Positions 1-64,000 of a DNA stretch of 64,000 bases are shown one piece after another. The stretch lies in IMG/VR virus record IMGVR_UViG_3300009594_000001; one strand, written 5' to 3'. The position numbers and the translations under genes are program-made. The notes below the pieces were generated by a model. That model made no database searches. It saw nothing but the letters and a program-made list of their open reading frames with translations, and was not told the origin of the DNA. The DNA is from a virus (lineage: Duplodnaviria > Heunggongvirae > Uroviricota > Caudoviricetes). Within the stretch, counting starts at the first letter, position 1; the number at the start of each line of letters is the position of its first letter.

Positions 1-107
1 CACATCTAAAGAAAAAGAGCTACGGCTGGGAGATAGTTCCCAGGGTATCTAGTTGGTCCACTTTCAACGACATAGCTCGTACTATCGACGTACTTAGGCT
101 GCGAGGG

Positions 108-776
108 GTGGAGCCGAATTCCAATTGCGGCCTACATGTGCATGTAGATGCATCCGATCTTACGATCCCCAACGTCGCCGTATTCATGGCTTGGTGGTGC
201 AAGTCGGAGGCTGTTGTCTGCAATATGGTTCCTAGCCGTCGAATTCACAGCGACTATTGCAAACTCTATCAGCACTGTTTTGCTTTGCACGATTTCTACA
301 GTCTCGCCGAGTTTTGGGAGGAGATCAAACCAACCGATTATTCCGTCCACGATAATCCAGAGCGTCGATTTGCTGTCAATCTAGTCAATTTTTGTGCGTG
401 GAACGAAGCCGGGTGCATTTGCAGTAGGAAGTTGCCAACTCTGGAACTTAGATTGCCAGAAGGCACTATGTATTCCGATGACGTAAAAGGCTGGGTTCTG
501 CTGTTCCTACTGATGGTCGAACGCTTTCCAACCCTTTCTGTACCAGCTAACTTCTTTGTCCTTTCTCTAGAAGAATTCCTTTGGGCCTTGGGTTTGATAG
601 GAACCCCAGGTAGTTTCTATATTTTGGACGAAGACCTATTCTTCTTGAAGAAATGGATTTTTTCTAGACTAGGAACCTTTTCGAGAAACAACTTGTTGCG
701 TCAGCAAGCTAGATTTTTGTACAATTACGTCACAGAATTGCCTTCTAGAAGAGATTCTGGAAATGTAAATAATTAG
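108..776 (+). CDS. hypothetical protein (222 aa)
   Basis: Long ORF with no recognisable motif; TAG stop. Confidence 0.45.
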   Translation: MEPNSNCGLHVHVDASDLTIPNVAVFMAWWCKSEAVVCNMVPSRRIHSDYCKLYQHCFALHDFYSLAEFWEEIKPTDYSVHDNPERRFAVNLVNFCAWNEAGCICSRKLPTLELRLPEGTMYSDDVKGWVLLFLLMVERFPTLSVPANFFVLSLEEFLWALGLIGTPGSFYILDEDLFFLKKWIFSRLGTFSRNNLLRQQARFLYNYVTELPSRRDSGNVNN

Positions 777-866
777 TCCGATGCATCTCTGATTGAGAAT
801 GCTGAGGGCGTACTACATTAACCTGTAGAACTAACACAACTAATTTAACTGACTTGGAGAATTATC

Positions 867-1418
867 ATGACTCGTGAAGAACGTGATCTATTGATCGTAA
901 ACCACATGCCCCTTGCTAGAAAGTTGGCTTGGGGAAAATGCTCGAACACGCCGGACCACATATCATACGAAGAACTGGAATCGGCTGCTTATCTGGGATT
1001 GGTGGACGCTGCCAGTAAGTTTGATGAGGCGAGGGGTGTGTCATTTGGCCTGTATGCTCGTTTTAGGATAACCGGGGCGATCTGCGATTATCTGCGGGAG
1101 CTAGAATGGTGTAGCAACAATAGGGATGTTGTGGTATCATTTTTGGATGTCACTGTAGGTGATTATCCTCTGAGCTACTTTCTGGAGAGCCAGGAACCAA
1201 ATGAAACCTTCTGTGAGTTTCTTGAAGTGGTCACGAAAGACCTGGACGAGAACGGTAAGAAGATCGTGAGCATGTACTATTTGGATGAACTGTCGCTTAA
1301 AGAAATCGGGAAGGTCATAGGCGTCAGCGAGGGCAGGGTTTCCCAACTACTCAAGAAATACCGAGAACAGATCAGAGATAGATGGGATTATCTGGAGCTT
1401 GCTGCTATGGCTGCATAG
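867..1418 (+). CDS. sigma-70 family RNA polymerase sigma factor
   Basis: Region-2-like YLGLVDAASKFDEARGVSFGLYARFRITGAI and region-4 HTH LSLKEIGKVIGVSEGRVSQLLKKYREQI. Confidence 0.8.
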   Translation: MTREERDLLIVNHMPLARKLAWGKCSNTPDHISYEELESAAYLGLVDAASKFDEARGVSFGLYARFRITGAICDYLRELEWCSNNRDVVVSFLDVTVGDYPLSYFLESQEPNETFCEFLEVVTKDLDENGKKIVSMYYLDELSLKEIGKVIGVSEGRVSQLLKKYREQIRDRWDYLELAAMAA

Positions 1419-1425
1419 GTGTGAA

Positions 1426-2349
1426 ATGAAGAAAATCGCCATGCTTCTGTTAATTTTTCTGTTCTTCTTGTCGGCTTCTATATCGAGGGCCGACGATGAA
1501 GAGATAGAGAAATTGATTTCCCACTTGTCGCTACCGATGCCGACTGGGATGAAAGTTCCCAGCGACCCGGAATTGAAGAACTTGGTATGGCATAAGCTGT
1601 CTACTAAAAACTTCACTATTTTGAGTTTGGACCCAAAGCATGGCCAGTATCTTCAGCAAAACATCGAGAAAATGAAACAATGGGTGCTGGCCCGCTGGGG
1701 CCTCCCAGATATAGATTTCACAGCCGAATGTCGGGTGCTTTGTGTTCCTGATAAGAAGCTGATGAAAAAGCTCTTCAATCTAGAAACCTCAGTAGCCGAA
1801 GTAAGGAAGGATAAGGGCAAAATAACTTTGTCAGTCCTTTGGCTTGTTCTCGACGGTAATCCAGCGGAAACGGTGCCGACTCCGTTGAGCGTGGTTTGTC
1901 TCAACGAGTTTGGGCAAAAGTACAATTTTGAAATGCCTCTCTGGGCTGTTCGAGGCATGTCGTATCTTAATAGCACCTTGTTTCAGATCAAAACGCAATT
2001 GGCCGCTATAGACGAATACTATAAGGTCAATAGTCAGATGTATTTTTCCAAAGCTCTTTTCTCGATGACTGAGGAGGAGTGGAGAAAGGAGTCTGTCGAA
2101 AAGCGTTTGATGTTTGACCGTGAAGCTGTAGCCTTGTGTTTACTTTTGCGGAAAGAATTCGGGCAGCGTGCCTTTGTAGAGTTCCTTCAGGCTGGTCCAT
2201 CTATAGAATCCAACTTTAGCAAAACCTATGGTTTCAAGGGGTTCAGCGAATTTGACGCTACCCTGAATAGGTATATGAAACACCTTTCCGCTGATGTGAT
2301 TACTAATAAGACGCCCAATTCTTATCTGCAAATCCAGGCGGCAAAGTAG
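1426..2349 (+). CDS. secreted hypothetical protein
   Basis: Signal peptide MKKIAMLLLIFLFFLSASISRA. The ORF track starts at 1399; the ATG at 1426 is preferred. Confidence 0.55.
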   Translation: MKKIAMLLLIFLFFLSASISRADDEEIEKLISHLSLPMPTGMKVPSDPELKNLVWHKLSTKNFTILSLDPKHGQYLQQNIEKMKQWVLARWGLPDIDFTAECRVLCVPDKKLMKKLFNLETSVAEVRKDKGKITLSVLWLVLDGNPAETVPTPLSVVCLNEFGQKYNFEMPLWAVRGMSYLNSTLFQIKTQLAAIDEYYKVNSQMYFSKALFSMTEEEWRKESVEKRLMFDREAVALCLLLRKEFGQRAFVEFLQAGPSIESNFSKTYGFKGFSEFDATLNRYMKHLSADVITNKTPNSYLQIQAAK

Positions 2350-2370
2350 TACATATACAGGAGGGAGCTT

Positions 2371-2634
2371 ATGTTGTACATTCTATGGCTGACGCTGTTC
2401 GGCCTACTCATCGGTGCAATTGCCAAGGGTATTCACCCAGGTGACGACCCCGATGGGTTCCTGCCAACGGCAGGAATCGGCATTGGAGGCTCGTACATTG
2501 GTGGATTCATAAACTGGATGCTAGGCAATGGAGCCATACTCTCGATGTCTGGATTTATCATGTCCGTCGTCGGGGCTGTGATACTTCTCATTGTCTACAA
2601 AATGTGGAAAGCCAACAATGGGAAGCAGCAATAA
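2371..2634 (+). CDS. GlsB/YeaQ/YmgE-family small membrane protein
   Basis: Two TM segments and the Gly-rich motif GIGIGGSYIGGFINWMLG; RBS aggaggga upstream. Confidence 0.7.
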   Translation: MLYILWLTLFGLLIGAIAKGIHPGDDPDGFLPTAGIGIGGSYIGGFINWMLGNGAILSMSGFIMSVVGAVILLIVYKMWKANNGKQQ

Positions 2635-2875
2635 TACAATACCTGAGAAGACGGTAGAGGGTCTCCGCAAGCGTTACCCCAACATGCATCCCCTTGTTTT
2701 TCACCGTTCTATAGAGCGGGCGGAAACAGGAGGGGAATTGTTCGACATCTTAGAGACCGTCCCTGACGGCTACCCTTTGATATGGAACGATAATCAACGC
2801 CGCTGGGTAATTACCGAAGACTTACAACAGTCTTCTCGTTTCGCAAAGAAAGAACTCATAGGAGGTAAAAAATGA
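2591..2875 (+). CDS. hypothetical protein
   Basis: ORF overlapping the 3' end of 2371..2634 out of frame; the internal ATG at 2618 is an alternative start. Confidence 0.35.
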   Translation: MSTKCGKPTMGSSNNTIPEKTVEGLRKRYPNMHPLVFHRSIERAETGGELFDILETVPDGYPLIWNDNQRRWVITEDLQQSSRFAKKELIGGKK

Positions 2876-3672
2876 TCCGCTACATTATGCTGGCTGCATT
2901 GTTCGGTATTTTCGCCGCAACGACAGCCTCGGCACAGGACGTGTTTCTAGATGATTCATACGGCTGCCACAGGCTCGTTCGATCCTACTCGTGCCCGCCG
3001 CCAGTCTACTATTCTTGCCCACCACCGGTTTACTACTATCAGTCGCCTCCGGTGACTTATTCGGAGCCGGTTGTGAAGTACGATATATACAACAACGACT
3101 ATGTTTCGAGCAAGTTTTACGTAAAGGCTCGATTCACGGACTACAACTACAAGTGTGAGATTCCGGTCATTAACGGTTACTTGCCCAGCGTGCAGGTCTC
3201 GACGGATAGTTATGGCCGGGTAGTCAGACTCACCTTGGATTACAGGACGAAAGAGTTCCTGTATCAGAACTATAGCGGCAAGAGCGAGATTGTTTATAGC
3301 AAGCACAACAGCACTTCCGGTTTACCGAAGAGACCTGCACCGAAGGTAACAGAGTCGGTTACTTCAGGCACCGATTCATTGAAGAAGCCGATGCCGAAGG
3401 TAGAAGATAAAGGCTCGCTTGTTGAGGAGAAGAGACCCGCTCCCAAGTTGTTTAACGACAAGGGCATTACGCCTCCCCCAGCGAAATCCGCAGTGAAAGA
3501 TGCCAGGATCGAGGAGCTTCTGAAGGATTTGCGTGGTAATGGCGAATTCAAGGGTTCCGGCTCTGTTGCACCGAAGGTTGACGCACTGCCGAGTGGTGTT
3601 ATGCGACCTTCTGACATAACTCAACCAGAGGTCGATAAGACCAAAAAGTTCCCAAGATACGACGACAAGTGA
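2872..3672 (+). CDS. secreted proline-rich repeat protein
   Basis: Signal peptide MIRYIMLAALFGIFAATTASA. Repeats SCPPPVYY x2 and KRPAPK/KKPMPK x3. Confidence 0.55.
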   Translation: MIRYIMLAALFGIFAATTASAQDVFLDDSYGCHRLVRSYSCPPPVYYSCPPPVYYYQSPPVTYSEPVVKYDIYNNDYVSSKFYVKARFTDYNYKCEIPVINGYLPSVQVSTDSYGRVVRLTLDYRTKEFLYQNYSGKSEIVYSKHNSTSGLPKRPAPKVTESVTSGTDSLKKPMPKVEDKGSLVEEKRPAPKLFNDKGITPPPAKSAVKDARIEELLKDLRGNGEFKGSGSVAPKVDALPSGVMRPSDITQPEVDKTKKFPRYDDK

Positions 3673-4277
3673 TGCATCTGTACGAAGAGTATCTGGCTAG
3701 ACATTCGATAACCCTGCCTGTCGTGAAGCATACGGGGCAGGGTTATCTCTTTTTCAAGGAGAGTGATGACGACTCCTGGCGAATTGCGTCTATACTTTTG
3801 ACAGATCAAAAGCAGGGGCCTAACAACTATTCCATCAAGGTGTTCAAGCCCGTCAGAATGGCGGATGCCTACTTTGGCTTGAATCCGGTATACGAAGAGG
3901 ATGATATTGAATGGGATGATTACGAGGACTTTATTCTAGATTGGTGCCGAGTTCTATCTAATTTCAAGATAGCCCTCACCGAGAGTGACATATTCTTCGC
4001 CGCCTGGGAGATGTTCATTGTTGCTAACGACGAGTGGTTCTCTCGTAACTTCCCATCGGACGTTTTGTATAGCACATTGGACGAAGATTTATCAAGGGTA
4101 GAGAGGTTGCACAACATCCGTGAGTGTGCCTGTTCGATCTCGCTCAAATCGCCGACCCGTTACCGGACTTGGAGAGATGAGGTATTGAACTTGGTAGATA
4201 ACTATGCATATTGGTTGTGCGATATCATTAAAAATGATCGTGTACAGATACAGGTATCGGAAACATCGCAACTATAG
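3669..4277 (+). CDS. hypothetical protein (202 aa)
   Basis: ORF; start overlaps the preceding stop (ATGA). Confidence 0.5.
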   Translation: MMHLYEEYLARHSITLPVVKHTGQGYLFFKESDDDSWRIASILLTDQKQGPNNYSIKVFKPVRMADAYFGLNPVYEEDDIEWDDYEDFILDWCRVLSNFKIALTESDIFFAAWEMFIVANDEWFSRNFPSDVLYSTLDEDLSRVERLHNIRECACSISLKSPTRYRTWRDEVLNLVDNYAYWLCDIIKNDRVQIQVSETSQL

Positions 4278-4448
4278 AGACGAGGCAATAGATTACCAGA
4301 ATTGGCTGCGTTCCAGAAGTCATCTAAATGAGAACAGAGATACAACCCCTAGTCTGAAAGAAGTGAAGATAGTTCAAAAGGAACGTGGTTCTATAGACTT
4401 GGGTTGTCGTGTTTGTTATTGTGATTTGAAGGAGGCCGAGAAACGATC

Positions 4449-5057
4449 ATGGTCAAAGTAGAATTTGCTCCAACCAAGAACTTCAACCTAGATGAGCAAC
4501 CCCCGCAGGTTGGTAGTTTTGCCATAGATGAGCCGACTATCAATTGGTACAAATGCAGGGAGCAGTTCGCAAACAGATTCGGGAAAGACTGCGAAGGTAT
4601 GTTTTTTTCCCATGAGCGAGGGCATGAGCATAGTGAACGAGTGGCTTGGTTCATGGCAATTGTGGAGGAGATACTAGACCTGAAAGAAAGGTCTGAGTAC
4701 GCCAAGTGTACTAAGAACTTCGCCATGTGGCTCCGTCCCTCCTCGTTTTGGTTAGATTGCGAAATGAAGAGATCGTTGTTTACGATCTTGTTGCGATCCG
4801 GTCTGGAATTTGATATAAAGAAGAACAACTTCGAGTCGGCGTTGTTCTCAGTGAATTATTCTAGCGAAACCAAACTAGCGGTCATGAGGTTTCTATTTGG
4901 CTTCACCAAGTATGCCCCCGATCCCACCATTGGCTGTGTAAAAGGCTGGTGGAGTGCCTTCAAAGATAAGACGGAAGATCAAGTCAAAAAACAACTAGTT
5001 TGGCCTGAAGACCGACATGAGAAGTACGTGGTTGGTGTCGGCTCGCTTTGGGCGTAG
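4449..5057 (+). CDS. hypothetical protein (202 aa)
   Basis: ORF. Confidence 0.5.
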   Translation: MVKVEFAPTKNFNLDEQPPQVGSFAIDEPTINWYKCREQFANRFGKDCEGMFFSHERGHEHSERVAWFMAIVEEILDLKERSEYAKCTKNFAMWLRPSSFWLDCEMKRSLFTILLRSGLEFDIKKNNFESALFSVNYSSETKLAVMRFLFGFTKYAPDPTIGCVKGWWSAFKDKTEDQVKKQLVWPEDRHEKYVVGVGSLWA

Positions 5058-5368
5058 GAGATGTCATGATTCTGAATGAAAGTAATTTTGATAAGGAGGT
5101 TTTAACCTCCACCGAACCATACTTGGTGGACTTTTGGGCTGCATGGTGCGGCCCCTGTCAGGCCCTCGCCAAAACGATAGACAAGCTCGCCGAGAAATAC
5201 AAGGTTGGCAAGGTCAACATTGACGAGGATGCCGAACTAGCAGAGAGATTTGGCATTTCCGCTATCCCGACCGTGATTATCTTCAAGGGCGGTAAGCGTG
5301 TAAAAACTATAGTCGGCCTTCAGTCTGAAGACCAACTTAGCAGGGTCATGGAATCTTTGAAAGGCTAG
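5048..5368 (+). CDS. trx: thioredoxin
   Basis: WCGPC active site (FWAAWCGPCQ); thioredoxin length and fold pattern. Confidence 0.85.
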   Translation: MGVGDVMILNESNFDKEVLTSTEPYLVDFWAAWCGPCQALAKTIDKLAEKYKVGKVNIDEDAELAERFGISAIPTVIIFKGGKRVKTIVGLQSEDQLSRVMESLKG

Positions 5369-5374
5369 CTCAAC

Positions 5375-6078
5375 ATGGCTAGCGACTCAGCAGTGGAGCG
5401 GTCTACATCCGATCCTGTTGCTTGTCTTTGGAACAACTATGAATTAACCATCAACATGCTAGAGTTCGCACGGAAGGTAAAGCCGTCGATTTTCTATCAA
5501 GTCTCAACCGATGAAGTCTACGGGGAGGCTCTCCCCGGCCAACCCAGCAATCCTTATGTGGCAAGTAAGGCCGTTCAAGAAGCTGTTGCTATATCTTACT
5601 GGCGTAGCTTTGACGTGCCTGTGGTTTTGACAAATACCATGAACAATGTCGGAGAAATGCAAGACTCAGAGAAGTTCTTGCCTAAGAAGAAGAGATGCCG
5701 ATCTATGGCGACAATGAGCAGAGTATCGGCACTAGGTATTATCTACATGCAAAGAACCACGCAGATGCCTTTGTGTTCCTCTCTAAAGTTCTTGTAGCAA
5801 AGTATTCCGAGGGAGCAAAACGACCAGATCGCTACAATGTGTGTGGCGATGTGGAGCTTAACAATCTAGAAATGGCTAGGTTGGTAGCCGAGATAATGAA
5901 AAAGCCCCTGCACTATCGTTTGATTCTATCTGAGTCGGCCAGAAAGGGCTACGATAAGCGATATGCACTAGACGGAGAGAAGATGAGGAAAATGGGGTGG
6001 ACGCCGCCCATTCCGTTCAGGGATAGTATCGAGCAGATCGTCAAGTGGACTTTAGCCAATCCTCACTGGCTGGTTTGA
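5375..6078 (+). pseudogene. dTDP-glucose 4,6-dehydratase / NAD-dependent epimerase remnant
   Basis: SDR motifs NxxxTxNLLEFARK, STDEVYG and PYVASKA are present. The N-terminal Rossmann segment (~100 aa) is missing. A frameshift near 5700 splits it into ORFs 5375..5797 and 5695..6078 (IYGDNEQ...DAFVF). Confidence 0.65.
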
Positions 6079-6117
6079 CACACCTGCCAACTTGCAGTAC
6101 AATGGCGGCAGTTAAAA

Positions 6118-6543
6118 ATGAAGAAAGATGAAAGAGGAAAGGAGATGAAACATTGGTTTTTTAGCGACCCCCATTTCGGCCACGGCAACGGACGCATCTC
6201 TTTGTTGATGCCCTACTCGGTTGTCCAGAAAATCCGCTCTCAATACGGCAGGGATGGCAAGGTCATCCACAGGAAGGAACTGTGCAATGCAGAGGATATT
6301 CTCATCCAAATGCACCACGTTCGCAAACTTGCCGATCTGAGAAAACCGGGGCGAGGACCGAAGGAAGAGTGGCAGAAGATCATGGCGGCTCGTAAGCGAA
6401 AGATGCTGGCTGTGAGAAGTGCCATGTCAAAATCCACACCGGGAGATACGACGGACCTTCCTTGCATGGTCCACTGGAGAGCCGGGGGCAGTGAAAATTG
6501 CACGCCCGGTTCGGAGAGGGTAGCTGGAAAAGGTTCGTTGTAA
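6118..6543 (+). other. metallophosphoesterase N-terminal fragment (motif I DPHFGH) in a different frame from the rest of the domain
   Basis: FSDPHFGHGNG matches the calcineurin-like phosphoesterase motif I; the downstream ORF carries motifs II and III in another frame. Confidence 0.4.
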
Positions 6544-7034
6544 CACGGAACCTCGCTGGCTACCTACTCTACTGTCGTCGCACGAAGTACATGACGCCGA
6601 ATGAGATTCGGCTTCTAGATGAGGGTGCGAATTTCCATGTCAGTCGTGAGAGCGTCTGGCGTATGAATGATGCCATTATTGGTAACATCAACGCTTTGGT
6701 CCAGCCTGACGACGTTTTCTGGTGCTTGGGGGATTTCTGTTTTGTAGGAGGCAAGGATTACTACAGAGAGTCAGCCATCTATCGCAGTCGGATCAAATGT
6801 GCAACGATGCACATGGTCTGGGGAAACCACGATACGTCCAGCAAGATCGCCTCGTTGTTCAATACCAGTCATAAGATGGAAATGATTGCCATCAACCCGG
6901 AGAGCGGTCGTTACTACATCGATGAGGAGGTAATCAGGCCGTTCGGACTAGACGAGATCATTAAGATCATGCAGGCCAGACCGGGCTTCTGGATGGACTA
7001 CCACGGCAAACGAGGAAATCGTGACGAAGAGTGA
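6498..7034 (+). CDS. metallophosphoesterase domain protein (possibly disrupted)
   Basis: GDFCFVGG (GDxxDRG-like) and GNHD motifs. Motif I lies in the upstream ORF in another frame. Confidence 0.55.
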   Translation: MHARFGEGSWKRFVVTRNLAGYLLYCRRTKYMTPNEIRLLDEGANFHVSRESVWRMNDAIIGNINALVQPDDVFWCLGDFCFVGGKDYYRESAIYRSRIKCATMHMVWGNHDTSSKIASLFNTSHKMEMIAINPESGRYYIDEEVIRPFGLDEIIKIMQARPGFWMDYHGKRGNRDEE

Positions 7035-7068
7035 TTTACAACGTCACTGTTAGCACTAGAATGTCGCT

Positions 7069-7287
7069 ATGAGCAAAGAAGATACCGCTGAAATGGAAGG
7101 AACCGTAACAGAAGCGGTTCGTGGTGGGTTCAGAGTCCGTTTAGATGGTTCCGACCACACCATCAACGCTACCATCAGCGGGAGAATTCGCAAAAACCAC
7201 ATCACCATTGTGGTTGGTGATCAAGTGCGAGTCGAAGTCTCGCCTTACGATCTCACCAGGGGCAGAATAACTTTTCGATTGAAGTAG
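7069..7287 (+). CDS. infA: translation initiation factor IF-1
   Basis: 72 aa with an S1-like fold sequence: [62 protein letters not shown]. Confidence 0.85.
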
Positions 7288-7296
7288 GAGGGTCCG

Positions 7297-9513
7297 ATGA
7301 GCCAGACCATCAACCCGTATCTTCAAACCTCGGTTGTCGATCTGGAACGTTGGATCGTTGCACTGGACACCGCTTACGAGGTTGGTGACGATTGCCTTCA
7401 TCCCGACACTGGCGAAATCGTCAGTGACGCCGACTACGACGCTATGCGTCGTGCGTTGGAGCAACTCAATCCCAAGTCTGACATCTTCAAGGACGGGTCT
7501 GCCTCCGCTCACGTTTCCGATGGCACGATCAAGAAGGTCAAGCACTCGCCGCCGATGACATCCATCGAGAAGGCGAGCCATGAAGACCTCGCCACGAAGG
7601 AGAGGATGCTTTTCAAGTTTCTGGATTTCTGTGTCCAGAACGGCCCCGTCTCCGTCAAGAAACTCCCCGTCTATGATCTTGCAGAGAAGGACGTTCCGCT
7701 GGTCGATCTCAAGACCGGCAAGAAAACCGACAAGACACGCCATTATACCGAGCGGAAGTTCGGCGGGAAGGTATTCACCTATCCTCGTGGCTACTTTTAC
7801 ATGACGTACAAACTAGACGGTGTGGCTTGTGCTCTCTACTACGAGAAGGGCAAGCTCATCCGTGCTGGCCTGCGTCCTCGTGATGGCATCAACGGCGAAG
7901 ACATTACCGAACAGGTGAAGTACATCGCTGGTATCCCGACCACACTCAAGGAACCAGTGACTTGTTCCATCCGTGGCGAGATCATCTGTAAGAATAGCGA
8001 CTTCGCCAAGGTTCAGGCCGAACTACGAGCGGCGGGTGAACAACTCCGGGCCAATCCCCGCAACCACGCTGCGGGCGGCATTCGCCAATTCAAAGACCCC
8101 AGCAAGGTTAAGGCGATGCGTCTCAGCTTCATCGGTCACAGTGTCGAGGGGTTGGCGTCCTCTACCGCTCAGTACAAAACAGAGATTGAGCGGGCGAAGT
8201 ACATTCGCACCAAGTTGGGCGTTGAATTCATTCGTTGCTCTGATTTCAACTTCTACATGCTCGACACTCTCGAAGAATTCGTCGGCGAATTGGACTACGA
8301 AGTAGACGGCTGTGTGATCGGCGTGAATGATCTCGAAGACCAAGAGCAACTCGGTCGGCATGGTAACAAGGACACCGGCAACCCCAAGGGTAAGATTGCC
8401 TGGAAGTTCAAGGAAGAGGAAGCCCAGGCCGTTATCAAGTCTATCGAATGGCAAACGGGTCGCACTGGCAAGATCGTGCCCGTCGCCAACTTCGATGCCG
8501 TTCGTCTGGCTGGCACGAACGTGAGCAGGGCCACGCTGCACAACTACGGCTTCATGCTCCGAAATAAGATTGACGTTGGCACGACTGTCATTGTTCTCAA
8601 GGCCGGGAAGATCATTCCGAAGGTCGTCCGTGTCATCAGCGGCCAGTGCAAGGGCGAACCAAACTATCCGAAGGTCTGCCCGTCCACTGGTGCCCCGACC
8701 GAAGTTCGCAAGGGCGGTGTGAAGGACGGTGAGGAGATGTGGGAACTATACTCCACGTCTACCACCGGCAACGTCGTCGCCAATCTCGAACACTTTCTCG
8801 CCACGCTGGGCATCCTGGGCTTGGGCGAGAGCAAGATTCAGCAGCTTGTAGATGGCGGTAAGGTCAAGACCTGGGCCGACTTCTTTCGGCTGACCGTGGC
8901 CGATGCCGAGGCATGCGGCATGAGTAAGCGTCAGGCATTGCTCGCCGTTGCCGCTCTCCATCTGGTGCCCTCGCCGGACAAGACGAAGGACGACGCCAAA
9001 CTGGAAGAGAAGATCGAGAATGCCCGCAAGGAACTCAAGTCGTTCCCGCTCTCCAAGGTGTTCGCTGCTCTGGGTGTCAAGAGTGCGGGTAAGTCGGCTG
9101 GCAAGGCTCTGGTCGAGCATTTCAAGGGGCCTGATCCGCTGAACGCCATGCTCAGTGCGACGGTCGAGGAATTGGAAGTGGTCGAGGAGATCGGCACACA
9201 GACTGCCCAGGTAATTCATGACTTCTTCGAGAAGAAGAAGGACGACATCAACGATCTGGCGAAGTATATCGTCCTAGAGCTTCCCAAGACCGGAAAGCTG
9301 ACCGGCAAGGTGTTCTGCTTCAGCGGCGGTTTCGCTGAGGGCAAGCGGCATTGGGAAGAACAAGTCGAGAACCTGGGTGGTAAATGCTCTGGTAGCGTCG
9401 GCAGCAAGATGAATTACTTGGTTGCTGGCGATGGGTCCGGCAGCAAGAGTGAGAAGGCCAAGGAACTCGGCATCCCGATCATCGACATCGATGAACTCAA
9501 GAAGATGTTGTGA
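7297..9513 (+). CDS. ligA: NAD-dependent DNA ligase
   Basis: Adenylation motif KLDGVACALYYEKGKL, OB and HhH regions, and a C-terminal BRCT (GKVFCFSGGFAEGKRHWEEQVENLGGK). 738 aa. Confidence 0.9.
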   Translation: MSQTINPYLQTSVVDLERWIVALDTAYEVGDDCLHPDTGEIVSDADYDAMRRALEQLNPKSDIFKDGSASAHVSDGTIKKVKHSPPMTSIEKASHEDLATKERMLFKFLDFCVQNGPVSVKKLPVYDLAEKDVPLVDLKTGKKTDKTRHYTERKFGGKVFTYPRGYFYMTYKLDGVACALYYEKGKLIRAGLRPRDGINGEDITEQVKYIAGIPTTLKEPVTCSIRGEIICKNSDFAKVQAELRAAGEQLRANPRNHAAGGIRQFKDPSKVKAMRLSFIGHSVEGLASSTAQYKTEIERAKYIRTKLGVEFIRCSDFNFYMLDTLEEFVGELDYEVDGCVIGVNDLEDQEQLGRHGNKDTGNPKGKIAWKFKEEEAQAVIKSIEWQTGRTGKIVPVANFDAVRLAGTNVSRATLHNYGFMLRNKIDVGTTVIVLKAGKIIPKVVRVISGQCKGEPNYPKVCPSTGAPTEVRKGGVKDGEEMWELYSTSTTGNVVANLEHFLATLGILGLGESKIQQLVDGGKVKTWADFFRLTVADAEACGMSKRQALLAVAALHLVPSPDKTKDDAKLEEKIENARKELKSFPLSKVFAALGVKSAGKSAGKALVEHFKGPDPLNAMLSATVEELEVVEEIGTQTAQVIHDFFEKKKDDINDLAKYIVLELPKTGKLTGKVFCFSGGFAEGKRHWEEQVENLGGKCSGSVGSKMNYLVAGDGSGSKSEKAKELGIPIIDIDELKKML

Positions 9514-9777
9514 GGACTAGATGACTCCGGTAGAAAAACTAGCTTCAATGGCCGACGATATGGGCCTGCGAGATATCTCCAATGTAGTTCGGGATTGCTC
9601 TAAGAAATCCTGAACCCCGACGTGGTTGCCTTGTCCTTATACTGTGCAGAGGATTTGTGCCGGTATTGGGGCATTCCAGAACAGATGTTCGAGGAGGTAA
9701 AAGGGGCGATTCTGCAATTTCACGCCAGGAAACGGAATCCGTTGTCATGTTTATTCTAGATCGGCCATAGATACTGC

Positions 9778-10248
9778 ATGGTTGACATGCAGTTCAAGAA
9801 ATGGCTTTTCCTGAATGAAATGGCGTCGTTTTCCGCACAGGGAAAGAAGTTCGCACTTCCAGCTTGCAATTTTCCGAAGGAGGATAGCTGCGAGAAGTGT
9901 ATCGTCGGTGCCTTGGACATGCGGTTCGAGGACTACATGCCTCAACTGAACCAGGGTTCCAAGTTCCACGCCGACATCCCTGAGAGTGATCTGGTTCTTG
10001 TATATCATGGCTGGAGCGAGAGTGAAGTTCTGCCAAAACAAGAATTTCAAAGGAAACAATTGCAGGGGTATACGCCACTTCCCAATGATTGGTGGAAGCA
10101 TGCTCAGGTTTTAGACCCAGACTTCGATGTATGTAAACAGGCTCTAGCCGATGAAACCGGAGAACGGCAGAGGAAACTAGCTGGCGTGCCTACTACTCAA
10201 CAAAAACCTCTTGAAATCCCGAACCAATCCAAAGCCACGGTGTCTTAG
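9778..10248 (+). CDS. hypothetical protein (156 aa)
   Basis: ORF. Confidence 0.4.
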   Translation: MVDMQFKKWLFLNEMASFSAQGKKFALPACNFPKEDSCEKCIVGALDMRFEDYMPQLNQGSKFHADIPESDLVLVYHGWSESEVLPKQEFQRKQLQGYTPLPNDWWKHAQVLDPDFDVCKQALADETGERQRKLAGVPTTQQKPLEIPNQSKATVS

Positions 10249-10291
10249 GTCTAGTCTGGTGGAAAAATCTGTAGAAAAGTTCGTATAGGGG

Positions 10292-10320
10292 TTGATTTTT
10301 TCACCGAACTACACTAATAT
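10292..10320 (+). promoter_or_regulatory. sigma-70-like promoter TTGATT-17-TAATAT
   Basis: Near-consensus -35/-10 with 17-nt spacer upstream of the Ro60-like gene; strong RBS aaagaaggat follows. Confidence 0.55.
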
Positions 10321-10356
10321 ACCTTCCTAACACATCCTAGAAAAAGAAGGATCGCC

Positions 10357-12282
10357 ATGTCCAAGAAGCTAGGTATGGGGAAGGGCCGTCATCACGAGGC
10401 CGTTACCCACGAGAAGGTCTACAGTGAGACTGTAGCCCACAAGCATGTTCCGGGCCGTGCGTACACCCACGACGACCCGACCGTGAAGCTCATCACCATG
10501 ATCGGTGGTGGGTTCTTCAACGAACCAAAGTATTACGACACCAACCGTCCGACTGTAGACTTCTACCGTGAACTGCGGGAGAAGGGCTGCATTTCGTCCG
10601 TCATCACGGACGCAATGGGTCTGTCCGAGCAGGCTCGTGAAGTCATTGAGACAGCACACAAGGTCGCTCAGGGTCCGAACCCGGAAGACCTACTCGTGAT
10701 CGCTGCCTGGGCACGAGACACCAAGAAGGGTCTCAAGCTGCGGTACACGCCGCAGATCATGCTCGCCCTGGCTGCGGCCAACGAGAAGACTAAGCCGTTC
10801 GTTCCTGTATACTCCACGGCTATCATCCAGCGTGCGGACGAAATCCGTAGTGTGTTCGCTGCGTTCCGTCATCTGTTCCACACGAAGGACACCGGCACTG
10901 GTCTGTACAAGGGCACGATCCCGCACTCTCTCCGTAAGGCTCTGGCTCTTGCCTTTGCCGAGGAGGGACTGTACGGCCTCATCAAGTACAACACCGACGA
11001 CCGCCCGACGTTCGGCGATGTACTGCTGATGCTTCGTGGCAGCGACATCGGGAAGTATCTGGAGAAGCGAATCGGCAAGAGCCGCCAGCACTGGCCGGTC
11101 AGCAAGTCCATGTTCGAGTACCTTGTCAACGGCAAGGTCGGCGAGGATGCTCCGAAGATGTTGAAGCTGCGTGAACAGTTCTTCAAGCTGAAGAAGGTCG
11201 AGGAAGTTACACCGAAACTCCTAGAGGGTGCCGGTTTGACCTGGGAAAACGTTATCTCTCATTTCGGCTCCACCAAAGAAGCCTGGGAGATGTGTATTCC
11301 GCTCATGGCGGAAATGGCCCTGGTCCGCAACCTCCGTAACTTCGAGAAGGTCAGTATCAGCAAGGATGCGTGGGATAAGGTACACGCCAAGTGTACTTCG
11401 ATCATGGACACCGAGCAGCTTCCGTTCCGCTTCTTCTCCGCTGAGAAGCAGGTTGGCAGCACGAATGCCAAGAGCGTCACGGACGCTATGCTGGACAACG
11501 CCTGCATGAACGTGCCGGACCTTCCGGGTGTGACTGTCATTTTCACCGACAACTCTGGCTCTGCTACCGGCTGTGCCGTTAGCGGTAAGAGCAAGATGCG
11601 TGTCGCTGACGCTGGCAACACCCTGGGTGCGATCATCGCCAAGCGGTTTGGCCGTAGGGCCATGATGGGTGTCTTCGGAGACTGCCTGATCTGGGTGCCG
11701 TTCAGCCCAAGCGACTCCTGCATGGCAATCAAGAAGTACATCGACCAGTGTGCCCAGAGCGGCGACCGTGGCAAGCTGAAGGCTCTTACCGTGATGAGCG
11801 GTAAGTACGATATCCTCACCGGGTCTAGCGGTCGCTACGGCGGCGGCGTCGGTGGTGGTACGGAGACGGGTCTGTGGTGCGGTATCCATGACCTTACCGA
11901 GAGGAAGGTCCATGTAGACCGTATCATCATCTGCTCCGACTTCTGCTGCTACACCAAGGGCGATGCTGTGAACTGTGGCCACGATATGACCCGTTGCTTC
12001 GGCGAGGGTGGTGACAAGGCCACGATTCAGAGCATGATCGAGAAGTACCGGAAGAAGGTCAACCCGAACTGCTGGGTCCACAGTATTGACCTACAGGGCT
12101 ATGGTCAGGCCCAGATCAAGTCGGGTTCCAAGAAGGCCCAGTTACTCAGCGGTTGGAGCGAGCAGGTGTTCACTCTGATCCGTGCAGTCGAACTCGGCGA
12201 CGAGCAGGTACAGCAGGTTCAGGGTGAGCCGGTCGAAGTTCCGACCATCGAATTGCTACGCAAGATGTACAAGCGGTCGTAG
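10357..12282 (+). CDS. rsr: Ro60-like protein (TROVE helical domain plus vWA domain)
   Basis: N-terminal helical region with Ro60-like motifs IGGGFFNEPKYY and QIMLALAAA. C-terminal vWA MIDAS motif VIFTDNSGSATG with downstream Thr and Asp (IIICSDF). 641 aa. Confidence 0.55.
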   Translation: MSKKLGMGKGRHHEAVTHEKVYSETVAHKHVPGRAYTHDDPTVKLITMIGGGFFNEPKYYDTNRPTVDFYRELREKGCISSVITDAMGLSEQAREVIETAHKVAQGPNPEDLLVIAAWARDTKKGLKLRYTPQIMLALAAANEKTKPFVPVYSTAIIQRADEIRSVFAAFRHLFHTKDTGTGLYKGTIPHSLRKALALAFAEEGLYGLIKYNTDDRPTFGDVLLMLRGSDIGKYLEKRIGKSRQHWPVSKSMFEYLVNGKVGEDAPKMLKLREQFFKLKKVEEVTPKLLEGAGLTWENVISHFGSTKEAWEMCIPLMAEMALVRNLRNFEKVSISKDAWDKVHAKCTSIMDTEQLPFRFFSAEKQVGSTNAKSVTDAMLDNACMNVPDLPGVTVIFTDNSGSATGCAVSGKSKMRVADAGNTLGAIIAKRFGRRAMMGVFGDCLIWVPFSPSDSCMAIKKYIDQCAQSGDRGKLKALTVMSGKYDILTGSSGRYGGGVGGGTETGLWCGIHDLTERKVHVDRIIICSDFCCYTKGDAVNCGHDMTRCFGEGGDKATIQSMIEKYRKKVNPNCWVHSIDLQGYGQAQIKSGSKKAQLLSGWSEQVFTLIRAVELGDEQVQQVQGEPVEVPTIELLRKMYKRS

Positions 12283-12313
12283 TTCATCCCGAAAGGGACC
12301 GATACGACCCGAA

Positions 12314-12344
12314 CGCCCAGCCCGCAAGGGCTGGGCGTTTTCTT
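12314..12344 (+). terminator. rho-independent terminator
   Basis: gcccagccc-gcaa-gggctgggc followed by a T-run. Confidence 0.7.
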
Positions 12345-12363
12345 TGGTAGATAAGTTCTATTC

Positions 12364-12669
12364 TTGCATTACAATGGACCCATGAAACGGTACGGGCGGT
12401 TCCCCTTGGAAGACGTGCTGAAGCACATCGGAAAAACTCACGCCAAGTGTGAAACCAGGGTCGGCGTGGTCTTTTCGGCCTACTCCTTCCCAGGTCATCA
12501 GGTGAAACTAGATTGGATTAAGTCGGATGACTTGAATGGATACGAAGACAACTTTGGCAACTGGTACAGATGGGAGGAACATGGCATGGAACGGTGGTTG
12601 TGTCCGGCTTTGTTCAAGTATTTCATGGAAGCACCGAAGCAATTATACGTGAGCTTGGTCAAACCATGA
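12364..12669 (+). CDS. hypothetical protein (101 aa)
   Basis: ORF. Confidence 0.4.
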   Translation: MHYNGPMKRYGRFPLEDVLKHIGKTHAKCETRVGVVFSAYSFPGHQVKLDWIKSDDLNGYEDNFGNWYRWEEHGMERWLCPALFKYFMEAPKQLYVSLVKP

Positions 12670-13051
12670 TCGCTGAGTGTGTACCAAGTTGTTTGTCCGA
12701 CATGCCAGGAAGAGGTCATCGTCCGTGACTCTCTAGATACGGCGGCGGGGCGGTATTGTCCGTCATGCAAGAACAAACTGCCAGGACAACATTTCGTAGC
12801 AAGGGAATGACTTTGTAAAAGAGCCGTTCCTTGTTTTTCATTCGATTGTGATGATTGTGGGCTGGAGAACGTAAGTTTCGAGAAACCGGAAAAATGCGTT
12901 CACTGCGGGGCTACTCTCTGTAGTTCGGGTTGTGTAGATACTTGTTCCTAGCTCGCACGTAAACGTATTTGTAGACCGATGGTGCGTCAGCGGTGCTTCC
13001 TTGCCAGACATCGACGTGATGCGGGTTGAGGCCCAATCGCTTCGGGTCTAC

Positions 13052-13408
13052 CTAGCCGCTTGGTTGAGCAGCCTTAGTTGGCGATTGGACGGCAGGCGGC
13101 GTGTATCTGCCCACTTCGCCTTTGGCGGCACTAACAGGACTTCTTCTAAATAGGTAGACGTTGATGGCACCACTAACGACATCGTAAATGTCGTTGGGGT
13201 TGGTTGCGCCCCTTTTCAACACACTTTCTTTGGCAAGCTGGATGAACGGTTCAAGGTCTTCTTTGCCTAGCTGGTTGTACTGATCGGGGTTCTGTTCAGC
13301 GAATCTTTCGAGAGCCTGTACAATCATGTCGTCGCTAACGCTTTCTAGAAAGCGATGGATCGACACTGCGGCAGATTCGGTGAGCCATTTTGTAAATTCC
13401 AGTTTCAT
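13052..13408 (-). CDS. hypothetical protein (118 aa)
   Basis: ORF on the minus strand. Confidence 0.45.
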   Translation of the reverse strand: MKLEFTKWLTESAAVSIHRFLESVSDDMIVQALERFAEQNPDQYNQLGKEDLEPFIQLAKESVLKRGATNPNDIYDVVSGAINVYLFRRSPVSAAKGEVGRYTPPAVQSPTKAAQPSG

Positions 13409-13440
13409 GCATTATTTAGCATTCCCCCTCGAAAAACCTA

Positions 13441-13469
13441 TTGACACTTGAAGGCGAGGATGCTATCAT
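13441..13469 (+). promoter_or_regulatory. sigma-70-like promoter TTGACA-17-TATCAT
   Basis: Consensus -35, 17-nt spacer, good -10; precedes a structured leader. Confidence 0.55.
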
Positions 13470-13763
13470 AACTGTCGTTGTGGGAAGGAATGAGGATCAG
13501 GCCACATGTGATTTGGCGATCCTCAGCCTGATCCAATTTCTCCCACAACGCTGGCTGGTAGCTTAGGGTAAAGCACTTCAGGAAGCCGCAAGGTGGACTG
13601 ATGGGATGTCAGGTTCAATTTCCTGGCCCAGCCGCTAGCGGGAACGGGTCGAGATTCTATAGTTACAAAGAAACGGCGACTAAATAGAAGATCAGCAATT
13701 TCGAGTTTTCACACTAAAATGGCGTCCCATTGACTCGTTCCCGTTTCCTAGAACAAGGAGTGC

Positions 13764-14309
13764 ATGATGCGGGTCACAGGCTATCAGATTCGTGAGGCGA
13801 TCAATCGCTGGTCGATTCGCAAGACGGTCATCCACAAACAATTCAACGAGTCGGTCTGGGCCTTCCAGGGCGAAGAGAAGCAGAAGCCCCAGGAGATCGT
13901 GGAATTGATGGCACAGGCCAATCGGACCTGGGCACGCCTCAAGGAAATCCAACAGTTCTACAACCGCACCGTCACGCTGACCCACGGCGGTCAGTCCATC
14001 TCTCTCTGTCTCGCCGTGCAGATGTTGCCCGGCCTGGGCCAGATCGAGAAGATGTATCGTGATGCTTCAACCAACACCAGGTGGGATCGCTACAGCAGCT
14101 ACGACTGCCAGCACAGCCGGTCGAAGGATAGCGAGTACGCCACTCGCCAGATCACCATGAAGGACGCCCTCGCCAAAGTCGAGGAGTCCAGTCGTTCGGC
14201 CTCCAGTCTCCGCAACGCCATCGCCAGGGCGAATACGCAGGAGATCGAGATCGGAACGTCGAACACGGTTCAAATCACCCAGGAGGAATATCGGCTGCTC
14301 TTCGAGTAG
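13764..14309 (+). CDS. hypothetical protein (181 aa)
   Basis: ORF with RBS aaggag. Confidence 0.5.
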   Translation: MMRVTGYQIREAINRWSIRKTVIHKQFNESVWAFQGEEKQKPQEIVELMAQANRTWARLKEIQQFYNRTVTLTHGGQSISLCLAVQMLPGLGQIEKMYRDASTNTRWDRYSSYDCQHSRSKDSEYATRQITMKDALAKVEESSRSASSLRNAIARANTQEIEIGTSNTVQITQEEYRLLFE

Positions 14310-14829
14310 TCGGTAGGAATTCTGCGTGGGCGGCAGGGCCAATATCTTTTACCAACGAGAGTAGGTGGAAGCTGAACTAGGGACGCCTCTGCATCGTGTT
14401 CCTCCACGGACCTGTACTCAGTGGCAGGGTGCCGTGGCTTCGAGAGTTAGAGTAGCAAGAATGTCCCGGTTAAGGCCCTCCTTAGTCTTGTTCCTGCCGT
14501 TTTTACTCTGTTAATCGAGACAAAACGGGAAGCGATAACCTGACGAGGGCACCGTGCTGGTGGGTAACAAAGGGCGTCGGCCCTGGGAAACGATCCCGGA
14601 AAACGCCAGATAGACGACTGACATGGGTAGACCCAGCCGGGGCAGAGCAAGTCCCGGCTGGGTTTTTCATCTCTACTCACTTTACAGCGAGCTTTCCATA
14701 CCATATAATGCCGGGCATGAAGGAGCATCCCGATGGGACTGGATTGGGCGGACAAAGAATACATCGAGGGGTCTACTTGGACGGAAGGCGAGGGAGACTC
14801 CTACGGCAATTGCTGCCAGAGTGAGTTCC

Positions 14830-15441
14830 ATGCCCCTAGCGGTAAAAAGAAGGTCCGAGGTACTACCAAGCAGGCCCCGTCTGGTAGTCGTAGAAAAGCC
14901 TCCGACTGTTGAGGAACATATAGGGCTTGCAAGGGACATTGCTTTACGTTATACTCCACGTCATCAAGAAGTGGAGGATACGGAACAGTATTCCGACGCA
15001 CTTCTAGGTTTACTCAAGGCGTGCCGTAGTTACACGTCTAGTCTTGGGTTTACCTTTGCTACCTGGGCGACTAAGTGCATCAACAACGAAATCTGGTTGG
15101 GGTACAGAAAACGATCCAGGCAGAGTCCGGCCACTTGCGTTGAAGCAGGCGTACTCGAAAACTGCGAGTGCCCGGAAGCGTGCCACTGGCAGGCTCTAGA
15201 TATTTTGTTCGACCCGCATCCAGACGATACGGCTGCCGACCTTCGGAACAAAGAGGCATTGAGGCGTCATTACCTAGAAGGCGATACTTGGCAGGAGATT
15301 GGTTCCGGTATGGGCGTTACCAGAAATCGGGCTTACCAGTACGGCCAGGAGGCTATCGACCTTCTACGCACTAGGTATCCTGATCTTTGGGAGTCGTTCT
15401 ATGCAGAACATAGTAACCATTTTTTCCAACGGCATAGCTGA
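14830..15441 (+). CDS. sigma-70 family RNA polymerase sigma factor (second)
   Basis: Region 2 FTFATWATKCINNEIWLGY; region 4 HTH LEGDTWQEIGSGMGVTRNRAYQYGQEAIDLL. The ORF track start (14623) is probably too far upstream. Confidence 0.65.
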   Translation: MPLAVKRRSEVLPSRPRLVVVEKPPTVEEHIGLARDIALRYTPRHQEVEDTEQYSDALLGLLKACRSYTSSLGFTFATWATKCINNEIWLGYRKRSRQSPATCVEAGVLENCECPEACHWQALDILFDPHPDDTAADLRNKEALRRHYLEGDTWQEIGSGMGVTRNRAYQYGQEAIDLLRTRYPDLWESFYAEHSNHFFQRHS

Positions 15442-17419
15442 TTTTCGTCGTGTAGTCAAATCCAAGGCCGAGCCTCAAACGCTATCACTGCCCGTCAAAA
15501 AAGAGCATGTCGGCGATCTACTCGCAACGCTCACCCCTCTCGGCCCAATCAAGCTCCTTGAACCACCTTCCTACGAGCCTGACAACGACCAGCACTCGTT
15601 GGCGTTGAACCCCGCCGAAATCTATACCGATATGGCGGTCAAGCTGTCCGGTGCCAAGGTCCGGCTCATCAGGCTAGACGGTCAGAACATAGAGGGTCGT
15701 TTGGCCGGTCTTCATAGTTCTGAGTCTGTGGTTAACAATGAGATAGTCAAGACCAACTCAATCGTCGTTATCGATAGCGGCATATCGATTTTTACCCCTC
15801 TCGACAAGATAGCAAAACTGGTCTTCCTCGATGATGAAGTGAAGGCCGAGATCGCAAAGGCCCTGGAACGCAACTATCAAAAGATCAAGCCAGGGTCTAC
15901 TTTCGTGACCCTCAAGGTTCAGACCATCAACAAAGCAGAGGACGGCGTTCTGCAATACGCTCTCCCAGCAGCGGCTTGGAAGATCAGCTACCGCCTCCGT
16001 GATCCAGGCACCGGCAAGCTCACACTCGAAGGTCTGGCTATCGTGGACAATAATACTGATGAGGACTGGAATGACTTTGCTCTCTCGGTTGTGACCGGCG
16101 ATCCGATCACCTTCAGTACCGATTTGGCAGCAGTCAAGACACCACACCGTCAGCAAGTCAACTTCGTTGCCGACCAAGCCCAGGGAGCAGTTGTGGTCGG
16201 TCGTGAATTTGCTTCTTCACATTCTCATTCAAGACGTGCGATGACGAAAAGTGCAATGGCGTTCGCTGCCTGTGCAGCCCCCGCTGGCGGTGGTTTGGAG
16301 AGATCGGCAGACTATGAAGCAGACTATGAAGCAGAAAAGCTTGTTGGCGATGTGAACTACGCTTCGCTTCAATCCTTCAATCAATCAGCATTCGAGGCCA
16401 ATGCTGAGATCACCGAGGTAGGTGATTACTCTGTGTTCTCTGCCAAAGACCCTGTGACCATCGCCTCGAAGAAGTCTGCTCTGGTTCCAGTGTTTTCTCT
16501 ACAACTGAATGATGCCAAGAAGGTGCTTCACTATAAGAGGGCAAACGATGCCGAAAGAGCTTTCCGCTCAATTCTGTTCACGAACGAGAGCGAGTTCACC
16601 CTTGGCCGTGGACCTTGTACTGTAGTCGAGAAAAGCATCCACCAGGGCGAGGCTGACTTCCCTGCCAGCAAACCCGGCGAGAAGTCAGTAGTGCCCTACG
16701 CTCGTGATACAACTGTACGCTTCCTGCATCAGCAGGGTAGTATGAATCAGAAGCGTTCGTCTATCAGCACCAGTGACGGCGTGCTGAATATCAAAGTTGT
16801 CAACACTGTAGACGTAACCTATCGTCTTATCAACACCAGGGAAGAAGCCTTCCTCGTCAATTTGGACCACGATTTTGTTCTAGGCACCGAGGCCAAGGCA
16901 ACTGCTGTACTAGAACGGACTGATGACTCGAATGAAGAGTGGGAAAACACTTTCGCCGAGGAAGTATTGAAGACCGGACGTCGCTTTGAGTTTACGTTGC
17001 CTCCAAAGGGCAACCTGACGTTCACTGTGAAGGAGAATCAGGTCGTCGCCAACGAAATCAAGATCGGCAGCTATAGCACCCTTGTCAGTTATCTCAGCGG
17101 TACGAAGCTATTGGATAATCCAAGTGTGAAGAAGTGTGCTGAGATACAAGAAAAAATTGACGAGGCCGGAAAGAAGGGCGAGGCTCTGGAAACCGAACAC
17201 GAGAAAATCGACGCCCGCCAGGAACGTCTACGCAAGAATCTCACTGCTGGAGGCCACGACGAATCCACTGCGGAGTGGAAGAGTGAGTTGGCTAAGAATG
17301 AGAAGCGTTTGCAGGTTATCGAGGACAAAGAGCAACCTGAGTTGCAGAAGGAAATCGATAAGCTGCAAAAGGCTCTTAAAAAGGCTTTGAAGGAAGTCGA
17401 AGCTAGCTTGACGGAATAA
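15401..17419 (+). CDS. large hypothetical protein with C-terminal coiled coil
   Basis: 673 aa from ATG 15401 (track start 15299). C-terminal heptad-rich stretch EIQEKIDEAGKKGEALETEHEKIDARQERLRKNL... Confidence 0.5.
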   Translation: MQNIVTIFSNGIADFRRVVKSKAEPQTLSLPVKKEHVGDLLATLTPLGPIKLLEPPSYEPDNDQHSLALNPAEIYTDMAVKLSGAKVRLIRLDGQNIEGRLAGLHSSESVVNNEIVKTNSIVVIDSGISIFTPLDKIAKLVFLDDEVKAEIAKALERNYQKIKPGSTFVTLKVQTINKAEDGVLQYALPAAAWKISYRLRDPGTGKLTLEGLAIVDNNTDEDWNDFALSVVTGDPITFSTDLAAVKTPHRQQVNFVADQAQGAVVVGREFASSHSHSRRAMTKSAMAFAACAAPAGGGLERSADYEADYEAEKLVGDVNYASLQSFNQSAFEANAEITEVGDYSVFSAKDPVTIASKKSALVPVFSLQLNDAKKVLHYKRANDAERAFRSILFTNESEFTLGRGPCTVVEKSIHQGEADFPASKPGEKSVVPYARDTTVRFLHQQGSMNQKRSSISTSDGVLNIKVVNTVDVTYRLINTREEAFLVNLDHDFVLGTEAKATAVLERTDDSNEEWENTFAEEVLKTGRRFEFTLPPKGNLTFTVKENQVVANEIKIGSYSTLVSYLSGTKLLDNPSVKKCAEIQEKIDEAGKKGEALETEHEKIDARQERLRKNLTAGGHDESTAEWKSELAKNEKRLQVIEDKEQPELQKEIDKLQKALKKALKEVEASLTE

Positions 17420-17436
17420 CTCCGTTGAGTTCTAAT

Positions 17437-17470
17437 AGACGCCCGGTGATGAACCGGGCGTCTATTTTTG
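17437..17470 (+). terminator. rho-independent terminator
   Basis: agacgcccggt-gatga-accgggcgtct followed by a T-run. Confidence 0.7.
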
Positions 17471-17530
17471 GAGTCATCATGTCTGTAGAAAACACATTCT
17501 CTGGGATAGTGGTAAAAAAGCCCTTATGAT

Positions 17531-18555
17531 ATGCATGTGCATTTCAGGGATTACGATATGTTGGCAAAAGTGGCAGTGGAGACGGCGAACTGTTTTGCCG
17601 GGGCACTGGTCATGCCGAACCTCGTACAACCGGTTACTACGGTCGAGCAATGTTTGGGGTACTGTGATCGTATCAAGGCTATCACGGACAGGTGTAAGAA
17701 GTTTACCCCTTATATGACGCTCTACCTCCAGATCAATGACTTCTTCCAAGACAAAGACAAACTGAAGGCCGTCAAATTGCTGCACGGCGACTGCATTAAA
17801 GCATTCAAGTTCTACTCCAGAGGCATGACCACCAACAGCGATCATGGGGTTGATCTAAACGATCTCAATTTACTCAAGGTACTTGAGGCGATGTAGGAGG
17901 TCGGAATCATCCTTTGCGTCCACGGAGAGACGGACGGTTTTGTGATAGATCGAGAGATGGAATTTTGCGACCGCTACTATCGGTTCTGGGCCGAGAAGTT
18001 TTCAGGTCTCAAGATCGTCATGGAGCATATTACTACCGAAACAGCCGCACTTGTACTAGATGCCTATTCGCCACGATCACCGTTCATCATCTCTTCCTGA
18101 CGCTGGATAACGTGATCGGCGGTCTGATGCAACCTCACTTGTTTTGTAAACCAATTGTGAAACGCCCAGCAGATAGGGCCGCTCTTTAGAAGTTAGCGAT
18201 TGGGGTTCACCCCAAGGTGATGCTCGGCACCGACTCGGCCCCACATCCCAAGAATAAAAAGGAGTGTTCTGGTTGTGCGGCTGGCGTGTACACAGCCCCT
18301 TTTGCTTTGCCGCTCTTAGCTCAGTTCTATGAGTGCAAGAAACTAGATGGCACTCTTACCTTGAGCGTGGAGTACGCTCTACGCTAGTTCGCTTCCTCCA
18401 ACGCCAGGAAGATATACGATCTTCCCGATGTGTCCAAAGAAGTCTTCTTGATGAAGAGGAAACAAACGATTCCCACCGTCACCGTAGCCGGTGTGGTGCC
18501 CATGTGGGCAGGTGAAAAAATCGATTGGTTCGTGGAACACGTTCTGAAGAAGTAA
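17531..18555 (+). pseudogene. pyrC: dihydroorotase (pyrC, class II) pseudogene
   Basis: Collinear with E. coli PyrC by memory ([62 protein letters not shown]). One frameshift near 18070 and three in-frame TAG codons (17897, 18187, 18388). Confidence 0.7.
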
Positions 18556-18585
18556 AAACACCCGGCGTGGCCGGGTGTTTTTACT
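18553..18585. terminator. bidirectional hairpin terminator
   Basis: aaaacacccggc-gtg-gccgggtgtttt between convergent genes. Confidence 0.6.
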
Positions 18586-18949
18586 TCTTCAGAACCGCTT
18601 TCGCTGCTTTCACGAAATCGCTCTGATCTGCGGCCAAGAAACCGGTTTGATAGCCCGGCTCCTCGACGCCGGTGATGACCGGTGGTTGTGGTCTCGGCGG
18701 TGGTATCGTGTCAACAACGGTGAATGTCAAAGTTTCACCAGGATCAGACCTATTGCCGTTATTGTCGATGTCTATTAGCCAGAGCGAGATATTCGAGCCT
18801 TCGGTTAGGTCTAGGGTGAAATTCCGCAGGTCTGGGGTGAGGGTGTAAACCGTTTCGTTGCCGTCTACAATGACATGCAACTCTCTGGTTACTACATCAC
18901 CGGCCCCAGGTGCGGGTATAGACAGTGTATATCTGAGTTGATCGGCCAT
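18581..18949 (-). CDS. hypothetical protein (122 aa)
   Basis: ORF on the minus strand. Confidence 0.45.
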   Translation of the reverse strand: MADQLRYTLSIPAPGAGDVVTRELHVIVDGNETVYTLTPDLRNFTLDLTEGSNISLWLIDIDNNGNRSDPGETLTFTVVDTIPPPRPQPPVITGVEEPGYQTGFLAADQSDFVKAAKAVLKK

Positions 18950-19048
18950 AGCACTCCCTTCGATTTTTTCGATTTTACTTCTTTTTGGCCTGCGGGGTTT
19001 CTTGCGTTTAGGCTTCTGCTTGCCTCCAGTACCTATTCAGCTATGAGG

Positions 19049-19645
19049 TTACTTATCTGGCAGGCCGAACAACCCGCTATACAGCTTTTGTTCAAGGGCG
19101 GTCCAAACTGGGCTAGCGTTATAGATTGCACTCAGGTGATGACTCTTAAAGTATCTAGTCAGGTCGTGGTCATAACTATTGTGCGGCTTGGTTGGTAAGT
19201 TGAATATAGTATCAACTTGCTCTTTTGTAAGCTCGTGTTGGGTCTTCAGAAAACTATACAAATCTTCTCGTAGAAACTCCATTCTGATCCAGTGGGCTAT
19301 TTCAACGCCGCCGTCAAGCCACTTCTTTAATAACCGCTCTCCGTAGATGTGATGAACTAGTTCATTGGCTTCGTAATAGGGCCAGGGTTCTCCGAATTCA
19401 CCACCATGCAGATGGGAATGCCACATGGCACTTACTTCCCAAGTGGGGAGTCGTCTGATTCCCAGGACCAGCTTTCTACCATCTAGAACTCCAGCTTGTT
19501 TGAAGGTCTGATGTTTTTTGGGGTTATCTGCGGCATGATCTGGCACGATTACGCCGGGTAAACTCAGGGCTTTCATTATCTGTTTTACTGGGTCGCCTCC
19601 CGTTTTCTGGATATGCCCTATGATGTAGTTGGGTGCTAAGATCAT
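19049..19645 (-). CDS. sulfotransferase-family protein
   Basis: N-terminal PAPS-binding-like motif HIQKTGGD (cf. hIPKTGGT of the Sulfotransfer_2 family). 198 aa. Confidence 0.5.
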   Translation of the reverse strand: MILAPNYIIGHIQKTGGDPVKQIMKALSLPGVIVPDHAADNPKKHQTFKQAGVLDGRKLVLGIRRLPTWEVSAMWHSHLHGGEFGEPWPYYEANELVHHIYGERLLKKWLDGGVEIAHWIRMEFLREDLYSFLKTQHELTKEQVDTIFNLPTKPHNSYDHDLTRYFKSHHLSAIYNASPVWTALEQKLYSGLFGLPDK

Positions 19646-21696
19646 TTAGATACCTCGCTATATATCCTTCTATATTCCATGCAATTCTCCTTGATGTTGT
19701 AGACCTTCTGCCTCATCAGGTTCTCTTTGATCCGCTCTAGGCTGTCATCAACTCTGATTTGCCTGATGAGTTGTGCAATCTGGCCTACGTCCTTGTGGTC
19801 CACAAGATATCCTGTTTCCTCGTGAATCACCCTATCTTGAATCGCACCGACCTTGGTAGCGATTACCGGTATACCAAGTCCCTGGGCCTCCGTGAGTGTG
19901 AGACAAAAGGTTTCATCCCACAGAGATAGAATCACCAATACATCGATATCGTGCAGCATTCCAGGAAGGGTCTGCAATGTATATTTACCCTTTCGCTGCA
20001 CGTTAAGTATATCAATTGCCTTCTCGTATGTAGGATTTATATTCCCAATGATGCAGAAACTATATTCATCCTCGTAGCTGAACAGGTTGGCTAGTGTTAG
20101 GAATATGTCGGCCCCTTTCTGCATACAGAAGTTTCCAAGGAAACCGATTTTGAGTTTGTTCAAATTCCTGTTTCTGCATACTTTGCACCCTACATCAACG
20201 CCATGTGGCACTACTTTGACTTTTTCGGTTTCCCCGAAGGCTTCGTTGATTTTGTTAGCCACGAATTGAGATGGTACAATTATGGTGTCAGCGGCCTCGA
20301 TGATCTGAGGAACTAGTTTCGCCCGCTCAGTCATGTAGTTTTGAGGATCGGTTCCCATTTTGGCCGACATGCAGTTCAAACACGTCAGATTTTGAGGCTG
20401 ACAGTGGGTTTGGCCGCACATTCTGTTGTCTGGAAGGAGTAGGTTGTACTCAGGGCACAGCAGGAAGTAATCATGAATGGTCAGAATGACCTTCGAGCCA
20501 TACTGCTTGGCGAGCAGGGGTAACATGAGCGATCCCCAACCAGCCAAATGCTGGAAATGGACTATATCGTAATCGCCTTGTAGTAGCTGGCCGAATTTTT
20601 CTTCTATATGCTGATTTCGGATGTCCACACCATTGTCGAGGACGTGCAGGTGGTGTTGTGGTTTTCTGAGGCGGATGACCCTGGGGTTCCCAGGTTGGTC
20701 CTCTAAGTCTAGGTATTCTCTCACTCTGGTGGAGGGGTAAGCCACAGTGAAATCAAACAAGTCCTTGTTGTGATCGATTACCTGTTTTGTGTGTAGTTCG
20801 GTTCCAGCGGCTACCTCATAGGAATGGATCACCTGTAGAATTCGTTTCTTGCCGTTAGAGTTCATTCTGGAAATGATCTTTTCTTGTATGCCACGAAGCG
20901 GGTTGTTGTTGCAAAAATCATGAATTATGAAATCATACTGCGGCCACTTTTCAAGTAGTTTGGCATGGTTCTGTTTTCGTAGTAGAGTGGAGTTGATCGA
21001 GAACGACTTTTCGCCGTGATGAAATACAAAACCATTGTCGCAGCACACGATCCGGTAGCCTTCTTGGTTTGCTCGCATGGCGTAATCGCACTCATCGCTG
21101 TATCCCATGCCGAAGCGTTCGTCTATCAAGCCAACTTTGTCTATTACCTCACGCTTGATAGCCATGCAGAAGCCGACGCCGGTTGGTACATCTGGGTAGA
21201 ATCGCTGTGACGTTTTGTGTATCAGGTGTGCGAATTCGTCAACGGTCCAGCCTTCGGGAAGGTCGTTGGGCTGGTTGAAGTACGGCACTGAGAAGATTGT
21301 TGCGTTGTTTGAGAGAGGCGTGCAGATGCTGATTTTTTCCGAACTCCAAAGGCACTCATCTATAGTTTCGAGCCAACGCCGGGGAAGCAACGTGTCGGAA
21401 TTCACGAGAACCACGTCATTCCGTGACAGCATCATGCCCATGTTCACGGTTTTGATGAATCCGAGGTTCCGTTCGTTTTTCAGATGAATGTAGTTTTTTT
21501 GGCTGAAGGAATTCAGGATAGACTCGATGTCTGGGTCGGTACTGCAATCATCAATCGCAATAATTCTGTGCTTTTGGTCTGTGTTCAATAAGATGGTTCT
21601 TAGGCATTCTTTTACGTACTCGCTCGCATTGTAGATCGGGATGATGATGTCATAGATTCTATTCATAGCTCCTCGTTTGCTGATGAGACTCGCCAT
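19642..21696 (-). CDS. bifunctional glycosyltransferase (GT2 N-terminal, GT1/GT4 C-terminal)
   Basis: GT2 motifs IIIPIYNASEYV...AIDDCSTD. GT4-like C-terminus EAQGLGIPVIATKVGAIQDRVIHEETGYLV. Confidence 0.75.
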   Translation of the reverse strand: MASLISKRGAMNRIYDIIIPIYNASEYVKECLRTILLNTDQKHRIIAIDDCSTDPDIESILNSFSQKNYIHLKNERNLGFIKTVNMGMMLSRNDVVLVNSDTLLPRRWLETIDECLWSSEKISICTPLSNNATIFSVPYFNQPNDLPEGWTVDEFAHLIHKTSQRFYPDVPTGVGFCMAIKREVIDKVGLIDERFGMGYSDECDYAMRANQEGYRIVCCDNGFVFHHGEKSFSINSTLLRKQNHAKLLEKWPQYDFIIHDFCNNNPLRGIQEKIISRMNSNGKKRILQVIHSYEVAAGTELHTKQVIDHNKDLFDFTVAYPSTRVREYLDLEDQPGNPRVIRLRKPQHHLHVLDNGVDIRNQHIEEKFGQLLQGDYDIVHFQHLAGWGSLMLPLLAKQYGSKVILTIHDYFLLCPEYNLLLPDNRMCGQTHCQPQNLTCLNCMSAKMGTDPQNYMTERAKLVPQIIEAADTIIVPSQFVANKINEAFGETEKVKVVPHGVDVGCKVCRNRNLNKLKIGFLGNFCMQKGADIFLTLANLFSYEDEYSFCIIGNINPTYEKAIDILNVQRKGKYTLQTLPGMLHDIDVLVILSLWDETFCLTLTEAQGLGIPVIATKVGAIQDRVIHEETGYLVDHKDVGQIAQLIRQIRVDDSLERIKENLMRQKVYNIKENCMEYRRIYSEVSK

Positions 21697-22113
21697 ATTT
21701 AGGTTTTTCGTCTAGGAGATTTGCCCCTCGTATAGAAAAAAGGCTCACTTGGTACGAGACTTGCTCAATTTTCAATTGGTGTTTGTTTACCCTGTTTCGA
21801 TGACGCCAGATAGAGGAGAACTCTAATGGCAACTATGGTTGCGAATCCCAGGAGGCGAAGTGAGGCACTTAGAACCGTCAAGGAGAAGCTGGCGGTTCTA
21901 CAAGGCATGTCAGACGAGATCGGTTCCAAGATGGTCATCGAGACCGCCATCGATGCCGTCGAGTCCACTATGGAAGCCGCCCTCTGCTGATGGGCAGTCG
22001 GCGTAACACGCATGGGAAATGAACTGTACAGCCGTCCCTGTGCAGACCATTCCTCGACCAGTCTGGCAACTTGACAACCAACCGGGACAAAGTGACGTGA
22101 TCGAAAAAAGGGG

Positions 22114-22142
22114 TTGACTCGGTTGGCCTCTCTTGCTAGAAT
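22114..22142 (+). promoter_or_regulatory. sigma-70-like promoter TTGACT-17-TAGAAT
   Basis: Upstream of the first tRNA cluster. Confidence 0.5.
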
Positions 22143-22165
22143 GTTTCTCGTCAGTTGATTGCTAG

Positions 22166-22258
22166 GCAGGTAGCTTAGTAGGCCGCAAGGTAGCTTGGAG
22201 TAGAGCGTCAGCCTAATAAGTTGAAGGTTGCTGGTGCGAATCCAGTCCTGCCCACTTA
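22166..22258 (+). ncRNA. tRNA-like element (93 nt, type and anticodon unresolved)
   Basis: Acceptor-like ggcaggt/cctgcc pairing, T-arm ctgg-tgcgaat-ccag, long D region; no clean anticodon arm. Confidence 0.35.
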
Positions 22259-22441
22259 AACGAGAACTGCCGTGGCCGCAAGGCGGAAAGGCAACCCTGG
22301 GAGCGAGTCTCCCGCTAACATCCAACCGGACTCATAAGGGGTAGCGGGGAATCCGGTTCACGGCGGAAAAATTCCGAAAAATGTCCTTTTTTGGGATTGC
22401 TCGTCTATATATTGGACAGGCAGAAATGCCGACATGACGTG

Positions 22442-22512
22442 GGGTGGTGTAATTGGTCAACATACGAGGCTCATAACCTCGTGATTCCAGGTTCGAGTCC
22501 TGGCCCCGCAAC
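22442..22512 (+). tRNA. tRNA-Met(CAT)
   Basis: AC arm cgagg-ctCATaa-cctcg; T arm ccagg-ttcgagt-cctgg; acceptor ccccgca. Confidence 0.7.
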
Positions 22513-22789
22513 TCAAGGACGCTAACAGCATTTTCCTACTACGGCAAAGAGATGGCGTCCGGGGGACAAGCGGTTAAGTCGCTAGTCTCATAAACAACAC
22601 CGGGCCGTGAGGCCCACAATGGAGGCAAGAAGAATACAATGGCTGTCCTGATTCAGAGACATGGGAAACAATGGTGCCGCTGCCATAAGCAGTGGAATAA
22701 CCAGATTACGTACCTCATGTCCTGATCGAGCAGCCAAAAGCCGGTTCAGGGCGTGAGTCCTGGGCCGGTGTCATAGGGAACTTGTAGAA

Positions 22790-22830
22790 CCCCTCGATAC
22801 CACTCAGCGGTATCGAGGGGTTTCTTTTTT
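22790..22830 (+). terminator. rho-independent terminator
   Basis: cccctcgatacc-actcagc-ggtatcgagggg followed by tttcttttttc. Confidence 0.7.
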
Positions 22831-23177
22831 CTACGAGGTATCCCTATGAGGATAGTGTCGGAGTTCAGGGACTACTACGATTGCATCCAGGCAATGGGCC
22901 AAGATCGGTCGTTAGTCTATGTGAAAATATCGAAGGAAGTGGATTGTAGTTACCGAGGCGTGAATTCGCCGGTTTACCCCTTCCCGACGTTCGGAGGTTA
23001 CTATAGGTTTCCTTACGATGACTTTTCGATCCCTACATGGCGTTCCAAGAGATTTCGATGTATCTGGGAGGATTAGCAGTTCCTCAGAAACCTATGCCGA
23101 AAATCTCCGACGAAGTGATGGCAGAGATCAAGGGATTCGATAAATGGAGCTTCCGAAAAGAACCCAGCAGGAAATGA

Positions 23178-23248
23178 TGTGGCGTCAGATAATGGTAATC
23201 GGCCTGCCTGTTAAACAGGAGATGTTGGTTCGATCCCAGCCGCCACAG
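23178..23248 (+). tRNA. tRNA-Asn(GTT)
   Basis: Acceptor tgtggcg/cgccaca; AC loop ctGTTaa; T arm gttgg-ttcgatc-ccagc. Confidence 0.6.
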
Positions 23249-23254
23249 CTTTAT

Positions 23255-23339
23255 TCCTGGGTAGCCTAAAGGTAAGGCAGCAGTCTGTTAAACTGCCGTG
23301 GCGAAAGTCCGAATGTTGGTTCGAGTCCAACCCCAGGAG
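23255..23339 (+). tRNA. type-II-like tRNA with anticodon GTT (Tyr-like scaffold, long variable arm)
   Basis: Acceptor tcctggg/cccagga; D gcct/aggc; AC gcagt-ctGTTaa-actgc; 18-nt variable region; T gttgg-ttcgagt-ccaac. Confidence 0.5.
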
Positions 23340-23356
23340 CTTGATAGGTTAGTTCT

Positions 23357-23385
23357 TTGACAATTAGGATCGCCAAAACTATAGT
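23357..23385 (+). promoter_or_regulatory. sigma-70-like promoter TTGACA-17-TATAGT
   Basis: Consensus -35 with 17-nt spacer, inside the tRNA cluster. Confidence 0.5.
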
Positions 23386-23410
23386 CGCCGCAAGGCAGTG
23401 GTGACTATAT

Positions 23411-23492
23411 GGGGTCGTGGCAGAATGGTTATGCACCCGGCTTTTAACCGGAGCGAGAAATCGCAATGAGGGTTCGATTCCTTCTGGCCCCA
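23411..23492 (+). tRNA. tRNA-Lys(TTT) with a 15-nt variable arm
   Basis: Acceptor ggggtcg/tggcccc; AC ccgg-ctTTTaa-ccgg; variable hairpin gcga-gaaa-tcgc; T gaggg-ttcgatt-ccttc. Confidence 0.5.
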
Positions 23493-23496
23493 CTTT

Positions 23497-23568
23497 CGGC
23501 TCATGTTGTAGTGGTCTGCGAACCGCTCTGATAAGGCGGGAGTCCTGGGCCGATTCCAGGTGAGCCGA
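23497..23568 (+). tRNA. tRNA-Ile(GAT), atypical T-loop
   Basis: Acceptor cggctca/tgagccg; AC ccgct-ctGATaa-ggcgg; T cctgg-gccgatt-ccagg (no TTC); weak D arm. Confidence 0.45.
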
Positions 23569-23576
23569 CTCCGAAT

Positions 23577-23649
23577 GGCCTGGTCGTTCAATGGTTAGGA
23601 CGCCGCTCTGATAAGGCGGTAATGAAGGTTCGACTCCTTCCTGGGCTAC
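23577..23649 (+). tRNA. tRNA-Ile(GAT)
   Basis: Same AC arm ccgct-ctGATaa-ggcgg; T gaagg-ttcgact-ccttc; acceptor contains G-U pairs. Confidence 0.5.
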
Positions 23650-23654
23650 TAGAT

Positions 23655-23730
23655 GGGCCTGTGTTGTAATGGCAGCGAGCCGGTCGGGCTTATGAGAGAA
23701 TGTTGGAAGAAGCGAAAAAGTGTGTCCTGC
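23655..23730 (+). ncRNA. tRNA-like fragment (D-arm gtgttgtaatggcagc, no T-arm)
   Basis: 5' half resembles the neighbouring tRNAs, but the 3' half lacks a T-loop. Confidence 0.25.
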
Positions 23731-23856
23731 TTTGTAACTGATGTCACACAGAGGTCACGCACGGCGTAGCGACACTGAACATTGGCGACACATGCCATCC
23801 GAACTAGTGTAGGGGAGTTGTGTGGCCTCTGGGGAGAGGCCCAGACCTTGAGATAT

Positions 23857-23928
23857 GGTGGTCGTGGTGTTGGTTTCGCACGCTTGGCTGTGAACCAAGA
23901 GGAATGGGTTCGATCCCCGTCGATCACC
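23857..23928 (+). tRNA. tRNA-His(GTG)
   Basis: G-1 present; acceptor gtggtcg/cgatcac; AC cttgg-ctGTGaa-ccaag; T atggg-ttcgatc-cccgt. Confidence 0.7.
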
Positions 23929-23932
23929 CTTG

Positions 23933-24005
23933 TAGTCGATGTGGTGTAATTGGCAGCATGGCCGTTGAGCGGAATTAGGTGCAGGTTCGAGTCCTGTCGC
24001 CCGGT
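23933..24005 (+). ncRNA. tRNA-like element B (D-arm and T-arm but no anticodon arm)
   Basis: gtggtgtaattggcagc D-arm; T gcagg-ttcgagt-cctgt; 3' acceptor cgcccgg has no 5' partner upstream. Confidence 0.35.
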
Positions 24006-24019
24006 CTAGACAACCAAAA

Positions 24020-24092
24020 CCGGGTGTGATGTAATGGCAGCACGGCCCCAGCGAAGGGGAAACAGGTCTGGGTTTGAGTCTCAGCGATCGAA
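24020..24092 (+). ncRNA. tRNA-like element C (D-arm and T-arm but no canonical anticodon arm)
   Basis: 5' ccgggtg pairs with the 3' cgcccgg of element B. D-arm gtgatgtaatggcagc; T ctggg-tttgagt-ctcag. Confidence 0.35.
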
Positions 24093-24221
24093 GATACGTG
24101 AGATAGATTGTGGCGTCGTCTAACACCCCGCCAGAATAGTCGAACAACTATGGGGTAAAAAGGATATCGGGGGCCAGATTAGCCCGGAGATGCAGGTGAA
24201 ACTCCTGTCCGTCACAGCCAT

Positions 24222-24294
24222 TGAGGGGTCGTCTAATTGGTAGGACGCTCGGCTTTGAACCGGGAAAATGAAGGTTCGACTCCTTCCCCCTCAG
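24222..24294 (+). tRNA. tRNA-Gln(TTG)
   Basis: Acceptor tgagggg/cccctca; AC ctcgg-ctTTGaa-ccggg; T gaagg-ttcgact-ccttc. Confidence 0.65.
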
Positions 24295-24317
24295 CTAGAC
24301 AGAATGGTGCAGACACC

Positions 24318-24388
24318 AGTTCCTTCGACCAAGTAGGTCAACATCCTGTTAAGATGTCCATTGTGGGTGTCAAATCCCACAGGAACAA
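24318..24388 (+). tRNA. tRNA-Asn(GTT)-like, atypical 8-nt T-loop
   Basis: AC acatc-ctGTTaa-gatgt; D gacc/ggtc; T gtggg-tgtcaaat-cccac; acceptor agttcct/aggaaca with one mismatch. Confidence 0.4.
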
Positions 24389-24418
24389 CCTGATGTCGAA
24401 TATCTCTTCTGTCTTTAC

Positions 24419-24491
24419 GGCCCCAAGGTGTTAGTGGCAGCATTCCACGCTCTTAACGTGCGGGGTCCGGGTTCAAGTCCCGGTGGGGCCA
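24419..24491 (+). tRNA. tRNA-Lys(CTT)
   Basis: Acceptor ggcccca/tggggcc; AC cacg-ctCTTaa-cgtg; T ccggg-ttcaagt-cccgg. Confidence 0.65.
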
Positions 24492-24582
24492 CTTTGCTCT
24501 AGAAAAACCTAGAGCCATCATCTATACTACTAGCACTACGACCAGTGGCTCGACCTGTTCCGCAAGAAGGAATGGATCGAGA

Positions 24583-25044
24583 ATGAATGCAACGAAACTG
24601 CTGTCCATAGGAAAGACAGCCGAAAGATTGGGAGTGCATGTTGATACTCTCAGGGAATGGGACAAAGACGGCAAACTGACCCCGGTGAAGACCCCCGGCA
24701 ACCATCGCCGCTACCGCATCGAAGACATCGAAGCGTTCTGCGGCAACATGGTTGAGAAGAAGGATGACGCAAAGGCAGTCAGAGTCGCCCAAGAAAAACC
24801 TCAAAATAAATTCAAGGATGTTTTGCATTTTGCCGATGATTACATTATAATACTTTGTCTGACTGTGGATACTCTACGATTTTGGCGGGACAAAGACGTA
24901 TTTGACCTGATTGGCACAATCGGAGGACACAACATTGATGAAGTTTTAGGTGTAATTAGTGAAAAGTCAAGTAAGGTGGACAGAGGACGAGGTAAATCTT
25001 CTCAAAGAACACGGAGCGACAAAACTCCTGCACGAACTGGTTGA
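24583..25044 (+). CDS. tnpA: IS607-family TnpA N-terminal MerR-like HTH segment (reading frame terminates before the catalytic domain)
   Basis: LLSIGKTAERLGVHVDTLREWDKDGKLTPVKTPGNHRRYRIEDIEAF matches the IS607 TnpA N-terminus from memory; it is followed by the intein block A-like CLTVDTLRF. Confidence 0.5.
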   Translation: MNATKLLSIGKTAERLGVHVDTLREWDKDGKLTPVKTPGNHRRYRIEDIEAFCGNMVEKKDDAKAVRVAQEKPQNKFKDVLHFADDYIIILCLTVDTLRFWRDKDVFDLIGTIGGHNIDEVLGVISEKSSKVDRGRGKSSQRTRSDKTPARTG

Positions 25045-25924
25045 GCTACTACCGAGACATACGGCAATGGGTATCTCGATCAAGAGAAAGCGGCTCGGCA
25101 TAGAACTGCCAGATGAATACCTGTCAAGGCAAGGAGCATACGGCAGGTCATTTGTAAATAATGACAACTTGTGTAAGACGGATCACAGCCTCACGCTAAA
25201 CGATCTTGATGATACGACCAAACAGGTTCTTCTTGGCAGCGTCTTAGGCGACGGCAGTATCAAGAAGAATGGAAGCGGTGGGAAGATGAGGGGCAAGTGG
25301 AGTCAAAGGAACTTCATCTTCTACGACATGCACAGAAGTCCACAATTTGACTACACGGACTGGAAGGCATCCAAACTCCAAACATTCTTAGCCAAGTCAA
25401 GCCGCAACGATGAGAAGAACAGGTCAGAGACTTGGACGGTATCGCATCCGATCTTCACCATGTTGCGTGATAAGTTTTATCCGGCGATGACGAAGTGTAA
25501 CAAGTGCATGATCCCCGCCGACATCGTTGAGCAGATGGATGAGTTGGCGTTGTTGGTGTGGTACTTTGATGACGGCTACATCGGTGTGCGTCCTGATGGA
25601 TTTGACACCAAAGGTCATCACAAACGACCGCAACCAAGAATTGCGGCAAAAGGTTGGAACTACGAAGACCTGTGCAGAGCCGCCGAGATACTGAACAAGA
25701 ACTTGGGGTTGCATCTGTACGTTCTTACATTCAAGCACAGGGACGGTGTTGGTAAAGAAGTCAAGATACCAGCAAAAGACAGGGATTACTTGTTTCAGCT
25801 TTGGCAGCAGTTGGCGAAACAACACGGCGTACCTGAGTGTATGATGTACAAACTGAACCTGCACGAATGGAAAGATGTACTTGTGTATAAGCAGCCACGA
25901 ACAGAAGCAGAAGGGCGACCTTGA
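24959..25924 (+). CDS. LAGLIDADG homing endonuclease (double-motif)
   Basis: Two dodecapeptide motifs, LLGSVLGDGSI and LLVWYFDDGYIG. Lies between the HTH and catalytic parts of tnpA, in a third frame. Confidence 0.7.
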   Translation: MKSQVRWTEDEVNLLKEHGATKLLHELVELLPRHTAMGISIKRKRLGIELPDEYLSRQGAYGRSFVNNDNLCKTDHSLTLNDLDDTTKQVLLGSVLGDGSIKKNGSGGKMRGKWSQRNFIFYDMHRSPQFDYTDWKASKLQTFLAKSSRNDEKNRSETWTVSHPIFTMLRDKFYPAMTKCNKCMIPADIVEQMDELALLVWYFDDGYIGVRPDGFDTKGHHKRPQPRIAAKGWNYEDLCRAAEILNKNLGLHLYVLTFKHRDGVGKEVKIPAKDRDYLFQLWQQLAKQHGVPECMMYKLNLHEWKDVLVYKQPRTEAEGRP

Positions 25925-26999
25925 GCGACAAAATGGGCGGGTTCTCGCCTACTGCGTCAAGAAACAGTACCAAGTAGTAAAATCCTACGAGGAAGTCGGC
26001 TCTGGCATGTGCGACACCCGACCAAAACTTCATCAAATCTTCAAGTTGGTTGAAGAGAAGCAGGTGGATAAGGTCATCGTAGAACACAAGGACCGGCTGA
26101 CCCGGTTCAACTTCAACTTTCTGGCAGCGTTCTTCGCCAGTCATGGTGTTGAGGTTGAATGGACAGAGGAAGTGCTTGGGAACAAGCGGTACGAGGACGA
26201 GTTAGTGGAAGACATGCTCACGCTCATGTCCTCGTTCTCAAACAAAATCTACGGCAAACGATCCGCAGAGAACCGCAAGAAGAAAAAGTTAGAGAAGTTG
26301 GCGGCAAAGGAGCAAGGTGAAGGTACAGAGGGGCTTCAAGACGGAGATCAGACCAAGCGACAAGCAAAAGACGCTGCTGCTCAAGAATGCAGGAGCGGCA
26401 CGCTGGGCGTACAACTACGGTCTGAGCCAGAAGAAGATCGCTCTGGAAGCCAAGACGAAGATACCCAACGCCATCGAACTGCACCGTCGCTTGAACGAGT
26501 TGAAGAAGACGGAAATACCGTGGGCTTACGAGTGCAGCAAGTGCAGTTTTCAAGAAGCACTCAGAAACCTCGACAGGGCTTTCAGCAACTTCTGGACAGC
26601 ACGGAAAACCAAGAGACGCATGGGCTTCCCGAAGTTCAAGAGCAAGAAGAACGGCATCGGCGGCTTCCGGCTCACAGGGACGATCATCGTGTCCAGCGAC
26701 CGCATCCAGTTGCCCCGTCTCGGCACGATCCGGCTCAAGGAGAAGAACTACCTGCCGACCGACGCCAAGATACTCAACGCCACGGTAACGGAGAGGGCTG
26801 GCAGGTGGTTCGTGAGCGTACTGGTGGAGATGGAACAGCCGGAATACACCGGCATCAAGGACAAGAAGGACGTGGTGGGCGTGGACTTGGGCATCAAGAC
26901 GCTGGCGACCGTGAGCGACGGCACGGTGTACGAGAACCCGAAACCACTCAAGACCCGATTACGCAAACTACGGCGGCTACAACGAGCAGTCGCCCGTAA
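25875..26999 (+). CDS. tnpA: IS607-family serine recombinase catalytic domain (TnpA C-terminal part; 3' end uncertain)
   Basis: YLCISSHEQKQKGDLERQ (cf. YARVSSxxQ...DLxRQ) and IVEHKDRLTRFNFNFL...GVEVEW. The frame stays open to 26999, overlapping tnpB out of frame; the true stop is probably near 26330. Confidence 0.55.
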   Translation: MYLCISSHEQKQKGDLERQNGRVLAYCVKKQYQVVKSYEEVGSGMCDTRPKLHQIFKLVEEKQVDKVIVEHKDRLTRFNFNFLAAFFASHGVEVEWTEEVLGNKRYEDELVEDMLTLMSSFSNKIYGKRSAENRKKKKLEKLAAKEQGEGTEGLQDGDQTKRQAKDAAAQECRSGTLGVQLRSEPEEDRSGSQDEDTQRHRTAPSLERVEEDGNTVGLRVQQVQFSRSTQKPRQGFQQLLDSTENQETHGLPEVQEQEERHRRLPAHRDDHRVQRPHPVAPSRHDPAQGEELPADRRQDTQRHGNGEGWQVVRERTGGDGTAGIHRHQGQEGRGGRGLGHQDAGDRERRHGVREPETTQDPITQTTAATTSSRP

Positions 27000-27456
27000 G
27001 GTCAAGGGCAGTAGAAACCGCAGGAAGGCGGCAGACCGTGTGGCTCGTTTGTACCTGAAAGTGAGCAACATCCGTAAGGACACCTTGCACAAGATGACGA
27101 CATGCTTGACGAAAACCAAGTCGGCGGTCGGTATCGAGGACTTGAACGTGTCGGGGATGCTCAGGAACAGGTGCTTGGCACGGTCTATCGCTGATCTCGG
27201 TCTTGGTGAATGGCGGCGGCAGATGACCTATAAGGGCGTCTGGTACAAGTGCCACATCGCCGTGGCGGACAGGTTCTTCGCCTCCAGCAAGACGTGTAGC
27301 GTCTGCGGGGAGATCAACGAGAACCTGACGCTGGCTGACCGAGAGTGGGTCTGTGAAGGTTGTGGGACGCACCATGACCGGGACTTCAACGCAAGCAGTA
27401 ATTTGGAATACGTTGCCGCCAGTTCGACGGAAACGATAAACGCCTGTGTAGTGTGA
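26317..27456 (+). CDS. tnpB: TnpB (IS605 OrfB family RuvC-like nuclease with zinc finger)
   Basis: 379 aa with the OrfB N-terminus (PSDKQKTLLLKNAGAARWAYNYGL), RuvC motifs (VVGVDLGIKTLAT; GIEDLNVSGM) and C-terminal zinc finger CSVCGE...CEGCG. Confidence 0.85.
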   Translation: MKVQRGFKTEIRPSDKQKTLLLKNAGAARWAYNYGLSQKKIALEAKTKIPNAIELHRRLNELKKTEIPWAYECSKCSFQEALRNLDRAFSNFWTARKTKRRMGFPKFKSKKNGIGGFRLTGTIIVSSDRIQLPRLGTIRLKEKNYLPTDAKILNATVTERAGRWFVSVLVEMEQPEYTGIKDKKDVVGVDLGIKTLATVSDGTVYENPKPLKTRLRKLRRLQRAVARKVKGSRNRRKAADRVARLYLKVSNIRKDTLHKMTTCLTKTKSAVGIEDLNVSGMLRNRCLARSIADLGLGEWRRQMTYKGVWYKCHIAVADRFFASSKTCSVCGEINENLTLADREWVCEGCGTHHDRDFNASSNLEYVAASSTETINACVV

Positions 27457-27601
27457 TGGCTCTGGCTTGAGGGCGTACCTCAAGTGAAACTGTTTCGTAT
27501 GCAGCAGGAATGGAACAGGAAATCGGGGTCATTTTGTGCCTTCCAGATTTCCATAGGTTTTCAGGAACGGTTCGACTCCCTACGGTCCCACTAGATGATA
27601 G

Positions 27602-27904
27602 GTGAATGAAATGAGTGAAGTACAAGACATATCGGTGAAGGCGAAAGGGGTCGAAGTCACCGATAGGCCGGAAGTTTTGGAGTGGCACAGTCAATTTTAT
27701 TTTGTCGCTGCCGCTCGAAAAGATGGATCGGCACCCGGCCTTGAGAAAGCTGTAGAGGCGAAGTTTTTCCTCGATCCAGACGAAGCCGAGATGTTCCGGC
27801 GAACCGTCAGCGAGGAATACGATTACCAATACAGAGTGTTTGAAGGCGTTGCGGTGATTCAGCGGTTCCAGAACCGAGGAGACACAAGCAAGGTAGAAGA
27901 GTGA
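27602..27904 (+). CDS. hypothetical protein (100 aa)
   Basis: ORF. Confidence 0.4.
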   Translation: MNEMSEVQDISVKAKGVEVTDRPEVLEWHSQFYFVAAARKDGSAPGLEKAVEAKFFLDPDEAEMFRRTVSEEYDYQYRVFEGVAVIQRFQNRGDTSKVEE

Positions 27905-27908
27905 AGGA

Positions 27909-27977
27909 TGCCCTCTGGTGTAATGGCAGCACATCTGACTTTGGATCAGATAGTTCACGTTCGAGTTGTGGGAGGGC
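27909..27977 (+). tRNA. tRNA-Gln(TTG)
   Basis: Acceptor gccctct/ggagggc; D-arm gtgtaatggcagcaca; AC tctga-ctTTGga-tcaga; T cacg-ttcgagt-tgtg. Confidence 0.55.
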
Positions 27978-28115
27978 AGCTTGCAAAGAGCGGATAGTAA
28001 CGATGGCATGGGTGAACTGTCACCAGATATTACTCCCAAAAGGCCCGCTCCGAGTCGGGGAAGTGGATTACCAGCCCTGGTGCCTTAGCCCCGATGGGTG
28101 TGACCGAGGGTAGAT

Positions 28116-28196
28116 GCTGGGTATGCTAAACGGTGTTATAGTTGCCGGTTGTAGCCTCTATCCGGTTGTGTTGGTTCAACTCCAACCACGCCCACT
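28116..28196 (+). ncRNA. tRNA-like element (T-arm gttgg-ttcaact-ccaac; anticodon arm unresolved)
   Basis: Acceptor-like tgggtat/acgccca pairing; the ccgg...ccgg stem encloses a 13-nt loop. Confidence 0.3.
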
Positions 28197-28276
28197 ATGG
28201 AAATCTTTTTCGTCATTTGCGTAATTGGTTTGTTTTGTTGGATAGTTGTCGTTGCAGCCGAGATTTTGACATGAAA

Positions 28277-28346
28277 TGGCCCGTTCGCTGGATGCGGAGT
28301 CCGGTCTTCTAAACCAGACGGGAGAGGTTCGATTCCTCTACGGGCT
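28277..28346 (+). tRNA. tRNA-Arg(TCT)
   Basis: Acceptor ggcccgt/acgggct; AC ccggt-ctTCTaa-accag (one mismatch); T agagg-ttcgatt-cctct. Confidence 0.5.
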
Positions 28347-28535
28347 ACTTGCGGGCCGTGAGTGTGACGGAAGCACGCAACGCTTCGGACGTTGAAGAAA
28401 GGGTTGGCGTGTCTGGGTCTGTTAGGTGTCATCATCTGGCAGGCTAATCACTGGTATCAGGCAAGGCACACGCTTTGCCCGACTAGCAACATGTACTGCT
28501 GTCCGAAATGCGGCTGGGACGCATATGTGTAGTTA

Positions 28536-28606
28536 TTGACCCCTAGTGTAACGGTAGCACAAGTGACTCTGGATCACTTAGTCAAGGTCCGAATCCTTGG
28601 GGGTCA
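28536..28606 (+). tRNA. tRNA-Gln(CTG)
   Basis: Acceptor tgacccc/ggggtca; AC agtga-ctCTGga-tcact; T caagg-tccgaat-ccttg. Confidence 0.55.
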
Positions 28607-28608
28607 GC

Positions 28609-28723
28609 TTGGGACATAGTGTAAGCGAGAAGCTGTCGTTGTGTATGATTCTAGATGAAAGCAACGGCTGGTAGCACGAGTCTATACGAAGGGCTTAGTT
28701 TGGGTTCGAGTCCCAATGTCCCA
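28609..28723 (+). ncRNA. 115-nt tRNA-like element with ~40-nt insertion in the D region
   Basis: Perfect acceptor tgggaca/tgtccca and T-arm ttggg-ttcgagt-cccaa. The D-loop motif ggtagcac is displaced by an extra segment; no clear anticodon arm. Confidence 0.35.
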
Positions 28724-28730
28724 ACTTAGA

Positions 28731-28803
28731 TGGTGTGGGTAGCTTAATGGCAAAGCATCTGCTTGTGAGGTAGAAAGATGCCGGTTCGAGTCCGGTCCCA
28801 CAC
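28731..28803 (+). tRNA. tRNA-His(GTG)
   Basis: G-1 present; acceptor gtgtggg/cccacac; D gctt/aagc; AC tctgc-ttGTGag-gtaga; T gccgg-ttcgagt-ccggt. Confidence 0.6.
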
Positions 28804-28993
28804 CCTTATGAAACTGCAAGAAATGAGACATCTATTTAAGGAGTTCGGAAGGACGCTCGGCAAACATCCTGACGAGTGGTGGGGTTTTGAGCAGGCGGTA
28901 TGGCATGAATTGTCGAAAAAGTTTACCATATGGTTAAGCAAGAACCGGGACGAGCTAGAAAAGCTCCGAGAGAAGGACAAGTACGTTGTATAA

Positions 28994-29065
28994 GGCCATG
29001 TAGCCAAGTGGTAAGGCATGGGTCTGCAAAATCCATCATCGTGGGTTCGACCCCCACCGTGGTTT
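28994..29065 (+). tRNA. tRNA-Cys(GCA)
   Basis: AC tgggt-ctGCAaa-atcca; T gtggg-ttcgacc-cccac; acceptor ggccatg/cgtggtt with three G-U pairs. Confidence 0.55.
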
Positions 29066-29126
29066 CTAGAGACGCTAACAGCATTTTCTAACAACCTTCC
29101 AAGTTGACGAAATAGCGTCTCGTTTT

Positions 29127-29204
29127 GTCGATGGAGGCGAAAGCATCGGGGCGGTGCATTGGTCTGCAAAACCAACGCCAAGTGGTTCAACTCTACCCAT
29201 CGAC
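29127..29204 (+). tRNA. tRNA-Cys(GCA)-like with an extra GNRA mini-hairpin between acceptor and D-arm
   Basis: Perfect acceptor gtcgatg/catcgac; AC ttggt-ctGCAaa-accaa; extra gcgaaagc segment; short T-stem. Confidence 0.45.
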
Positions 29205-29226
29205 TTTTCATTTTAGGAGACCGATC

Positions 29227-29400
29227 ATGTGGGGCGTAAACAAGAAGGCGATCCTAGTTGAGACAAGCGATTACTACAGCGAGGACGATACGCCTTCGGT
29301 CTGTACTACGGTGATCGAGTCGCTATCCGATTTGGCGACCTGCCTGGGTAATGACTTGGCGGGAGATCATCATGCGATGGAGGCCCTGCTGAAGAACTAG
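29227..29400 (+). CDS. hypothetical small protein (57 aa)
   Basis: RBS aggag 7 nt upstream of ATG 29227; the track ORF 29125..29400 overlaps the tRNA. Confidence 0.4.
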   Translation: MWGVNKKAILVETSDYYSEDDTPSVCTTVIESLSDLATCLGNDLAGDHHAMEALLKN

Positions 29401-29451
29401 CACTTCCTCAAGGCCCTGGACCAACGTGGTTTTCGTGACGTAGAGAAGATC

Positions 29452-29760
29452 GTGTCTGCCGTTGAGAAGGTGAAGGCCGGAACTAGGTTCTTCATGTACA
29501 ACGGCGAGAGCTACCCTTCGATTCGTGAGATCGACATCTTCAACAAGGACCGCTATGTTGCTGAACAGCTTGCGGACGTGGAGAAGTCCTCGCTCAAGGA
29601 GATCAATGGGACGGCATATCGATACGTGCTGGCCGCTCGCAAGAGAATCGATGCTGCGAGCAAGGCAAGAGCAGCCAAGGCGAAGAATTGCCAAAAGAAG
29701 CTTAAGAAAAAGGAACTAGAGAAGGCCAGAGAGTTATTGAAGGAAGCTGGTGAGTTATGA
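29452..29760 (+). CDS. hypothetical protein (102 aa), Lys/Ala-rich C-terminus
   Basis: ORF. Confidence 0.4.
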   Translation: MSAVEKVKAGTRFFMYNGESYPSIREIDIFNKDRYVAEQLADVEKSSLKEINGTAYRYVLAARKRIDAASKARAAKAKNCQKKLKKKELEKARELLKEAGEL

Positions 29761-30302
29761 ATGACAAGTTGACTATGACCGAACTAGAACAGAAAGAGGC
29801 CAGACTTCAGGAGCTATACAACCTATCTGACAAAATCAACGAAGAAGTGACCGAACTCAATCAACAGCTTTACAGCCTAAGATTGAAGAGGTTGCTTGAG
29901 ACCGATTTGCTGAGTCGCATTGATTGGCTCTATACTTACGATCTAGCTCTCAGAGGCGAAGAGGCTGCTGGGATTGGCGATTTGCTCAAGCCGTGGGGCT
30001 ACCACGACCGATTTGAGGGCGAAGAGTGGAGTCTGAGTTTTGACGATGGCGAGATCAGGCTGGGATTCGGCGAGGCAGAATTCATGGCTGACTTCATCAA
30101 GGCCCAGAAACTCAAGGTGAATTTTAAGGGTTTGCAGAGCGAACTGAAGCAGAAGGAGACCGAGTACCATAAGGTGAAGGAACTTGCCGAAACGCTCGGA
30201 ATACTCGATGGCAAAGAAGATAACGAAGCAGCAGGAAATTCGCCACGAGGAGCAGTACGTCGAGTTCCTGCGGAAGCGTCTTGGGTCATAGATAAATCAT
30301 GA
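29757..30302 (+). CDS. hypothetical protein (181 aa), coiled-coil N-terminus
   Basis: ORF; start overlaps the previous stop (ATGA). Confidence 0.45.
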   Translation: MNDKLTMTELEQKEARLQELYNLSDKINEEVTELNQQLYSLRLKRLLETDLLSRIDWLYTYDLALRGEEAAGIGDLLKPWGYHDRFEGEEWSLSFDDGEIRLGFGEAEFMADFIKAQKLKVNFKGLQSELKQKETEYHKVKELAETLGILDGKEDNEAAGNSPRGAVRRVPAEASWVIDKS

Positions 30303-30871
30303 CCCGCACGCAGTTCTTGATCCAGCTAATTAACGACCGGAAGCTGAAGCGATTCGCTGAGATCGGTGTCTATAAAGGGAAGACGTGTAGGACGATCTTG
30401 AAAAACTGCCCTTCCCTCGAAATCTATTGGGCGGTCGATTCCTGGCTCGAATATACAAAACTTGGTTTCGAGAACCCGACCTTCAAGCAGGGTTTGTTGA
30501 CCCAAGAACAATGGGACCAAATGTATATCCGCAACTGCCTGGATATGCATTACTTCCCCGCCTTGAAGGTTTTTCGGGGAACCTTGCTTCAGGTGGCATG
30601 GTTGTTCAGAGGGAGGCCCAATTTTGATTTCATCTACATCGATGGCTTGCACGATAAAGAATCTGTGCTAGCCGACATTGCGGCCTGGAAGCCACTGGTG
30701 GTAGAAGGGGGCTTGCTAGGCGGGCATGATTATGGTAAAGGACACAGGAAGGGGCATCGTGTCGCCGAGGCGGTCAATGAGGCTTTTACAAAGGAACAGA
30801 TCAATCTAGGGCCGGACGGCGTTTGGTATGTATTCATCGGTAGCTCAACCGACAGAGCAGCAGACTCTTAA
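30299..30871 (+). CDS. class I SAM-dependent methyltransferase (TylF/MycF-like)
   Basis: FAEIGVYKGKT (GxG-like) and YIDGLHDKESVLADIAAWKPLVVEGGLLGGHDY. The 3' end overlaps tRNA-Lys. Confidence 0.6.
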   Translation: MTRTQFLIQLINDRKLKRFAEIGVYKGKTCRTILKNCPSLEIYWAVDSWLEYTKLGFENPTFKQGLLTQEQWDQMYIRNCLDMHYFPALKVFRGTLLQVAWLFRGRPNFDFIYIDGLHDKESVLADIAAWKPLVVEGGLLGGHDYGKGHRKGHRVAEAVNEAFTKEQINLGPDGVWYVFIGSSTDRAADS

Positions 30872-30906
30872 TCTGAAGGTTGTGGGTTCGACTCCCACTC
30901 GATGGA
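30834..30906 (+). tRNA. tRNA-Lys(CTT)
   Basis: D gctc/gagc; AC caga-ctCTTaa-tctg; T gtggg-ttcgact-cccac; acceptor tcatcgg/tcgatgg. Confidence 0.6.
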
Positions 30907-31263
30907 CTGTGAATAGAGATTTTTGGAGTCCTATCATACTTCTCTTCTTCTCGCTCGTTGTCGGGCTGGTTGGGTTCTTACTTTTGCTAGTAGGGTATGT
31001 TTATTTTGGAATCTGAGCCGGGCCAACATCTCTACGTCATCTCTGACTTCTGGGCTTGCGAAGAACGAGAACGGTTCTCTTGGGACCATGCGATTCACTT
31101 TCCTCTTGGTAGTGAAGTGATCTATTGTGACATTGTTCTCGCTGGCAGAGACTTCTACGACCGGCAGCCCATCGAGAAATGGTGTGTGCTTTTTGAGTTT
31201 GATGGGAAGAGGTTCAAAGCAGTGGCTTCTTGTTTCATCTCTGAGTCTATTTGGCGTCAATTA

Positions 31264-31893
31264 CTACATCATTTTAGTCTTATCACCAGCGGACATCGGG
31301 ACTTGGCCTCTCCTTCTCATGATCTCGTCTTGAACTAGTTTCATCTTAGCTTTGTCGCCTTCGGCCTTGTCAGGGGTCGGTGCGGCTGGTGCAGCACCAC
31401 CTTTTCTTAGGCCCATCAAACGCTGCCACCAATTACCCCCCTTCTTCGGCTCCTTTGGTAGCCATCCCTTCTCTCTACCTACCTTGCCTGCCCTTATTAC
31501 TGCTGCTACTGGCGAAGTAATTGCCTGAGTTACTCCAGTCCCGATATCTTGCAACCCGCTTAGTCCTTGGCGACCGGCCCATCTCAAAGCCGAATCATCT
31601 CCTGTAATGGCCTTGTTCGCCATTCCGTACAAGCTGCCTCCCGCACCCGCTGCCAGTCTAGCTCCTCCACCGAGTGCTCTAAGGGTGCCGCCGATGAGGT
31701 TTCTTCCGAGATTAACCCCGCCAGAGGCCATGCCTTTCAACATGTCATATAATCCCTCGTCTAGATTCATGCCGTTGTCCTTGAAGAACTCAACAATTTC
31801 CTCGTGAGTTGCACCGTGATCGGCTAGTTCCAGGTAGACCTGACAGTATTGGTCTTGCTTCTGTGCGTATTCTGAAAAACTGTGTATACTCAT
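31264..31893 (-). CDS. Gly/Ala-rich hypothetical protein (209 aa)
   Basis: ORF on the minus strand. Confidence 0.45.
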   Translation of the reverse strand: MSIHSFSEYAQKQDQYCQVYLELADHGATHEEIVEFFKDNGMNLDEGLYDMLKGMASGGVNLGRNLIGGTLRALGGGARLAAGAGGSLYGMANKAITGDDSALRWAGRQGLSGLQDIGTGVTQAITSPVAAVIRAGKVGREKGWLPKEPKKGGNWWQRLMGLRKGGAAPAAPTPDKAEGDKAKMKLVQDEIMRRRGQVPMSAGDKTKMM

Positions 31894-32027
31894 GCCTTTC
31901 CTCCGTGAGTTATCTATGGTTGGAATTGATCTTTTGCAGTCAGTTTGCTAATATCCTTTTATAGAGAATGTAGACCCGTTTGCCTTTTTGATCCTGATCT
32001 ACATCGGCTGCTTGGTACTGGCGGCTA

Positions 32028-32456
32028 TTGTGGCAGCCATTTACAAAAAGTTCTTCAAAAAAGACCCTCCAGACTGGCAAATTTGACATGGAGCTAAACA
32101 GCACTTACTGGCACCAGAGACAGAATCCTATGCCTAAGAACGTCGAGCAATTTCTGTGGGAGATATTGGTCTCAACCGTAAAGAACGGCAAATCTATCAG
32201 GACTAGATACCATCGGGTTTGGGATGCGAAGGTTCGTGAAATCAGCAAAGGACTAACTATATTGACACCAGCCAGGGGTCAGTGGATCAATCCAGATGGC
32301 GAGCTTTTCGTTGAGCGGATGATCCCTGTGAGGATCGCCTGTACTGCCGAGGAAATCGAACAGATCGCCGACATGATCGCTGTGTACTATAAGCAGAAAT
32401 CGGTCATGTACTACAAGCTTAGTGATGGTGTGGTAATCAAGCACTATGACACCTGA
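32028..32456 (+). CDS. hypothetical protein (142 aa)
   Basis: ORF. Confidence 0.4.
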   Translation: MWQPFTKSSSKKTLQTGKFDMELNSTYWHQRQNPMPKNVEQFLWEILVSTVKNGKSIRTRYHRVWDAKVREISKGLTILTPARGQWINPDGELFVERMIPVRIACTAEEIEQIADMIAVYYKQKSVMYYKLSDGVVIKHYDT

Positions 32457-32624
32457 CGAAATCGATTCGCTGGTCAAAGAGAATGAGCGACTCAAGCAAG
32501 AGAATGCATCACTCAAATCTCAAATTGCTTCTCTTCGTAAGCAATTGGAATCACACCAGAGATACATTTCACAGCGAAGGCGTCTAGAAGACGACTATCT
32601 GCCATACGAGGATGATCCGTATAG

Positions 32625-32984
32625 ATGATCCGTATTGCGTCAGGTCGTCTTTTGTTGTATTATTCCGGCATGAAAAAATGTTTACTCTGCCGTAATTCTA
32701 TGGAGGAAGATCAGCACGGTTTTTTCACAGGCGGTACACTTTATGCCAATTTCGGCTATCACAGTCGGTTTGATGACTGTCCAGGGCTTCCGCCCCCTGG
32801 TGTAAATGTTACTCCTCCAGAACGGCTTTCGATGTGCCGTGAGGTTGTCGCATACATCTGTAACGACTGTTTTGAAAAGAATTATGAACTTTTCGAGGGG
32901 TATGATATTATCTTCACACGACCAAAACGAGTATTGGAGTTCACTGGTGGCGAACTACTCGATAAAGAGCAACTCTCATCATGA
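32625..32984 (+). CDS. zinc-ribbon hypothetical protein
   Basis: CLLCRN...CNDCFEKN cysteine pairs; overlaps 32806..33330 out of frame. Confidence 0.35.
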   Translation: MIRIASGRLLLYYSGMKKCLLCRNSMEEDQHGFFTGGTLYANFGYHSRFDDCPGLPPPGVNVTPPERLSMCREVVAYICNDCFEKNYELFEGYDIIFTRPKRVLEFTGGELLDKEQLSS

Positions 32985-33330
32985 AGTAAGACTATACATC
33001 GGGTCTAGAGAACATTACAATGGGCAGCGTTTTGGGCGAGACGAGCTAATCGCAGCCGTGACCGAGTTCCAACGTCAAAACACATTGGAATTGGCTGGAC
33101 CTCTCAGGTTCACTCCGACTTGCTATGTCTGGGATGACTATATTGAGGACGGTTGGGAAATAGCGATCATTAACTACCCCCGCTACCCCAAGCCCGAAGC
33201 AGTCCTCAATTCTTTTATGCTGAGGTTGGCGGATTACCTGTTGTACCGTTTCAGGCAAAACAGGATTTCTGTAGTTTTCCCCAATGAGATTGTCATGCTA
33301 CAGTCGCATGATGCACAGGAGAGGAGTTGA
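32806..33330 (+). CDS. hypothetical protein (174 aa)
   Basis: ORF; the 5' part overlaps the previous ORF. Confidence 0.35.
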   Translation: MLLLQNGFRCAVRLSHTSVTTVLKRIMNFSRGMILSSHDQNEYWSSLVANYSIKSNSHHEVRLYIGSREHYNGQRFGRDELIAAVTEFQRQNTLELAGPLRFTPTCYVWDDYIEDGWEIAIINYPRYPKPEAVLNSFMLRLADYLLYRFRQNRISVVFPNEIVMLQSHDAQERS

Positions 33331-33501
33331 GTGATGTTCTGGGCCGGACTCGTCGTTGGCATTTCACCGCCGCACGATGACAATCAAGGGGTGCCACGAA
33401 ACCTTTAAGATATATCCCTTATATAATGGTGGTGAGTGGAAGTAGGATTTCCATTTCCCATAAAAGGAACTGCAAGTATTGCAAAGACCGTCCCTGATGC
33501 G

Positions 33502-33580
33502 GGTGTAACTCAGTGGTAGAGTGCCATATGATGCGGATATTTGCCCTCGGTTCTAGATGGAGCATACCTCAGAAGGTTTT
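33502..33580 (+). ncRNA. tRNA fragment / pseudo-tRNA (5' half gcgggtgtaactcagtggtagagtgcc)
   Basis: Canonical acceptor and D-arm, degenerate anticodon and T arms, no matching 3' acceptor. Confidence 0.3.
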
Positions 33581-33716
33581 CGATCCTTCTGAACGAGGTA
33601 TCGGTGTCTAGATACCTCAAAAATAGTCTATACGTTCCCTTCTATCACCTTCTCTTGGATCGCCTGAATTCAGACTTTTTGGTGTTGATAAATGCCTTTG
33701 TTTCATATATAGTTCC

Positions 33717-33878
33717 ATGAAGCTCAAGAAGTTTGCAGAGTGGGTCTCTCTGCGAGAATCAAAGAAGAAACCCCACACTTGTTGCGAGTGTTGCAAATCC
33801 TGTCCTTGCGGCGAAGAATGCAAATGCTGCCAGGAAGGGAAGTGTTGCCCTTGCTGTAAGTGTTGCGATGAAGAGTAG
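33717..33878 (+). CDS. cysteine-rich metallothionein-like small protein (53 aa, 16 Cys)
   Basis: MKLKKFAEWVSLRESKKKPHTCCECCKSCPCGEECKCCQEGKCCPCCKCCDEE; below the ORF-track length cutoff. Confidence 0.45.
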   Translation: MKLKKFAEWVSLRESKKKPHTCCECCKSCPCGEECKCCQEGKCCPCCKCCDEE

Positions 33879-33880
33879 TC

Positions 33881-34255
33881 ATGTATTCCATCACCCAACT
33901 GAACAACGGCAAATGGTATTGTGAGGTCAGGATTCAGGATGGGACTGAAAGATGGGAAAAAGACACTCGTGAGGAGACTGTTAGATCAGTCATCTCCGGT
34001 GCCAGGGTACTTAACGGGTCTTACATTCGAGAGGACGATATATCCTTTCATATACAACCGCCAAAGATGCCGGTTGTAACTCAGGCGGGCGTCCCTATCT
34101 TCGAGGCGGATGAGAAGCTCTTGCTAGAGATCAAGCGTGGTGCTAAAAAGGTTCTAGATTTTGATCATTATCTTGTGAAGTATCGTATTACACAAGATGA
34201 GGCCGATTTGATTGTCGATATCAGAGAAGGCAAAGCCAGAGTGATGAGAGGCTAG
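33881..34255 (+). CDS. hypothetical protein (124 aa)
   Basis: ORF. Confidence 0.45.
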   Translation: MYSITQLNNGKWYCEVRIQDGTERWEKDTREETVRSVISGARVLNGSYIREDDISFHIQPPKMPVVTQAGVPIFEADEKLLLEIKRGAKKVLDFDHYLVKYRITQDEADLIVDIREGKARVMRG

Positions 34256-34256
34256 A

Positions 34257-35066
34257 ATGTCCACAGAACCATTCAATGTCAAAGTCTGGACTCTTCACAC
34301 CCATGCTTCCCGTATTGAGAAAGCCGAGAAGACACTAGCTGGTACAGCTAACGCTGGCGGCGTCAAGTGGTGTGGGCCATTTACTTACGCCAACGCTGCC
34401 GGGTGGTGGTTATATCCTCCCATCGACATTGATATTTTGTGGCGAGGCGGCAAGGAATTCGAGCATCGCCTTCTATTGCCTTGGGATAACGAAGAGGAAC
34501 TTCTGATTTCTAGTTTACTTCGTCCAGAAGACCAAGCTGATATTTCCAAATTCTGTCTTGGCGGCAGAACAAAATTCACCTGGGGGGCCGTTGAGGAAGG
34601 CGTCGTACAGATGTGGACTGGCTGTATTTTCGAGACTCCTCCTGGTTGGGGTTTGCATATTCGGAGTCCGATCAATTGCCCAACACAACCCTATCACATC
34701 ATGGAAGGTATACTAGAAACCGATTGGCTACAATATGACATTTGGACCAATCTAGTTTTCGACCGGGCAGATGAGTGGGTTCACTTGCGACGAGACCAAT
34801 GGCCTCCTTTGGCTCATATTGTGCCGATCAAGAGGGAGAGCTATAATGAGTCGTGGGAGTTTTCGGTAGAGCAGGTAAACCGAGATACGCCGGAAGCAAA
34901 CCGGGTGTTCGAGTATTACGTGGAGTACAACATGAAGAAGTTTGGGCATGGTGGCAAGCAGGCTTTGTCAACGACCGATCTGAACTTGACGAAAGACTCG
35001 ACTACTTACATGAGGGAACGCAAGAAATTCTTGAAGTGTCCCTACTCTTCTGATTCGGATGACTAA
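34257..35066 (+). CDS. hypothetical protein (269 aa)
   Basis: ORF. Confidence 0.5.
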   Translation: MSTEPFNVKVWTLHTHASRIEKAEKTLAGTANAGGVKWCGPFTYANAAGWWLYPPIDIDILWRGGKEFEHRLLLPWDNEEELLISSLLRPEDQADISKFCLGGRTKFTWGAVEEGVVQMWTGCIFETPPGWGLHIRSPINCPTQPYHIMEGILETDWLQYDIWTNLVFDRADEWVHLRRDQWPPLAHIVPIKRESYNESWEFSVEQVNRDTPEANRVFEYYVEYNMKKFGHGGKQALSTTDLNLTKDSTTYMRERKKFLKCPYSSDSDD

Positions 35067-35103
35067 GCGTTGTTGTAGCTGCATTGGCACGATGTAGATG
35101 AAT

Positions 35104-35174
35104 GCGGGTTTGGTGTAGTGGAAACACGACAGCCTTCCAAGCTGTAGTCACCGGATCATGTCCGGTAGCCCGCT
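35104..35174 (+). tRNA. tRNA-Gly(TCC)
   Basis: Acceptor gcgggtt/agcccgc; AC acagc-ctTCCaa-gctgt; T accgg-atcatgt-ccggt (atypical loop). Confidence 0.5.
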
Positions 35175-36078
35175 CTGCACATGTGCGGGGTTAGCCATGA
35201 GCTTCCTGCGAGGCCCCGTTAGTTTCGATCACGGCTTTCTCCTGCTTTCTTAAACCCGCCAAAATCGGCGAGCCTAAATAGATGGTCTTTCAACCATCAA
35301 AAAGTAATTAAACTTCACTCCCTACGAGCAGTTCTTGTAGGAAGATTTCGCCCAAGAGATTTTCACCCTTGTATCGAATAGTGCCAGCAAACTCTTTGAG
35401 GTCTGCCAGTCTAACCCGGCTGGAAAACAAAACAATTGTCAAAATCTTTGGGAATGGTTGAATTACTTGAAAAATTATGTAGATGTTTATATTCGATTAA
35501 ACGAGGCAAAGTGATCCGAGTCATACATGGCGAAATATGGAACGAAGATTTCACGCAACTGAACGATCTAATCAGAGATTTCCAGTCTTCAAACACTGTT
35601 TGCCTCTGATGTTCTGGTAACTGGCTCAGAATTTCTAATTCTTGTGGCAATGCTAAATTTGTCCAATCTTCGTTCAATCAGACTGTTGTGTACAATTCGG
35701 TATTTCTCCTGAATTTCCTTCGCTTTCAGTAACATCTTTCACCAATTCATTTCACCAATTCATTCTTAACATTGGTGAACCAACGCATAAAGTCGTCCTT
35801 GTCTGGTAGTTCCTCGAAAGGTTCGTCAAACACTATCTTCTCTCCGTTGAGAATGGCGTATTCTTTAGTCAGTTCGCTCACTTCTACCTCTAGTAGTCAT
35901 AATCGCTCCATTCTTGAAAAACTTTACCTGATTTTGGTGGATTTTCTTGGATTTAGGCAAGTTTATGGGAAACTGCTAAACCTCGTGCAAGGTCCAAGTG
36001 TCTAGCCTCTGAAACCCGCCCAGGTCGGTTACTACGCTAATTCCAAAGGGCCAGCGTGCTTAGGCGAAAAAGGCATAG

Positions 36079-36462
36079 GTTGTTTGTCGGTTAGAAAAAG
36101 ACGCTTCGGAGTTCTATAGGAAGGGAAAGTGGCTTCAATCTCGATGTAAAACTTGCAAAAGGAAGGCGAATCACCTTCATTACATCGAGAATAAAGACTG
36201 CTATCTTGCCAAGAACGCCGAGTTCAAAGCCAAGAGGATAGTTGCACTAGGTAGAATCAAGGAAGAACAAGGTTGCCGTCTATGTCCAGAAAAGATGGCG
36301 TGCAGTGTGGACTTCCACCATCTAGAAAGCGAAGAGAAGGAGTTTGGCATAGCCAACGGCTACACGCTTTCGTGGAAGAAGATTCTTGCAGAGATTGACA
36401 AGTATGTTGTTCTTTGTAAGAATTGTCATGCGAAGGTACATGCTGGTTTGTTGTGGGTTTAG
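36079..36462 (+). CDS. HNH endonuclease (no canonical start codon before the first CxxC)
   Basis: CKTCKRK...DFHHLESEE...VVLCKNCHAKVH; paralog of 42494..42850; the 3' end overlaps tRNA-Gly(CCC). Confidence 0.4.
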   Translation, partial: VVCRLEKDASEFYRKGKWLQSRCKTCKRKANHLHYIENKDCYLAKNAEFKAKRIVALGRIKEEQGCRLCPEKMACSVDFHHLESEEKEFGIANGYTLSWKKILAEIDKYVVLCKNCHAKVHAGLLWV

Positions 36463-36523
36463 TTCAATGGTAGAACGGAACATTCCCAATGTTCAGGTAC
36501 GGGTTCGATTCCCGTATCCCGCT
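36453..36523 (+). tRNA. tRNA-Gly(CCC)
   Basis: D gttc/gaac; AC gaaca-ttCCCaa-tgttc; T acggg-ttcgatt-cccgt; acceptor gtgggtt/atcccgc with one mismatch. Confidence 0.6.
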
Positions 36524-36765
36524 TTTGGGGCGGCTCCCTTGCAAGGTGAAATTGCGAAACTGGTCAGGCCGGAAGGTGTAGCCATAAACAGCGTGCCAAT
36601 GATGATTGTTGGGGGTCTGCTAATAGTCGAGGAGATGATCCGAGACTATTGCCCAACGCAGCCTGCCTCTTTGGTTACAAAGATCGGGCTGGTAGCTGTC
36701 TTTGTTGGCATGTGTTTGTTTTGATAGACCTCTAACCAACAAGGTGATTAAGATGTTGTGCTGAC

Positions 36766-37044
36766 ATGAAAGACTTGGCCCACACGAGGCCAGACCAAGG
36801 CAGAATCACAGTCAATCTATATGACCCGATTATGTTGAGAGCGATTGATAAGACGTTGAAAGCAGCCGGTTTTAACTCCTACGTCTTTTCCAAAACGGCT
36901 GTAGTCGTAAACATACCCAGGCCGACTTCGGAAGACAGAGACCAAGTTGTAGCTCACGTCAAAAAGTTGACAGAAGAACAACCGTCTTTAGAAGAAGTAC
37001 GGTGTGGACCCCAAGACCAAGGCGACGTGGCACTGCGTTCGTAA
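36766..37044 (+). CDS. hypothetical protein (92 aa)
   Basis: ORF. Confidence 0.35.
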   Translation: MKDLAHTRPDQGRITVNLYDPIMLRAIDKTLKAAGFNSYVFSKTAVVVNIPRPTSEDRDQVVAHVKKLTEEQPSLEEVRCGPQDQGDVALRS

Positions 37045-37101
37045 GGAGTCCGCCAACGGTAAGGAAATCATGAAACTCACCAAGAAGTACAGTTTGGCCG
37101 C

Positions 37102-37923
37102 ATGAATAAACTCACTCTACAAGAAAAGCTCGCCATACGAGGCATGATCCAACAACGTCAAATCCCTGAAGAGGGGTGGGTGTTATTGGAGCGTTTGTTC
37201 GAGGAGAACAACGCCAACATTAGGCGTGCTACCGATCCTAGCTTGGAAACTGGAGGAAGTAGTTGCTCATCCGCCGCCGAAGTTCAAATATCCAACATGA
37301 GTTACGAAAACTTCCGGGCAACGATTTTTGTTCTCGGCCACGGAGGAGTACCCAAGGTAGCCGATTTACCATATCTGGAGCCTGTGAATCTAGATGATCT
37401 GAATCTAGACAATCGATTGGCCGAGTCTCGCATATTTCTGTCCAACCTCCCAGATCAAGTTACGACAGACTATATCGGCTTCGCTACCTATCGTTGGAAC
37501 GAAAAGTTCCCAAAACTGCGACCTATCCTGCCTCTAGAAAAGTTGTGGAAATTGCCCCTTGCCAAGAATGTGGTTTGGGCACCAGTTCTTGCCGAAGGTT
37601 GGGTAGCTCTTTCTGAGTCATACCACCCAGGCATGACGAAGTATTTAGAAGAGGCGGCTAGTTACTCTAATATGTCGCTGACTCAAGGCCACGGCATGTG
37701 GTGTAACAATTTCATTTGCCACAAGTCGGTGTATAAAGAGTTCCAGCAGTTCTTCAGGCACATGTTTGACTTTTTCTTCGAGAAGTATGGTTACTCGATG
37801 GACTTTGGGGATATAGATGAGAAAAGACGAGTGGCTTACTTCTACGAACGAATGGCAATTTTATTCTTCTCGAATCGAACCGACCTGGAGATTCGTGCTA
37901 TCCCAGCTAGGATCAAGAAATGA
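37102..37923 (+). CDS. hypothetical protein (273 aa)
   Basis: ORF. Confidence 0.5.
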   Translation: MNKLTLQEKLAIRGMIQQRQIPEEGWVLLERLFEENNANIRRATDPSLETGGSSCSSAAEVQISNMSYENFRATIFVLGHGGVPKVADLPYLEPVNLDDLNLDNRLAESRIFLSNLPDQVTTDYIGFATYRWNEKFPKLRPILPLEKLWKLPLAKNVVWAPVLAEGWVALSESYHPGMTKYLEEAASYSNMSLTQGHGMWCNNFICHKSVYKEFQQFFRHMFDFFFEKYGYSMDFGDIDEKRRVAYFYERMAILFFSNRTDLEIRAIPARIKK

Positions 37924-38240
37924 GTAACGAATGTCCGTCCGTGTATCTACAAGAGAAGTGTGCAACACTCTCCGCTGTTTTGGATTTCTTCATGCAAGGC
38001 ATGCCGCACTACTCGATCAACGAAAAGAAGTTGACCTTCTTCGCACAGATTGATTTCTGGGAGTGGGAACTGGAGACTGTGCCGTGGGTCGATCTCAACC
38101 GGCTCATCGATAAGTGGAACGCACTGTTGGAAGGCTGCGAAAAGAAGCTCCTCGATAACAGCATCAATCCAGATTGTGGTGCGGACGTACAGCCGGATTT
38201 GTCCAAGTACAAGAAGAAGCGGAAGATCGTTTCCGCTTGA
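37920..38240 (+). CDS. hypothetical protein (106 aa)
   Basis: ORF; start overlaps the preceding stop. Confidence 0.45.
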   Translation: MSNECPSVYLQEKCATLSAVLDFFMQGMPHYSINEKKLTFFAQIDFWEWELETVPWVDLNRLIDKWNALLEGCEKKLLDNSINPDCGADVQPDLSKYKKKRKIVSA

Positions 38241-38308
38241 CAGTGCAACTTTCGGATATACAATGTGCGTCAGGCATCAACGCATAACTCGTATCCTGGG
38301 AGGAAAGC

Positions 38309-38833
38309 ATGTCAACAACCACGAAAGCCAAGGTAAAGTCTGAATGGGCCGATAAGCCCTCGACCATCAAACATCTGGTCGCATTCACGCCCAGCAAAGA
38401 AGCTCGAATCGTCATCAAGTTCGGCAGCAGCAACATCGACAGCAAGGTGAGGATTGGCGGCGTCGGTGGCGATCCTCGTTTTGGTCGCTATCGTGGTTTC
38501 GGCAGCGGCTACATGGCAGGCCGTCACAACGTCCGTTACGATACCAGGGTTGTCAAGCGGAATGGCAGGCCGATGACCATCCCGCTCCAGGTGAAGACCA
38601 CGTTCATCGAATGCACGATTGGCGAGAAGACCATCAAAGCCAGGAGTTGCTGCAAGCCGCCCGATTTCTGGTCCACGAAGACTGGCATCTACTACGCAGT
38701 CCGGCACCTGTTCCGCATCGATTCCAAGGCCGACAAACCGATCCTCTCCAAGAAGGACCGGGCAACGCTGATGCAAGCTCTCTGCCCTTGGCTCTTCAAC
38801 AAGGCCAAAAAGAAGAAAACAGCAATCGAGTAA
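38309..38833 (+). CDS. basic hypothetical protein (174 aa)
   Basis: ORF with RBS gggaggaaa; followed by a terminator. Confidence 0.5.
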   Translation: MSTTTKAKVKSEWADKPSTIKHLVAFTPSKEARIVIKFGSSNIDSKVRIGGVGGDPRFGRYRGFGSGYMAGRHNVRYDTRVVKRNGRPMTIPLQVKTTFIECTIGEKTIKARSCCKPPDFWSTKTGIYYAVRHLFRIDSKADKPILSKKDRATLMQALCPWLFNKAKKKKTAIE

Positions 38834-38857
38834 TTCCGACCCTAGCCTTGGAAGCGA

Positions 38858-38890
38858 CACGCCCGGCGAAAGCCGGGCGTGTTCGTTTAT
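38858..38890 (+). terminator. rho-independent terminator
   Basis: cgcccggc-gaaa-gccgggcg followed by gttcgtttat. Confidence 0.65.
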
Positions 38891-38962
38891 ATTGACAGTT
38901 TTTGCTTTTCATGGCAGACTATTTCCGTTCTTGAAACTGAAACAATGTAGGAGGAGTCTAGA

Positions 38963-40876
38963 ATGGAAAATCTAATTCTTATCCTGATCCTGGCTGGGAG
39001 CGTGGTCTTTGGTTTCTTGGTTCTGGCGTGGCTGATCACGAGATACGTTCCCAACACCAAAGAGGCCATTGTCGAGAAACTATGGTCTGGCAAAGGTTCG
39101 CTGAGCGAGGGCTATATCATCGCTCTCAACGGCGAGGCTGGTTACCAAGCCGACGTTCTGCGAGGCGGTATCCACTTCGGATACTGGCGATGGCAGTATG
39201 GTCTACACAAGACCAAACTCATCGAGATTCGTCAGGGTAAACTCGGTTACGTCTTCTCCAGAGTCGGCGACCCGCTACCGCCTAGCCAAACTCTGGGCAA
39301 GATCGTGGAGTGCGATCATTTCCAAGACGTGAAGAAGTTTCTAGATGGCGGCGGTCAGAAAGGTCGGCAGCGTGCCATTCTTCGTGAAGGCGTTTACGCT
39401 ATCAACCTTGCCGCTTTCTCCGTCATCACCGAGGATCATGTTTACTCGCTGGATCACGACAAGAGCCTGACAGAGTATCACGATCAACTCAAAACCACCA
39501 AGGGCTTTGATCCGGTGGTCATCGGCAGTTCGACCGGCCAAGATAACATTGGCATCGTGACTACACATGATGGTCCGTCGCTGAAGCCGGGCGAGATCAT
39601 TGCTCCCGCTGTTGCGACGGAAGCCAACGACCCGAATTTCCACAACAACTACCAGGACATCGAAGCCTTCTTGCGGGCCGGTGGTCAGCGTGGCTTGCAA
39701 TACGCTCCGTTGCTAGACGGCACGTACTTCCTGAATCACTGGTTTGCCACGATGAAGCTGGTGCCCAAGGAGGTTGTAGACATTGGCTACGTCGGCGTAG
39801 TTGTGAGCTACTACGGCAAGGAAGGTGCCGACACGTCCGGCACTACGTTCCGTCACGGCGAACGTGTACATGTTGGCGAGCGTGGCGTCTGGGAGAAAAC
39901 GCTTGGCCCCGGCAAATATCCTTTCAACAACTTCGCTGGCAAGATCATCATGGTGCCGACGACCAACTTTGTCTTGCACTGGATCACCGGCAAAACCGAA
40001 GGGCACAAGTACGACGAGAGCTTGCGGTCCATCGACCTTATCACGAAAGACGCCTACGAGCCGATCCTGCCACTTTCGGTCGTCGTACACATCGACTACC
40101 AGAAGGCTCCCAGCGTGATCCAGCGGTTCGGCGATGTGAAGAAGCTCATCACTCAAACCATCGACCCGATGCTGAGTGCCTACTTCCGTGACGTGGCTCA
40201 CAAGAAGACCATGCTGGAACTCGTTCACAGCCGTGATGAAATCCAGAAGCAGGCTCGCAAGGAGCTACAAGAGAAGTTCAAGCAATTCGATATCGAATGT
40301 GTTGACGTTCTGATCGGACGCCCAGAGTCCCAGGACAACGACCAGAAGATCGAAACCCTGTTAGAACAGTTGCGAACCCGGCAGCTTTCGCTCGAACAGA
40401 TCGAAACCTACAACAAGCAAGAGCAGGCTGCGGCCAAGCTCCAAACGCTGAACGAAGCCAACGCAAAGGCCGAGTTGCAAAAGGAGCTAACTTCCTCGAA
40501 GGTCAAGATCGAGATCGCTGGCAACGAAGGTTCCGCCGATCTAGAATTGGCCAAGAAGGAGGCCGAGAAGGTCAAGGTTCTCGCAGCCGCCGAAGCCGAG
40601 AAGATCACCAGCATCGGTACTTCCGAGGCCGATGTCTTGCAGAAAAAGGTCAAATCGTTCGGCGATTCCAGACTCTATGCGATGTCAGTGCTGGCTCAGT
40701 ACGTCACGCAGAGCAAGCAGCCCATCGTCCCGACCAACCTGTTCACAACGGGCGGCGGGAAGCAGAATGGCGGCGTGCTTGATCTACTACTGTCACTGAT
40801 AGCGGTGGAACAAGTCAAGAAGCTGTCCAGCGACGGCCAATACGTTGAAGACAATGGGGCCTTAGCAGAGAAGTAG
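38963..40876 (+). CDS. SPFH/band-7 flotillin-like membrane protein
   Basis: N-terminal TM helix, SPFH-like core, and flotillin-type Glu/Ala-rich C-terminus (EKVKVLAAAEAEKITSIGTSEADVLQKKV). Confidence 0.65.
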   Translation: MENLILILILAGSVVFGFLVLAWLITRYVPNTKEAIVEKLWSGKGSLSEGYIIALNGEAGYQADVLRGGIHFGYWRWQYGLHKTKLIEIRQGKLGYVFSRVGDPLPPSQTLGKIVECDHFQDVKKFLDGGGQKGRQRAILREGVYAINLAAFSVITEDHVYSLDHDKSLTEYHDQLKTTKGFDPVVIGSSTGQDNIGIVTTHDGPSLKPGEIIAPAVATEANDPNFHNNYQDIEAFLRAGGQRGLQYAPLLDGTYFLNHWFATMKLVPKEVVDIGYVGVVVSYYGKEGADTSGTTFRHGERVHVGERGVWEKTLGPGKYPFNNFAGKIIMVPTTNFVLHWITGKTEGHKYDESLRSIDLITKDAYEPILPLSVVVHIDYQKAPSVIQRFGDVKKLITQTIDPMLSAYFRDVAHKKTMLELVHSRDEIQKQARKELQEKFKQFDIECVDVLIGRPESQDNDQKIETLLEQLRTRQLSLEQIETYNKQEQAAAKLQTLNEANAKAELQKELTSSKVKIEIAGNEGSADLELAKKEAEKVKVLAAAEAEKITSIGTSEADVLQKKVKSFGDSRLYAMSVLAQYVTQSKQPIVPTNLFTTGGGKQNGGVLDLLLSLIAVEQVKKLSSDGQYVEDNGALAEK

Positions 40877-40885
40877 GCCAAAGAG

Positions 40886-40920
40886 AACGGCCCGCCGAAA
40901 GGCGGGCCGTTCTTGTTTAT
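40886..40920 (+). terminator. rho-independent terminator
   Basis: cggcccgcc-gaaa-ggcgggccg followed by ttcttgtttat. Confidence 0.65.
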
Positions 40921-41209
40921 AGAGGTATCTTTCCTCGAATCATATCCCAAAGTATTCTCCAGTCGGAGAGCTTGGCTAGTAGCGGGTTTCGGAATGCTGC
41001 CGGTTTGTTGTGTTCAAATAGAAAGTGTCCGGTCCATGCGAATGGGTAGACGACGAATGGCAGTAGAACTAGCAGAAGCAAGAACCAGCCGCCCAACCAG
41101 ATAACGAGTCCCAGGAAAGCTAGGGTCGTCAATTGGCCCAGCACATGTAGTCTTCTGCACTATTTGTTCTGATGTAGAGACAGGTAGTGTTGGTAGTATT
41201 CGTCAAAGG

Positions 41210-41419
41210 TCACTTGTTGTTGGCCTTTCTTACGCAGTGATCGCAACCCTGGGTCATGCACTTGCATTCCGGACCACAATCACACTGACGTGCGGACGGC
41301 GGCAGGCACTTACCACCCTCGCCCGAACATGGGGCACAGTGGTAACACTTCGGCCTGCCGGTGCAGCCGGTCACGGCCAGGGCAGCACCGATCAAAAAAA
41401 CAGCAATTAGACTTTTCAT
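41210..41419 (-). CDS. small cysteine-rich lipoprotein
   Basis: Lipobox LAVTGC after a signal peptide; 11 Cys in 69 aa. Confidence 0.45.
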   Translation of the reverse strand: MKSLIAVFLIGAALAVTGCTGRPKCYHCAPCSGEGGKCLPPSARQCDCGPECKCMTQGCDHCVRKANNK

Positions 41420-41742
41420 ATTATGTTTCCAATTCTAGGTACAGTAGGTCCAAACTTGATTTCTATGTAGGTAGCTCCTCGTTTGACTACGTTCACGAGG
41501 GCGTAGGCAACTAGATCACCAGCTTTGGCTTTGACCTGGGCGGACCCAGCACGTCGGGCCTCGATGTCGCATTCGATGCCTTGGTCGCTCAAAGGAACGA
41601 GATCGACAATTCCTTCCGGTTCAGAAGACCACCGTACCGGCAAGTCCCGCTCTCTGATTTCGGTTACGAGGTTTCCCAGGATTGCCAGGAGCGAAGCCGT
41701 GGTCTTCTCGTTTGTTTGGAGCGTGATTACCGGGATGCTCAT
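41416..41742 (-). CDS. hypothetical protein (108 aa)
   Basis: ORF on the minus strand. Confidence 0.4.
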   Translation of the reverse strand: MSIPVITLQTNEKTTASLLAILGNLVTEIRERDLPVRWSSEPEGIVDLVPLSDQGIECDIEARRAGSAQVKAKAGDLVAYALVNVVKRGATYIEIKFGPTVPRIGNII

Positions 41743-42023
41743 TTATTCTCTTCTTCCTTTGCCACTGGCTCAGCAGGTGGTTCTTCTTGGGGTTTGGCCC
41801 AGGGTGCCGTCTTCAGTTTGTCCTTCTTCGGGAATAGCCATTTCAGGAAGGCGGACTCGTCCATCTTCTTGTCTTCAGTCAGAAATTGCTTGAATGATCG
41901 CATGATTTCCTCTTTCTGTTGCTCCAGGTATTTATGTCCCAACAGGCGGTTTCCGACGTGTTTCCGGGCCGGAAAAAATTTTGAAAAAGTGCGAATCTTG
42001 GGGCGGGCATACTCGTCTATCAT
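41739..42023 (-). CDS. hypothetical protein (94 aa)
   Basis: ORF on the minus strand. Confidence 0.4.
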   Translation of the reverse strand: MIDEYARPKIRTFSKFFPARKHVGNRLLGHKYLEQQKEEIMRSFKQFLTEDKKMDESAFLKWLFPKKDKLKTAPWAKPQEEPPAEPVAKEEENK

Positions 42024-42381
42024 GCAGGTGGCAGAGATTCTCGAAAAAAAATCTCAGTCGGACTTGACCAGAATCGTGGGTTGGAGTATAAATACACTTA
42101 CGAGACACGAGTTCTCGACCGGGGGCGTGTGCCCCACAAGGAGACTAACGGTTATGTTGACGTGCAGGTTTACCTTTGTAGAACGCACAGCCGGAACCAC
42201 GGAAGCCGTGGCCCCGGCAGCGGTGCGTCCAGAGGGTATGTCCGCCGTCGATACCACCGTCTAGTTTCCTGAACCGTCGCATCGGTTCAGGGAAGCCTGA
42301 ACCGGATGAGACGTAGTAAATAGACTCGTCAAACCCGTTTAGGCAGCCAAAAGCAGCTTGAACGGGTTTTTCGTTTTGCGA

Positions 42382-42452
42382 CCCGACATCGTTCAATGGT
42401 AGGACAGGGGTTTCATACGCCCACAACAGTGGTTCGATTCCACTTGTCGGGA
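42382..42452 (+). tRNA. tRNA-Met(CAT)
   Basis: Acceptor cccgaca/tgtcggg; AC gggt-ttCATac-gccc; T agtgg-ttcgatt-ccact; T-run follows. Confidence 0.6.
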
Positions 42453-42493
42453 TTTTTGAACACTGGCTACTCTCATAAGTCACAAGGAGACTT

Positions 42494-42850
42494 ATGATGT
42501 ATAGCCACAAAGAGTATATCAGAGAGAGGTATCGCAACGACCCAGAGTACAAGAAGAAACAGATAGAATTGGTCGAACGTCGCAAGCGTGAGTTGCGTCA
42601 GTGGTTTCTAAAATTGAAATCAACTCTGTCCTGCGAGAAGTGCGGTGAGGATCATGTAGCTTGTTTGGATTTTTACCACACTGATCCTAAGATCAAAGAA
42701 TCGGCTCTGGGCGAGTGTTGGAGGAGAGGTTGGTCGAAGGAGCGAGTGTTAGCAGAGATAGCGAAGTGTAAAGTTCTTTGTTCTAATTGTCACCGAAAGG
42801 AACATTGGGATGAGGAACAAAAGAAGTGGATGTTTCGGGAAGTGGGCTAA
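42494..42850 (+). CDS. HNH endonuclease
   Basis: CEKCGEDH...DFYHTDP...VLCSNCHRKEH. The 3' end overlaps a tRNA-like element. Confidence 0.6.
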   Translation: MMYSHKEYIRERYRNDPEYKKKQIELVERRKRELRQWFLKLKSTLSCEKCGEDHVACLDFYHTDPKIKESALGECWRRGWSKERVLAEIAKCKVLCSNCHRKEHWDEEQKKWMFREVG

Positions 42851-42916
42851 AGGCTAGCCGCCTGATTTGGGGCCAGGACATCAAGTGGGTTCGATTCCCC
42901 TTCCCGACTGACAGAT
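42834..42916 (+). ncRNA. tRNA-like element (anticodon arm unresolved, short T-stem)
   Basis: Perfect acceptor cgggaag/cttcccg; D ggct/agcc; 9-nt AC loop; T-loop ttcgatt. Confidence 0.3.
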
Positions 42917-43018
42917 AGAGAGCTTCTAGCTTTCTAGCGATCTTTGACAATTTGGTTGAAACGTCAAATGCCCTTCGTCACCATCGAGGGCATGGTAGCG
43001 ATATCATGTCCTCGTTTT

Positions 43019-43091
43019 GCGGGTGTAGCTTAATGGCTAAAGCACGACGTTGCCAACGTCGGGACTACGGGTTCGAGTCCCGTCACCCGCT
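43019..43091 (+). tRNA. tRNA-Gly(GCC)
   Basis: Acceptor gcgggtg/cacccgc; D gctt/aagc; AC cgacg-ttGCCaa-cgtcg; T acggg-ttcgagt-cccgt. Confidence 0.75.
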
Positions 43092-43095
43092 CTGT

Positions 43096-43166
43096 GCGTC
43101 CTTGGTCTAGTGGTATGATGCTAGCTTACCATGCTGGAGGCACCGGTTCGATTCTGGTAGGACGCT
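43096..43166 (+). tRNA. tRNA with apparent anticodon ACC (identity uncertain)
   Basis: Acceptor gcgtcct/aggacgc; AC ctagc-ttACCat-gctgg; T accgg-ttcgatt-ctggt; weak D-arm. Confidence 0.4.
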
Positions 43167-43172
43167 CTCGCC

Positions 43173-43449
43173 ACTATGGTGTAGTTGCGAAAGGGGTAGG
43201 CGTTTCTGAAGACTACAGGATGATGCTTGTGAAAGCCTGAGTAAACTGGATAGTAACATCGCAAAAGGCTCTAAAAATCGTGAACTGGGAGAATGGTCCG
43301 GACAGGCTTGAAAGGGAACGATGGTAAGTACCAGTCATCGGAATGTAGCTAGTAGGTTTCGCCGAGTCCGAGTAGTAGGGAACACGCCGCTAAGCATTTT
43401 GCGATTCGGAAGCGGAATCATGGGTTCGAGTCCCATTGGTGGCTCTTTT
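43173..43449 (+). ncRNA. 277-nt RNA with tRNA acceptor and T-arm ends (intron-containing tRNA or tmRNA-like candidate)
   Basis: 5' gccacta pairs with 3' tggtggc; T-arm atggg-ttcgagt-cccat directly precedes the 3' strand. The ~200-nt interior contains gaagactaca (P7-like GACTA). Confidence 0.3.
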
Positions 43450-43454
43450 ATTCT

Positions 43455-43527
43455 GGTGCTGTGGTGTAACGGTCTAGCATAACACTCTGTCGAAGTGTTG
43501 GAGCGGGTTCAACTCCCGTCAGCACCG
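43455..43527 (+). tRNA. tRNA-Asp(GTC)
   Basis: Acceptor ggtgctg/cagcacc; AC acact-ctGTCga-agtgt; T cggg-ttcaact-cccg. Confidence 0.65.
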
Positions 43528-43569
43528 CTTGTTCCAGGGACGCCTGGGGCAAACTGGCTAGGAGGATCG

Positions 43570-43642
43570 ACGGATTCTCTGAAATCGTTCGTATAGCCCG
43601 GTTAGTATGCCGGGGCGAAAGCCCGGAGGCGTGGGTTCAAAT
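43570..43642 (+). ncRNA. tRNA-like element with variable-arm hairpin ccggg-gcgaaag-cccgg
   Basis: T-arm gtggg-ttcaaat-cccac; no complementary 5' acceptor found; 8-nt anticodon loop. Confidence 0.25.
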
Positions 43643-43737
43643 CCCACACGTAAGCCAGCTTTACAAGGAGACCATCATGCGTAGTCAAAGGAATGGTAGC
43701 GTCTTCTAGAGCAATTACGCTCTAGGAGAAATGCTAC

Positions 43738-44094
43738 ATGGCAAAGAAGAAGTGGTACTACGGCTGCCTGCGAAATCCTCGCACAACGCAGGAACGCAGA
43801 GCGAACCAAGAACGCAATAATCCTCTCATTAGAGGAAGGCGAAGGAAGCTTCCCAACGCCTGGGATGACATTCCTCGCAGTAGCGATCAGAAGTCTTGGA
43901 AGGTTCTTGGTCGCAAGCATCAGTATCGTGACGAGAAGAAAGGGTACTCGTTGCACGAGTTCACTTATTCGTGGTGTGATGTCGAGAGCAGGATGATCAC
44001 TCGAAACATCATGCGACACCTGGATCAGATCGGGTGCTGGTATGAGTATGCTTTTGAAGGCATCAAGTGGTTCGGCCCTGCCGACTCTTGGTAG
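43738..44094 (+). CDS. hypothetical protein (118 aa), basic N-terminus
   Basis: ORF followed by the hairpin ggcccc-ttcg-ggggcc. Confidence 0.45.
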   Translation: MAKKKWYYGCLRNPRTTQERRANQERNNPLIRGRRRKLPNAWDDIPRSSDQKSWKVLGRKHQYRDEKKGYSLHEFTYSWCDVESRMITRNIMRHLDQIGCWYEYAFEGIKWFGPADSW

Positions 44095-44119
44095 GAAACG
44101 GCCCCTTCGGGGGCCACAT

Positions 44120-44193
44120 GGCCCTATGGTGTAGTGGTTTCTGCATGTCTGGTTGTCAACCAGCAGGTCGGGGTTCGATTCCCCGTAGGGCCG
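44120..44193 (+). tRNA. tRNA-Asp(GTC)
   Basis: Acceptor ggcccta/tagggcc; AC ctgg-ttGTCaa-ccag; T cgggg-ttcgatt-ccccg. Confidence 0.6.
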
Positions 44194-44198
44194 CTTTT

Positions 44199-44269
44199 GC
44201 CGGTATGTTGTAGTGGTAGCGAGTCTGCCTTGTAAGCAGAAAGCGAGGGTTCGATTCCTTCTACCGGCT
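44199..44269 (+). tRNA. tRNA-Thr(TGT)
   Basis: Acceptor gccggta/taccggc; AC tctgc-ctTGTaa-gcaga; T gaggg-ttcgatt-ccttc. Confidence 0.65.
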
Positions 44270-44281
44270 TTGAAGGGATAT

Positions 44282-44358
44282 GCGGCTATAGTGTTTAACG
44301 GTCTCAGTACGACTGGCTTCCAACCAGTTAGTGGCAGGTTCAAATCTCCCTAGCTGCT
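44282..44358 (+). tRNA. tRNA-Gly(TCC)-like (imperfect T-stem)
   Basis: Acceptor gcggcta/tagctgc; AC actgg-ctTCCaa-ccagt; T-loop ttcaaat with two stem mismatches. Confidence 0.45.
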
Positions 44359-44428
44359 CTTGAATGCAAGCACTTTCCCTGGTCGTATATTTCAGGAGTA
44401 TCAAGGACTCCTATATACGACCAATTAT

Positions 44429-44500
44429 GGCTCCATCGTCTAGTGGTCAGGATAACAGACTTTCAATCTGTAGACCGGAGTTCGACTCTCTGTGGAGCTA
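44429..44500 (+). tRNA. tRNA-Glu(TTC)
   Basis: Acceptor ggctcca/tggagct; AC acaga-ctTTCaa-tctgt; T cggag-ttcgact-ctctg. Confidence 0.65.
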
Positions 44501-44502
44501 CT

Positions 44503-44945
44503 ATGAAACTCGACAAGGACTTGCAGGCGAGATGGGATGAGTTGTTCGAGCAATGCCCCATACTCACTTTCAAAGAATGGTATAGTGGTGTACCCACGAG
44601 GAGGTACATGCTGGAACGTGAACAACAGAAGTTGATAGAAGAGCAAGAAAAACGGGACCGCCTTGCAAACAAGAATAATGTTTGCAATTCTACTCTAACA
44701 ACAAACAGAAAGAGGCTGAGTACAACAAGAAGTATAAAGCCGTGTGGTATAAGAAAAACAGACGAAGGCTGAAAGAATGGTTTTGGGAATACAAGAAAAC
44801 GCTGGTGTGTACAGAGTGTGGTGCAGACCATCCAGCGGTGATTGATTTCCACCATCCAGGCAAAAAGGAGGCTGGTATCTCTGAAATGTTGAAGGATGGC
44901 GTTGGCAAAGATACGCTGTTGGCCGAGGTTTAACAATGTAGCAAC
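44503..44945 (+). pseudogene. HNH endonuclease paralog disrupted by a frameshift (~44690) and in-frame TAA (44932)
   Basis: The N-terminal ORF MKLDKD... shifts into frame 0: ...KEWFWEYKKTLVCTECGADHPAVIDFHHPG...LLAEV*QCSNCHRILHYGED. Confidence 0.45.
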
Positions 44946-44982
44946 TGCCACAGGATATTACATTACGGCGAAGACAATTGAT

Positions 44983-45054
44983 GCCCCGTTCGACTTCGGG
45001 TGAGGTCGCTTGGCTTTCAACCAAGCTAGAAGAGTTCGACTCTCTTACGGGGTA
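44983..45054 (+). tRNA. tRNA-Glu(TTC)
   Basis: Acceptor gccccgt/acggggt; D gac-ttcgggtgag-gtc; AC cttgg-ctTTCaa-ccaag; T aagag-ttcgact-ctctt. Confidence 0.65.
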
Positions 45055-45060
45055 CTATAT

Positions 45061-45133
45061 GCCCCATTCGACTTTCGGTGAGGTCACGAGACTCTCAATC
45101 TCGGTAGGACGGGTTCGACTCCCGCATGGGGTA
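45061..45133 (+). tRNA. tRNA-Glu(CTC)
   Basis: Acceptor gccccat/atggggt; same D-arm; AC cgaga-ctCTCaa-tctcg; T cggg-ttcgact-cccg. Confidence 0.65.
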
Positions 45134-45139
45134 CTATAT

Positions 45140-45214
45140 TGGGGTGTGGTTCAGCTTGGAGTGGACGCCAGTTTCGGGAACTGGAGAACGTGGGTTCAAG
45201 TTCCACCACCCCGA
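45140..45214 (+). tRNA. tRNA-Pro(CGG)
   Basis: Acceptor tggggtg/caccccg; AC ccagt-ttCGGga-actgg; T gtggg-ttcaagt-tccac. Confidence 0.6.
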
Positions 45215-45319
45215 CTCGAAGGCAACAGGTCCGACTCGGATGGCCTGGTGCTACTACCTGTCAGCCGCCATTAGTGTAAGGGCACGTCCGCCAGCAAGGG
45301 CGGGAGGACCGAGTTTCTA

Positions 45320-45400
45320 TATCTGGATGTGTCGGGAGTCCGGTTATCCGTCCTGCTTCGGATGCAGGGGCACGTTGGTTCAAATCCAACCACCCAGACT
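45320..45400 (+). ncRNA. tRNA-like element (type-II-like, possible anticodon CTG with C33)
   Basis: T-arm gttgg-ttcaaat-ccaac; acceptor ctggatg/cacccag with one mismatch; AC atccg-tcCTGct-cggat; 10-nt variable region. Confidence 0.3.
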
Positions 45401-45403
45401 CAT

Positions 45404-45477
45404 CGGGGCGTAGCTCAGCTTGGTAGAGCGTCTGGTTTGGGACCAGAAGGCCGCAGGTCCGAATCCTGTCGCCCCGA
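45404..45477 (+). tRNA. tRNA-Pro(TGG)
   Basis: Acceptor cggggcg/cgccccg; D gctc-agcttggtag-agc; AC tctgg-ttTGGga-ccaga; T gcagg-tccgaat-cctgt. Confidence 0.75.
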
Positions 45478-45791
45478 CTGTGGAGTGGTGAAGATAAGGG
45501 ATACTTCAAACGTCACACTCATAATGTGAAACTGTAGGTGCAACTCCTACCCCTACTATCTTGAAGAGGTTGAAGAACCTCAGAAAGAAATGGCGGACAG
45601 AGCAGACTAGAGAACGAAGTTTCGTCTGGGCTACGTGCCCGGTGCCTTGAGTCTCGAAAAATCAGTTGGGATAGATATCGATTACGGTATGTGTTCCAGC
45701 GAGCTTGATCGGTTCATTCGTGAACTCGAAAGAGCAACCACGCCAGGGTAGTTTAACAGAAAGTCCCTTGCCGACTATTTCCTCTACAAAC

Positions 45792-45863
45792 GGGCCTTTA
45801 GGTTAGAGGAAAACCGCTTGGATCACGCCCAAGAAACCGCTGGTTCGAGTCCAGCAAGGCCCA
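45792..45863 (+). tRNA. tRNA-Val(CAC)
   Basis: Acceptor gggcctt/aaggccc; AC cttgg-atCACgc-ccaag; T gctgg-ttcgagt-ccagc. Confidence 0.55.
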
Positions 45864-45938
45864 CTGCCGGGCGACAAAATAGAAGACGTGTCATGCACGT
45901 ATGTTACCGTTGGACCAACGGAATCAATGTCCGGCAAT

Positions 45939-46010
45939 GACCCATTGGTTTACCGGATGCATCTCTGTCTGACGTACAGAAAGCAGTAGGTTCGATTCTT
46001 ACATGGGTCA
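45939..46010 (+). tRNA. tRNA-Val(GAC)
   Basis: Acceptor gacccat/atgggtc; AC tctgt-ctGACgt-acaga; T gtagg-ttcgatt-cttac. Confidence 0.6.
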
Positions 46011-46025
46011 CTCGGAGGGTATATC

Positions 46026-46457
46026 ATGAGAAAGCTATTCCGTTTCAAATACGAGCCTTGCAACAAGACGTGTTATGCATATTGTTCAAAGCTCATGACC
46101 GAGTTGAGGAAGTTGTCTCAAGACAAAAGAGAAGAACTAGTCTTTAGCATGGTCGAGGCACATAACCGGTTGTGCGATAACCCGGAGTATTCTTTCGGTG
46201 TGGACGTGGATGAAGTGAACGATATATTCGTCTCTCACTTCCGAACGCCTCAAAGCACCGACTTGTTTTCAAGCAAAGAATTCTCCGATTGTGTACAGAC
46301 CGTGATGAACACAGACATCCCGCAGGTAAAGGGAGAATGTAACTTCGGCGACAACGGGGCCGAAGACCTTGGTAGAGAGATACTAAGGTTCTGCACGGAT
46401 GTCGGCTACGCCGAAGTTCTGGAGAAGCGTTGTGAGTGTAAAGCTCACGCTGCTTAA
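46026..46457 (+). CDS. hypothetical protein (143 aa)
   Basis: ORF starting 16 nt after tRNA-Val. Confidence 0.45.
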   Translation: MRKLFRFKYEPCNKTCYAYCSKLMTELRKLSQDKREELVFSMVEAHNRLCDNPEYSFGVDVDEVNDIFVSHFRTPQSTDLFSSKEFSDCVQTVMNTDIPQVKGECNFGDNGAEDLGREILRFCTDVGYAEVLEKRCECKAHAA

Positions 46458-46625
46458 CATGGGCAAGCAAAAAGTAAGATACTGTGTCCGAGCCAATCCG
46501 CCGCATGGATGGTAGATTTGGGACCGGAAACGACAGAAATGGTGGGGGAGACCTACCAAAGAGTTCCCGACGAAGGAACTAGAGTTGCTCAACTCTGGCC
46601 GACAAGCAGAGTTGAAATACTAGAT

Positions 46626-46698
46626 GGGCCATTGGTGTATCGGCTAACACGTCTCGCTTACACCGAGAAGACGGTAGGTTCAACTCCTACATGGCCCA
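46626..46698 (+). tRNA. tRNA-Val(TAC)
   Basis: Acceptor gggccat/atggccc; AC tctcg-ctTACac-cgaga; T ggtagg-ttcaact-cctac. Confidence 0.65.
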
Positions 46699-46808
46699 CT
46701 GCCAGCAAGGTGCAGGGTAGAGTTACTTCACAGGTTCAATTCTTGTTTTCTCCGCAAGGGGAAAGCTAAAGGTAGCTTCACTCTTCTCGAATATGTCTGC
46801 TGGCAAAT

Positions 46809-46883
46809 GGGCCGTTGGTGAAGCCTGGAGTTCACGTCACGTTGACATCGTGAAGGTCGCTGGTTCAAATCCAGCACGGCCCA
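46809..46883 (+). tRNA. tRNA-Val(GAC)
   Basis: Acceptor gggccgt/acggccc; D gtga/tcac; AC tcacg-ttGACat-cgtga; T gctgg-ttcaaat-ccagc. Confidence 0.65.
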
Positions 46884-47091
46884 CTTATGGAATTGCTAGA
46901 TAATCTCAAATCTCTGACGAACGTGGCAAAGTTCTTCCACAAGCTGCGACACAAAGAGCTTGTGTTAGATAAGAAGACACCCATCGAGGACGTTACCAAG
47001 AAGCTTAAAAGAAAGGTGCCTGCTGTACTAGAAGGCTGTAAAGTCCATCTGGCTACATATCACCGATCTCAAGAAGCAGGGTAAAGTTTCG

Positions 47092-47436
47092 GTGGATCAC
47101 CCGCAGGTCGGGCAATTCGTAGTAGATATGCGTCACAAACCGCATGTGGCGAAAGATGCGATTCAAATCGAGGCCAATCTAGAACGGCCTTTGCCGGTCG
47201 GCGTGACTGATCTACAACAGCGAATTACGATTTTTCCGCATGGCCCTGGGCAGACAATGGTGCAATTGGAGATCGGCATGAAACTACAACGTATCGTGCC
47301 TTCGTTTGTCAGGAATTACGCTCAGGGGGAATTAGATGCGGCCACAGAGCGTTCGATACGCAATATCGAGCAGGTGTTGAGGAATCTGCCGTCTCCGAAG
47401 AAGGGATTGGTAATCCCTCTTCACTTGGATAGATAG
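47092..47436 (+). CDS. hypothetical protein (114 aa)
   Basis: ORF. Confidence 0.4.
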   Translation: MDHPQVGQFVVDMRHKPHVAKDAIQIEANLERPLPVGVTDLQQRITIFPHGPGQTMVQLEIGMKLQRIVPSFVRNYAQGELDAATERSIRNIEQVLRNLPSPKKGLVIPLHLDR

Positions 47437-47552
47437 TAGGTGATCTATCATTACCAGGGACGCCTAGTACGAGTGCTTTACAAACCTAAGATACGAAACC
47501 CTAATTTCGTGTTTGTAGAGTATCTTAACACTCAGACGAAGTTTCTGGTAGA

Positions 47553-47786
47553 GTGCTACAAGCTGACCAAGGCTTGGGAGTAACTATGGTAGGTTCAGAC
47601 GAACCGATTTGGCTTGGGTTGACCGGGCGTGAGATCGGCATGTTGGTAACAGCGTTGATCTTGTTTGTGATCTTCGTCTACCATTGGTGCAGGTATAAAG
47701 TTTGGAACTGGCTTGCTTTGGTACTCATGCTATCGCCTTGGCCGATATTTTGGCTGATTCGATGGCATATAGAAGGGAAACTATGA
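47553..47786 (+). CDS. small membrane protein (77 aa)
   Basis: Two predicted TM helices. Confidence 0.4.
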   Translation: MLQADQGLGVTMVGSDEPIWLGLTGREIGMLVTALILFVIFVYHWCRYKVWNWLALVLMLSPWPIFWLIRWHIEGKL

Positions 47787-47832
47787 TTGACGAGAGAAGT
47801 GGATCAAGTCAATCAAGTGTGATTAGCTTGAT

Positions 47833-47905
47833 GGGGGCTTAGCTCAGTTGGGAGAGCGACAGGCTGGCAGTCTGTAGGTCATGGGTTCGAGTCCCATAGC
47901 CTCCA
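47833..47905 (+). tRNA. tRNA-Ala(GGC)
   Basis: Acceptor gggggct/agcctcc (G3:U70); D gctc-agttgggag-agc; AC acagg-ctGGCag-tctgt; T atggg-ttcgagt-cccat. Confidence 0.7.
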
Positions 47906-47910
47906 CTTTT

Positions 47911-47982
47911 GGCTCCATCGTCTAGCGGCTAGGACATAACCCTCTCAAGGTTAAGACCGGAGTTCGAGTCTCCGTGGAGTCA
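47911..47982 (+). tRNA. tRNA-Glu(CTC)
   Basis: Acceptor ggctcca/tggagtc; AC taacc-ctCTCaa-ggtta; T cggag-ttcgagt-ctccg. Confidence 0.65.
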
Positions 47983-48164
47983 CTTATGAACGCTAGAATG
48001 GTTTAGCCAGACCCGCTTAGGGATTTGGATTGGAACCTGTAGTGCGTTTCTTTTCTACGCATGGCACATTATGATGTGTCGTCGTAAGAAAGAGAAATAC
48101 ATGTACTATGAGGCCGAGAAAGCATACAATCCGAAATTAGAGTTTCGGTGGTGGATTAAGTAGC

Positions 48165-48476
48165 ATGTGGGAAAACTGCCACGACGCATTGGAGTATGAA
48201 GAGGCCGTGAAGCGGGCTGAAGAGTACAAACGAGTCAGCAAGCCGCTTCAAGCTGTGTGCAATGTCTGTGGCACCCCTTCTCAGTTCTTCATTCAAGGGA
48301 ACATCACTGTCGAAGAAGAGGAAGGCGAAGTAAAATTGGTTGCGATCTGCAAAAAGTGCCTTCTAGAGATCGGCTTAGAGCAATGCTACAAATTCTTGAT
48401 GGACCATGTTGGAACTTCACAGCGAACGAAATACCTCCAAGGTTTCAAAGCCCAGCGACTATTGATGGGGGCTTAG
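48165..48476 (+). CDS. hypothetical protein (103 aa) with CxxC...CxxC
   Basis: ORF; zinc-ribbon-like cysteines CNVCG...CKKC. Confidence 0.4.
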   Translation: MWENCHDALEYEEAVKRAEEYKRVSKPLQAVCNVCGTPSQFFIQGNITVEEEEGEVKLVAICKKCLLEIGLEQCYKFLMDHVGTSQRTKYLQGFKAQRLLMGA

Positions 48477-48539
48477 CTCAGATGGGAGAGCGATAGCTTT
48501 GCAAGCTATAGGTCATGGGTTCGAGTCCCATAGCCTCCA
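48467..48539 (+). tRNA. tRNA-Ala(TGC)
   Basis: Same acceptor and D-arm as Ala(GGC); AC atagc-ttTGCaa-gctat; T atggg-ttcgagt-cccat. Confidence 0.75.
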
Positions 48540-48599
48540 CTCGTCTCATACATAGGAAAAGGTCATGAAATGAAGCGTGTAGATAACGATTGATGTTTG

Positions 48600-48670
48600 G
48601 CCCCGTCCAGCGGACTTCTGGCACCGAGTTTCCTAAACTTGGTTAATTGGTTCGACTCCAATACGGGGTA
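48600..48670 (+). tRNA. tRNA-Arg(CCT) (irregular D region)
   Basis: Acceptor gccccgt/acggggt; AC cgagt-ttCCTaa-acttg; T attgg-ttcgact-ccaat. Confidence 0.5.
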
Positions 48671-48673
48671 CTT

Positions 48674-48775
48674 GCGGGATGGTGCAGGATACGGTTCCTT
48701 CGCCAAATGGTATGGCACTAGCTGTCAAAGCTGGAGTTGTGGGTTCAATTCCCACAGGTTCAAATCCCGTATCTG
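48674..48775 (+). ncRNA. ~100-nt tRNA-like region with two T-loop-like motifs
   Basis: 5' gcgggat pairs with 3' atcccgt 100 nt downstream; contains gtggg-ttcaatt-cccac and ggttcaaatcc; no clean cloverleaf. Confidence 0.25.
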
Positions 48776-48803
48776 TTTATTTCTCCCGCTACTTACATAA
48801 GGA

Positions 48804-49451
48804 ATGATTTATCATGCAATCGGGACGCATCTTGGTGATTGTTGGTCCAGCCTGAACTACGTGCTATTCCAAGACGATCCCTGCATCTCGATGTATTTCC
48901 TATCACACTCCAGGGGGTGGAAGAAACGGAATGCTGGAAAGCACTTCAGGAAGATGATCCCGTTGTTCAAAGACGGTGATAGAATCAAAGTTACCGAAGA
49001 GCTACCAACTGTACGGCTAACTTGGAGGGGCATTTACAATGTCCCAGGTTATCACGAGACCGTTTATCCCTGGGCGGGCGAGGGCAGCAAGAAGGTTGCC
49101 TATCAGTTCAATGGTCGCAACAACGGCTTTGCTAAGAACTGCAAGCCCTGGGAAGAAGCGTGGATTTTGGAAGTGCTATGTGAGCTTGGCTATGAGCCGG
49201 TTCAGATGGGCTTGCCAAAATCGCTGAAGCAGAGCATCAAAGACTTGTCTCGGTGCTGTGCCTTCGTTGGAGTAGAGAGTGGTTTTTCGGTAGTATCACA
49301 GTCGATAGTCGGTTTGCCGATAACGATCATTCGCAACCAGATCGAGGAGGAATCTATTCGGCACTCACAGCGAGGCGACGGGCGGATAGTTAAAGACGCT
49401 GCTGAGTATATAGCTCTGTTAAAGAGCGGTCAGATTGCCGGTATAGGATAG
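48804..49451 (+). CDS. hypothetical protein (215 aa)
   Basis: ORF; stop lies inside the following tRNA-Thr. Confidence 0.45.
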   Translation: MIYHAIGTHLGDCWSSLNYVLFQDDPCISMYFLSHSRGWKKRNAGKHFRKMIPLFKDGDRIKVTEELPTVRLTWRGIYNVPGYHETVYPWAGEGSKKVAYQFNGRNNGFAKNCKPWEEAWILEVLCELGYEPVQMGLPKSLKQSIKDLSRCCAFVGVESGFSVVSQSIVGLPITIIRNQIEEESIRHSQRGDGRIVKDAAEYIALLKSGQIAGIG

Positions 49452-49507
49452 TGGTAGTCCGTCTCACTCGTAATGAGAAAGCCTGTGTTCGATTCATAGT
49501 ACCGGCT
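49437..49507 (+). tRNA. tRNA-Thr(CGT)
   Basis: Acceptor gccggta/taccggc; AC tctca-ctCGTaa-tgaga; T ctgtg-ttcgatt-catag. Confidence 0.6.
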
Positions 49508-49518
49508 CTTGCTCAAGT

Positions 49519-49634
49519 GCAGATCGTTGCCGTAATGAGAAGTAGGTATCGAATCCCCAAGTCGCAAGTCAGCCGAGCAACTGGCGTAAGCGATGCAAGG
49601 TAGGTCTAGCGTGAGTTCGAGTCTCACCGATCTG
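49519..49634 (+). ncRNA. 116-nt tRNA-like element (perfect acceptor gcagatc/gatctgc, two T-arm-like motifs, partial Thr-like anticodon arm)
   Basis: ccgtaatgag duplicates the preceding tRNA-Thr anticodon arm; T gtgag-ttcgagt-ctcac at the 3' end. Confidence 0.3.
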
Positions 49635-49641
49635 CACAACT

Positions 49642-49713
49642 GCCGATGTAGCATAAAGGTAATGCACGATCTTGGTAAGATCGGGAGTGTGGGTTCAAGT
49701 CCCACCATCGGCT
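49642..49713 (+). tRNA. tRNA-Thr(GGT)
   Basis: Acceptor gccgatg/catcggc; D gcat/atgc; AC cgatc-ttGGTaa-gatcg; T gtggg-ttcaagt-cccac. Confidence 0.7.
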
Positions 49714-49735
49714 CTTTGACGTTTCAACCAAACAT

Positions 49736-49806
49736 GCTACCGTCTTCTAGTGGTAAGAAACCAGCGTGGTAAGCTGGGAACCTGAGTTTGATTCTCAGCG
49801 GTAGCT
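49736..49806 (+). tRNA. tRNA-Thr(GGT)
   Basis: Acceptor gctaccg/cggtagc; AC ccagc-gtGGTaa-gctgg; T ctgag-tttgatt-ctcag. Confidence 0.55.
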
Positions 49807-49950
49807 CTCATTTCTCTCTATCCTAATCCTAGAATCACTGGTAGAATCTATATACCGTCTAGCGGTATATAGATCATCCGACCGCTACTGCTACTGTATT
49901 AAGGAGATCAACGAGCAGGATAGGTACGTGTTGCTTGAGCTTGTTGATGG

Positions 49951-50541
49951 TCACTGGCTGGTGAAGTCCTGCTGAAAGAATAGTTCTTTGAACTCGTCCG
50001 ATGCGGGGATGTCGTTTTCGGCCAGCCACTTCATAATGTTTTGGTGTCTTAGCAACGCCAGGGCAGGGTCACTCATTTTCTGATGGTGAGGCTCGAACAT
50101 TACAGCTTTGAAATACCTCATCGAGCCTTTCTTAATCATGTGTGGGAACAAGTAGTATTCACTGCCTTCGATGTCGGCTCGCAAGATGTTGTTGTTGCTC
50201 GGCAAAAGCGTCTCTTTCACCCACCTGTCGAAATCGATGCACTCTACCTTAGTGACTCGGTTAAGATTTCCATTGCAAGGTATTTTGTCTACTATAGTTG
50301 AACCAGCACCCTTATAGCCGCTTACTTCCATCTCCTTTACCTCCTCTCTGATCCAAACTGCTTTTCTGAGATAGCGAAAATTAGGAAACTCCTTTTCTAG
50401 TTTTTCTAGAGCTTCGGCTAATTTCTCATGTGGGGCGGGACATGGATCGAACCCATAGAACACAATCTCCGGGTATTCTATAAGAGGCTCACGAATATAC
50501 TTTGGGCGATTTACTCCTAATTCTATCACAACTGTTTTCAT
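49951..50541 (-). CDS. FkbM-like methyltransferase-family protein
   Basis: 196 aa on the minus strand; ILRADIEGSEYYLFPHMI resembles the FkbM motif iKiDvEGaE; weak. Confidence 0.45.
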   Translation of the reverse strand: MKTVVIELGVNRPKYIREPLIEYPEIVFYGFDPCPAPHEKLAEALEKLEKEFPNFRYLRKAVWIREEVKEMEVSGYKGAGSTIVDKIPCNGNLNRVTKVECIDFDRWVKETLLPSNNNILRADIEGSEYYLFPHMIKKGSMRYFKAVMFEPHHQKMSDPALALLRHQNIMKWLAENDIPASDEFKELFFQQDFTSQ

Positions 50542-50564
50542 TGGTTTGCCTATATAGATAGAGT

Positions 50565-50951
50565 ATGGATTTCAAGAAGTTTATCGAACAGAACGCAATG
50601 CCGATGCAGCAGTTTTCTCAGCCCGCCAAGCCGTGGAAGGCCAAGAAAGCTGATGTTCTACGTTTCTGGCAGGAGATTCGCCCCGGTTTGCCCATTGAAG
50701 TTCAGCCTGTCGAGAAAGGTCATAGCGGAACTAGATTCAACGAAGATGGCATTCGTATAACTGGCAGCCCAGTTTTTATTAGTAGCGTGCTTAGTCGCCT
50801 CAAGGATTTGCTCAGTTATAACTCTACTCCTGGTAAGAAACTAGATGTGGAATATAGAGAAATACAAAGTGCTGGTAGCACAGGTCGGAAAGTATATGTC
50901 TTTTATGTTCACGTTTTGCAAGATGAACTTGATATGCCAAAGGTTCCTTGA
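50565..50951 (+). CDS. hypothetical protein (128 aa)
   Basis: ORF. Confidence 0.4.
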   Translation: MDFKKFIEQNAMPMQQFSQPAKPWKAKKADVLRFWQEIRPGLPIEVQPVEKGHSGTRFNEDGIRITGSPVFISSVLSRLKDLLSYNSTPGKKLDVEYREIQSAGSTGRKVYVFYVHVLQDELDMPKVP

Positions 50952-50977
50952 TTTGATTTTGCTTTTCTGTTAGGGCC

Positions 50978-51358
50978 ATGAGAGTAGTACAAGACCAAGA
51001 AGATGAAGGCGGCAACAAACCGCAAGAGAAGCCTCAGAAAAAAGACGAGCGTGTAGAACGTCCGCCCAAGAGTCAAAAAACCAATAGACTCTGCGGACTT
51101 GTAGAGGGCTGGGTACTAGATACGTTAGGGCGTTCGCCTAACTTTTCTCATGTTCGAGCCTACCACCTTTGGGATAATAGATTCCGAGTCAACATCTGGA
51201 CGAATGAGAACCGTATCTCTGATAGTTTTTTCATCCACGCTGTACTCGATGGGATAACGCACTCGTCACCAGCCTTGGAGAAGAAATATGCAGACCCAGC
51301 AGCAACAACACCTGCCGGACCAGAACTTGTTGAAGCAGCAAGTTCAAATGTAGAGTGA
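50978..51358 (+). CDS. hypothetical protein (126 aa)
   Basis: ORF. Confidence 0.35.
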   Translation: MRVVQDQEDEGGNKPQEKPQKKDERVERPPKSQKTNRLCGLVEGWVLDTLGRSPNFSHVRAYHLWDNRFRVNIWTNENRISDSFFIHAVLDGITHSSPALEKKYADPAATTPAGPELVEAASSNVE

Positions 51359-51666
51359 TTGCTGCTTATTTTGGGCAGAGGAGGAACATGAACTATTACC
51401 AAGCGAGAGAGATGTACAAGGATGGGAAGCCGAGCGGCAAATGGCACTACATTTGTATGAACGACGGAAAAATCTGGCCTGTCGGATACTGTAGTCCCTG
51501 GAAGACCTGTCTTGACTGCGACGGCAAAAGTGCATGGTATCATCTCTATGACGACACTCCTGATTGTGCTACATGTAATAACAAGGGAATAGTAGAAGAT
51601 GCAAATCCTTGCCCTGGTCACGATACACCAGACGAGGCTGTAACCACTATAGAGAGTATCTTCTAG
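51355..51666 (+). CDS. cysteine-rich hypothetical protein (103 aa)
   Basis: CSPWKTCLDCDGKS...CATCNNKG...CPGHD. Confidence 0.4.
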   Translation: MIAAYFGQRRNMNYYQAREMYKDGKPSGKWHYICMNDGKIWPVGYCSPWKTCLDCDGKSAWYHLYDDTPDCATCNNKGIVEDANPCPGHDTPDEAVTTIESIF

Positions 51667-52274
51667 ATAACGCAAAGTACGATAACCACCTGCAAGTCAA
51701 GAAACTGCCGCTCGTTCCAACATATGTCGTTGACATAGGTGCCCACATCGGAACATTCTCTGTATTGGTTAAACGCACCTTCCCAGGCAGCCAAACCATA
51801 TGTTGCGAACGCTGCCCAGAAAACATTCCAATGCTATCGAAGAATATCCGTGGCTTTGGCAAGGTGGTTCAGGCCGCAATCACCTATGAGGTCGATCTAA
51901 CACTTTTGAACTCGGTATTCCCAGATTGTGTGTCTATAGGAGGGAGCATTGTCTGTCATCCTGATTTGCTTGCCACAATTGATAAAGTGCGGTATTGGGC
52001 CGATACGAGGCCGTTAGCTCGCAAGACTTTGGAAAATGTGATCTCCGAGAATAAACTAGAACGGATCGATCTGTTGAAACTAGATTGCGAGGACAGCGAA
52101 TTGAGTATTCTCCGAAACACCACATCACTAGATAAAATTCGATTCATTGTCGGCGAGTGGCACGGAAGGAATCAGTTCATGGATATAGTTTCAACTAGGT
52201 TTTCAACCTGGAACTTCAGAATTTTCAGAGATGGCGAATTGGGATTATTCTGGTTAGAAAATAAGGTAATATGA
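51609..52274 (+). CDS. FkbM-family methyltransferase
   Basis: VVDIGAHIGTFSV (SAM-binding DIGAxxG) and LKLDCEDSELSIL (iKiDvEGaE-like). Confidence 0.65.
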   Translation: MPWSRYTRRGCNHYREYLLDNAKYDNHLQVKKLPLVPTYVVDIGAHIGTFSVLVKRTFPGSQTICCERCPENIPMLSKNIRGFGKVVQAAITYEVDLTLLNSVFPDCVSIGGSIVCHPDLLATIDKVRYWADTRPLARKTLENVISENKLERIDLLKLDCEDSELSILRNTTSLDKIRFIVGEWHGRNQFMDIVSTRFSTWNFRIFRDGELGLFWLENKVI

Positions 52275-52693
52275 TGTCAACAATCTTTCTTACTCGTCCT
52301 CCGTTCATCGTGGATGCAGGGCCGTGCCCTGGCGTTTACTCGGAGGCTTACCAATTTCACCTACAAATGAAAGGAATTGATCCTATGGCTATTTTGAAAG
52401 GCTTTCCGCTGTCCAACACCATTTCTCCGGATACGAGGATAAATATAGAAGAAGAATCAATGTGGCCCATTGACGATACCGATGCCAAGGTTTGCAAAGA
52501 GATAGTTGCCGATGACCCACAAGCTGGTCCAGGGCAGGACGCCGAGTGGGATACTGGCAATTACACGATGGTTCATGACGAAAGGGATTACGGAGATGGC
52601 CGCAACATCAGTTTCAGGAAGAGGTCTGGGGATGTCCTACCCGCCAACGGAGAGGAAATCCAAGCAGAAACCGCAGAATCACATAACGTGTAA
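52271..52693 (+). CDS. hypothetical protein (140 aa)
   Basis: ORF. Confidence 0.4.
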   Translation: MMSTIFLTRPPFIVDAGPCPGVYSEAYQFHLQMKGIDPMAILKGFPLSNTISPDTRINIEEESMWPIDDTDAKVCKEIVADDPQAGPGQDAEWDTGNYTMVHDERDYGDGRNISFRKRSGDVLPANGEEIQAETAESHNV

Positions 52694-52825
52694 TTGTGGT
52701 CCGAATTGCGACCCTCCACCGACTCCCACGCCTTCTCCTAGCAAATGCTATTCTAGAGTGAAAGTTGGCGGGGTCTCTAGAATCAAAGTATCTAATAGTA
52801 GGAGTCTCAAGATTTGTACATAAGG

Positions 52826-52906
52826 GGCCTTGGTCTAACGGTAAGGCGTCGTGTTAAAGTCACAGTGCCGCACGAAGATGTCGGTTCGATTCCGGCAGGT
52901 TCCATA
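52826..52906 (+). ncRNA. tRNA-like element without a resolvable anticodon arm
   Basis: Acceptor ggggcct/aggttcc (two G-U); D-arm gtctaacggtaag; T gtcgg-ttcgatt-ccggc. Confidence 0.3.
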
Positions 52907-52981
52907 TTGATTGAAATGTCTTTTCTGGTTACACTCTAGCATCGTATAGTACATTTTGCCACTTACCCAAAGGAATGCAAG

Positions 52982-55090
52982 ATGTCAGTACCAGAGATGT
53001 TGGAAAGACGGGTGTGGCCCATCGAGAAAGCCCTGCAACGCATCCTTGTTGGGCAGAGGAACGTCATCCGCCGTGTGACTATGGCGTTATTCGCTGTCGG
53101 ACAGCGGGACTTCTATCCAGATGGTACACGATTTTTAGGAACAGGCCACGTTCTATGCGAAGGCGGTGTAGGAACAGGAAAATGTCTTGGTAAAGGCACC
53201 CCCGTCTTGATGTTCGACGGAACTATAATTCCCGTTGAATCCGTTAAGACTGGAGACCTGTTGATGGGACCAGATTCTCTGCCCAGGAAGGTTATTGCTC
53301 TCGGACACGGTTTTGGAGAGCTATATCGGGTGATACCAAAAAAGGGCGATTCGTATGTTGTCAATGACGAGCATATCCTGTCATTTAAGATGACTAGTCG
53401 TGGTCGAAATAGGCAGGGCAATTTTCCACGTTCTGGCGACAATGTTCCTGGCATGATTTATAACATGTCAGTCAAAGAATACTTGGGAAGGTCAGAGCGA
53501 TTCAAGAGTCATGCCAAGGGATATAGAGTTGGCATCGAGTTTGATGAGCGAATTGTGCCACTGGACCCGTATTTTTTTGGCGTGTGGTTGGGAGATGGGA
53601 TCAGTCGCACCGCACAGGTTTGCAATACGGATAACGAAATTATTGCGTACATTCGTAAGATGGCAAACAAGTACAGGCTGCGGTTCAACACTTACACAGC
53701 AAGCGGGAAAGCTCCGATTCACTCGTTGTGGGGGAAAAAATTCCATCCTAATGCGATATTGAGTGCTTTACGTGAAATGAACGTATTGCAAAACAAACAT
53801 GTTCCACAAATATACAAAGCAAATTCACGACGAGTGAGATTGCAAATTTTGGCCGGACTGATGGACACAGATGGCAGTCTGTCGGCTGGTTGCTATGACT
53901 TCGTAAACAAGTCAAAACAACTTGCCGATGATGTGGTTTATTTGGCGAGGTCTCTAGGATTCGCCGCTTATGTCAAACCATGCACCAAGGTTTGCAAAAA
54001 CAACGGTAAAAAGGGTCGATATTACCGAGTATCGATTTCTGGAAATTTATCGGAAGTTCCGGTTCGCATTGCCAAGAAAAAGGCTTCTCTTCGTCGGCAG
54101 AAGAAGAATGTGTTGGTGACTGGAATCAAAGTAGAACCAGAGGGCTATGGAGAATACTTTGGTTTCGAGATTGAGGGACCAGACAGGCTGTTTCTCCTGG
54201 GAGATTTCACGGTCACACACAATACCGTTCTCTGTAAAGCACTTTCTAGGTTGCTGGCTGGCAACTCCAAACGAGTATCGGGAATGCCCGACGCACTTGC
54301 CAGCGATATTACTGGTTGCGAGATCATCTTGCTGACCGGCGATACCAAGACGGTCCAGGGGCCGCTATTCTGCAACGTTATGCTGGCTGACGAGATCAAC
54401 CGTTTCCCGCCCAAAGCCCAAAATGCGTTCATCGAAGCACTGGCTGAAGGCTGTGTCACCATCGCAAATGAAACTATTCGTTTGAAGCAGCCTTTCTTCT
54501 GCCTCGCTACACAGAACCCGACTGAGCAAAAAGGCACGAGTCGTCTACAAGAGGCTCTGTCAGACCGGTTTATGTTCAAACTCGTCATGCGTGAGACTAC
54601 AGAGCAGGAGAAGATTGATATCGCAAAGCGGACACACCACTTCGATGTCACGAACCTGAATCCTGTAATTACGACAGACGAAGTATACGAAGCTAGAGAG
54701 TATTTCTTCAACAATACTCACGTCAGCGATGAGGTACGTCGCTACGCTGCTCGCTTGCTTCGTGCAATCAACCATCCAGCGGAATACAAACTTCTTGAGA
54801 AGGAACGGGCCTTGCTTGCGGGCGATAACATCTTCAAGCAAAAGCCAGCGGTCAACGACCGTGCCATGCTGCATATGGAAGGTGCGGCGATGATGGAGGC
54901 GGTTATGAGTGGGAGGGACTACGTGATCCCCGCCGACGTTGCTGCTGTTGCGGCAGATGCCCTCCGTGCCCGTCTTCTCCTGTCTGAGTCTAGTTTGCAC
55001 CTTCTGGCGGAACTACACCCAGGCAAAACCGAAACCGAGTTGGTGGACTATTTCATAGACGAAACTCTGTCTAGGGTGCGACACACTTGA
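52982..55090 (+). CDS. MoxR-like AAA+ ATPase interrupted by an intein (extein about 355 aa)
   Basis: Walker A GGVGTGK|...|T is split by the intein; the post-intein extein carries Walker B LADEINR and sensor motifs typical of MoxR. Confidence 0.8.
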   Translation: MSVPEMLERRVWPIEKALQRILVGQRNVIRRVTMALFAVGQRDFYPDGTRFLGTGHVLCEGGVGTGKCLGKGTPVLMFDGTIIPVESVKTGDLLMGPDSLPRKVIALGHGFGELYRVIPKKGDSYVVNDEHILSFKMTSRGRNRQGNFPRSGDNVPGMIYNMSVKEYLGRSERFKSHAKGYRVGIEFDERIVPLDPYFFGVWLGDGISRTAQVCNTDNEIIAYIRKMANKYRLRFNTYTASGKAPIHSLWGKKFHPNAILSALREMNVLQNKHVPQIYKANSRRVRLQILAGLMDTDGSLSAGCYDFVNKSKQLADDVVYLARSLGFAAYVKPCTKVCKNNGKKGRYYRVSISGNLSEVPVRIAKKKASLRRQKKNVLVTGIKVEPEGYGEYFGFEIEGPDRLFLLGDFTVTHNTVLCKALSRLLAGNSKRVSGMPDALASDITGCEIILLTGDTKTVQGPLFCNVMLADEINRFPPKAQNAFIEALAEGCVTIANETIRLKQPFFCLATQNPTEQKGTSRLQEALSDRFMFKLVMRETTEQEKIDIAKRTHHFDVTNLNPVITTDEVYEAREYFFNNTHVSDEVRRYAARLLRAINHPAEYKLLEKERALLAGDNIFKQKPAVNDRAMLHMEGAAMMEAVMSGRDYVIPADVAAVAADALRARLLLSESSLHLLAELHPGKTETELVDYFIDETLSRVRHT
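53183..54223 (+). mobile_element. intein with LAGLIDADG homing endonuclease domain (347 aa)
   Basis: Begins with Cys in block A (CLGKGTPVLMFDG); LAGLIDADG motifs FFGVWLGDGIS and ILAGLMDTDGSLS; ends VTHN, followed by the Thr that completes GKT. Confidence 0.8.
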
Positions 55091-55932
55091 AAAAGAACTT
55101 TCGATCTATCGAAATCACTGTTAAGAAACTGCTCAATACTTTTCCAACTGGCGGGCATGTAAGTTCACTCAAGAACTCCATTATTGACGTTGATGTGGTC
55201 CGAGAGTATCAGCCCGGTGACAAGCGGTTGGATAGTCGAGCCAGCCTCCGTACCAACAGCATTATGTCGAGGGTATTCACCCCCGACAAGTCAATGAACG
55301 TGATGTTGGTTTTGGATGTTAGTTGCTCTCAGGCATCTAAGTTCGAGTCGGCTATTCTTGTGTGCCTGTATCTGTGCTATCTGGCAAATCAGTCCAACGA
55401 CCCGGTTGGTCTGACAACTTTTGGCGATAGAGTGTCACTTTCTATCCAGCCGGATGAGGACATTCGGAATGTTACCTCTGTACTAGAACAAATTTACTAT
55501 AGAGGCAATCTATCACCTGGGAGTAACCTGGACGACGCTCTTCGGAGGATTGGCAATCAAGAACCCTCGAATACTCTCACTGTGCTGGTAAGTGATTTCT
55601 GTTTCCCGTTTAGCGATCGTATAGTTGGTCTACTACGTTGTATATCATGCGGCATAAATAACGTGATGATAGCTCCAATTCTTGCAAACTCTCAGGAATG
55701 GTCTTTCGATGTATTGCCATTTCGGGTAGACTTTAAGGATTCGGAAAGCAACGATGCAACTAACTGGAATTTTGGATCGGAGAAGGCACACAAAGGTCAT
55801 CTGGCGGCTTTTGAGAAGTGGCAAACCGATCTAAAGGCCGTCCTGCATCAAGGAAGGGTCGAGCCTATCTTGATGCAGGTAGATAAGCCTGATTTTATGA
55901 TGCCCTTGGTCAAATTTTTCCTGAGAGCGTAA
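55087..55932 (+). CDS. DUF58-domain protein (MoxR partner)
   Basis: VREYQPGDKRLDSRASLRT matches the DUF58 signature (YxxGDxxRxIDWKA). Confidence 0.65.
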   Translation: MKKNFRSIEITVKKLLNTFPTGGHVSSLKNSIIDVDVVREYQPGDKRLDSRASLRTNSIMSRVFTPDKSMNVMLVLDVSCSQASKFESAILVCLYLCYLANQSNDPVGLTTFGDRVSLSIQPDEDIRNVTSVLEQIYYRGNLSPGSNLDDALRRIGNQEPSNTLTVLVSDFCFPFSDRIVGLLRCISCGINNVMIAPILANSQEWSFDVLPFRVDFKDSESNDATNWNFGSEKAHKGHLAAFEKWQTDLKAVLHQGRVEPILMQVDKPDFMMPLVKFFLRA

Positions 55933-55933
55933 C

Positions 55934-57415
55934 ATGGACCTGATTTCTGCTTTCACTCTGTTCTTCGGTATCTTCGCTTGCATAGATCGGCAGCCGGTCT
56001 ATCAGATCGACCATTTTTACTACTACAACGCTGAACACAAGCAGATCGGTTTGCCGTTGCAAGGTGGGGTGTTGGCTCCCAACGGTCCCGGTTTACAAGA
56101 CTTCATTGACGCTGGCAAACACGGCGAGGCGACAGTTAAGAAGCTGGAGAAAAGCCAGTTTGAGGGTGTTGTTTTCGTCTGCGACGACAACCGGAAAATG
56201 CTTGAGTTGCTTAGAAAGTTGAGCGACAAGAAGATAGAAGCGTACCCTATAGTCAAGTTCTCTAACATGCTCTGTGTGCCCAGCGACACGGTTTTGGTGA
56301 AAACGAAGAAGCATGTTACCGAGGCCACGTTGAAGCAACGCCTCAAGCACAACGGCAAACTAGTTGTCGATAAAATCGACAAAGCGGCACCGTACACATA
56401 CCAAATCAAGATCAGCAAGATGTCGTTGCCTCCCAACATTCTTGTCACGGCTAATATGCTCGCAGAGGATACGGCGTGGTTTGAACATGCACGAGCGATG
56501 TTCCGCCCCATATATCAGCCTGTTGTGGCGTGGGTCGTCGTAGAACGACCAGCGAGTTCGACCGTTGGCGAGGAACGCCTTCTGAAGCTTGTAATCGAAG
56601 TACACAAGCCTTCGATCAAGATTCTGAAGGACACCATTCCGAGCCTTGGGCATAATAAATGGATTCCTCAGCCTCAGACGCTCGATGTTTGGTGTGAATT
56701 CGGGAAGCCATCGCCACACAAGGTAGAAGCCACGCAAGACGGCTACATGATCACGATCACGCAGCCGTTTCGCTTTTACTCAATTGTCCCGATCATTATT
56801 CCGCCTGCTGGCTTTGTCTACGAAGACGATGATGGGGAGAAATATATGGCTAACATCCAGGGCTGCAAATATCGAAACTCTAGTCTGCTTGCTGGGACAA
56901 ATATCGATGACATACAGCCAAGACCCCCCATTGGATCACTGCCTTTGTTAGACGCTCCTGAGCCTCTGGTTCCCGAAACCAGCCTGTATGGTTATCGACC
57001 GCTGTTGTTATACGGAATGGCGATGGTCGGGGTTGGGTCGCTGGTGTTGGTGCTTTTGGTGTTGGCAAAGGCCAATCGTTTTCGCATCAACACGCTGTTG
57101 CGTTGGGCCGGAAGTCGAGAGCGTGCCCGTTACTGGAATGAGCTAGAATCGACTGCGTTCCACCTGAATGCTGGCGACAACTGGCGTCTGGCCTACCAAC
57201 AGGTTACGGATGCACTCTCGAATGTGCTGAGCGAGTTTTATGATGTCAAACGGCCATTGTCGGCTTTGGAACACAAAGACACGCTTCTTCAGTCCATCGT
57301 AGGCGAGCTAGAACTGTTCTATAAGTCCGACTATGAGCCGAACGAGGCTGCTGTGGCGGCTCTGGTTGCCAACCTGAACACCTTTGTCAAGGAACGGGTC
57401 AAGTTCAATGTTTGA
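55934..57415 (+). CDS. membrane-anchored hypothetical protein (493 aa) of the Bat-like operon
   Basis: Single TM helix near the C-terminus (LLLYGMAMVGVGSLVLVLLVLA). Confidence 0.45.
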   Translation: MDLISAFTLFFGIFACIDRQPVYQIDHFYYYNAEHKQIGLPLQGGVLAPNGPGLQDFIDAGKHGEATVKKLEKSQFEGVVFVCDDNRKMLELLRKLSDKKIEAYPIVKFSNMLCVPSDTVLVKTKKHVTEATLKQRLKHNGKLVVDKIDKAAPYTYQIKISKMSLPPNILVTANMLAEDTAWFEHARAMFRPIYQPVVAWVVVERPASSTVGEERLLKLVIEVHKPSIKILKDTIPSLGHNKWIPQPQTLDVWCEFGKPSPHKVEATQDGYMITITQPFRFYSIVPIIIPPAGFVYEDDDGEKYMANIQGCKYRNSSLLAGTNIDDIQPRPPIGSLPLLDAPEPLVPETSLYGYRPLLLYGMAMVGVGSLVLVLLVLAKANRFRINTLLRWAGSRERARYWNELESTAFHLNAGDNWRLAYQQVTDALSNVLSEFYDVKRPLSALEHKDTLLQSIVGELELFYKSDYEPNEAAVAALVANLNTFVKERVKFNV

Positions 57416-58481
57416 ACACCCATACTTTTTGGCACTCGGTCTGCTAGCGTTAGCATTTTTATTCTACCGCTGCAACCGGTACTTCTTGACCCATGCCTAT
57501 GTCAAGGCCCTGAAAACTACGCAGGACGCAATTGGCGGGGGAAGTGGGCGTTTTAGATTTCAGAGTTCGATGCTGGCATTGGGGTGGGTGGTCTTGATTA
57601 TTGCCGCTTCGGGTATGTCCTGGGGTTTCACACAACCCGTTAGGAAGCAACAAGTCCACAAATACGTACTGGTAAACGATGGCTCTGGTTCTATGGTGGA
57701 TGGGAACAAACTACAAGGGAGGGGGAAGCAACTAGATACTGTTCACAAAGGAAACCAAGCGTTTCTCAACATGCTCGCCCAGAGAGATGACGGGAGCAAG
57801 GATGTGGTGGGAGCGGTGGTGTTTTCCAATGATGCCTACATTGTCTCTTACTTAGTTGATGATCCCGCCTTTGTTGAAAAAAAGTTGAGCTTCATCGACT
57901 ATAGGCTGCCTCCCCTTGCAGGAGGCACGCTGTCGGATAGGTCTTTGTGGTGTGCCGTGGAAATGCTGATGCGTGATGGTAAGAAAGCGTCGGATGAAGA
58001 CATGCTCGCAATGCAGTTGACTATGTACGGTCCAGAGGAGAAATACAAGCGAACGGAGAAGATGGAAGAGCTTGTTAAGAAGTACCAGCCAATTGTAGAA
58101 GGCGGCAATATCGTTATCTTTACCGATGGGATATTCCAACCCTGGGGCAACGCCCAGATGATGTCCACTTTCAAATTGCTCGATCTGTGTAAGGATTTGC
58201 GTATTAAGGTCTACCTAATTTCGGTCGAGACGATAGACCCGCTGTTGTTCGCAAGCATGAAAGAGACCGGAGGGTTTGCTATACTCTTGCGTGGCTTTGA
58301 TGCCAAGGTGTTTGAGCAGACCTACACAGATATAGTGAGAAGCAACGCTCAAGAGGAAATCGTTGTAGACCAGCCCATCAGGAAACCGTTGTCTCCGATC
58401 TTGGCCCCAATAGCTTTTGCTCTTATTGCTGCGGGTTTGCTGTTGAGGCTGACATTTAATCGAAACTACACAGAGGTCTAA
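57384..58481 (+). CDS. vWA-domain membrane protein (BatA-like)
   Basis: N-terminal and C-terminal TM helices; MIDAS motif YVLVNDGSGSM. Confidence 0.65.
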   Translation: MSRNGSSSMFEHPYFLALGLLALAFLFYRCNRYFLTHAYVKALKTTQDAIGGGSGRFRFQSSMLALGWVVLIIAASGMSWGFTQPVRKQQVHKYVLVNDGSGSMVDGNKLQGRGKQLDTVHKGNQAFLNMLAQRDDGSKDVVGAVVFSNDAYIVSYLVDDPAFVEKKLSFIDYRLPPLAGGTLSDRSLWCAVEMLMRDGKKASDEDMLAMQLTMYGPEEKYKRTEKMEELVKKYQPIVEGGNIVIFTDGIFQPWGNAQMMSTFKLLDLCKDLRIKVYLISVETIDPLLFASMKETGGFAILLRGFDAKVFEQTYTDIVRSNAQEEIVVDQPIRKPLSPILAPIAFALIAAGLLLRLTFNRNYTEV

Positions 58482-58482
58482 C

Positions 58483-59292
58483 ATGAAAAAGCTACTACTC
58501 CTCGTCCTGGTTACACTCGCTGGCGGAAGCTATATGATGTTCTATAGCAAGGCCCAGGATTACGAACGCCAGCAGAAGGAAACAGAGTGCCAAGCACAAA
58601 TCAAGAAAGTCGATGCCGTAAATGCGTTCATTAAGAGCATTAACGAGGCGAAGACAGTCGCTCAATTAGAAAGCTTGGAAGCAGAGTTGGCTCATTGGCT
58701 TGATCCAGACGGAGATGCCCACAAAAAAGTTAGGTCCACGATTTTGCTCAAAAAGGCCAGGGTATCTTTTGATGAGGCCGAGGAGCTTCTACAACAAGCA
58801 ATCAGCTTGCAGCAGGCATTGAATTTACCACCGTTGCCTCCACCGTTGCCTCCACCACAGTCGGAGCTAGCGGACCCGCATAATCACTATAATTCCGCAC
58901 CGCCGTCCAGACCGGAACTGTCGATTCATCCAGCGGCTCAGGAGGCTTTAATCAAAGCCGACAAGCTGTACGTGGACAGCAAAAAATATCTGGATAAGCT
59001 CAGCGACATTCCAGGTGATACGAGCTATAACTTCTCGCTTAATTACCTCAAGGGAGAGGTATATTATCGTCACACGATGTTTCGTTCGTCGTCCGAAACT
59101 GTTCAGGACTTGTTCACACAGACTGCCACGTACTACAAGAAAGCTCTGTCGTACAAGCCCGGAGACGTTGATACCACTGTCAACATCGAACTGCTTCTTA
59201 AACAGCAGCAGGGCATGATGGGCGAGGCAGGACAATCTCAGCCTCAACGGATGTTGAACCAAATGGGCATGGGCAAGTCCAAAGGCAACTGA
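58483..59292 (+). CDS. secreted helical/TPR-like protein (BatC-like)
   Basis: Signal peptide MKKLLLLVLVTLAGG; proline-rich PPLPPPLPPP linker; helical repeats. Confidence 0.4.
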   Translation: MKKLLLLVLVTLAGGSYMMFYSKAQDYERQQKETECQAQIKKVDAVNAFIKSINEAKTVAQLESLEAELAHWLDPDGDAHKKVRSTILLKKARVSFDEAEELLQQAISLQQALNLPPLPPPLPPPQSELADPHNHYNSAPPSRPELSIHPAAQEALIKADKLYVDSKKYLDKLSDIPGDTSYNFSLNYLKGEVYYRHTMFRSSSETVQDLFTQTATYYKKALSYKPGDVDTTVNIELLLKQQQGMMGEAGQSQPQRMLNQMGMGKSKGN

Positions 59293-59293
59293 T

Positions 59294-60334
59294 ATGTTCG
59301 AGAACCCCTTATTTCTCTGGGCACTCCTGTTTGTGCCCCTGGTAGTAATACTGCTGGTGTATTCGTGGCGTTGCTTCAAGAAATTCGAGCAATCGCCACG
59401 AATTGCCTCTTTTCTATACGCAAGTAGGCGTCCTGGCTGGGCAGCCCGTAGGGTTATTGCTGTCGTTTGGTTGGTTTCTCTGTCTCTGTTGATTCTTGGT
59501 CTTGCTCAGCCGTATGTAGATGTCCCGACTTCAGAGAAAAAGCACAAGAACGTCAGGATATTCTTCGTCGTGGATGTCTCTAGATCGATGGTCTATGCCG
59601 AGGATATCAAGCCCAATAGAATGGTTGCGGCACGGTCTGAGTTGGTAGAACTCTACAAGCAATTGGATGGGCATTATGAGTGCAGCATCATTCCTTTTGC
59701 TGGTTCGCCGAACGTCTATTACTGCCCCCTGACGTACAGTAAGCGAGTTATTCTGCCGCTCCTTGAAGACCTGGGGCCGGACACGGCACCAGAATATGGC
59801 ACTGATTTGGTTAAGGCTGTGTCGGCTCTTCAAAACATTCTCAAGCAAGAAAAGCTAGATCAAGACGGTATCAACCTCATCATTCTCGTCAGCGACGGCG
59901 GCAAGGAGGAGGCAGAGGCGACGAACAGGGTAAGACTACATGCGTTGGTCCAAAGCATGGCCTCGAAGAACTGTAAGTTCTTCACGGTTGGTGTTGGTGG
60001 TCGTGATCCCTGTGAGCTAATCAAACGGTACGGCGATGGCTCGTTCGATGATTTTTTGAAGGAAGACGGCAAGATACAGGTCTCTCATTTGGATGAGGAG
60101 ATTTTGCAGGCAGTGGCAGATCAAGGCAACGGCAAATATTGTCATTTTCATCAGAAAGATCAGATGCGGGGCTTTGTAAACGAAGCGATACAGCGAAACC
60201 GCATAGAAGAGGGAGCCATTGTCGTCACAAAAAGGGTCTACCTGGAGTATTATTTGTACGCCCTCTGTGCTATACTTCTGTGGTTCGGTTTCATAGCCAA
60301 CAAAACATATGCATCAGAGACCAGAAGTAAGTGA
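59294..60334 (+). CDS. vWA-domain membrane protein (BatB-like)
   Basis: N-terminal TM helices; MIDAS motif IFFVVDVSRSM; C-terminal TM. Confidence 0.65.
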   Translation: MFENPLFLWALLFVPLVVILLVYSWRCFKKFEQSPRIASFLYASRRPGWAARRVIAVVWLVSLSLLILGLAQPYVDVPTSEKKHKNVRIFFVVDVSRSMVYAEDIKPNRMVAARSELVELYKQLDGHYECSIIPFAGSPNVYYCPLTYSKRVILPLLEDLGPDTAPEYGTDLVKAVSALQNILKQEKLDQDGINLIILVSDGGKEEAEATNRVRLHALVQSMASKNCKFFTVGVGGRDPCELIKRYGDGSFDDFLKEDGKIQVSHLDEEILQAVADQGNGKYCHFHQKDQMRGFVNEAIQRNRIEEGAIVVTKRVYLEYYLYALCAILLWFGFIANKTYASETRSK

Positions 60335-60496
60335 TGAGGAAATTCAATTCCTCGTCTACAGGTATGTGATGGGCGAACTTACCGACGTGCAGTTTAATTA
60401 CTATGTCCAGGTCTGGCAATTGGATCGGGAATACGTTAATCTTCTGCTCAGCGATGCTAGACGAGCCAAGGAGATTTTCGACCATGTTCCTTTTGG

Positions 60497-60931
60497 GTGC
60501 CTTTGGTTTTTGATGGCTGTGGTCATTGTGTTGATAATCATAATGTTGAATTTTCTACTATAATGAGTGACCATTACGACGAAGCTGAGCTTTTTGTCTG
60601 CGATTGCAGCGATGTAGCTCACCAACTTGTTTTCCAACTCTGGGACTTTAGCAAGAACGGCGAGGAGCTTTGGAGACCGGCAAAGGAAAACGTAAATTTG
60701 ACAGTTTGCGTTTACCTGAACCAGTATCACGGCTTCTGGGCACGTCTCTGGATGGCGGTCAAGTACGTGTTTGACTACCGAAGTAAGTACGGCGAGTTTG
60801 ACGTGGTGAACATCCGGGCCGAGGATGTGCCAAGAATGAAGGCAATTCTTGACAAGTTCGCTTCTAGGGTCCAGTATTATCAGGGAGAGTTAGACGCCCT
60901 GGATTCCAAGCGGAACTTGGTCCAAGAGTAA
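60497..60931 (+). CDS. hypothetical protein (144 aa)
   Basis: ORF. Confidence 0.4.
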   Translation: MPLVFDGCGHCVDNHNVEFSTIMSDHYDEAELFVCDCSDVAHQLVFQLWDFSKNGEELWRPAKENVNLTVCVYLNQYHGFWARLWMAVKYVFDYRSKYGEFDVVNIRAEDVPRMKAILDKFASRVQYYQGELDALDSKRNLVQE

Positions 60932-61329
60932 CGCCGTTCCTCAGCGAGACAACGAACAGCGAACCTCAACACGCCTACCAATACGGCATCCCAACGGTCG
61001 ATTTCTACTTGGGTCATAATATCTCTGGCGGGCAAACCGTGGCCCTCGTAGTACCGCCTGCACCTGCTGATCCAGGGCTGTTCAGCGATCTCGCAGAATA
61101 GAAAATCCATTACGCTCCGGTAGGAGTCCATCTTCTTCCGGGTAGAGACGTACTTCAATGCCAGAAGCGTGTCGGTGTCTTCCAGGGCCGTTTCTGCCAA
61201 GGGAAAGATCGTGGTCAAATACTCGCTCTCGCAGCGGATTGACAGTTCAGGACGGATTGAGCAGGCCAGTTGCATGAGTACCTCCTTGCTGTGGGCTAAA
61301 AGCAAGTATCGTGCCAAGCGAGGAAACAC
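60880..61329 (-). CDS. hypothetical protein (149 aa)
   Basis: ORF on the minus strand. Confidence 0.35.
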   Translation of the reverse strand: MFPRLARYLLLAHSKEVLMQLACSIRPELSIRCESEYLTTIFPLAETALEDTDTLLALKYVSTRKKMDSYRSVMDFLFCEIAEQPWISRCRRYYEGHGLPARDIMTQVEIDRWDAVLVGVLRFAVRCLAEERRYSWTKFRLESRASNSP

Positions 61330-61527
61330 CCAGGGGCCGGTGCCGGAAGAGGCTTGTCGTAACTGGAGTTACGGAAAACGGAACTAGGTTGGCCTTCCAC
61401 AAGATTGTTTGTGCGGTCAACAAAATCGATTGTGGAGTCGAACGATACCGATCATGGCGTCGGGCGAATGTCGTCAAAAGGCGGCGACCGTCGCCGTAAG
61501 GTGACGCCAAAAGGCGTCGGAGGGGTA

Positions 61528-61830
61528 ATGGAGTACCGTATGTTTGCACGGAGGGTGCTGGATCGGCCTCTCCGGGTTGCCATCCTCGATCACCGAGGGC
61601 TGCGTTTTGTCGCCAAAGTCCTCAACACTAGCGAAGGCGGGTTGGGGCTTCTTTGCGATCAGGCTTTTGAGATTGGCTCGGTGCTGCAAGTCATTACTGG
61701 GTCGCTTTGGTGTGACACAAAAGTTCGGCATTGCACTAGAACAGGAAATGAATACACTGTTGGTGTGGAGTACACAGACGCTCACAAGGGCAAAGCGATC
61801 ACCAACAGTCTGAATAGAGGTCATTTATGA
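61528..61830 (+). CDS. PilZ-domain protein
   Basis: RRVLDRPLRV (RxxxR) and NTSEGGLGL (D/NxSxxG) c-di-GMP-binding motifs; an alternative TTG start at 61405 exists. Confidence 0.5.
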   Translation: MEYRMFARRVLDRPLRVAILDHRGLRFVAKVLNTSEGGLGLLCDQAFEIGSVLQVITGSLWCDTKVRHCTRTGNEYTVGVEYTDAHKGKAITNSLNRGHL

Positions 61831-62291
61831 GTGTACTAGAAACGATTCAGTTCCGAATCACCGCAGCGATGAAGTCGGGCAACGACACAGAGAAGAATCT
61901 TTTTCGAGTCGTTCTCGGCGAGGCACAGATGGCCGCTGTCCGCAAGGGAAAGGACAAGCCGGACGACGAAACCATGATCGCTACCATTCGCAAGGTTATC
62001 AACGGTCTGAATGAGAACATTGTTCTGGTCAAAGGGTCGGCCACAGGCGGCTCAACCGTGCAGCAGGAAACCGAGCTAGCTCTGCTGGCACCGTTCCTGC
62101 CCGCTACCTGGGACCAGCCGCAGATCGAGGCATTCTTCCTCAATGGCGATAACCTGGTTTTTGAACAAATTCGTGACGCCAAGAGCGAGGGAGCGGCGAT
62201 GGGCCTTGCTATGAAGACGCTCAAAGGCGAATCGGCACCGGTCAACGCCGACGACGTGAAGGCTGTTGTCACCAAGATTCGTACATCCTGA
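61827..62291 (+). CDS. GatB/YqeY-domain protein
   Basis: 154 aa with the YqeY pattern (AMKSGNDTEKNLFRVVLGE...ETELALLAPFLP...AAMGLAMKTLKG). Confidence 0.7.
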   Translation: MSVLETIQFRITAAMKSGNDTEKNLFRVVLGEAQMAAVRKGKDKPDDETMIATIRKVINGLNENIVLVKGSATGGSTVQQETELALLAPFLPATWDQPQIEAFFLNGDNLVFEQIRDAKSEGAAMGLAMKTLKGESAPVNADDVKAVVTKIRTS

Positions 62292-62313
62292 AAACATAAG
62301 TTGGCAGAAAAAG

Positions 62314-62345
62314 TCACGCTTTCAGCGTGGCCTTTTCTATTTTAG
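62314..62345 (+). terminator. rho-independent terminator
   Basis: cacgct-ttc-agcgtg followed by gccttttctatttt. Confidence 0.55.
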
Positions 62346-62348
62346 GGC

Positions 62349-62612
62349 ATGAAGCCAGTTCTATCTCATACACGCCATATTGCGAAGGCCATTTCTTACC
62401 GTATTCTCGGCACCATCGCAACTATATTGATCGGCTGGGTAGTAACCGACAGTATAGAAGTCGGGACTTCTCTTGGAATCCTCGACATTACTGTTAAGAC
62501 TTTCCTCTATTACCTTCATGAACGGGTCTGGTATAGAATCCCGTTTGGAGTAAATAGAGATGATAATATGCATCCAACCAGTGGAACAGTGGACGGGAGC
62601 GACCGATCTTGA
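62349..62612 (+). CDS. DUF2061-like small membrane protein
   Basis: AISYRILGTIATILIGWVVTDS...TFLYYLHERVWYRIPFG. Confidence 0.45.
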   Translation: MKPVLSHTRHIAKAISYRILGTIATILIGWVVTDSIEVGTSLGILDITVKTFLYYLHERVWYRIPFGVNRDDNMHPTSGTVDGSDRS

Positions 62613-62775
62613 CAAAGCGACATACCTCGAAATTCTTGATGGTGTGGACCCAGATCAAGAGGCCAATAGCTTCTACTACGGCGAAAACCACTTGCTACTT
62701 ATTGAGCATTTCATTAAACTAGGGGCCAAGGTAGTAGAGAACCCGATCAAGACCTACTTTGTATAGGAGAGGGTC

Positions 62776-63237
62776 ATGTCGATCTTCGAGAGGGAATCCA
62801 AGAAGGATTTCGATTTCGAGAAGGACATCCTGGGGCTTCAAATGGTGAGGCCCTATAAGCACGAGGGTCGCTGGGTTTTCGATGACCAAGAAGGACTTCG
62901 CCGGGATATCGCACCCGCTGGTGCTACTGTAGCGACTCTCTCTCCAATTGTGGTCGGGGCCGACCGCTTAATTATGGAGGGAACCAGGAGGAAGGGAATC
63001 GAAAATCCAGAAAGTGGATTTCGTCTCTACTTCTCAGATAAGGCGTTTCCTGATGCCGATGTAGAGTTCCGCTGGGAGCGGGAATGCTATGACGGGCATA
63101 TCTACAACGTTTTACCATGCGGAGATAAAATTGCCATTCCCTCCGACCAACAGGCTTGGATTTGTCCTTACCTGATGTTATACTACAAACAACCGCCGAA
63201 GATTCTATTTCTGAAGATCGAGGCTGATGGGAGATAA
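62776..63237 (+). CDS. hypothetical protein (153 aa)
   Basis: ORF with RBS aggagag. Confidence 0.45.
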   Translation: MSIFERESKKDFDFEKDILGLQMVRPYKHEGRWVFDDQEGLRRDIAPAGATVATLSPIVVGADRLIMEGTRRKGIENPESGFRLYFSDKAFPDADVEFRWERECYDGHIYNVLPCGDKIAIPSDQQAWICPYLMLYYKQPPKILFLKIEADGR

Positions 63238-63239
63238 CA

Positions 63240-63695
63240 ATGAACCAGAAGGTTAAGTGGTTGGTTCTATGTCTAGTTGCTATCGCCTGTAGCTCAGTGG
63301 CGAGCTACAAGATCGGCTACGAACAAGGCGATAGGGACTGCCGCCAACAACTGATTACGATGCTGGATGGCTTGAGAATGCAGTGTTGGGAGGACTTGGG
63401 CGAAGCCAAGGCTCAATGGAAAGAGATCGAGGTCGTCGAACTGAAAAAGGGCTTGCCGGATTGGGTTGAGTTCGACCGGATGAAGGGGCGACTGGAAGAA
63501 GTTGGTGCCTATGGCATTGAGGGGAAAATCTATACGAAGGAAAATAAGCGTGTGGTTTTCCGCAAGAAACTGGAGTGGGGTAATCCACCAGAAAACTATC
63601 GGGAGTTACTGGACGCCGACAGGAAAGAGATACAAAAACTGGAGGAAGAAGGTAACTATGTTATAGTGATCGGCTCAAAGGTGCCGATCCCATAA
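63240..63695 (+). CDS. secreted hypothetical protein (151 aa)
   Basis: Signal peptide MNQKVKWLVLCLVAIACSSVAS. Confidence 0.45.
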   Translation: MNQKVKWLVLCLVAIACSSVASYKIGYEQGDRDCRQQLITMLDGLRMQCWEDLGEAKAQWKEIEVVELKKGLPDWVEFDRMKGRLEEVGAYGIEGKIYTKENKRVVFRKKLEWGNPPENYRELLDADRKEIQKLEEEGNYVIVIGSKVPIP

Positions 63696-63708
63696 CATCT
63701 AGCTCCCG

Positions 63709-63798
63709 GCTCCGGTCGGTTAATGGTAAGCCCCACGACTTATAATCGTGTCAGTCCCAGATAAGGACGAAATGTGGGTTCGATTCCCACCCGGAGCA
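63709..63798 (+). tRNA. type-II-like tRNA with anticodon TAT (long variable arm)
   Basis: Acceptor gctccgg/ccggagc; AC cacga-ctTATaa-tcgtg; ~21-nt variable arm with stem gtcc/ggac; T gtggg-ttcgatt-cccac. Confidence 0.5.
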
Positions 63799-64000
63799 TA
63801 TGCTAAAACAATGTACGAAGTGCAGCACAGAATTAACGGAGACTAACGGATACCGCAGAGGAGTTACCTTCTGCAAACGATGTCGCAGTAGGCAACATTC
63901 AGATAGATTGAGAAGTATGAAGCTGAAGTGCATCGAGTACAAGGGCAGGAAGTGTGAATTCTGTGGATACAGTCGGTTCTATGGTGCGTTGGAATTCCAA

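Follow-up and report, generated by a model that had tools for sequence, protein, structure and literature searches.

The window, by which we mean the whole stretch of 64,000 nucleotides of viral DNA that was analyzed, carries a tRNA array that spans approximately 42 kb and has all of its 43 to 47 tRNAs, as found with ARAGORN and Rfam, on the plus strand. Among the tRNAs lie small ORFs and mobile-element genes, and a Pfam scan recognized homing-endonuclease, IS605 TnpB and phage-like genes; the window thus holds what characterizes a tRNA array unit, namely dozens of tRNA genes on one strand of a phage or mobile element. The array and the features considered here are as follows:

22184 to 63798, plus strand: tRNA array, with 43 ARAGORN tRNAs and 4 weak matches seen with Rfam only
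23178 to 23249, plus strand: ordinary class I tRNA-Asn(GUU), directly 5' of the long-arm tRNA-Asn and also with U1-A72 and G73
23255 to 23339, plus strand: tRNA-Asn(GUU) with an extra arm (ARAGORN; Rfam, 60.6 bits; RNAfold)
23297 to 23314, plus strand: 18-nt variable region of this tRNA-Asn, made of CG(T)GGC, GAAA (23303 to 23306) and GTCCG, with the 3-nt linker AAT
23411 to 23492, plus strand: tRNA-Lys(UUU) with an extra arm (ARAGORN; Rfam, 50.8 bits; RNAfold)
23453 to 23467, plus strand: 15-nt variable region of this tRNA-Lys, made of GCGA, GAAA (23457 to 23460) and TCGC, with the linker AAT
63709 to 63798, plus strand: tRNA-Ile(UAU) in which two hairpins separate the D arm from the T arm (ARAGORN; Rfam, 56.4 bits; RNAfold)
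63751 to 63773, plus strand: second hairpin of this tRNA-Ile, made of the linker TCA, the stem strands GTCC (63754 to 63757) and GGAC (63765 to 63768), and the linker GAAAT

The 43 ARAGORN tRNAs and the 4 weak Rfam matches of the window include no anticodon for Leu, Ser, Tyr or Trp, in agreement with the first-pass annotation, which had noticed the lack of ordinary Leu, Ser and Tyr tRNAs. Neither aminoacyl-tRNA synthetase nor tRNA-repair domains were found in the 40 window ORFs scanned against Pfam. A blastn comparison of positions 22000-29900 with the INPHARED phages returned short tRNA matches only and no close relative; one window protein has relatives on IMG/VR contigs, and a contig search with two window proteins retrieved no record. 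A fourth long tRNA, with anticodon AAA, lies at 52824-52904, and its 14-nt variable region forms no convincing hairpin.

In textbooks, only Leu, Ser, Tyr and Sec tRNAs have long variable arms. The three tRNAs of interest nevertheless fold into five-arm cloverleaves with other anticodons according to ARAGORN, the Rfam tRNA model and RNAfold alike. ARAGORN places them at 23255-23340 (Asn(gtt), 86 nt), 23411-23493 (Lys(ttt), 83 nt) and 63709-63798 (Ile(tat), 90 nt). Their scores against RF00005, which cover model positions 1-71, all exceed the gathering threshold of 29 bits with a complete cloverleaf, and the alignments put GUU, UUU and UAU at the anticodon and treat 15-20 additional nt as inserted into the variable region. 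Moreover, the minimum free energy structure is the five-arm cloverleaf in each case, with RNAfold z-scores of -3.4 (Asn), -1.75 (Lys) and -3.3 (Ile). The acceptor stem has 7 bp, the T stem 5 bp, the 8-9 linker 2 nt, and the D loop, of 7-9 nt, contains GG; in the Asn and Ile copies, the D stem is canonical, with 4 bp and a loop of 7 nt. The variable regions measure 18 nt (Asn), 15 nt (Lys) and 23 nt (Ile) and all form hairpins, which confirms the stems proposed at first sight and corrects the sizes given then (15-21 nt). Each tRNA therefore has, like class II tRNAs, a variable arm that exceeds 10 nt and forms a stem, but the three predictors assign GUU, UUU and UAU rather than a Leu, Ser or Tyr anticodon. 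The anticodon loops read earlier (ctGTTaa, ctTTTaa and ctTATaa) recur in the predictions, and the three programs concur, with no sign of other folds bearing standard Leu, Ser or Tyr anticodons, or of sequence that is not tRNA.

The three designs recur across phage and bacterial arrays and are not specific to one lineage. Pattern scans of viral sequences in IMG/VR for the three designs, in which exact CTNNNAA and GGTTCGANTCC motifs were required, found at least 111 long-arm tRNA-Asn, at least 91 tRNA-Lys and at least 80 tRNA-Ile, and arms related to that of the window tRNA-Asn, cgtggcgaaagccccatc and cgtggagaaatcccaatc, were found in the IMG/VR loci L083 and L120. In bacterial genomes, ARAGORN confirmed a long-arm tRNA-Ile in approximately 100 of 120 among the matches listed, and these copies lie mostly, among the same matches, inside arrays with 10-38 tRNAs per 8 kb; such arrays are the setting of nearly all related loci, as of the window. 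Long-arm tRNAs are also already present in cultured phages: Aeh1 has an annotated 85-nt tRNA-Asn with a long arm, while PhiM1 (43.8 kb), where the gene lies between capsid and tail genes, and Vibrio phage WD615 have an annotated 98-nt tRNA-Ile with the loop CAGATAA. Annotation pipelines overlook or mislabel such genes: ARAGORN failed on the two 98-nt copies, and the KP13-26 copy is unannotated. In sets not selected for long arms, long-arm forms make up approximately 5-6% of phage tRNA-Asn and tRNA-Lys. Approximately half of the phage tRNA-Ile(UAU) lack the extra arm, which is thus not obligatory, and extra arms occur sporadically across many isotypes. The first-pass annotation had offered unusual isoacceptors of this lineage as one possibility; the isoacceptor part is borne out by the isotype marks described below, but the restriction to a lineage does not hold in view of the unrelated phages and bacterial arrays.

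In the window tRNA-Ile, which has a 7/5 acceptor/T branch, a canonical D arm, C4-G69 and A73, the first of the two hairpins holds the loop CTTATAA, with TAT at 63741-63743. The second closes a 7-nt loop, CAGATAA (63758-63764), with GAT at 63760-63762, which is identical, save for A at the U33 position, to CUGAUAA, the anticodon loop of E. coli tRNA-Ile(GAU). Among the matches listed, 79 of 92 distinct Ile(UAU) relatives center GAT in a 7-nt loop with the consensus Y-A-G-A-U-N-R, in which GAU is the major Ile anticodon, and these loops sit on 37 distinct stems; the position equivalent to 33 is A in 70 of these 79, and that equivalent to 37 is U, G or C, and not A, in 66. In the same matches, 98.8% pairing was found in the helix, where each of the three pairs counted shows compensatory changes, and the loop motif is conserved about as well as the anticodon and T loops. 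Moreover, the equivalent of the C29-G41 pair is present in 74% of the hairpin 2 stems, against 13% of the true anticodon stems in these tRNAs (among the matches listed), 44% of class I tRNA-Ile(GAU) and 11% of all other tRNAs; the window hairpin 2 itself has U29-A41, and C-G stands at 29-41 in the real anticodon stem (cacga/tcgtg). A cognate triplet in the second loop is peculiar to Ile(UAU) among the isotypes compared: in Asn, Lys, Thr, Met and the other isotypes nothing systematic and isolated cases only were found, and long-arm tRNA-Ile(GAU) have plain short arms, several of them GAAA-capped, without the GAU loop. A triloop formed by A33-U37 pairing was considered and rejected, as A33 stays A whatever the base at 37 and the two positions hence do not covary. 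The strict A at this position is also not accounted for by the idea that any base other than U would do. The 'long-arm Ile(AAU)' of two Blastocatellia arrays was set aside, since its anticodon loop is poor and it lacks the GAU hairpin.

In E. coli, the identity elements of tRNA-Ile are G34 or L34, A35, U36, t6A37, A38, A73, C4-G69, C29-G41 and U12-A23. The window tRNA has A73, C4-G69, A35, U36, A37 and A38, with U at position 34, and E. coli IleRS is described as charging a UAU tRNA poorly unless the W905R change is present (PMC3575796). Based on the conservation of the second loop, we infer that hairpin 2 may act as an anticodon-arm mimic, giving IleRS identity to a UAU tRNA. It would show G-A-U-(N)-A, usually with C29-G41, to the host IleRS, these being identity elements of the tRNA-Ile(GAU) anticodon arm; the A at '33' and the usually non-A '37' would stop it from decoding, and the real UAU loop would read AUA. 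The outcome would be a portable decoder of AUA, independent of TilS/lysidine and of any IleRS adapted to UAU. In the standard class II geometry, the variable arm falls short of the anticodon-binding site of the synthetase, so that such a mimic requires alternative stacking; at the three-way junction, the D stem could have either hairpin as its stacking partner.

The same features could be thought to belong to tRNA-like molecules that do not translate, serving as decoys or sponges for the tRNA-cleaving defence nucleases of the host or for modification enzymes, or as regulatory RNAs. Arrays have been discussed as anti-defence devices (PMC10264068, PMC11555353, PMC12803027), a regulatory-RNA role was suggested earlier for the acidobacterial allo-tRNA(UAU), and the second anticodon-like loop might be bait. 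In addition, six allo-tRNA(UAU) variants were reported to be inactive in an E. coli Ser-reporter assay (Mukai et al., PMC5389517), but this assay reads Ser insertion, so that an Ile-inserting tRNA would appear inactive in it. We consider this explanation unlikely, as the features needed in translation are intact (7/5 branch, canonical T loop, U33/A37 loop and isotype-matched discriminators), and as the position of the PhiM1 gene between capsid and tail genes suits codon supply better than bait.

It could likewise be proposed that the tRNA-Ile decodes through its GAU hairpin, with the UAU hairpin as the insertion, or that both decode, together covering AUA, AUC and AUU. The frequent C29-G41 pair of hairpin 2 fits such a role, as do the 4-6 nt that follow this hairpin, which resemble a class I variable loop (gaggt, aaat), and in locus L113 the order is reversed, with GAU first and a UUUAUAA loop second. 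Yet the near-universal U33 is replaced by A and A37 is usually missing in hairpin 2, at the frequencies given above, and this combination should disable both decoding and t6A37 formation. Hairpin 1, on the other hand, has a perfect C-U-UAU-A-A loop at the canonical 1-nt spacing from the D stem, and UAU is placed as the anticodon by ARAGORN, the Rfam model and RNAfold, which makes decoding through GAU quite improbable.

The reading that we prefer, in which the tRNAs are genuine isoacceptors for the amino acids named by their anticodons, was then weighed on the acceptor marks. tRNA-Asn identity in E. coli consists of the GUU anticodon and G73, and U1-A72 is typical of bacterial tRNA-Asn. The window copy has all three, with GTT at 23287-23289, the discriminator G73 at 23339 and, in a 7-bp acceptor stem, U1-A72 followed by C2-G71 and C3-G70, along with a 4-bp D stem and a 5-bp T stem. 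It departs from tRNA-Ser, with which it shares G73, in having C2-G71, C3-G70 and 3 unpaired nt on the 3' side of the arm, and from tRNA-Tyr at G73 and U1-A72. Among the matches listed, G73 is present in 104 of 111 long-arm tRNA-Asn and U1-A72 in 77, and in the short-arm comparison set the counts are 34/37 and 19/37, respectively. A73, seen in 51 of 51 tRNA-Tyr, is not the mark of long-arm tRNA-Asn, and the pairs G2-C71 and A3-U70, nearly always present in tRNA-Ser, are not conserved there either. Moreover, long-arm tRNAs of other isotypes keep their own marks, namely U73 in Cys, C73 in His, A73 in Ile, and G1-C72 and C2-G71 in Thr. Bacterial tRNA-Tyr is identified by A73, G1-C72 and the anticodon GUA, with U35 as the strongest element, and has a 3-bp arm with 3 unpaired 3' nt. 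The window tRNA-Lys, which has a 3-bp D stem, carries the Lys identity elements, UUU with U35 and U36 (TTT at 23443-23445) and A73 (at 23492); it shares A73, G1-C72, U35 and a Tyr-like arm with tRNA-Tyr, but its anticodon is UUU and not GUA.

A cross-validated classifier blind to the anticodon, trained on phage tRNAs labelled by anticodon, reached an accuracy of 72% overall and recovered 93% of Ser and 89% of Leu tRNAs, with 54% for Asn and 45% for Ile. It assigned the window Asn copy to Asn, 7 bits ahead of the next class, and the Lys copy to Lys, with Tyr as runner-up 4.3 bits behind, so that some mischarging is possible in silico; the Ile copy was assigned to Arg and not to Ile, the result for this copy being ambiguous. 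Among 110 long-arm tRNA-Asn in the matches listed, the best class was Asn for 51, Gln for 34 and Tyr for 5, and neither Ser nor Leu was among the five commonest calls.

The arms were also compared. In Asn, Lys and Thr, the stem of 3-4 bp is flanked by about 1 nt 5' and about 3 unpaired nt 3', which is the geometry of phage tRNA-Tyr and gives some substance to the earlier remark that GTT is one base away from the Tyr anticodon. Ser arms have 5-7 bp and 1 unpaired 3' nt and Leu arms 2 such nt, against 3-4 in the long-arm variants. Since MAFFT misaligned the variable arms of long-arm tRNA-Asn, no pair counts were taken from that alignment, and folding energies were compared with those of shuffles instead: among the matches listed, 73% of 105 distinct Asn arms fold at -2 kcal/mol or below, against 16% of shuffles. 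In Asn and Lys, the arm is a short hairpin with a GNRA cap, and its stem varies in sequence but keeps its pairing potential.

These results bear on the proposal that class II scaffolds have been given new anticodons and are still charged by SerRS, LeuRS or TyrRS, so that AAY, AAA and AUA would be mistranslated, as by the nev-tRNAs. The long variable arm is indeed a hallmark of Ser, Leu and Tyr tRNAs, the G73 of the window tRNA-Asn is a Ser mark as well, and the Tyr-like traits and Tyr runner-up score of the tRNA-Lys point the same way; a precedent exists in nev-tRNA-Ile(UAU), which is charged with Leu only (PMC3333845). Nevertheless, the acceptor and discriminator marks track the isotype implied by the anticodon and not Ser or Tyr, the classifier rarely prefers Tyr for long-arm tRNA-Asn and has neither Ser nor Leu among its five most frequent calls for them, the arms differ from those of Ser and Leu in pairing and anchoring, and the window Asn and Ile D stems are canonical. 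The nearest relatives within a locus are not class II tRNAs, with no nearest-neighbor signal of recent descent from a class II tRNA of the same phage. We thus hold this proposal to be very unlikely, and the retargeted Leu, Ser or Tyr scaffolds offered as one option by the first-pass annotation are not supported; the inspection of identity elements that it had recommended gave discriminators and acceptor pairs that match Asn, Lys and Ile. Judged by their sequences, the three tRNAs look like unusual Asn, Lys and Ile isoacceptors rather than Leu, Ser or Tyr tRNAs with new anticodons.

As isoacceptors, the tRNAs of this phage-type array would decode AAY as Asn, AAA and AAG as Lys, and AUA as Ile. 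The Asn and Lys arm would be a generic hairpin of 3-5 bp, mostly GNRA-capped, placed where class II arms sit. Its small length and its orientation appear to set it apart from the Ser arm of 5-7 bp, and the cognate class IIb synthetases probably tolerate the hairpin. The arm might perhaps alter the shape of these tRNAs so that host tRNA-targeting factors or phage factors discriminate them from host tRNA, an idea that we put forward with little confidence. The anticodon nucleases PrrC and colicin E5 accept isolated anticodon stem-loops, and an escape through a change of shape is hence weakly motivated for Asn and Lys.

That the arms are chance insertions or DNA palindromes in decaying or neutral copies of a fast-evolving, redundant array seems highly improbable. 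Several tRNAs of the array are indeed weak or odd, long-arm forms are in the minority among Asn and Lys, and extra arms turn up sporadically in many isotypes. Nevertheless, the hairpin is kept in hundreds of diverged copies with varied pairing stems, preferred GNRA caps and fixed linkers, the Ile loop motif is conserved about as well as the anticodon and T loops, and the three window genes score 50-60 bits with intact stems.

Altogether, the explanation that we find probable is that these are genuine Asn, Lys and Ile elongator tRNAs that have acquired a fifth arm, which in Ile would mimic an anticodon arm. More tentatively, and with rather less than even confidence, the tRNA-Ile(UAU) may be two-headed, with its identity split from its decoding, and the arms of Asn, Lys, Thr and other tRNAs may express the same tendency towards a fifth arm, marking array tRNAs against those of the host. 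Contrary to the textbook restriction, the extra arm recurs in array tRNAs for Asn, Lys, Ile and other amino acids and appears to be under selection. If the Ile arm does act as a mimic for IleRS, it would be, to our knowledge, the first natural tRNA with a synthetase-recognition triplet outside the decoding loop. It would then account for the provision of AUA decoding by mobile elements in hosts with an IleRS that rejects UAU, and would offer a design principle for engineering orthogonal or anticodon-independent tRNAs.

Among known systems, bacterial class II tRNAs likewise have a stem-loop inserted between positions 45 and 46 of a 7/5 cloverleaf, but the window tRNAs differ from them by the anticodons GUU, UUU and UAU and by the discriminators and acceptor pairs of Asn, Lys and Ile, and Ser and Leu arms are longer and anchored differently. 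The nematode nev-tRNAs, which are descendants of tRNA-Leu that accept Leu alone (Hamashima et al. 2012, PMC3333845), are also V-arm tRNAs with anticodons, UAU included, of neither Leu nor Ser. However, they are eukaryotic nuclear genes, whereas the long-arm tRNAs described here belong to phage and bacterial arrays and do not have class II-like bodies, with no Leu-like body detected by the classifier or among within-locus neighbors, and their Ile arm carries what appears to be an Ile-type anticodon mimic.

Closer in setting are the allo-tRNAs (Mukai et al. 2017, PMC5389517), which are defined by an acceptor/T branch of 8/4 or 9/3 and are for the most part of Ser or Ala identity. They share with the present tRNAs a long V-arm or five-stem junction, UAU as their commonest anticodon, and an occurrence in Acidobacteria and phage tRNA clusters. 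The window tRNAs differ from them in their 7/5 branch, in D stems of 4 bp (Asn and Ile) or 3 bp (Lys) in place of a long D stem with a tetraloop, and in their discriminators, A73 in two and G73 in Asn. In some relatives, a 4-bp D stem closed by a tetraloop goes with an anticodon stem of 7 bp, and an overlap with the allo-tRNA set may thus exist; the main text of Mukai et al. (PMC5389517) makes no mention of a GAU loop. The tRNA arrays of phages, mycobacteria and plasmids contain dozens of tRNAs unlike the chromosomal copies, among them tRNA-Ile(TAT) and short-arm tRNA-Leu (PMC6582537, PMC12803027), and the window is a dense tRNA cluster of the same sort. These two reports describe neither long-arm Asn or Lys nor a GAU-bearing arm in Ile(UAU), and long-arm Asn or Lys phage tRNAs and the GAU-bearing arm were likewise absent from the limited literature collection searched. 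Finally, the 'Ile3' tRNA-Ile(UAU) of Mycoplasma mobile, Bifidobacterium and Neorickettsia reads AUA without TilS (PMC3575796, PMC8450103), and the window tRNA-Ile has the same unmodified-type UAU anticodon. In M. mobile, the synthetase is the adapted partner, through Arg865 of IleRS (PMC3575796), whereas the tRNA-Ile(UAU) described here bears an added GAU hairpin instead; as a mobile element is unable to change the IleRS of its host, this hairpin may be read as a solution on the tRNA side.

ARAGORN located 43 tRNA genes in the window, between 22438 and 63798 and every one on the + strand, among them three long ones with an extra arm in the variable region:

23255-23340 (+), long tRNA-Asn(gtt); variable region 18 nt, hairpin CG(U)GGC-GAAA-GUCCG, 3' linker AAU
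23411-23493 (+), long tRNA-Lys(ttt); variable region 15 nt, hairpin GCGA-GAAA-UCGC, 3' linker AAU
63709-63798 (+), long tRNA-Ile(tat); variable region 23 nt, UCA-GUCC-CAGAUAA-GGAC-GAAAU

ARAGORN draws all three as five-arm cloverleaves, and RNAfold independently yields identical structures, with an acceptor stem of 7 bp and a T stem of 5 bp in each. The Rfam tRNA model scores them at 60.6 (Asn), 50.8 (Lys) and 56.4 (Ile) bits (threshold 29), with GUU, UUU and UAU as the aligned anticodons and the additional 15-20 nt as a variable-region insertion; all segments and coordinates were verified base by base. No Leu, Ser or Tyr anticodon was found in the window, either among the ARAGORN tRNAs or among four weaker Rfam-only hits. 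Because predictors, base-by-base check and absent anticodons agree, the first-pass annotation described these tRNAs correctly and the observation is real; the three anticodons, the lack of Leu, Ser and Tyr tRNAs and the variable-region hairpins all stand, the measured lengths reaching 23 nt rather than staying within the 15-21 nt claimed.

The window appears to belong to a large phage genome. Among the Pfam matches of its ORFs are an NAD-dependent ligase and a sigma factor, and relatives of one window protein, 32-34% identical, lie on IMG/VR contigs of 68-239 kb; a blastn search of the INPHARED phage collection with 22000-29900 gave short tRNA matches but no close relative. Other genes of the window are:

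10357-12282 (+), Ro60/TROVE-domain protein (Pfam), about 10 kb upstream of the tRNA array
24959-25924 (+), LAGLIDADG endonuclease, within the array
25875-26999 (+), serine-recombinase/resolvase-domain ORF, within the array
26317-27456 (+), IS605-family TnpB/Cas12f-like ORF, within the array
52982-55090 (+), MoxR-type AAA ATPase split by an intein (Hint and LAGLIDADG domains)

Rfam detected no Y RNA near the Ro60/TROVE gene, and DUF58, VWA and BatA-like genes (55087-60334) come after the MoxR ATPase. An Rfam group II intron match (domain V/VI, 56.3 bits) at 6477-6572 (+) overlaps the start of an ORF (6498-7034) with a weak metallophosphatase match. As for the other tRNAs, an 81-nt gene called Phe(AAA) at 52824-52904 (+) is a fourth long tRNA for an A/U-rich codon and may be degenerate. 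It has A34, the anticodon loop TTAAAGT and 14 nt of variable region (TGCCGCACGAAGAT), and it showed neither a convincing variable-region hairpin nor a clean RNAfold cloverleaf (z = -1.0). The 71-nt class I tRNA at 48693-48763 (+), labelled 'SeC' by ARAGORN, has the anticodon UCA, predicted to read the opal codon, three acceptor mismatches (G1.A72, U3.U70, U4.U69) and an Rfam score of 41.3 bits; it could be either a suppressor or a copy in decay. At 43096-43167 (+), right after a Gly(GCC) gene, lies a tRNA-Gly with anticodon ACC, its A34 being uncommon in bacteria and phages. The four weak Rfam-only matches (22184-22254, 43586-43650, 44282-44358 and 45484-45558, all +; 33-42 bits, broken stems), with anticodons AAT, GAA, TCC and CAT at a relaxed ARAGORN threshold, are probably pseudo-tRNAs within the array.

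IMG/VR was scanned for a GGTTCGANTCC T loop preceded, at a distance of 19-32 (or 19-36) nt, by each of the anticodon loops, and ARAGORN confirmed at least 111 long-arm Asn(GTT), at least 91 Lys(TTT) and at least 80 Ile(TAT) tRNAs. Such genes are also present in cultured phages: Aeromonas phage Aeh1 carries an annotated 85-nt tRNA-Asn(GUU), Pectobacterium phage PhiM1 (a 43.8-kb autographivirus) a 98-nt tRNA-Ile between capsid and tail genes, Vibrio phage WD615 a 98-nt tRNA-Ile and Klebsiella phage KP13-26 an unannotated long-arm tRNA-Ile; the second loop is CAGATAA in all these Ile copies, and ARAGORN misses these longest versions. A bacterial scan of one genome per species (pattern CTTATAA-N10-18-AGAT-N12-17-GGTTCGANTCC) gave at least 120 matches. 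Nearly all of those listed are the same two-hairpin Ile(UAU) tRNA, very frequent in Acidobacteriota (Pyrinomonadaceae, Blastocatellia, Bryobacterales, Terriglobia) and present also in Rhodobacterales, Azoarcus, Pasteurellaceae, Acidithiobacillus and others, and most lie in arrays of 10-38 tRNAs per 8 kb. In loci not selected for the isotype concerned, the long arm occurs in 3 of 66 Asn(GTT), 6 of 93 Lys(TTT), 25 of 106 Thr(TGT) and 21 of 43 Ile(TAT) tRNAs. Overall, the window genes are members of a five-arm Asn/Lys/Ile class that is widespread in the tRNA arrays of phages and bacteria; no published description of it was found in the literature searched. The suggestion that they are unusual isoacceptors of this lineage survives as regards their design, but not as regards the lineage, given their spread across phage and bacterial arrays.

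The 111 long-arm Asn tRNAs among the matches listed contain 105 distinct variable-region sequences, and 73% of long-arm Asn arms fold at -2 kcal/mol or better, versus 16% after shuffling; a similar excess is seen for the Lys and Ile sets and for true class II tRNAs. Judged from sequence, the extra arms are selected structures and not accidents. Their geometry compares with that of class II arms as follows:

Geometry of variable-region arms
Ser: stem 5-7 bp, 1 unpaired 3' nt
Leu: stem 3-5 bp, 2 unpaired 3' nt
Tyr: stem 3 bp, 3 unpaired 3' nt
Long-arm Asn, Lys and Thr: stem 3-4 bp, 3-4 unpaired 3' nt

The Asn, Lys and Thr arms, mostly GNRA-capped, are Tyr-like because of their 3-4 bp stem, about 1 unpaired 5' nt and 3-4 nt on the 3' side, although the tRNA bodies differ from Tyr; Ser and Leu arms differ in stem length and 3' linker. 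The opposite anomaly was also observed among the IMG/VR and genome loci L001-L476: in phage arrays, roughly one in three of the examined Leu tRNAs (TAA, TAG, CAA) has a short variable loop of class I type, as likewise noted in a mycobacterial array (PMC6582537), and many Leu tRNAs of bacterial arrays are just 75-78 nt. Three loci (L007, L033, L120) contain several initiator-like Met/fMet tRNAs with a 1:72 mismatch (C1 opposite A72 or U72) and a common 17-18-nt variable region, (g)gacaga(a/t)aatgcttgt, that forms no stable stem.

The first-pass annotation had also proposed Leu, Ser or Tyr scaffolds retargeted by new anticodons, against which identity marks, classifier calls and nearest relatives all speak. 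Inspection of identity elements, suggested there as a test of such an origin, found the Asn-type G73 in 104 of the 111 long-arm Asn tRNAs listed, versus an invariable A73 in the phage Tyr tRNAs examined, and U1-A72 in 77; they resemble the short-arm Asn tRNAs of the same loci. In the phage Ser tRNAs examined, G2-C71 and A3-U70 are nearly universal. Long-arm tRNAs of other isotypes retain U73 (Cys), C73 (His), G1-C72/C2-G71 (Thr) and A73 (Ile). A position-specific naive-Bayes classifier, blind to anticodon and variable region, was trained exclusively on canonical phage tRNAs, with cross-validation by locus (accuracy 72% overall, 93% for Ser, 89% for Leu). Of 110 listed long-arm Asn tRNAs it scored 51 best as Asn, 34 as Gln (U1-A72 and G73 are common to Gln and Asn) and 5 as Tyr, with Ser and Leu outside the five commonest calls. 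The window Asn copy is classed as Asn, whereas the call for the Ile copy is ambiguous, a result shared by many ordinary Ile tRNAs. For most long-arm tRNAs the nearest same-locus relative lies outside class II, and the closest cross-locus relatives of the three window genes are, among the matches listed, mostly same-anticodon long-arm tRNAs (72-76% identity). The window Lys copy has Lys as top class and Tyr as runner-up at 4.3 bits less, and may be partly tyrosylated. The proposed mistranslation is unsupported on this sequence comparison, because long-arm bodies are not Tyr-like and the arms are unlike those of Ser and Leu.

In the Asn and Lys tRNAs the arm resembles a generic, stable hairpin exactly at the class II arm site, and nothing in the sequences points to a specific partner. 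The D arms lean slightly towards class II, with commoner 3-bp stems and larger loops. Known anticodon nucleases such as PrrC and colicin E5 act on the anticodon stem-loop alone. An arm that reshapes the tRNA could conceivably assist Asn and Lys tRNAs in counter-defence, a weak proposal because those nucleases need only that stem-loop; tRNA arrays have been discussed as counter-defence against tRNA-cleaving systems (PMC10264068, PMC11555353, PMC12803027).

The most interesting part, and a directly testable one, is the GAU-bearing arm of tRNA-Ile(UAU), here hairpin 2, hairpin 1 being the true anticodon arm. A 7-nt loop with GAT at its centre, on a stem of 3 bp or more, occurs in 79 of the 92 distinct long-arm Ile(TAT) tRNAs among the matches listed; these 79 have 37 different stems, and their commonest loop is CAGAUUA (CAGAUAA in the window). 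In an 82-sequence alignment the loop G, A and U are each at least 90% conserved, level with the anticodon and T loops, and the three loop-proximal pairs are 98.8% paired with compensatory changes at each; covariation for the whole structure (all four helices) scores 0.854, while shuffling gives 0.183 and sliding the partners no more than 0.196. C29-G41 is a known IleRS identity element in E. coli; the equivalent pair was counted as follows:

Frequency of C29-G41
Long-arm Ile(UAU) tRNAs, hairpin 2: 74%
Those tRNAs, true anticodon stem: 13%
Class I Ile(GAU): 44%
All other tRNAs: 11%

The window copy has U29-A41 and so only part of the identity set. Numbered as an anticodon arm, hairpin 2 has A at '33' in 70 of the 79, U at '37' in 51 and A at '38' in 56, and A at '33' with non-A at '37' would block decoding by it. 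A systematic cognate triplet in the second loop is absent from isotypes other than Ile(UAU); long-arm Ile(GAU) tRNAs have plain short arms, several GAAA-capped, without a GAU loop. We hypothesise that hairpin 2 is an anticodon-arm mimic presenting the GAU identity set, so that the UAU loop would read AUA while hairpin 2 would provide identity. The 3' linker of hairpin 2, 4-6 nt long, is class I variable loop-like. Three helices meet at the junction: hairpin 1 begins 1 nt beyond the D stem, and hairpin 2 follows about 2 nt later, with about 5 nt behind it, so either hairpin could stack on the D stem. Two other two-headed tRNAs were observed: an Ile(GAU) with second loop TTTATAA (UAU; L113:2416-2500), and a 96-nt 'Met(CAU)' with CTTGTAA (Thr UGU; L451:2608-2703), which may be a fusion of neighbouring genes. 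A tRNA-Glu(UUC) on an Aeromonas phage phiAS5 contig (L035:2681-2777) has a 26-nt variable region forming a hairpin whose loop, CTTTCAC, matches that of its own anticodon arm, as if this arm had been duplicated in tandem.

Taniguchi et al. (PMC3575796) showed that E. coli IleRS charges tRNA-Ile(UAU) inefficiently, the answer of M. mobile being an altered enzyme. Mukai et al. (PMC5389517) reported an abundant five-stem-junction 'allo-tRNA(UAU)' in Acidobacteria, the role of which in translation was doubted. The window Ile tRNA falls outside the allo-tRNA definition because it has a 7/5 branch with a canonical D arm; some of its tetraloop-D-arm relatives may overlap the allo-tRNA(UAU) set.

What the first reader, a model, noticed from the sequence alone, without database searches (positions are those of the whole stretch)
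23933..24092. Two adjacent tRNA-like RNAs with D- and T-arms but no anticodon arm; the 3' acceptor strand of the first pairs with the 5' strand of the second (YrlA-like or permuted/split tRNA)
Elements B and C carry the same D-arm (gtgtaatggcagc) and bona fide T-arms as neighbouring tRNAs, but neither forms a 5-bp/7-nt anticodon stem-loop. B's 3' strand cgcccgg finds no partner upstream, yet pairs 6 WC + 1 GU with C's 5' strand ccgggtg located 16 nt downstream. Bacterial Y RNAs of the YrlA class are described as tRNA-like modules lacking a functional anticodon arm. With the Ro60-like gene 12 kb upstream, these are candidate Ro60 ligands. Alternatively this is a circularly permuted or split tRNA gene.
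Basis: inference. Interest (0 to 1): 0.6.

Follow-up and report, generated by a model that had tools for sequence, protein, structure and literature searches.

The report
Interlocked pair of anticodon-less tRNA-like RNAs
Inside a huge phage's tRNA gene array sit two tandem tRNA-derived elements that cannot decode and whose end strands pair with each other rather than within each element; they are probably one structured tRNA-mimic RNA, but they are not the phage's Ro60-binding Y RNA, better candidates for which lie elsewhere in the window.

Summary
Elements B (23935-24005) and C (24020-24092) have good D- and T-arms. In place of anticodon arms they have 3-4 bp hairpins with 5-6 nt loops. Default ARAGORN and Rfam call neither one. 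B's 3' strand pairs 7/7 (6 WC + 1 GU) with C's 5' strand across a 15-nt spacer. Their own acceptor stems pair only 4/7 and 5/7, against 7/7 in 65 of 69 real tRNAs of this array and its relative.

The only relative found (81% identical, one sequence type in three assemblies) keeps the unit. Thirteen stem substitutions leave at most one broken pair (P about 0.004), so the arms look selected. In that relative B's 5' strand also pairs 7/7 with C's 3' strand. The window has only 6 bp plus a bulge there, and RNAalifold does not recover this outer helix.

My reading is a tandem-duplicated tRNA turned into one non-decoding, cross-paired tRNA mimic. Its T-arm / acceptor hairpin / D-arm core has YrlA topology. 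It fails the YrlA membership tests I could run: no Y-stem, 11.7 kb from the TROVE gene, and model scores no better than ordinary tandem tRNAs. A permuted or split tRNA is rejected.

Separately, a covarying Y-RNA-like stem family next to TROVE genes of related phages hits the window at 13480-13547, 24299-24413 and 46702-46804.

The parts
23935..23941 (+). B 5' strand GTCGATG (proposed outer helix I, 5' side)
   Evidence: Invariant between the window and L004. Pairs 4/7 with B's own 3' strand. Pairs 7/7 with C's 3' strand in L004, and 6 bp plus a bulged A in the window. RNAalifold instead pairs it locally with AUUGGC of B's D-loop.
23944..23959 (+). B D-arm (GTGT / AATTGGCA / GCAT)
   Evidence: Two G-U pairs in the window are Watson-Crick in L004.
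23962..23972 (+). B mini hairpin replacing the anticodon arm (CCG-TTGAG-CGG; in L004 CTGC-GTAA-GCAG, a GNRA tetraloop)
   Evidence: Compensatory C-G -> U-A change. Too short to present an anticodon. It sits where YrlA has its 'V' hairpin.
23981..23997 (+). B T-arm GCAGG-TTCGAGT-CCTGT
   Evidence: Strict T-arm motif. Recovered by RNAalifold.
23998..24004 (+). B 3' strand CGCCCGG (inner helix II, 5' side), followed by U73 and the array-typical 'CU' trailer
   Evidence: 7/7 with 24020-24026. Invariant in both genomes. Trailer seen.
24005..24019 (+). 15-nt spacer / loop of helix II (TCTAGACAACCAAAA)
   Evidence: 5 of 15 positions differ from L004. Somewhat longer than the tightest tRNA-tRNA spacers of this array.
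24020..24026 (+). C 5' strand CCGGGTG (inner helix II, 3' side)
   Evidence: Helix II appears in the L004 MFE and in the window centroid structure.
24029..24043 (+). C D-arm (ATGT / AATGGCA / GCAC)
   Evidence: Compensatory G-C -> C-G change versus L004. The A x C mismatch in the window is G-C in L004.
24046..24059 (+). C mini hairpin CCCC-AGCGAA-GGGG (6-nt loop; AGCAAA in L004)
   Evidence: The forced 'anticodon' differs between the relatives: GCG (Arg) versus GCA (Cys).
24068..24084 (+). C T-arm CTGGG-TTTGAGT-CTCAG
   Evidence: Compensatory C-G -> U-A change versus L004. The L004 version is identical to the window's T-arm at 28700.
24085..24092 (+). C 3' strand CGATCGA plus A (proposed outer helix I, 3' side; possibly a deletion product)
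   Evidence: 5/7 with C's own 5' strand. Lacks the 'CU' trailer that L004's C has.
24299..24413 (+). Neighbouring Y-RNA-like stem element (not part of B-C; relevant as an alternative Ro60-ligand candidate)
   Evidence: Model R1: 27.2 bits, E 5e-5. The orthologous stretch L004 5783-5897 also hits R1.
46702..46804 (+). Y-RNA-like stem enclosing T-arm 46730, acceptor hairpin TTTCTCC-GCAA-GGGGAAA and a D-like hairpin (YrlA-type candidate)
   Evidence: Model R1: 35.9 bits, E 2e-7. Anatomy read from the sequences.
13480..13547 (+). Weak Y-like hairpin 1.2 kb downstream of the TROVE gene on the same strand
   Evidence: Model R1: 22 bits, E 0.0014.
10357..12282 (+). TROVE (Ro60-like) gene
   Evidence: Pfam TROVE, E 9e-19. 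PDB entries 9l5y and 9kop, deposited as 'TROVE domain-containing protein', E 7e-13.

Best explanation
B and C are tandem duplicates of one tRNA gene that now form a single non-decoding tRNA-mimic RNA of about 158 nt, co-transcribed with the phage's tRNA array.

Shown:
- Both keep D- and T-arms under selection for pairing.
- Both have short hairpins where the anticodon arm should be.
- B's 3' strand and C's 5' strand form a perfect, invariant 7-bp helix. Neither element can close a normal acceptor stem of its own.

Inferred:
- The inner helix stacks on B's T-arm and leads into C's D-arm. That gives the T / acceptor-hairpin / D topology of a YrlA tRNA-like domain.
- The outer strands (B 5', C 3') close the unit with a second acceptor-like helix stacked on C's T-arm.
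- tRNA-processing enzymes act at the tRNA-typical positions: RNase P at the two 5' ends, and 3' trimming at the N73-CU trailer. Each T-arm plus 3' strand would then serve as a guide for the other element's 5' strand.

The product would be either the 158-nt RNA or two ~72-nt RNAs held together by about 14 bp.

Speculative: it acts as a decoy or platform for tRNA-recognising factors (modification or processing enzymes, host tRNA-targeting nucleases, or the phage's Ro60 system). It does not act in decoding.
For: - Anatomy, and failure of the tRNA callers.
- Own acceptor pairing 4/7 and 5/7, against 7/7 in 65 of 69 real tRNAs. Cross-pairing B3':C5' is 7/7. B5':C3' is 7/7 in L004 and 6/7 plus a bulge in the window. 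Sources.
- The nested model is far more stable than two separate cloverleaves: window -38.0 vs -13.8 kcal/mol, L004 -54.7 vs -24.7.
- The L004 MFE and RNAalifold recover helix II, both T-arms, both mini hairpins and C's D-arm without constraints.
- Window versus L004: 13 substitutions in 52 arm-stem positions leave 1 (or 0) broken pair. Three changes are fully compensatory. A neutral simulation expects about 6 broken pairs, P = 0.004 (or 0.0005).
- Helix II (14 nt) and B's 5' strand (7 nt) have no change, while unpaired positions differ at 17 of 79.
- The loop 'anticodon' is not conserved (GCG vs GCA). B's loop is a GNRA tetraloop in L004.
- B in both genomes, and C in L004, carry the N73-'CU' trailer seen after about 85% of the array's tRNAs.
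- A T-arm followed directly by an acceptor-type hairpin is otherwise found almost only in TROVE-adjacent elements that share this layout.
Against: - Only two distinct sequences exist: the window, and L004 = L005 = L104. Helices I and II therefore show no covariation.
- The shuffle control is weak (56/500).
- RNAalifold does not recover helix I. It pairs B's 5' strand with B's D-loop instead.
- The window's MFE is a different fold at -49.7 kcal/mol with z = +0.6.
- The window's copy is the weaker one: more G-U pairs, an A x C mismatch, T-loop UUUGAGU, a bulged outer helix, and no CU trailer after C.
- The window's C 3' end aligns better with L004 sequence lying beyond a ~230-nt segment, so it may be a deletion scar.
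- Adjacent spacer DNA downstream is more conserved (about 89-92%) than B-C (81%). Conservation alone is therefore not evidence.
- L004's C T-arm is identical to another T-arm of the array, so gene conversion between paralogous arms could mimic compensation.
- There are no expression data.
Confidence: 0.5

Rival explanations
1. B and C are dead relics. They are two decaying tandem copies of one tRNA gene. The B3':C5' complementarity is simply inherited, because two copies of one acceptor stem are mutually complementary. The arms stay intact through recent divergence and gene conversion from functional paralogues in the array. There is no function.
For: - Adjacent duplicate isoacceptors in this array also cross-pair at 6-7/7.
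- Ordinary tandem junctions score as high as or higher than B-C with the T-AS-D model.
- The array shows clear decay elsewhere. Element A at 23655-23685 is a truncated 5' fragment of a tRNA-Ile(tat) that is intact in L004. There are also several aberrant tRNA-likes.
- L004's C T-arm is identical to T-arm 28700.
- The window's copy is degraded.
- Neighbouring spacer DNA is more conserved than B-C.
Against: - 13 stem substitutions with at most 1 broken pair, P = 0.004-0.0005.
- The compensatory change in B's mini hairpin and L004's C D-arm have no close paralogue (<=2 mismatches) in the window or L004.
- Helix II and B's 5' strand are invariant while loops change.
- B5' and C3' have diverged from the presumed ancestral acceptor sequence yet still match each other 7/7 in L004. 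Drift does not predict that.
Confidence: 0.3
2. B-C is a YrlA-class Y RNA, that is, a ligand of the phage's Ro60 (TROVE) protein.
For: - The V-like hairpin / T-arm / acceptor hairpin / D-arm order matches the YrlA tRNA-like domain (PMC4201824).
- It also matches the modules I found directly upstream of TROVE genes in L130, L131, L133 and L134.
- The 7-bp acceptor hairpin recalls M. smegmatis YrlA, which has a 7-bp 'acceptor stem' and is cleaved by RNase P.
- A TROVE gene lies on the same strand.
- B's 5' strand GUCGAUG is one mismatch from GNCGAA(N)G.
Against: - 11.65 kb from TROVE, against <=4 kb.
- No hit of the Y-stem model R1. That model does hit 3 other window sites and all the TROVE-adjacent RNAs of L126, L128 and L134.
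- R2 score is 21.7 bits, against 67-73 for true modules.
- The acceptor-hairpin loop is 15 nt, against 4-7 nt.
- Extra D-arm at the 5' side and extra mini hairpin plus T-arm at the 3' side.
- No Rfam Y_RNA or YrlA hit. This is weak evidence, because Rfam also missed the clear modules in L130-L134.
Confidence: 0.1
3. B and C are two independent but unorthodox decoding tRNAs, for example C as tRNA-Arg(GCG) or tRNA-Cys(GCA).
For: - ARAGORN at default settings calls the L004 homologue of C a tRNA-Cys(gca).
- At 80% threshold it calls window C a tRNA-Arg(gcg).
Against: - A33 in place of the universal U33.
- A 3-bp anticodon stem with 2 mismatches, or a 6-nt loop.
- Acceptor stems of 5/7 and 4/7.
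- The anticodon differs between 81%-identical relatives.
- Canonical tRNA-Cys(GCA) genes exist in both genomes.
- B has only a 3-4 bp hairpin with a 4-5 nt loop.
- Rfam tRNA scores are below threshold.
Confidence: 0.05
4. A circularly permuted or split tRNA gene whose halves are joined after transcription into one decoding tRNA.
For: The order (T-arm, 3' acceptor strand) - spacer - (5' acceptor strand, D-arm) is the order found in permuted tRNA genes.
Against: - No anticodon stem can be formed between the sequence upstream of B's variable region (GAGCGG) and the sequence downstream of C's D-arm (GGCCCC). Each side forms its own hairpin.
- No bulge-helix-bulge motif. Bacteria and their phages are not known to carry the splicing endonuclease this needs (general knowledge).
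- B has its own D-arm and C has its own T-arm.
Confidence: 0.02

Closest known systems
YrlA-class bacterial and phage Y RNAs (tRNA-like domain; Chen et al. 2014 RNA 20:1715, PMC4201824; Wang et al. 2018, bioRxiv 10.1101/312249)
   Same: - The order of elements is the same: optional V hairpin, T-arm, acceptor-type stem closed by a loop, D-arm.
- Neither presents a decoding anticodon loop.
- It is encoded by a phage that has a Ro60/TROVE gene.
- The closed stem is 7 bp, as in M. smegmatis YrlA.
   Different: - No Ro60-binding stem or motif, and not adjacent to the TROVE gene.
- The closing loop is 15 nt and equals a tRNA-tRNA spacer.
- The module is flanked by a further D-arm (B) and a further hairpin plus T-arm (C), so it is two nearly complete tRNA-like bodies rather than one.
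- It scores no better than tandem tRNAs with a model of true modules.
D. radiodurans Yrn1 tRNA-like region (as described in PMC4201824)
   Same: Taken singly, C has the order D-arm, anticodon-like stem with a 6-nt loop, T-arm. That is the arrangement described for Yrn1, including its 6-nt 'anticodon loop'.
   Different: - Yrn1's ends form the Ro60-binding helix.
- C's ends pair with B instead.
- No Ro-binding motif is present.
Tandem (dimeric) tRNA genes and tRNA pseudogenes in phage tRNA arrays
   Same: - Same location, strand, spacing and trailer motif.
- B and C are paralogues.
- Duplicate isoacceptors in this array are also cross-complementary.
   Different: - Real tandem tRNAs keep 7/7 stems of their own and 5-bp/7-nt anticodon arms.
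- B and C have lost both, yet they keep arm pairing through 13 substitutions.
Bipartite RNase P substrates / external guide sequences (Forster and Altman 1990; from my own knowledge, not checked here)
   Same: A T-arm plus 3' acceptor strand on one RNA segment pairs with a 5' strand on another segment. This makes an acceptor/T minihelix that RNase P can cleave. It is the geometry proposed for helix II (B guides C) and helix I (C guides B).
   Different: - External guide sequences are experimental constructs.
- A natural reciprocal pair has not, to my knowledge, been described.
- Cleavage here is untested.

Membership tests
Canonical tRNA | Cloverleaf scoring above the Rfam RF00005 gathering score (29 bits), or called by ARAGORN at default settings | tested here: not met
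   B scores 19.2 bits (E 0.41) and C gets no hit. ARAGORN default calls neither in the window. It does call L004's C a tRNA-Cys with the anticodon at an odd position, 31.
Canonical tRNA | 7-bp acceptor stem formed by the molecule's own 5' and 3' ends | tested here: not met
   B 4/7 and C 5/7 in both genomes, against 7/7 in 65 of 69 array tRNAs.
Canonical tRNA | 5-bp anticodon stem with a 7-nt loop and U33 | tested here: not met
   B has 3-4 bp with a 3-5 nt loop (a GNRA tetraloop in L004). C has 4 bp with a 6-nt loop, or 3 bp with a 7-nt loop and A33.
YrlA-class Y RNA | tRNA-like domain in the order T stem-loop, acceptor-type stem-loop, D stem-loop (optional V hairpin upstream) | tested here: met
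   B mini hairpin, B T-arm, helix II (7 bp) and C D-arm occur in that order. The definition is taken from PMC4201824.
YrlA-class Y RNA | GNCGAAN0-1G motif near the 5' end (presumed Ro60 contact) | tested here: not met
   B's 5' strand GUCGAUG has U where the second A should be. C's loop AGCGAAG lacks the first G and is AGCAAAG in L004.
YrlA-class Y RNA | Encoded within about 4 kb of the Ro60 gene on the same strand | tested here: not met
   Same strand, but 11.65 kb downstream of TROVE, which ends at 12282.
YrlA-class Y RNA | Scores as a member with a covariance model of true T-AS-D modules | tested here: inconclusive
   Model R2, built from 7 TROVE-adjacent modules, gives B-C 21.7 bits (L004 29.2). 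The two L134 modules, which are in the training set, score 67-73. Ordinary or tRNA-like tandem junctions score 29-38. The model does not separate the classes.
YrlA-class Y RNA | Bound by Ro60/Rsr | not testable with these tools
   Needs RIP or pull-down.
Phage TROVE-adjacent Y-like stem family (model R1, defined here) | Closing stem with 5' GGAAGRUG...GGNUACUUCA and 3' GAUUAUUUCUCC, bulged on the 3' strand | tested here: not met
   No R1 hit overlaps 23935-24092 at E<=1. R1 does hit 46702-46804, 24299-24413 and 13480-13547 in the window, and TROVE-adjacent RNAs in L126, L128 and L134.
Circularly permuted / split tRNA gene | An anticodon stem-loop reconstituted from the two gene parts, with a bulge-helix-bulge processing motif | tested here: not met
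   The flanks are not complementary, and each side forms its own hairpin.
tmRNA | tRNA-like domain plus a tag reading frame | tested here: not met
   ARAGORN, which also searches for tmRNA, and Rfam report none.

The most novel reading that the evidence does not exclude
B and C form an obligate, reciprocally 'strand-swapped' tRNA-like heterodimer. Each element's T-arm and 3' strand make an acceptor helix with the other element's 5' strand. RNase P and the 3'-end machinery then cut the pair into two ~72-nt RNAs that can exist only as a duplex with two acceptor-like ends. This would be a natural pair of mutual external guide sequences. It could also be an evolutionary intermediate showing how the permuted tRNA-like domain of YrlA Y RNAs arises from tandem tRNA genes. 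It might serve as an effector-binding tRNA mimic in the phage's Ro60 / RNA-surveillance or anti-defence system.
Probability: 0.15. Interest if true: 0.75.

Novelty: new variant of a known kind. Interest (0 to 1): 0.5.

Why it matters
If real, this is a natural case of tRNA genes turned into a non-decoding structural RNA by swapping acceptor strands between neighbours. It also suggests how the circularly permuted tRNA-like domain of bacterial Y RNAs could evolve from tandem tRNAs.

There is a practical lesson for annotating huge-phage tRNA arrays. Part of what looks like degenerate tRNA is structured and conserved, and it should be counted neither as decoding capacity nor dismissed as junk.

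The by-product may matter more. A covarying Y-RNA-like stem family lies next to TROVE genes of several uncultivated huge phages and is scattered through this phage's tRNA arrays. That gives concrete candidate Ro60 ligands to test.

Tried and rejected
- BLAST of 22000-25000 against GenBank phages: no match.
- Exact or degenerate DNA patterns of B, C and the junction in IMG/VR: only unrelated ordinary tRNAs, or nothing.
- Glycosyltransferase-based locus search in IMG/VR: nothing.
- The single metagenome scan used too loose a junction pattern (my mistake).
- Scan of the GTDB genome collection: nothing.
- A third lineage exists (P0243, L136), but its contig ends inside the glycosyltransferase gene, so the array side is missing.
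- Rfam with relaxed thresholds around B-C and around the TROVE gene: no Y_RNA or YrlA hit. Rfam also missed clear T-AS-D modules in L130-L134, so its silence says little.
- The T-AS-D covariance model R2 did not separate B-C from ordinary tandem tRNA junctions.
- Single-sequence MFE folding of the window copy does not give the cloverleaf-type fold, and its z-score is not significant.
- The small ORFs at window 22846-23076 and L004 6091-6321 are unrelated to each other and have no Pfam hit.
- I first took L004's 7/7 outer helix at face value. One search showed that the window's C 3' end aligns beyond a 230-nt segment of L004, so I lowered the weight given to helix I.
Full report
**Context**

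The window is part of a 463,644-bp metagenomic contig (ENA ERZ27245623 k141_14709). It has the marks of a huge phage:
- ARAGORN finds 43 tRNA genes, all on the + strand. Rfam adds four more weak tRNA hits.
- It encodes an NAD-dependent DNA ligase, a TROVE/Ro60-like protein (10357-12282), an intein-bearing AAA ATPase and glycosyltransferases.
- A transposon-like gene cluster (MerR-type HTH, LAGLIDADG endonuclease, serine-recombinase and TnpB genes; I read it as IS607-like) lies at 24583-27456, inside the tRNA array.
- TROVE homologues of 55-70% identity are common in metagenomes. Three of the few that carry a name come from planctomycete MAGs.

**The observation**

- B (23935-24005) has a D-arm, a T-arm (GCAGG-UUCGAGU-CCUGU) and a 3' strand CGCCCGG. 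Only a 3-bp hairpin (CCG-UUGAG-CGG) stands where the anticodon arm should be.
- C (24020-24092) has a 5' strand CCGGGUG, a D-arm, a 4-bp hairpin with a 6-nt loop (CCCC-AGCGAA-GGGG) and a T-arm (CUGGG-UUUGAGU-CUCAG).
- B's 3' strand pairs with C's 5' strand by 6 Watson-Crick pairs and one G-U, across 15 nt.

Neither default ARAGORN nor Rfam at gathering threshold calls a tRNA here. With relaxed thresholds B reaches 19.2 bits (threshold 29) and C gets nothing. ARAGORN at 80% threshold forces C into a 'tRNA-Arg(gcg)' with A33, three anticodon-stem pairs and two acceptor mismatches.

The T-arm motif is highly specific: 44 hits on the + strand and none on the - strand. Eight of the 44 lie outside called tRNAs, B and C among them.

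**Is the cross-pairing unusual?**

- In the 69 tRNAs that ARAGORN calls in the window and its relative, the own acceptor stem has 7/7 pairs in 65, 6/7 in 3 and 5/7 in 1.
- B has 4/7 and C has 5/7.
- Between unrelated tRNAs, a 5' strand and a 3' strand pair 7/7 in 0.9% of combinations.
- Adjacent duplicate isoacceptors (Gly-Gly, Glu-Glu, Val-Val, Thr-Thr) also cross-pair 6-7/7, but they keep perfect stems of their own.
- B-C is the only neighbour pair in which cross-pairing is high and own pairing is lost.

**Relatives**

A glycosyltransferase 2.2 kb upstream has one close relative (78% identity). It sits on contigs L004 (JGI 3300019458) and L005 (ENA ERZ27251176), which carry the same tRNA array.
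- B-C aligns to L004 6508-6348 at 81% identity.
- L005 and L104 are identical to L004 over this stretch, so there are only two distinct sequences.
- All other searches failed: IMG/VR patterns, GenBank phages, the GTDB genome collection, and one metagenome scan that I made too loose.
- A third lineage exists, but its contig stops short of the array.

**What the comparison shows**

In the six arms (26 pairs) the two sequences differ at 13 stem positions.
- Three changes are fully compensatory: B mini hairpin C-G to U-A, C D-stem G-C to C-G, and C T-stem C-G to U-A.
- Six are G-U to Watson-Crick changes.
- One is an A x C mismatch in the window that is G-C in L004.
- A simulation that places 13 substitutions at random, with the observed transition bias, expects about six broken pairs. 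One or none occurs with P = 0.004 or 0.0005.

Other points from the comparison:
- Unpaired positions differ at 17 of 79. Helix II (14 nt) and B's 5' strand (7 nt) do not differ at all.
- In L004, B's hairpin is CUGC-GUAA-GCAG, a GNRA tetraloop, which cannot be an anticodon loop.
- C's forced 'anticodon' is GCG in the window and GCA in L004.

So these are not decoding tRNAs, and their arms look maintained.

Three caveats apply:
- With two sequences the shuffle control is weak (56/500).
- The DNA just downstream is more conserved (89-92%) than B-C.
- L004's C T-arm is identical to another T-arm of the array, so gene conversion may account for part of the 'compensation'.

**The two long-range helices**

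Helix II (B3':C5') is 7/7 in both genomes.
- It is recovered by the L004 MFE, by the window centroid and by RNAalifold.

Helix I (B5' GUCGAUG with C3') is less secure.
- It is 7/7 in L004 (CGUCGGC). In the window it is 6 bp with a bulged A and an end mismatch.
- Models with both helices are far more stable than two separate cloverleaves: -38.0 vs -13.8 kcal/mol for the window and -54.7 vs -24.7 for L004.
- RNAalifold prefers a local invariant hairpin for B's 5' strand.
- The window's own MFE is a different fold with an unremarkable z-score.
- L004 carries a ~230-nt segment with a 76-codon ORF right after C. The window's C 3' end and trailer align better with the L004 sequence beyond that segment.
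- The window's C also lacks the 'CU' that follows the discriminator base in about 85% of the array's tRNAs. B in both genomes and L004's C have it.
- The window's C 3' end may therefore be a deletion scar, and the window copy may be the more degraded of the two.

**Origin**

B and C share the D-arm, the 'UG' linker and the ...AGGU end of the variable region. B3' and C5' are two halves of one acceptor stem. A tandem duplication explains all of this.
- Relative to that presumed ancestral stem, B5' and L004's C3' differ at four pair positions yet still match each other.
- This suggests the outer strands co-evolved.
- A single recombination that put a duplicated interior into another tRNA gene could give the same picture.

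**Comparison with Y RNAs**

Chen et al. 2014 define YrlA by four features:
- a 5' GNCGAAN0-1G motif;
- a tRNA-like domain in the order (V) - T - acceptor-type stem-loop - D;
- location within 4 kb of Ro60;
- same strand as Ro60.

They also warn that tandem tRNAs (T of the first, D of the second) give false positives.

B-C meets the order criterion. B's mini hairpin even sits where the V hairpin would be. The other sequence criteria fail, as the following tests show.

- *Related phages.* I fetched loci of phages with related TROVE genes. Directly downstream of TROVE, L126/L127 and L128/L129 carry 4 tandem ~70-nt hairpins each. They have a conserved, bulged lower stem (5' GGAAGRUG, 3' UUAUUUCUCC), a GGNUACUUCA motif and a strongly covarying upper stem: 12 of 19 pairs show double changes.
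- *Model R1.* A covariance model of these hairpins (R1) also hits four RNAs just upstream of TROVE in an independent IMG/VR contig, L134. One of them encloses a T-arm / acceptor hairpin / D-arm module.
- *Other IMG/VR loci.* L130, L131 and L133 carry the same kind of T - AS - D module by eye, but R1 does not hit them at E <= 0.01.
- *Window hits.* R1 hits 46702-46804 (35.9 bits; it encloses T-arm 46730, the hairpin UUUCUCC-GCAA-GGGGAAA and a D-like hairpin), 24299-24413 (27.2 bits; 207 nt downstream of C) and 13480-13547 (22 bits; 1.2 kb downstream of TROVE).
- *B-C.* R1 does not hit B-C.
- *Model R2.* A second model, of true T-AS-D modules, gives B-C 21.7 bits. Its own L134 training modules score 67-73, and the best ordinary or tRNA-like tandem junctions score 29-38.

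So the Ro60-ligand idea is better served by the R1-type RNAs. B-C shares only the topology.

**Verdict**

It is wrong, or at least unsupported, on membership: B-C is not a YrlA by the tests available, and not a permuted or split tRNA.

My best explanation, at about 0.5 confidence, is a conserved cross-paired double tRNA mimic that is made and probably processed together with the tRNA array. The main rival, at about 0.3, is a pair of decaying duplicate genes whose complementarity is inherited. The function is unknown. A decoy or platform for tRNA-recognising factors is my best guess, and it is speculation.

Noticed in passing
L126 5965-6429, L128 11996-13336, L134 2542-3495; window 46702-46804, 24299-24413, 13480-13547; L004 8673-8746, 3919-3987, 5783-5897 (minus strand): A family of Y-RNA-like hairpins lies directly next to TROVE genes in three independent huge-phage lineages and is scattered in the tRNA arrays of the window and L004. 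It has a conserved bulged lower stem (5' GGAAGRUG, 3' UUAUUUCUCC), a GGNUACUUCA motif and a covarying upper stem (12 of 19 pairs). Rfam finds nothing there at gathering threshold. These are the best Ro60-ligand candidates.
   Followed up: partly
L130 3190-3470, L131 7580-7860, L133 1360-1640, L134 2650-3210: YrlA-type modules (V hairpin, T-arm, 6-7 bp acceptor hairpin with a 4-7 nt loop, D-arm UAGCUCAACGGCAGAGC) lie just upstream of TROVE genes on the same strand in IMG/VR viral contigs. Rfam at gathering threshold calls nothing there.
   Followed up: partly
window 28610-28723 and 49520-49634: Two long (~107-115 nt) tRNA-like elements with perfect 7/7 acceptor stems and good T-arms, missed by ARAGORN and Rfam. 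The first reads as a tRNA-Arg(ACG) with a ~50-nt insertion in the D-loop.
   Followed up: no
In the window the rest of that gene, plus four further tRNAs (Trp x2, His, Asn), is replaced by ~160 nt of unrelated sequence. This is a real truncated tRNA gene.
   Followed up: partly
window 24148-24215: A third degenerate tRNA-derived element between C and tRNA-Gln. It has a T-like arm GCAGG-UGAAACU-CCUGU (same stem as B's T-arm) and a 5-bp hairpin with an 11-nt loop. The surrounding aligned block (24083-24493) is about 89% identical to L004, and the hairpin shows one compensatory change.
   Followed up: partly
window, all tRNA 3' ends (e.g. 23649-23651, 24295-24297): About 85% of the tRNAs in this array and in L004 have 'CU' right after the discriminator base, often CUA or CUU. 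No CCA is encoded. This may be a shared 3'-processing signal.
   Followed up: no
window 24583-27456: A transposon-like gene cluster interrupts the tRNA array: a MerR-type HTH ORF, a LAGLIDADG endonuclease ORF lying between the HTH and the resolvase domain, a serine-recombinase ORF and a TnpB (OrfB_IS605 / Cas12f-like TNB) ORF. The only L004 match to window 24469-24529 lies beside another tRNA-Lys, so the element looks absent from the relative; I did not search L004 with the element itself.
   Followed up: no
L004 6115-6347 (minus strand): A ~230-nt segment with a 76-codon ORF (no Pfam hit) sits right after C's 3' strand in the relative and is absent from the window. It is either an insertion in L004 or a deletion in the window, bounded by a short TCG repeat.
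   Followed up: partly
window 48693-48763, 52824-52904, 43096-43167: Unusual anticodons: a 71-nt 'tRNA-SeC(tca)', possibly a UGA suppressor, plus tRNA-Phe(aaa) and tRNA-Gly(acc) with A34. Several tRNAs are 81-90 nt long.
   Followed up: no
window 6477-6572 and 52982-55090: An Rfam group II intron catalytic-domain hit (56.3 bits) lies upstream of the NAD-ligase gene. A MoxR-type AAA ATPase gene carries a Hint / LAGLIDADG intein.
   Followed up: no
L126 6165-6277 and L128 12225-12297: Small tRNA-like elements with non-standard T-loops (GUGCAAC, GUGUAAA) are interleaved with the Y-like hairpins next to TROVE. The two in L126 have no D-arm. L128 12100-12150 is a tRNA-like element with an 8-bp 'anticodon' stem and a 6-nt loop.
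   Followed up: no

Follow-up and report, generated by a model that had tools for sequence, protein, structure and literature searches.

Does a complete MoxR/Bat "aerotolerance" operon belong to a phage, and what would it do there? The question is raised by positions 52982-60334 of a 64,000-nucleotide stretch of viral DNA (hereafter the window), for which an annotation made from the sequence alone (the original prediction) had proposed a co-transcribed set of MoxR, DUF58, membrane, VWA and TPR-like genes on an element full of phage hallmarks. The analysis reported here indicates that a family of giant phages owns a complete, highly divergent version of this bacterial operon.

Gene content and layout

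Six same-strand, tightly packed ORFs fill the whole interval (Table 1), in the order MoxR AAA+ ATPase, DUF58, putative BatD/DUF4381-type, BatA-like VWA, putative BatC-like TPR and BatB-like VWA protein (g1 to g6). The successive junctions measure -4, +1, -32, +1 and +1 nt, the third becoming -8 if g4 is read from ATG 57408. The longest g4 ORF begins at TTG 57384; the ATG is the likelier start, is used by the gene call of the source contig, and M9 is invariant among orthologs. MoxR is accompanied by its partner genes: there is a 4-nt overlap with the DUF58 gene at the MoxR stop codon, and the two VWA genes follow further downstream. None of the three MIDAS metal sites varies among phage orthologs of the cassette.

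Table 1. Features of the cassette, in positions of the window.
Feature	Coordinates	Strand	Length or residues	Description	Basis
g1	52982..55090	+	702 aa	MoxR (MRP-type) AAA+ ATPase precursor	AAA_3, AAA_lid_2
MoxR N-extein	52982..53182	+	aa 1-67	ends with Walker A ...GVGTGK	
Intein	53183..54223	+	347 aa	PI-SceI/VMA1 type, LAGLIDADG homing endonuclease	
MoxR C-extein	54224..55090	+	aa 415-702	begins with Walker A Thr	
g2	55087..55932	+	281 aa	DUF58, predicted cytoplasmic VWA-like adaptor, no TM segment	Pfam
g3	55934..57415	+	493 aa	putative BatD/DUF4381-type membrane protein	profile-profile comparison
g4	57408..58481	+	357 aa from ATG	BatA-like VWA, 3 TM helices, predicted periplasmic VWA	
g5	58483..59292	+	269 aa	putative BatC-like TPR-type helical protein	profile comparison, AF2
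g6	59294..60334	+	346 aa	BatB-like VWA, N-terminal TM hairpin (BatA-type), C-terminal TM helix	

The gene content and order that had been proposed reproduce a Bat/MoxR-vWA operon. The same six parts are encoded by a Rikenellaceae operon (L014), which served, with Planctomycetota/Verrucomicrobiota loci, as sequence-level comparator: MoxR, DUF58, a protein without annotation, a TPR protein and a pair of BatA-type VWA proteins. No BatE (SH3 + TPR) ORF lies inside or adjoining the phage cassette. BatE is also missing from the six-gene Rikenellaceae operon and is thus not universal in Bat operons. Judged by its sequence, the cassette is an intact six-gene Bat-type module. Pfam searches bore out the MoxR, DUF58 and g6 VWA assignments, but VWA_2 in g4 stayed below the gathering score and the TPR assignment of g5 found no match.

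Bacterial operons available for comparison include Bacteroides fragilis BatI, Borrelia bb0170-bb0176, Leptospira bat and Rhizobium RL3499-RL3502. The cassette resembles them in its MoxR AAA_3, DUF58 and two three-TM MIDAS VWA proteins, in its putative BatD/DUF4381 and TPR proteins, and in tight packing on one strand. It differs in being encoded by huge phages, with 25-38% identity to cellular homologs, and in the absence of BatE. The TPR gene lies between the VWA genes, whereas in cells it comes before or after them. In addition, g3 stays under every Pfam threshold and has a phage-specific N-terminal region of ~190 aa, and MoxR has a 15-aa insertion ahead of the P-loop as well as the intein of this particular genome. 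As the cellular Bat/MoxR operon still lacks an established biochemical function, likeness to it conveys little mechanism.

The MoxR ATPase and its intein

The AAA_3 match of g1 (E 5.2e-34, 117.4 bits against a cutoff of 27) is interrupted by Hom_end_hint, LAGLIDADG_3 and Hom_end, and is accompanied by AAA_lid_2 (29.7 bits against 22.7). The original prediction therefore had the right family, but missed the intein; the ORF is a precursor. The spliced MoxR would be 355 aa long and is colinear with its relatives once the intein is removed, and Walker A (GGVGTGK/T, with the slash at the insertion point) is whole only after excision. Walker B (LADEINR), the sensor-1 TQNP and the DRF arginine are invariant when compared with phage and cellular MoxR homologs. 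The 15-aa insertion, QRDFYPDGTRFLGTG, precedes the P-loop in the N-extein; it is specific to the phage clade and missing from the cellular P0068. As to whether the nearest homologs are viral or cellular, intein-free relatives are 54-83% identical, and the closest cellular MoxR only ~35-38%.

The intein sits in the Walker A loop, between the Lys and Thr of GKT (GTGK/C...HN/T), with C68 as Cys1, H413-N414 as the C-terminal His-Asn and T415 as the +1 nucleophile. Hom_end_hint is matched with E 1.8e-12 (48.2 bits against a cutoff of 32.1), and LAGLIDADG_3 and Hom_end also score above their Pfam cutoffs. The top PDB match is PI-SceI (E 3e-14), in which the catalytic LAGLIDADG Asp aligns in both motifs (WLGDGIS and LMDTDGS here, WIGDGLS and LIDSDGY in PI-SceI). 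With PI-SceI (yeast VMA1) it shares the Hint domain, the two LAGLIDADG motifs, Cys1 and the terminal His-Asn, and with PI-SceI-type elements an insertion at an ATPase nucleotide-binding site and a sporadic presence with decayed and mini forms. In contrast to PI-SceI, the extein host is a phage MoxR ATPase, the insertion splits GKT between Lys and Thr so that the +1 nucleophile is Thr, and block B reads NDEH instead of the usual TxxH. By these sequence features it is a class 1 intein with a LAGLIDADG endonuclease, predicted to splice and to home. No account of a MoxR intein turned up in a search of the literature.

Some other inteins are documented to splice conditionally, in a redox-sensitive way. 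The insertion could likewise be a conditional switch, in which Cys1-dependent, redox-sensitive splicing of the P-loop gates MoxR, and with it an "aerotolerance-like" module, in response to conditions in the infected cell. The splicing nucleophile is indeed a cysteine, and the interruption of the catalytic P-loop would leave the ATPase inactive before splicing. However, P-loops are commonly favored intein sites, and the same MoxR site is empty in L001-L005, L008, L009 and about 60 database homologs. Where it is occupied, the element is full in L006, decayed in P0044 and a mini-intein in P0014, a series typical of a selfish homing element. A conserved regulatory role is disfavored by this absence from most relatives and by the decay elsewhere, and we consider the switch very unlikely. 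The intein is most probably a selfish homing element without a role in module function.

The DUF58, membrane and TPR-type components

DUF58 is clearly recognized in g2 (E 5.2e-21; VWA_2 E 1.1e-6), and neither its REYQPGD signature nor its DxSxS motif (D77, S79, S81) varies among 8 phage orthologs. Transmembrane prediction leaves g1 and g2 without TM segments and anchors the other four proteins in the membrane.

For g3, originally described simply as a membrane protein, the location stands and the identity can be refined. Pfam finds no match at any threshold in 52 members of the g3 family, a small one with 68 representatives in a set of 1.84 billion proteins, so that a "BatD-like" label needed profile-level evidence. 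In cellular operons the family HMM picks up the gene that precedes BatA, and Pfam calls the products of these genes BatD plus DUF4381. Profile comparison with these aligned aa 193-485 (hhalign 98.2%, E 4.7e-14), the cellular set having been picked via weak HMM matches. At its N-terminus g3 has a hydrophobic helix followed by a phage-specific alpha/beta region (about aa 27-190). The remainder comprises a beta-sandwich, a TM helix (358-376) and a predicted cytoplasmic helical domain; the AF2 model is of moderate confidence (pLDDT 64.6). It is thus reasonable to regard g3 as a putative BatD/DUF4381-type protein that is extended at its N-terminus by about 190 phage-specific residues.

The two VWA proteins have the features of a BatA/BatB paralog pair, with three TM segments each and an invariant DxSxS...T...D. 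In g4, where VWA_2 reaches E 2.4e-4, the DGSGS MIDAS motif is present, D99, S101, S103, T182 and D248 are invariant in orthologs, and the TM segments are 9-27, 57-75 and 336-354. In g6, VWA_2 (E 9.1e-13) and VWA (E 1.4e-7) are matched, D94, S96, S98, T170 and D201 are invariant in orthologs, and the TM segments are 6-24, 54-72 and 317-335; the loop joining TM1 to TM2 is KR-rich. The BatA N-terminal domain falls below its Pfam gathering score in g6 (E 6.4e-4, 20.5 bits against 25.9) and has no Pfam match in g4. The proposed naming of g4 as BatA and g6 as BatB agrees with HMM cross-matches, in which g4 hits the first VWA gene of cellular operons, and with NCBIfam, in which g6 matches Leptospira BatB (BatB_Lepto, E 8.1e-25) and BatA (E 7e-12). 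Hydrophobicity and charge (positive-inside) rules predict that both VWA domains are periplasmic. The same three-TM, periplasmic-VWA topology, here predicted, was shown experimentally for Borrelia BB0173 (PMC5700661).

The TPR assignment of g5 likewise required profile-level evidence, as Pfam, TPR families included, is silent. A helix at the N-terminus of the protein may serve as membrane anchor or signal, a Pro-rich linker is present, and the AF2 model is all-helical (pLDDT 81.6). TPR-like folds top the Foldseek list, none with E below 1e-3. Comparison with the TPR proteins of cellular operons gave hhalign values of about 90% (E 1.3e-6 to 1.8e-6) over 70 columns, and the g5 HMM matches L038_9987_10865, a TPR protein encoded directly after BatA.

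Carriage by huge phages

At least three huge-phage sublineages share these six genes in the same order. Eight divergent phage loci carry all six, at 24-83% identity, and the three sublineages have only these six genes in common, with different flanks. Carriers include IMG/VR contigs, the curated 595-kb phage genome LR756511.1 and a 634-kb contig. In the largest sublineage (L001-L008) the cassette lies in a replication block, with PolA/NUDIX on one side and DnaB/dCMP deaminase on the other. In the sublineage of L009, L010 and L011 it follows the portal, prohead protease and gp23 genes at a distance of 3.5 kb; on the 634-kb contig, the genes at that distance are Portal_T4, Peptidase_S77 (the prohead protease) and Gp23. 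LR756511.1 encodes a gp23 with 78% identity to the one on the 634-kb contig, 131 kb from the cassette.

The window itself comes from a contig of 463,644 bp, mostly ORFans. It holds 43 tRNA genes, whose array the cassette adjoins, and mostly ORFan genes, with uniform GC content and no compositional break. The "phage hallmarks" of the original prediction did not hold here for virion structure, as none of the window ORFs scanned was a virion structural gene, and no capsid, portal or terminase gene was among them. The phage nature of the window therefore rests mainly on its relatives. This absence, and the typically chromosomal location of Bat operons, would suit a chromosomal operon, a mis-binned or chimeric contig, or recently captured host passenger DNA. 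Against such readings stand the three phage sublineages with unrelated flanks, one copy beside T4-type head genes and another in a curated phage genome, the tRNA genes, uniform composition and ORFan neighbors, and the conservation of all motifs. The closest cellular BatB-like protein among 185,579 species genomes is 25-32% identical, and the closest cellular relatives overall 25-38%; such low identity argues for an old, maintained phage module and not for recent capture or contamination. A non-phage origin is thus highly improbable and already largely refuted, and phage carriage, as originally proposed, is upheld. A clade of huge phages (about 0.46-0.63 Mb) with T4-type capsids has kept and conserved the cassette for a long time.

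Possible roles during infection

We lean toward a role of this Bat-type module, carried by huge phages and invaded by a probably selfish intein, in maintaining or remodeling the host envelope and not in virion assembly. By analogy with the bacterial operons, whose envelope-integrity and stress phenotypes such a role would parallel, the complex would be built in the inner membrane and periplasm of the infected cell and act on its envelope during the infection cycle. The MoxR precursor would excise its PI-SceI-type intein and join ...GTGK to T..., forming a working Walker A loop. A MoxR hexamer, together with the cytoplasmic VWA-like DUF58 adaptor, may then work on the membrane components from within the cytoplasm; its targets would be the basic loops of g4 and g6 and, in g3, the cytoplasmic domain that resembles DUF4381. 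The MIDAS VWA domains of g4 and g6, the TPR-type g5 and the large g3 ectodomain, which is phage-specific, would face the periplasm, where they could bind and organize envelope partners.

Viral MoxR-vWA pairs, known from Acidianus two-tailed virus and, as MoxR plus metallopeptidase-vWA, from group 2.2 jumbo phages, are regarded as assembly chaperones (PMC7824862). The present cassette resembles them in having a virus-encoded MoxR-family ATPase with VWA-domain partners, and MoxR with its partners could fold or assemble capsid or tail parts, perhaps at the inner membrane where T4-type proheads start. Such a role would match Acidianus two-tailed virus and the proposal for group 2.2 jumbo phages (PMC7824862), and the proximity to portal, prohead protease and gp23 in L009-L011 and the cytoplasmic, TM-free MoxR and DUF58 speak for it. 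However, those pairs, linked to virion assembly, consist of two genes and have VWA proteins that are soluble or fused to a peptidase, whereas here there are six genes, four membrane proteins and no peptidase. The full set of cellular parts is kept, beyond a MoxR-vWA pair. Adjacency to head genes is not conserved either, as the replication block of L001-L008, the 131-kb distance in LR756511.1 and the tRNA array of the window illustrate. The predicted periplasmic location of the BatA/B-type VWA domains favors the envelope role over virion assembly, which we consider unlikely.

The MIDAS VWA domains and g3 ectodomain, predicted to face the periplasm, could instead shut out a second phage by binding host receptors or parts of the incoming particle. 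Envelope-associated Ter systems that contain vWA domains are reported from jumbo phages and interpreted in terms of superinfection or inter-phage conflict (PMC7824862), and the g3 extension is without cellular counterpart. However, among PADLOC defence models the matches were limited to HEase, for the intein endonuclease, and a weak DolB match (1.1e-4) for the MoxR AAA domain, and Pfam bpMoxR is not matched by g1. Moreover, every component, MoxR above all, is strongly conserved over deep phage divergence, which is unusual for fast-turnover conflict genes. Superinfection exclusion thus appears quite unlikely, and envelope maintenance or remodeling remains our preferred reading. The adjacency of the cassette to head-morphogenesis genes in L009-L011 counts against that role. 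Other MoxR-bearing phage records have at most a DUF58-like partner (TS-12), or no partner.

Results

The cassette consists of six plus-strand ORFs (g1 to g6) with junctions of -4, +1, -32, +1 and +1 nt. With ATG 57408 as the start of g4, the third is -8 nt; this codon is the start called on the 463,644-bp metagenomic source contig (ENA ERZ27245623 k141_14709) and the sole N-terminal Met conserved among orthologs. The gene order had been predicted as MoxR ATPase, DUF58 protein, membrane protein, BatA-like VWA protein, TPR-like protein and BatB-like VWA protein. Pfam bore out g1 (AAA_3, 5.2e-34, and AAA_lid_2), g2 (DUF58, 5.2e-21) and g6 (VWA_2, 9e-13; VWA, 1.4e-7; BatA N-terminal domain sub-threshold). 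The single match of g4 was sub-threshold (VWA_2, 2.4e-4), and g3 (493 aa) and g5 (269 aa), which had no Pfam matches, were provisionally placed by profile comparison. In NCBIfam, g6 matched Leptospira BatB (8e-25) and BatA (7e-12), in agreement with its predicted BatB-like identity. Of the two cellular VWA genes, the first was the HMM cross-match of g4, the second that of g6. At 0.46-0.51, the GC content of the cassette stays inside the span of 0.455-0.551 seen over the window. Between 52000 and 61500, scanned promoters and terminators were about as numerous as in shuffled controls, and the scans are uninformative on transcription units. A small ORF overlapping the end of g6 was rejected as a module member; it is conserved in no relative.

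The metal-binding MIDAS motif (DxSxS...T...D) of g4 and g6 was invariant in eight phage orthologs, as were the DxSxS motif and REYQPGD signature of DUF58. In MoxR, Walker B, sensor 1 and the arginine do not vary between phage and cellular homologs. MoxR and DUF58 had no TM segments. Both g4 and g6 have three hydrophobic segments, the first two joined by a strongly basic loop; g3 has a single TM helix with a basic cytoplasmic tail after it, and g5 a hydrophobic helix at its N-terminus. The positive-inside rule predicts a periplasmic position for the VWA domains, the g3 ectodomain and the TPR protein. A topology matching that of g4 and g6 has been established experimentally for BB0173, a BatA-type protein of Borrelia (PMC5700661).

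At 702 aa, g1 is about twice the usual size of a MoxR ATPase. The original prediction missed that residues 68-414 are an intein combining a LAGLIDADG endonuclease with a Hint domain (Hom_end_hint, 1.8e-12; LAGLIDADG_3; Hom_end). The intein interrupts Walker A between Lys and Thr (GGVGTGK/C...THN/T, slashes marking its borders), and its in-silico removal leaves a colinear MoxR of 355 aa. The ATPase would thus be unable to work before excision. The nearest solved structure to the intein is yeast PI-SceI (3e-14), with both catalytic LAGLIDADG aspartates aligned. No intein was present in the closest database relatives of MoxR (76-83% identity, 352-357 aa) or in seven of the cassette-bearing phage loci of relatives (L001-L005, L008 and L009). 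The MoxR of another such locus, L006, has a full-length intein at the same site that is 61% identical, the homolog P0044 has one with a partly deleted endonuclease and degenerate motifs, and P0014 has a mini-intein. Full, decayed, mini and absent states make up the classic homing-intein cycle of invasion, decay and loss. Literature searches found no published description of a MoxR intein. All phage-clade MoxR proteins also have a 15-aa insertion, QRDFYPDGTRFLGTG, at residues 42-56, just before the Walker A strand, and the clade has a second insertion of ~9 aa near precursor residue 620; both are missing in cellular MoxR.

An exhaustive search of 1.84 billion proteins yielded 68 representatives of the g3 family at 50% identity; this search was required, as a word-indexed search with the g3 profile returned only 4 proteins. 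None of the 52 members scanned matched Pfam. Among 2,071 ORFs from 80 cellular Bat-type loci, in several phyla the g3-family HMM repeatedly matched the direct upstream neighbour of the BatA-type gene, and also some larger downstream ORFs; the cellular proteins matched carry Pfam BatD (PF13584) and DUF4381. Alignment-against-alignment comparison of g3 with this cellular set gave a probability of 98.2% (E 4.7e-14, 261 columns), a significance somewhat inflated by choosing the set from weak HMM matches. It is the only convincing one of the g3 comparisons to cellular proteins: a single Rikenellaceae protein reached 81%, and a single 128-aa Halarcobacter protein from the equivalent operon slot 5.8%, which is not significant. 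The alignment pairs g3 residues 193-485 with nearly the entire cellular protein, and the first ~190 residues have no cellular counterpart. The AF2 model of g3 (pLDDT 64.6) has a hydrophobic helix at the N-terminus, then an alpha/beta region and a beta-sandwich, then the TM helix and a helical bundle. The model of g5 is confident and all-helical (pLDDT 81.6). The TPR proteins of cellular Bat-type operons had been gathered independently, in a phmmer search seeded with the Rikenellaceae TPR protein; g5 aligned to them with a probability of ~90%, the alignment covering the last TPR pair and a Y(K/R)xAL..P.D...N(L/I)E motif. Foldseek listed TPR-like folds for the g5 model, none with E below 1e-3.

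Both g3 and g5 are 100% identical to proteins of the source contig, where their neighbours mostly lack Pfam matches. The phage hallmarks claimed for the window did not extend to virion structural genes, none of which was found among the ORFs scanned. Carriage by phages is nevertheless decided by relatives that hold the whole cassette in the same order, namely IMG/VR contigs up to 341 kb, the 595-kb phage genome LR756511.1 and a 633,754-bp ENA contig (locus L009) on which it lies 3.5 kb downstream of Portal_T4, Peptidase_S77 and Gp23. The gp23 of LR756511.1 is 78% identical to that of the 633,754-bp contig. Attempts to link the window to cassette-bearing relatives by genes outside the cassette failed. 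A ligase pattern scan of IMG/VR found nothing. Four large window proteins match Rhizobium jumbo phages (~24% identity), not LR756511.1, and the ligase-TROVE-tRNA neighbourhood is annotated in those phages too, at ~24% identity. ORFans are numerous in the window and homing endonucleases are present. Its 43 tRNA genes, all on the plus strand, span ~41 kb; tRNA-Gly(ACC) is another unusual member of the array. Despite the SeC-called tRNA, the cassette genes terminate at ordinary stops (TGA in MoxR).

Positions of the cassette and of other features in the window
Feature	Position (nt)	Strand	Remarks
Sigma-factor-like ORF	867-1418		phrog_351, 9e-24
NAD-dependent DNA ligase	7297-9513		N-terminal extension ~160 aa; adjoins TROVE/Ro60-like gene
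TROVE/Ro60-like protein	10357-12282		
Sigma-factor-like ORF	14623-15441		phrog_351, 2e-13
DUF4139 protein	15299-17419		706 aa
Fused GT2 + GT4/GT1 glycosyltransferase	19642-21696	-	684 aa; among few minus-strand genes
tRNA array	22438-63798	+	
LAGLIDADG_2 homing endonuclease ORF	24959-25924		free-standing, inside tRNA array
Serine recombinase/resolvase-type ORF	25875-26999		overlaps LAGLIDADG_2 ORF
SPFH/Band-7 protein	38963-40876		637 aa; possible second membrane-organising protein of phage
tRNA, anticodon TCA	48693-48763	+	called SeC; may be opal suppressor
tRNA-Phe(AAA)	52824-52904	+	81 nt; directly upstream of MoxR
Six-gene cassette	52982-60334	+	
MoxR 15-aa insertion	53105-53149	+	
MoxR intein	53183-54223	+	
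84-aa ORF	60309-60563		C-terminally anchored; overlaps g6 end
PilZ-like ORF	within 60309-63237		weak; downstream of cassette
YqeY	61827-62291		downstream of cassette
DUF2061	62349-62612		downstream of cassette
DUF6717	62776-63237		downstream of cassette
tRNA-Ile(TAT)	63709-63798	+	90 nt

All-against-all comparison of flanking ORFs divided the cassette-bearing phages into three sublineages (the window; L009-L011; L001-L008), which have exactly the six cassette genes in common within about 10 kb, and nothing else. In the window the context is the tRNA array. In L009 it is head genes, and neither the window nor the other loci have the genes that flank the L009 cassette; next to that cassette, on its downstream side, is an FBPase (glpX) gene. 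In L002 and its group, a family A polymerase and a NUDIX gene precede the cassette, and genes for a DnaB helicase and a dCMP deaminase follow it. Extra DNA of 0.2-1.3 kb, containing small ORFs such as one of 242 aa in L005, separates MoxR from DUF58 in L002 (11071-11274), L003 (11071-11646) and L005 (11071-12347) and breaks the 4-nt overlap seen in the window. The nearest homologs of MoxR proved viral: they form a phage-only cluster of ~63 proteins at 54-83% identity, with an abrupt fall to ~35% for cellular proteins. In 185,579 species genomes, the best cellular matches of g6 were 25-32% identical and scattered over Bacteroidota, Planctomycetota, Verrucomicrobiota, Bdellovibrionota and others. 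This pattern indicates that the cassette has long resided in phages, under purifying selection.

Discussion

MoxR-DUF58-VWA (Bat-type) operons are widespread in bacteria, where they are linked to stress tolerance, envelope integrity and virulence; to our knowledge, they have no known biochemical mechanism. The Bat operon was reportedly described in Bacteroides in 1999. Judged by their profiles, the six phage genes appear to map one-to-one onto such a cellular operon, as exemplified by that of a Rikenellaceae MAG (MoxR, DUF58, unannotated protein, TPR, BatA-type, BatA-type), although there the TPR gene precedes both BatA-type genes, whereas in the phage cassette it stands between the two VWA genes. 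The feature is real and the original prediction was essentially right in its interpretation. What is new is a Bat-type system that phages carry, that has diverged far from its cellular counterparts, and that has a novel ectodomain and a motor interrupted by an intein. In the reference collection, the other MoxR-matching phage records show no partner beyond a DUF58-like one, as in Stenotrophomonas phage TS-12, or lack one altogether, and literature searches found no published description of the six-gene set in phages.

Sequence analysis establishes the motifs, the gene order and its conservation, the intein site and the domain identities, those of g3 and g5 at profile level. The cassette is unexpected and cleanly delimited, and for its function we infer a module maintaining or remodelling the envelope of the infected cell. 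Once the intein is excised, a MoxR hexamer with its DUF58 adaptor would work on g3, g4 and g6 from the cytoplasmic side. In the periplasm, the VWA domains with their MIDAS sites, together with the TPR protein and the phage-specific ectodomain of g3, would engage envelope partners. This combined statement is favoured, as moderately probable, because the whole membrane-embedded parts list is kept, prediction puts the BatA/B-type VWA domains in the periplasm, and linkage to structural genes is not conserved. Its main weakness is that the cellular system is itself without an established mechanism. The bolder proposal, that a clade of huge phages builds an ATP-driven, periplasm-facing Bat-type machine with a phage-invented ectodomain on its BatD-like subunit and so re-engineers the infected-cell envelope, for example to stabilise that envelope during a long infection or exclude competing phages, is conceivable but rather doubtful.

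A chaperone for virion assembly would have precedents in the MoxR-vWA pairs of Acidianus two-tailed virus and of group 2.2 jumbo phages, the latter with vWA fused to a metallopeptidase, both of which were interpreted in this way (PMC7824862). The head genes near the L009 cassette would suit it too; with such genes missing from the other contexts, we consider it unlikely. Slightly less likely again is a role in superinfection exclusion or conflict, which an envelope machine could serve and for which PADLOC gave no defence-system support. That the intein is a regulatory switch might be read from its position in the motor, but its varied states across relatives are those of a homing element, and the idea is very improbable. 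The window taken by itself, with no structural gene among the ORFs scanned, could suggest a non-phage origin, to which we assign hardly any probability. Recent host capture was rejected on identity to cellular proteins and on composition, and both recent capture and contamination are ruled out because MoxR falls in a phage-only cluster and cellular g6 matches are low in identity and scattered.

Huge phages are already known for many cell-like genes, and an envelope-located, ATP-driven complex would join these functions. A complete and strongly conserved cassette in phages of 0.46-0.63 Mb indicates that these six genes form a useful unit, portable and self-sufficient, and thereby defines a minimal parts list. 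If the bolder proposal is true, this minimal set could be a handle revealing what Bat/MoxR-DUF58-VWA operons do. The P-loop intein, in varied states across related phages, offers a clean natural case of the homing cycle in a new host protein, and its presence flags MoxR as a gene that is hard for these phages to lose. The free-standing LAGLIDADG_2 and recombinase-type ORFs are further selfish elements of the window genome. In the closest cassette-bearing relative, the T4-type portal gene is intein-bearing too (L009 1-410; Intein_splicing and Portal_T4).
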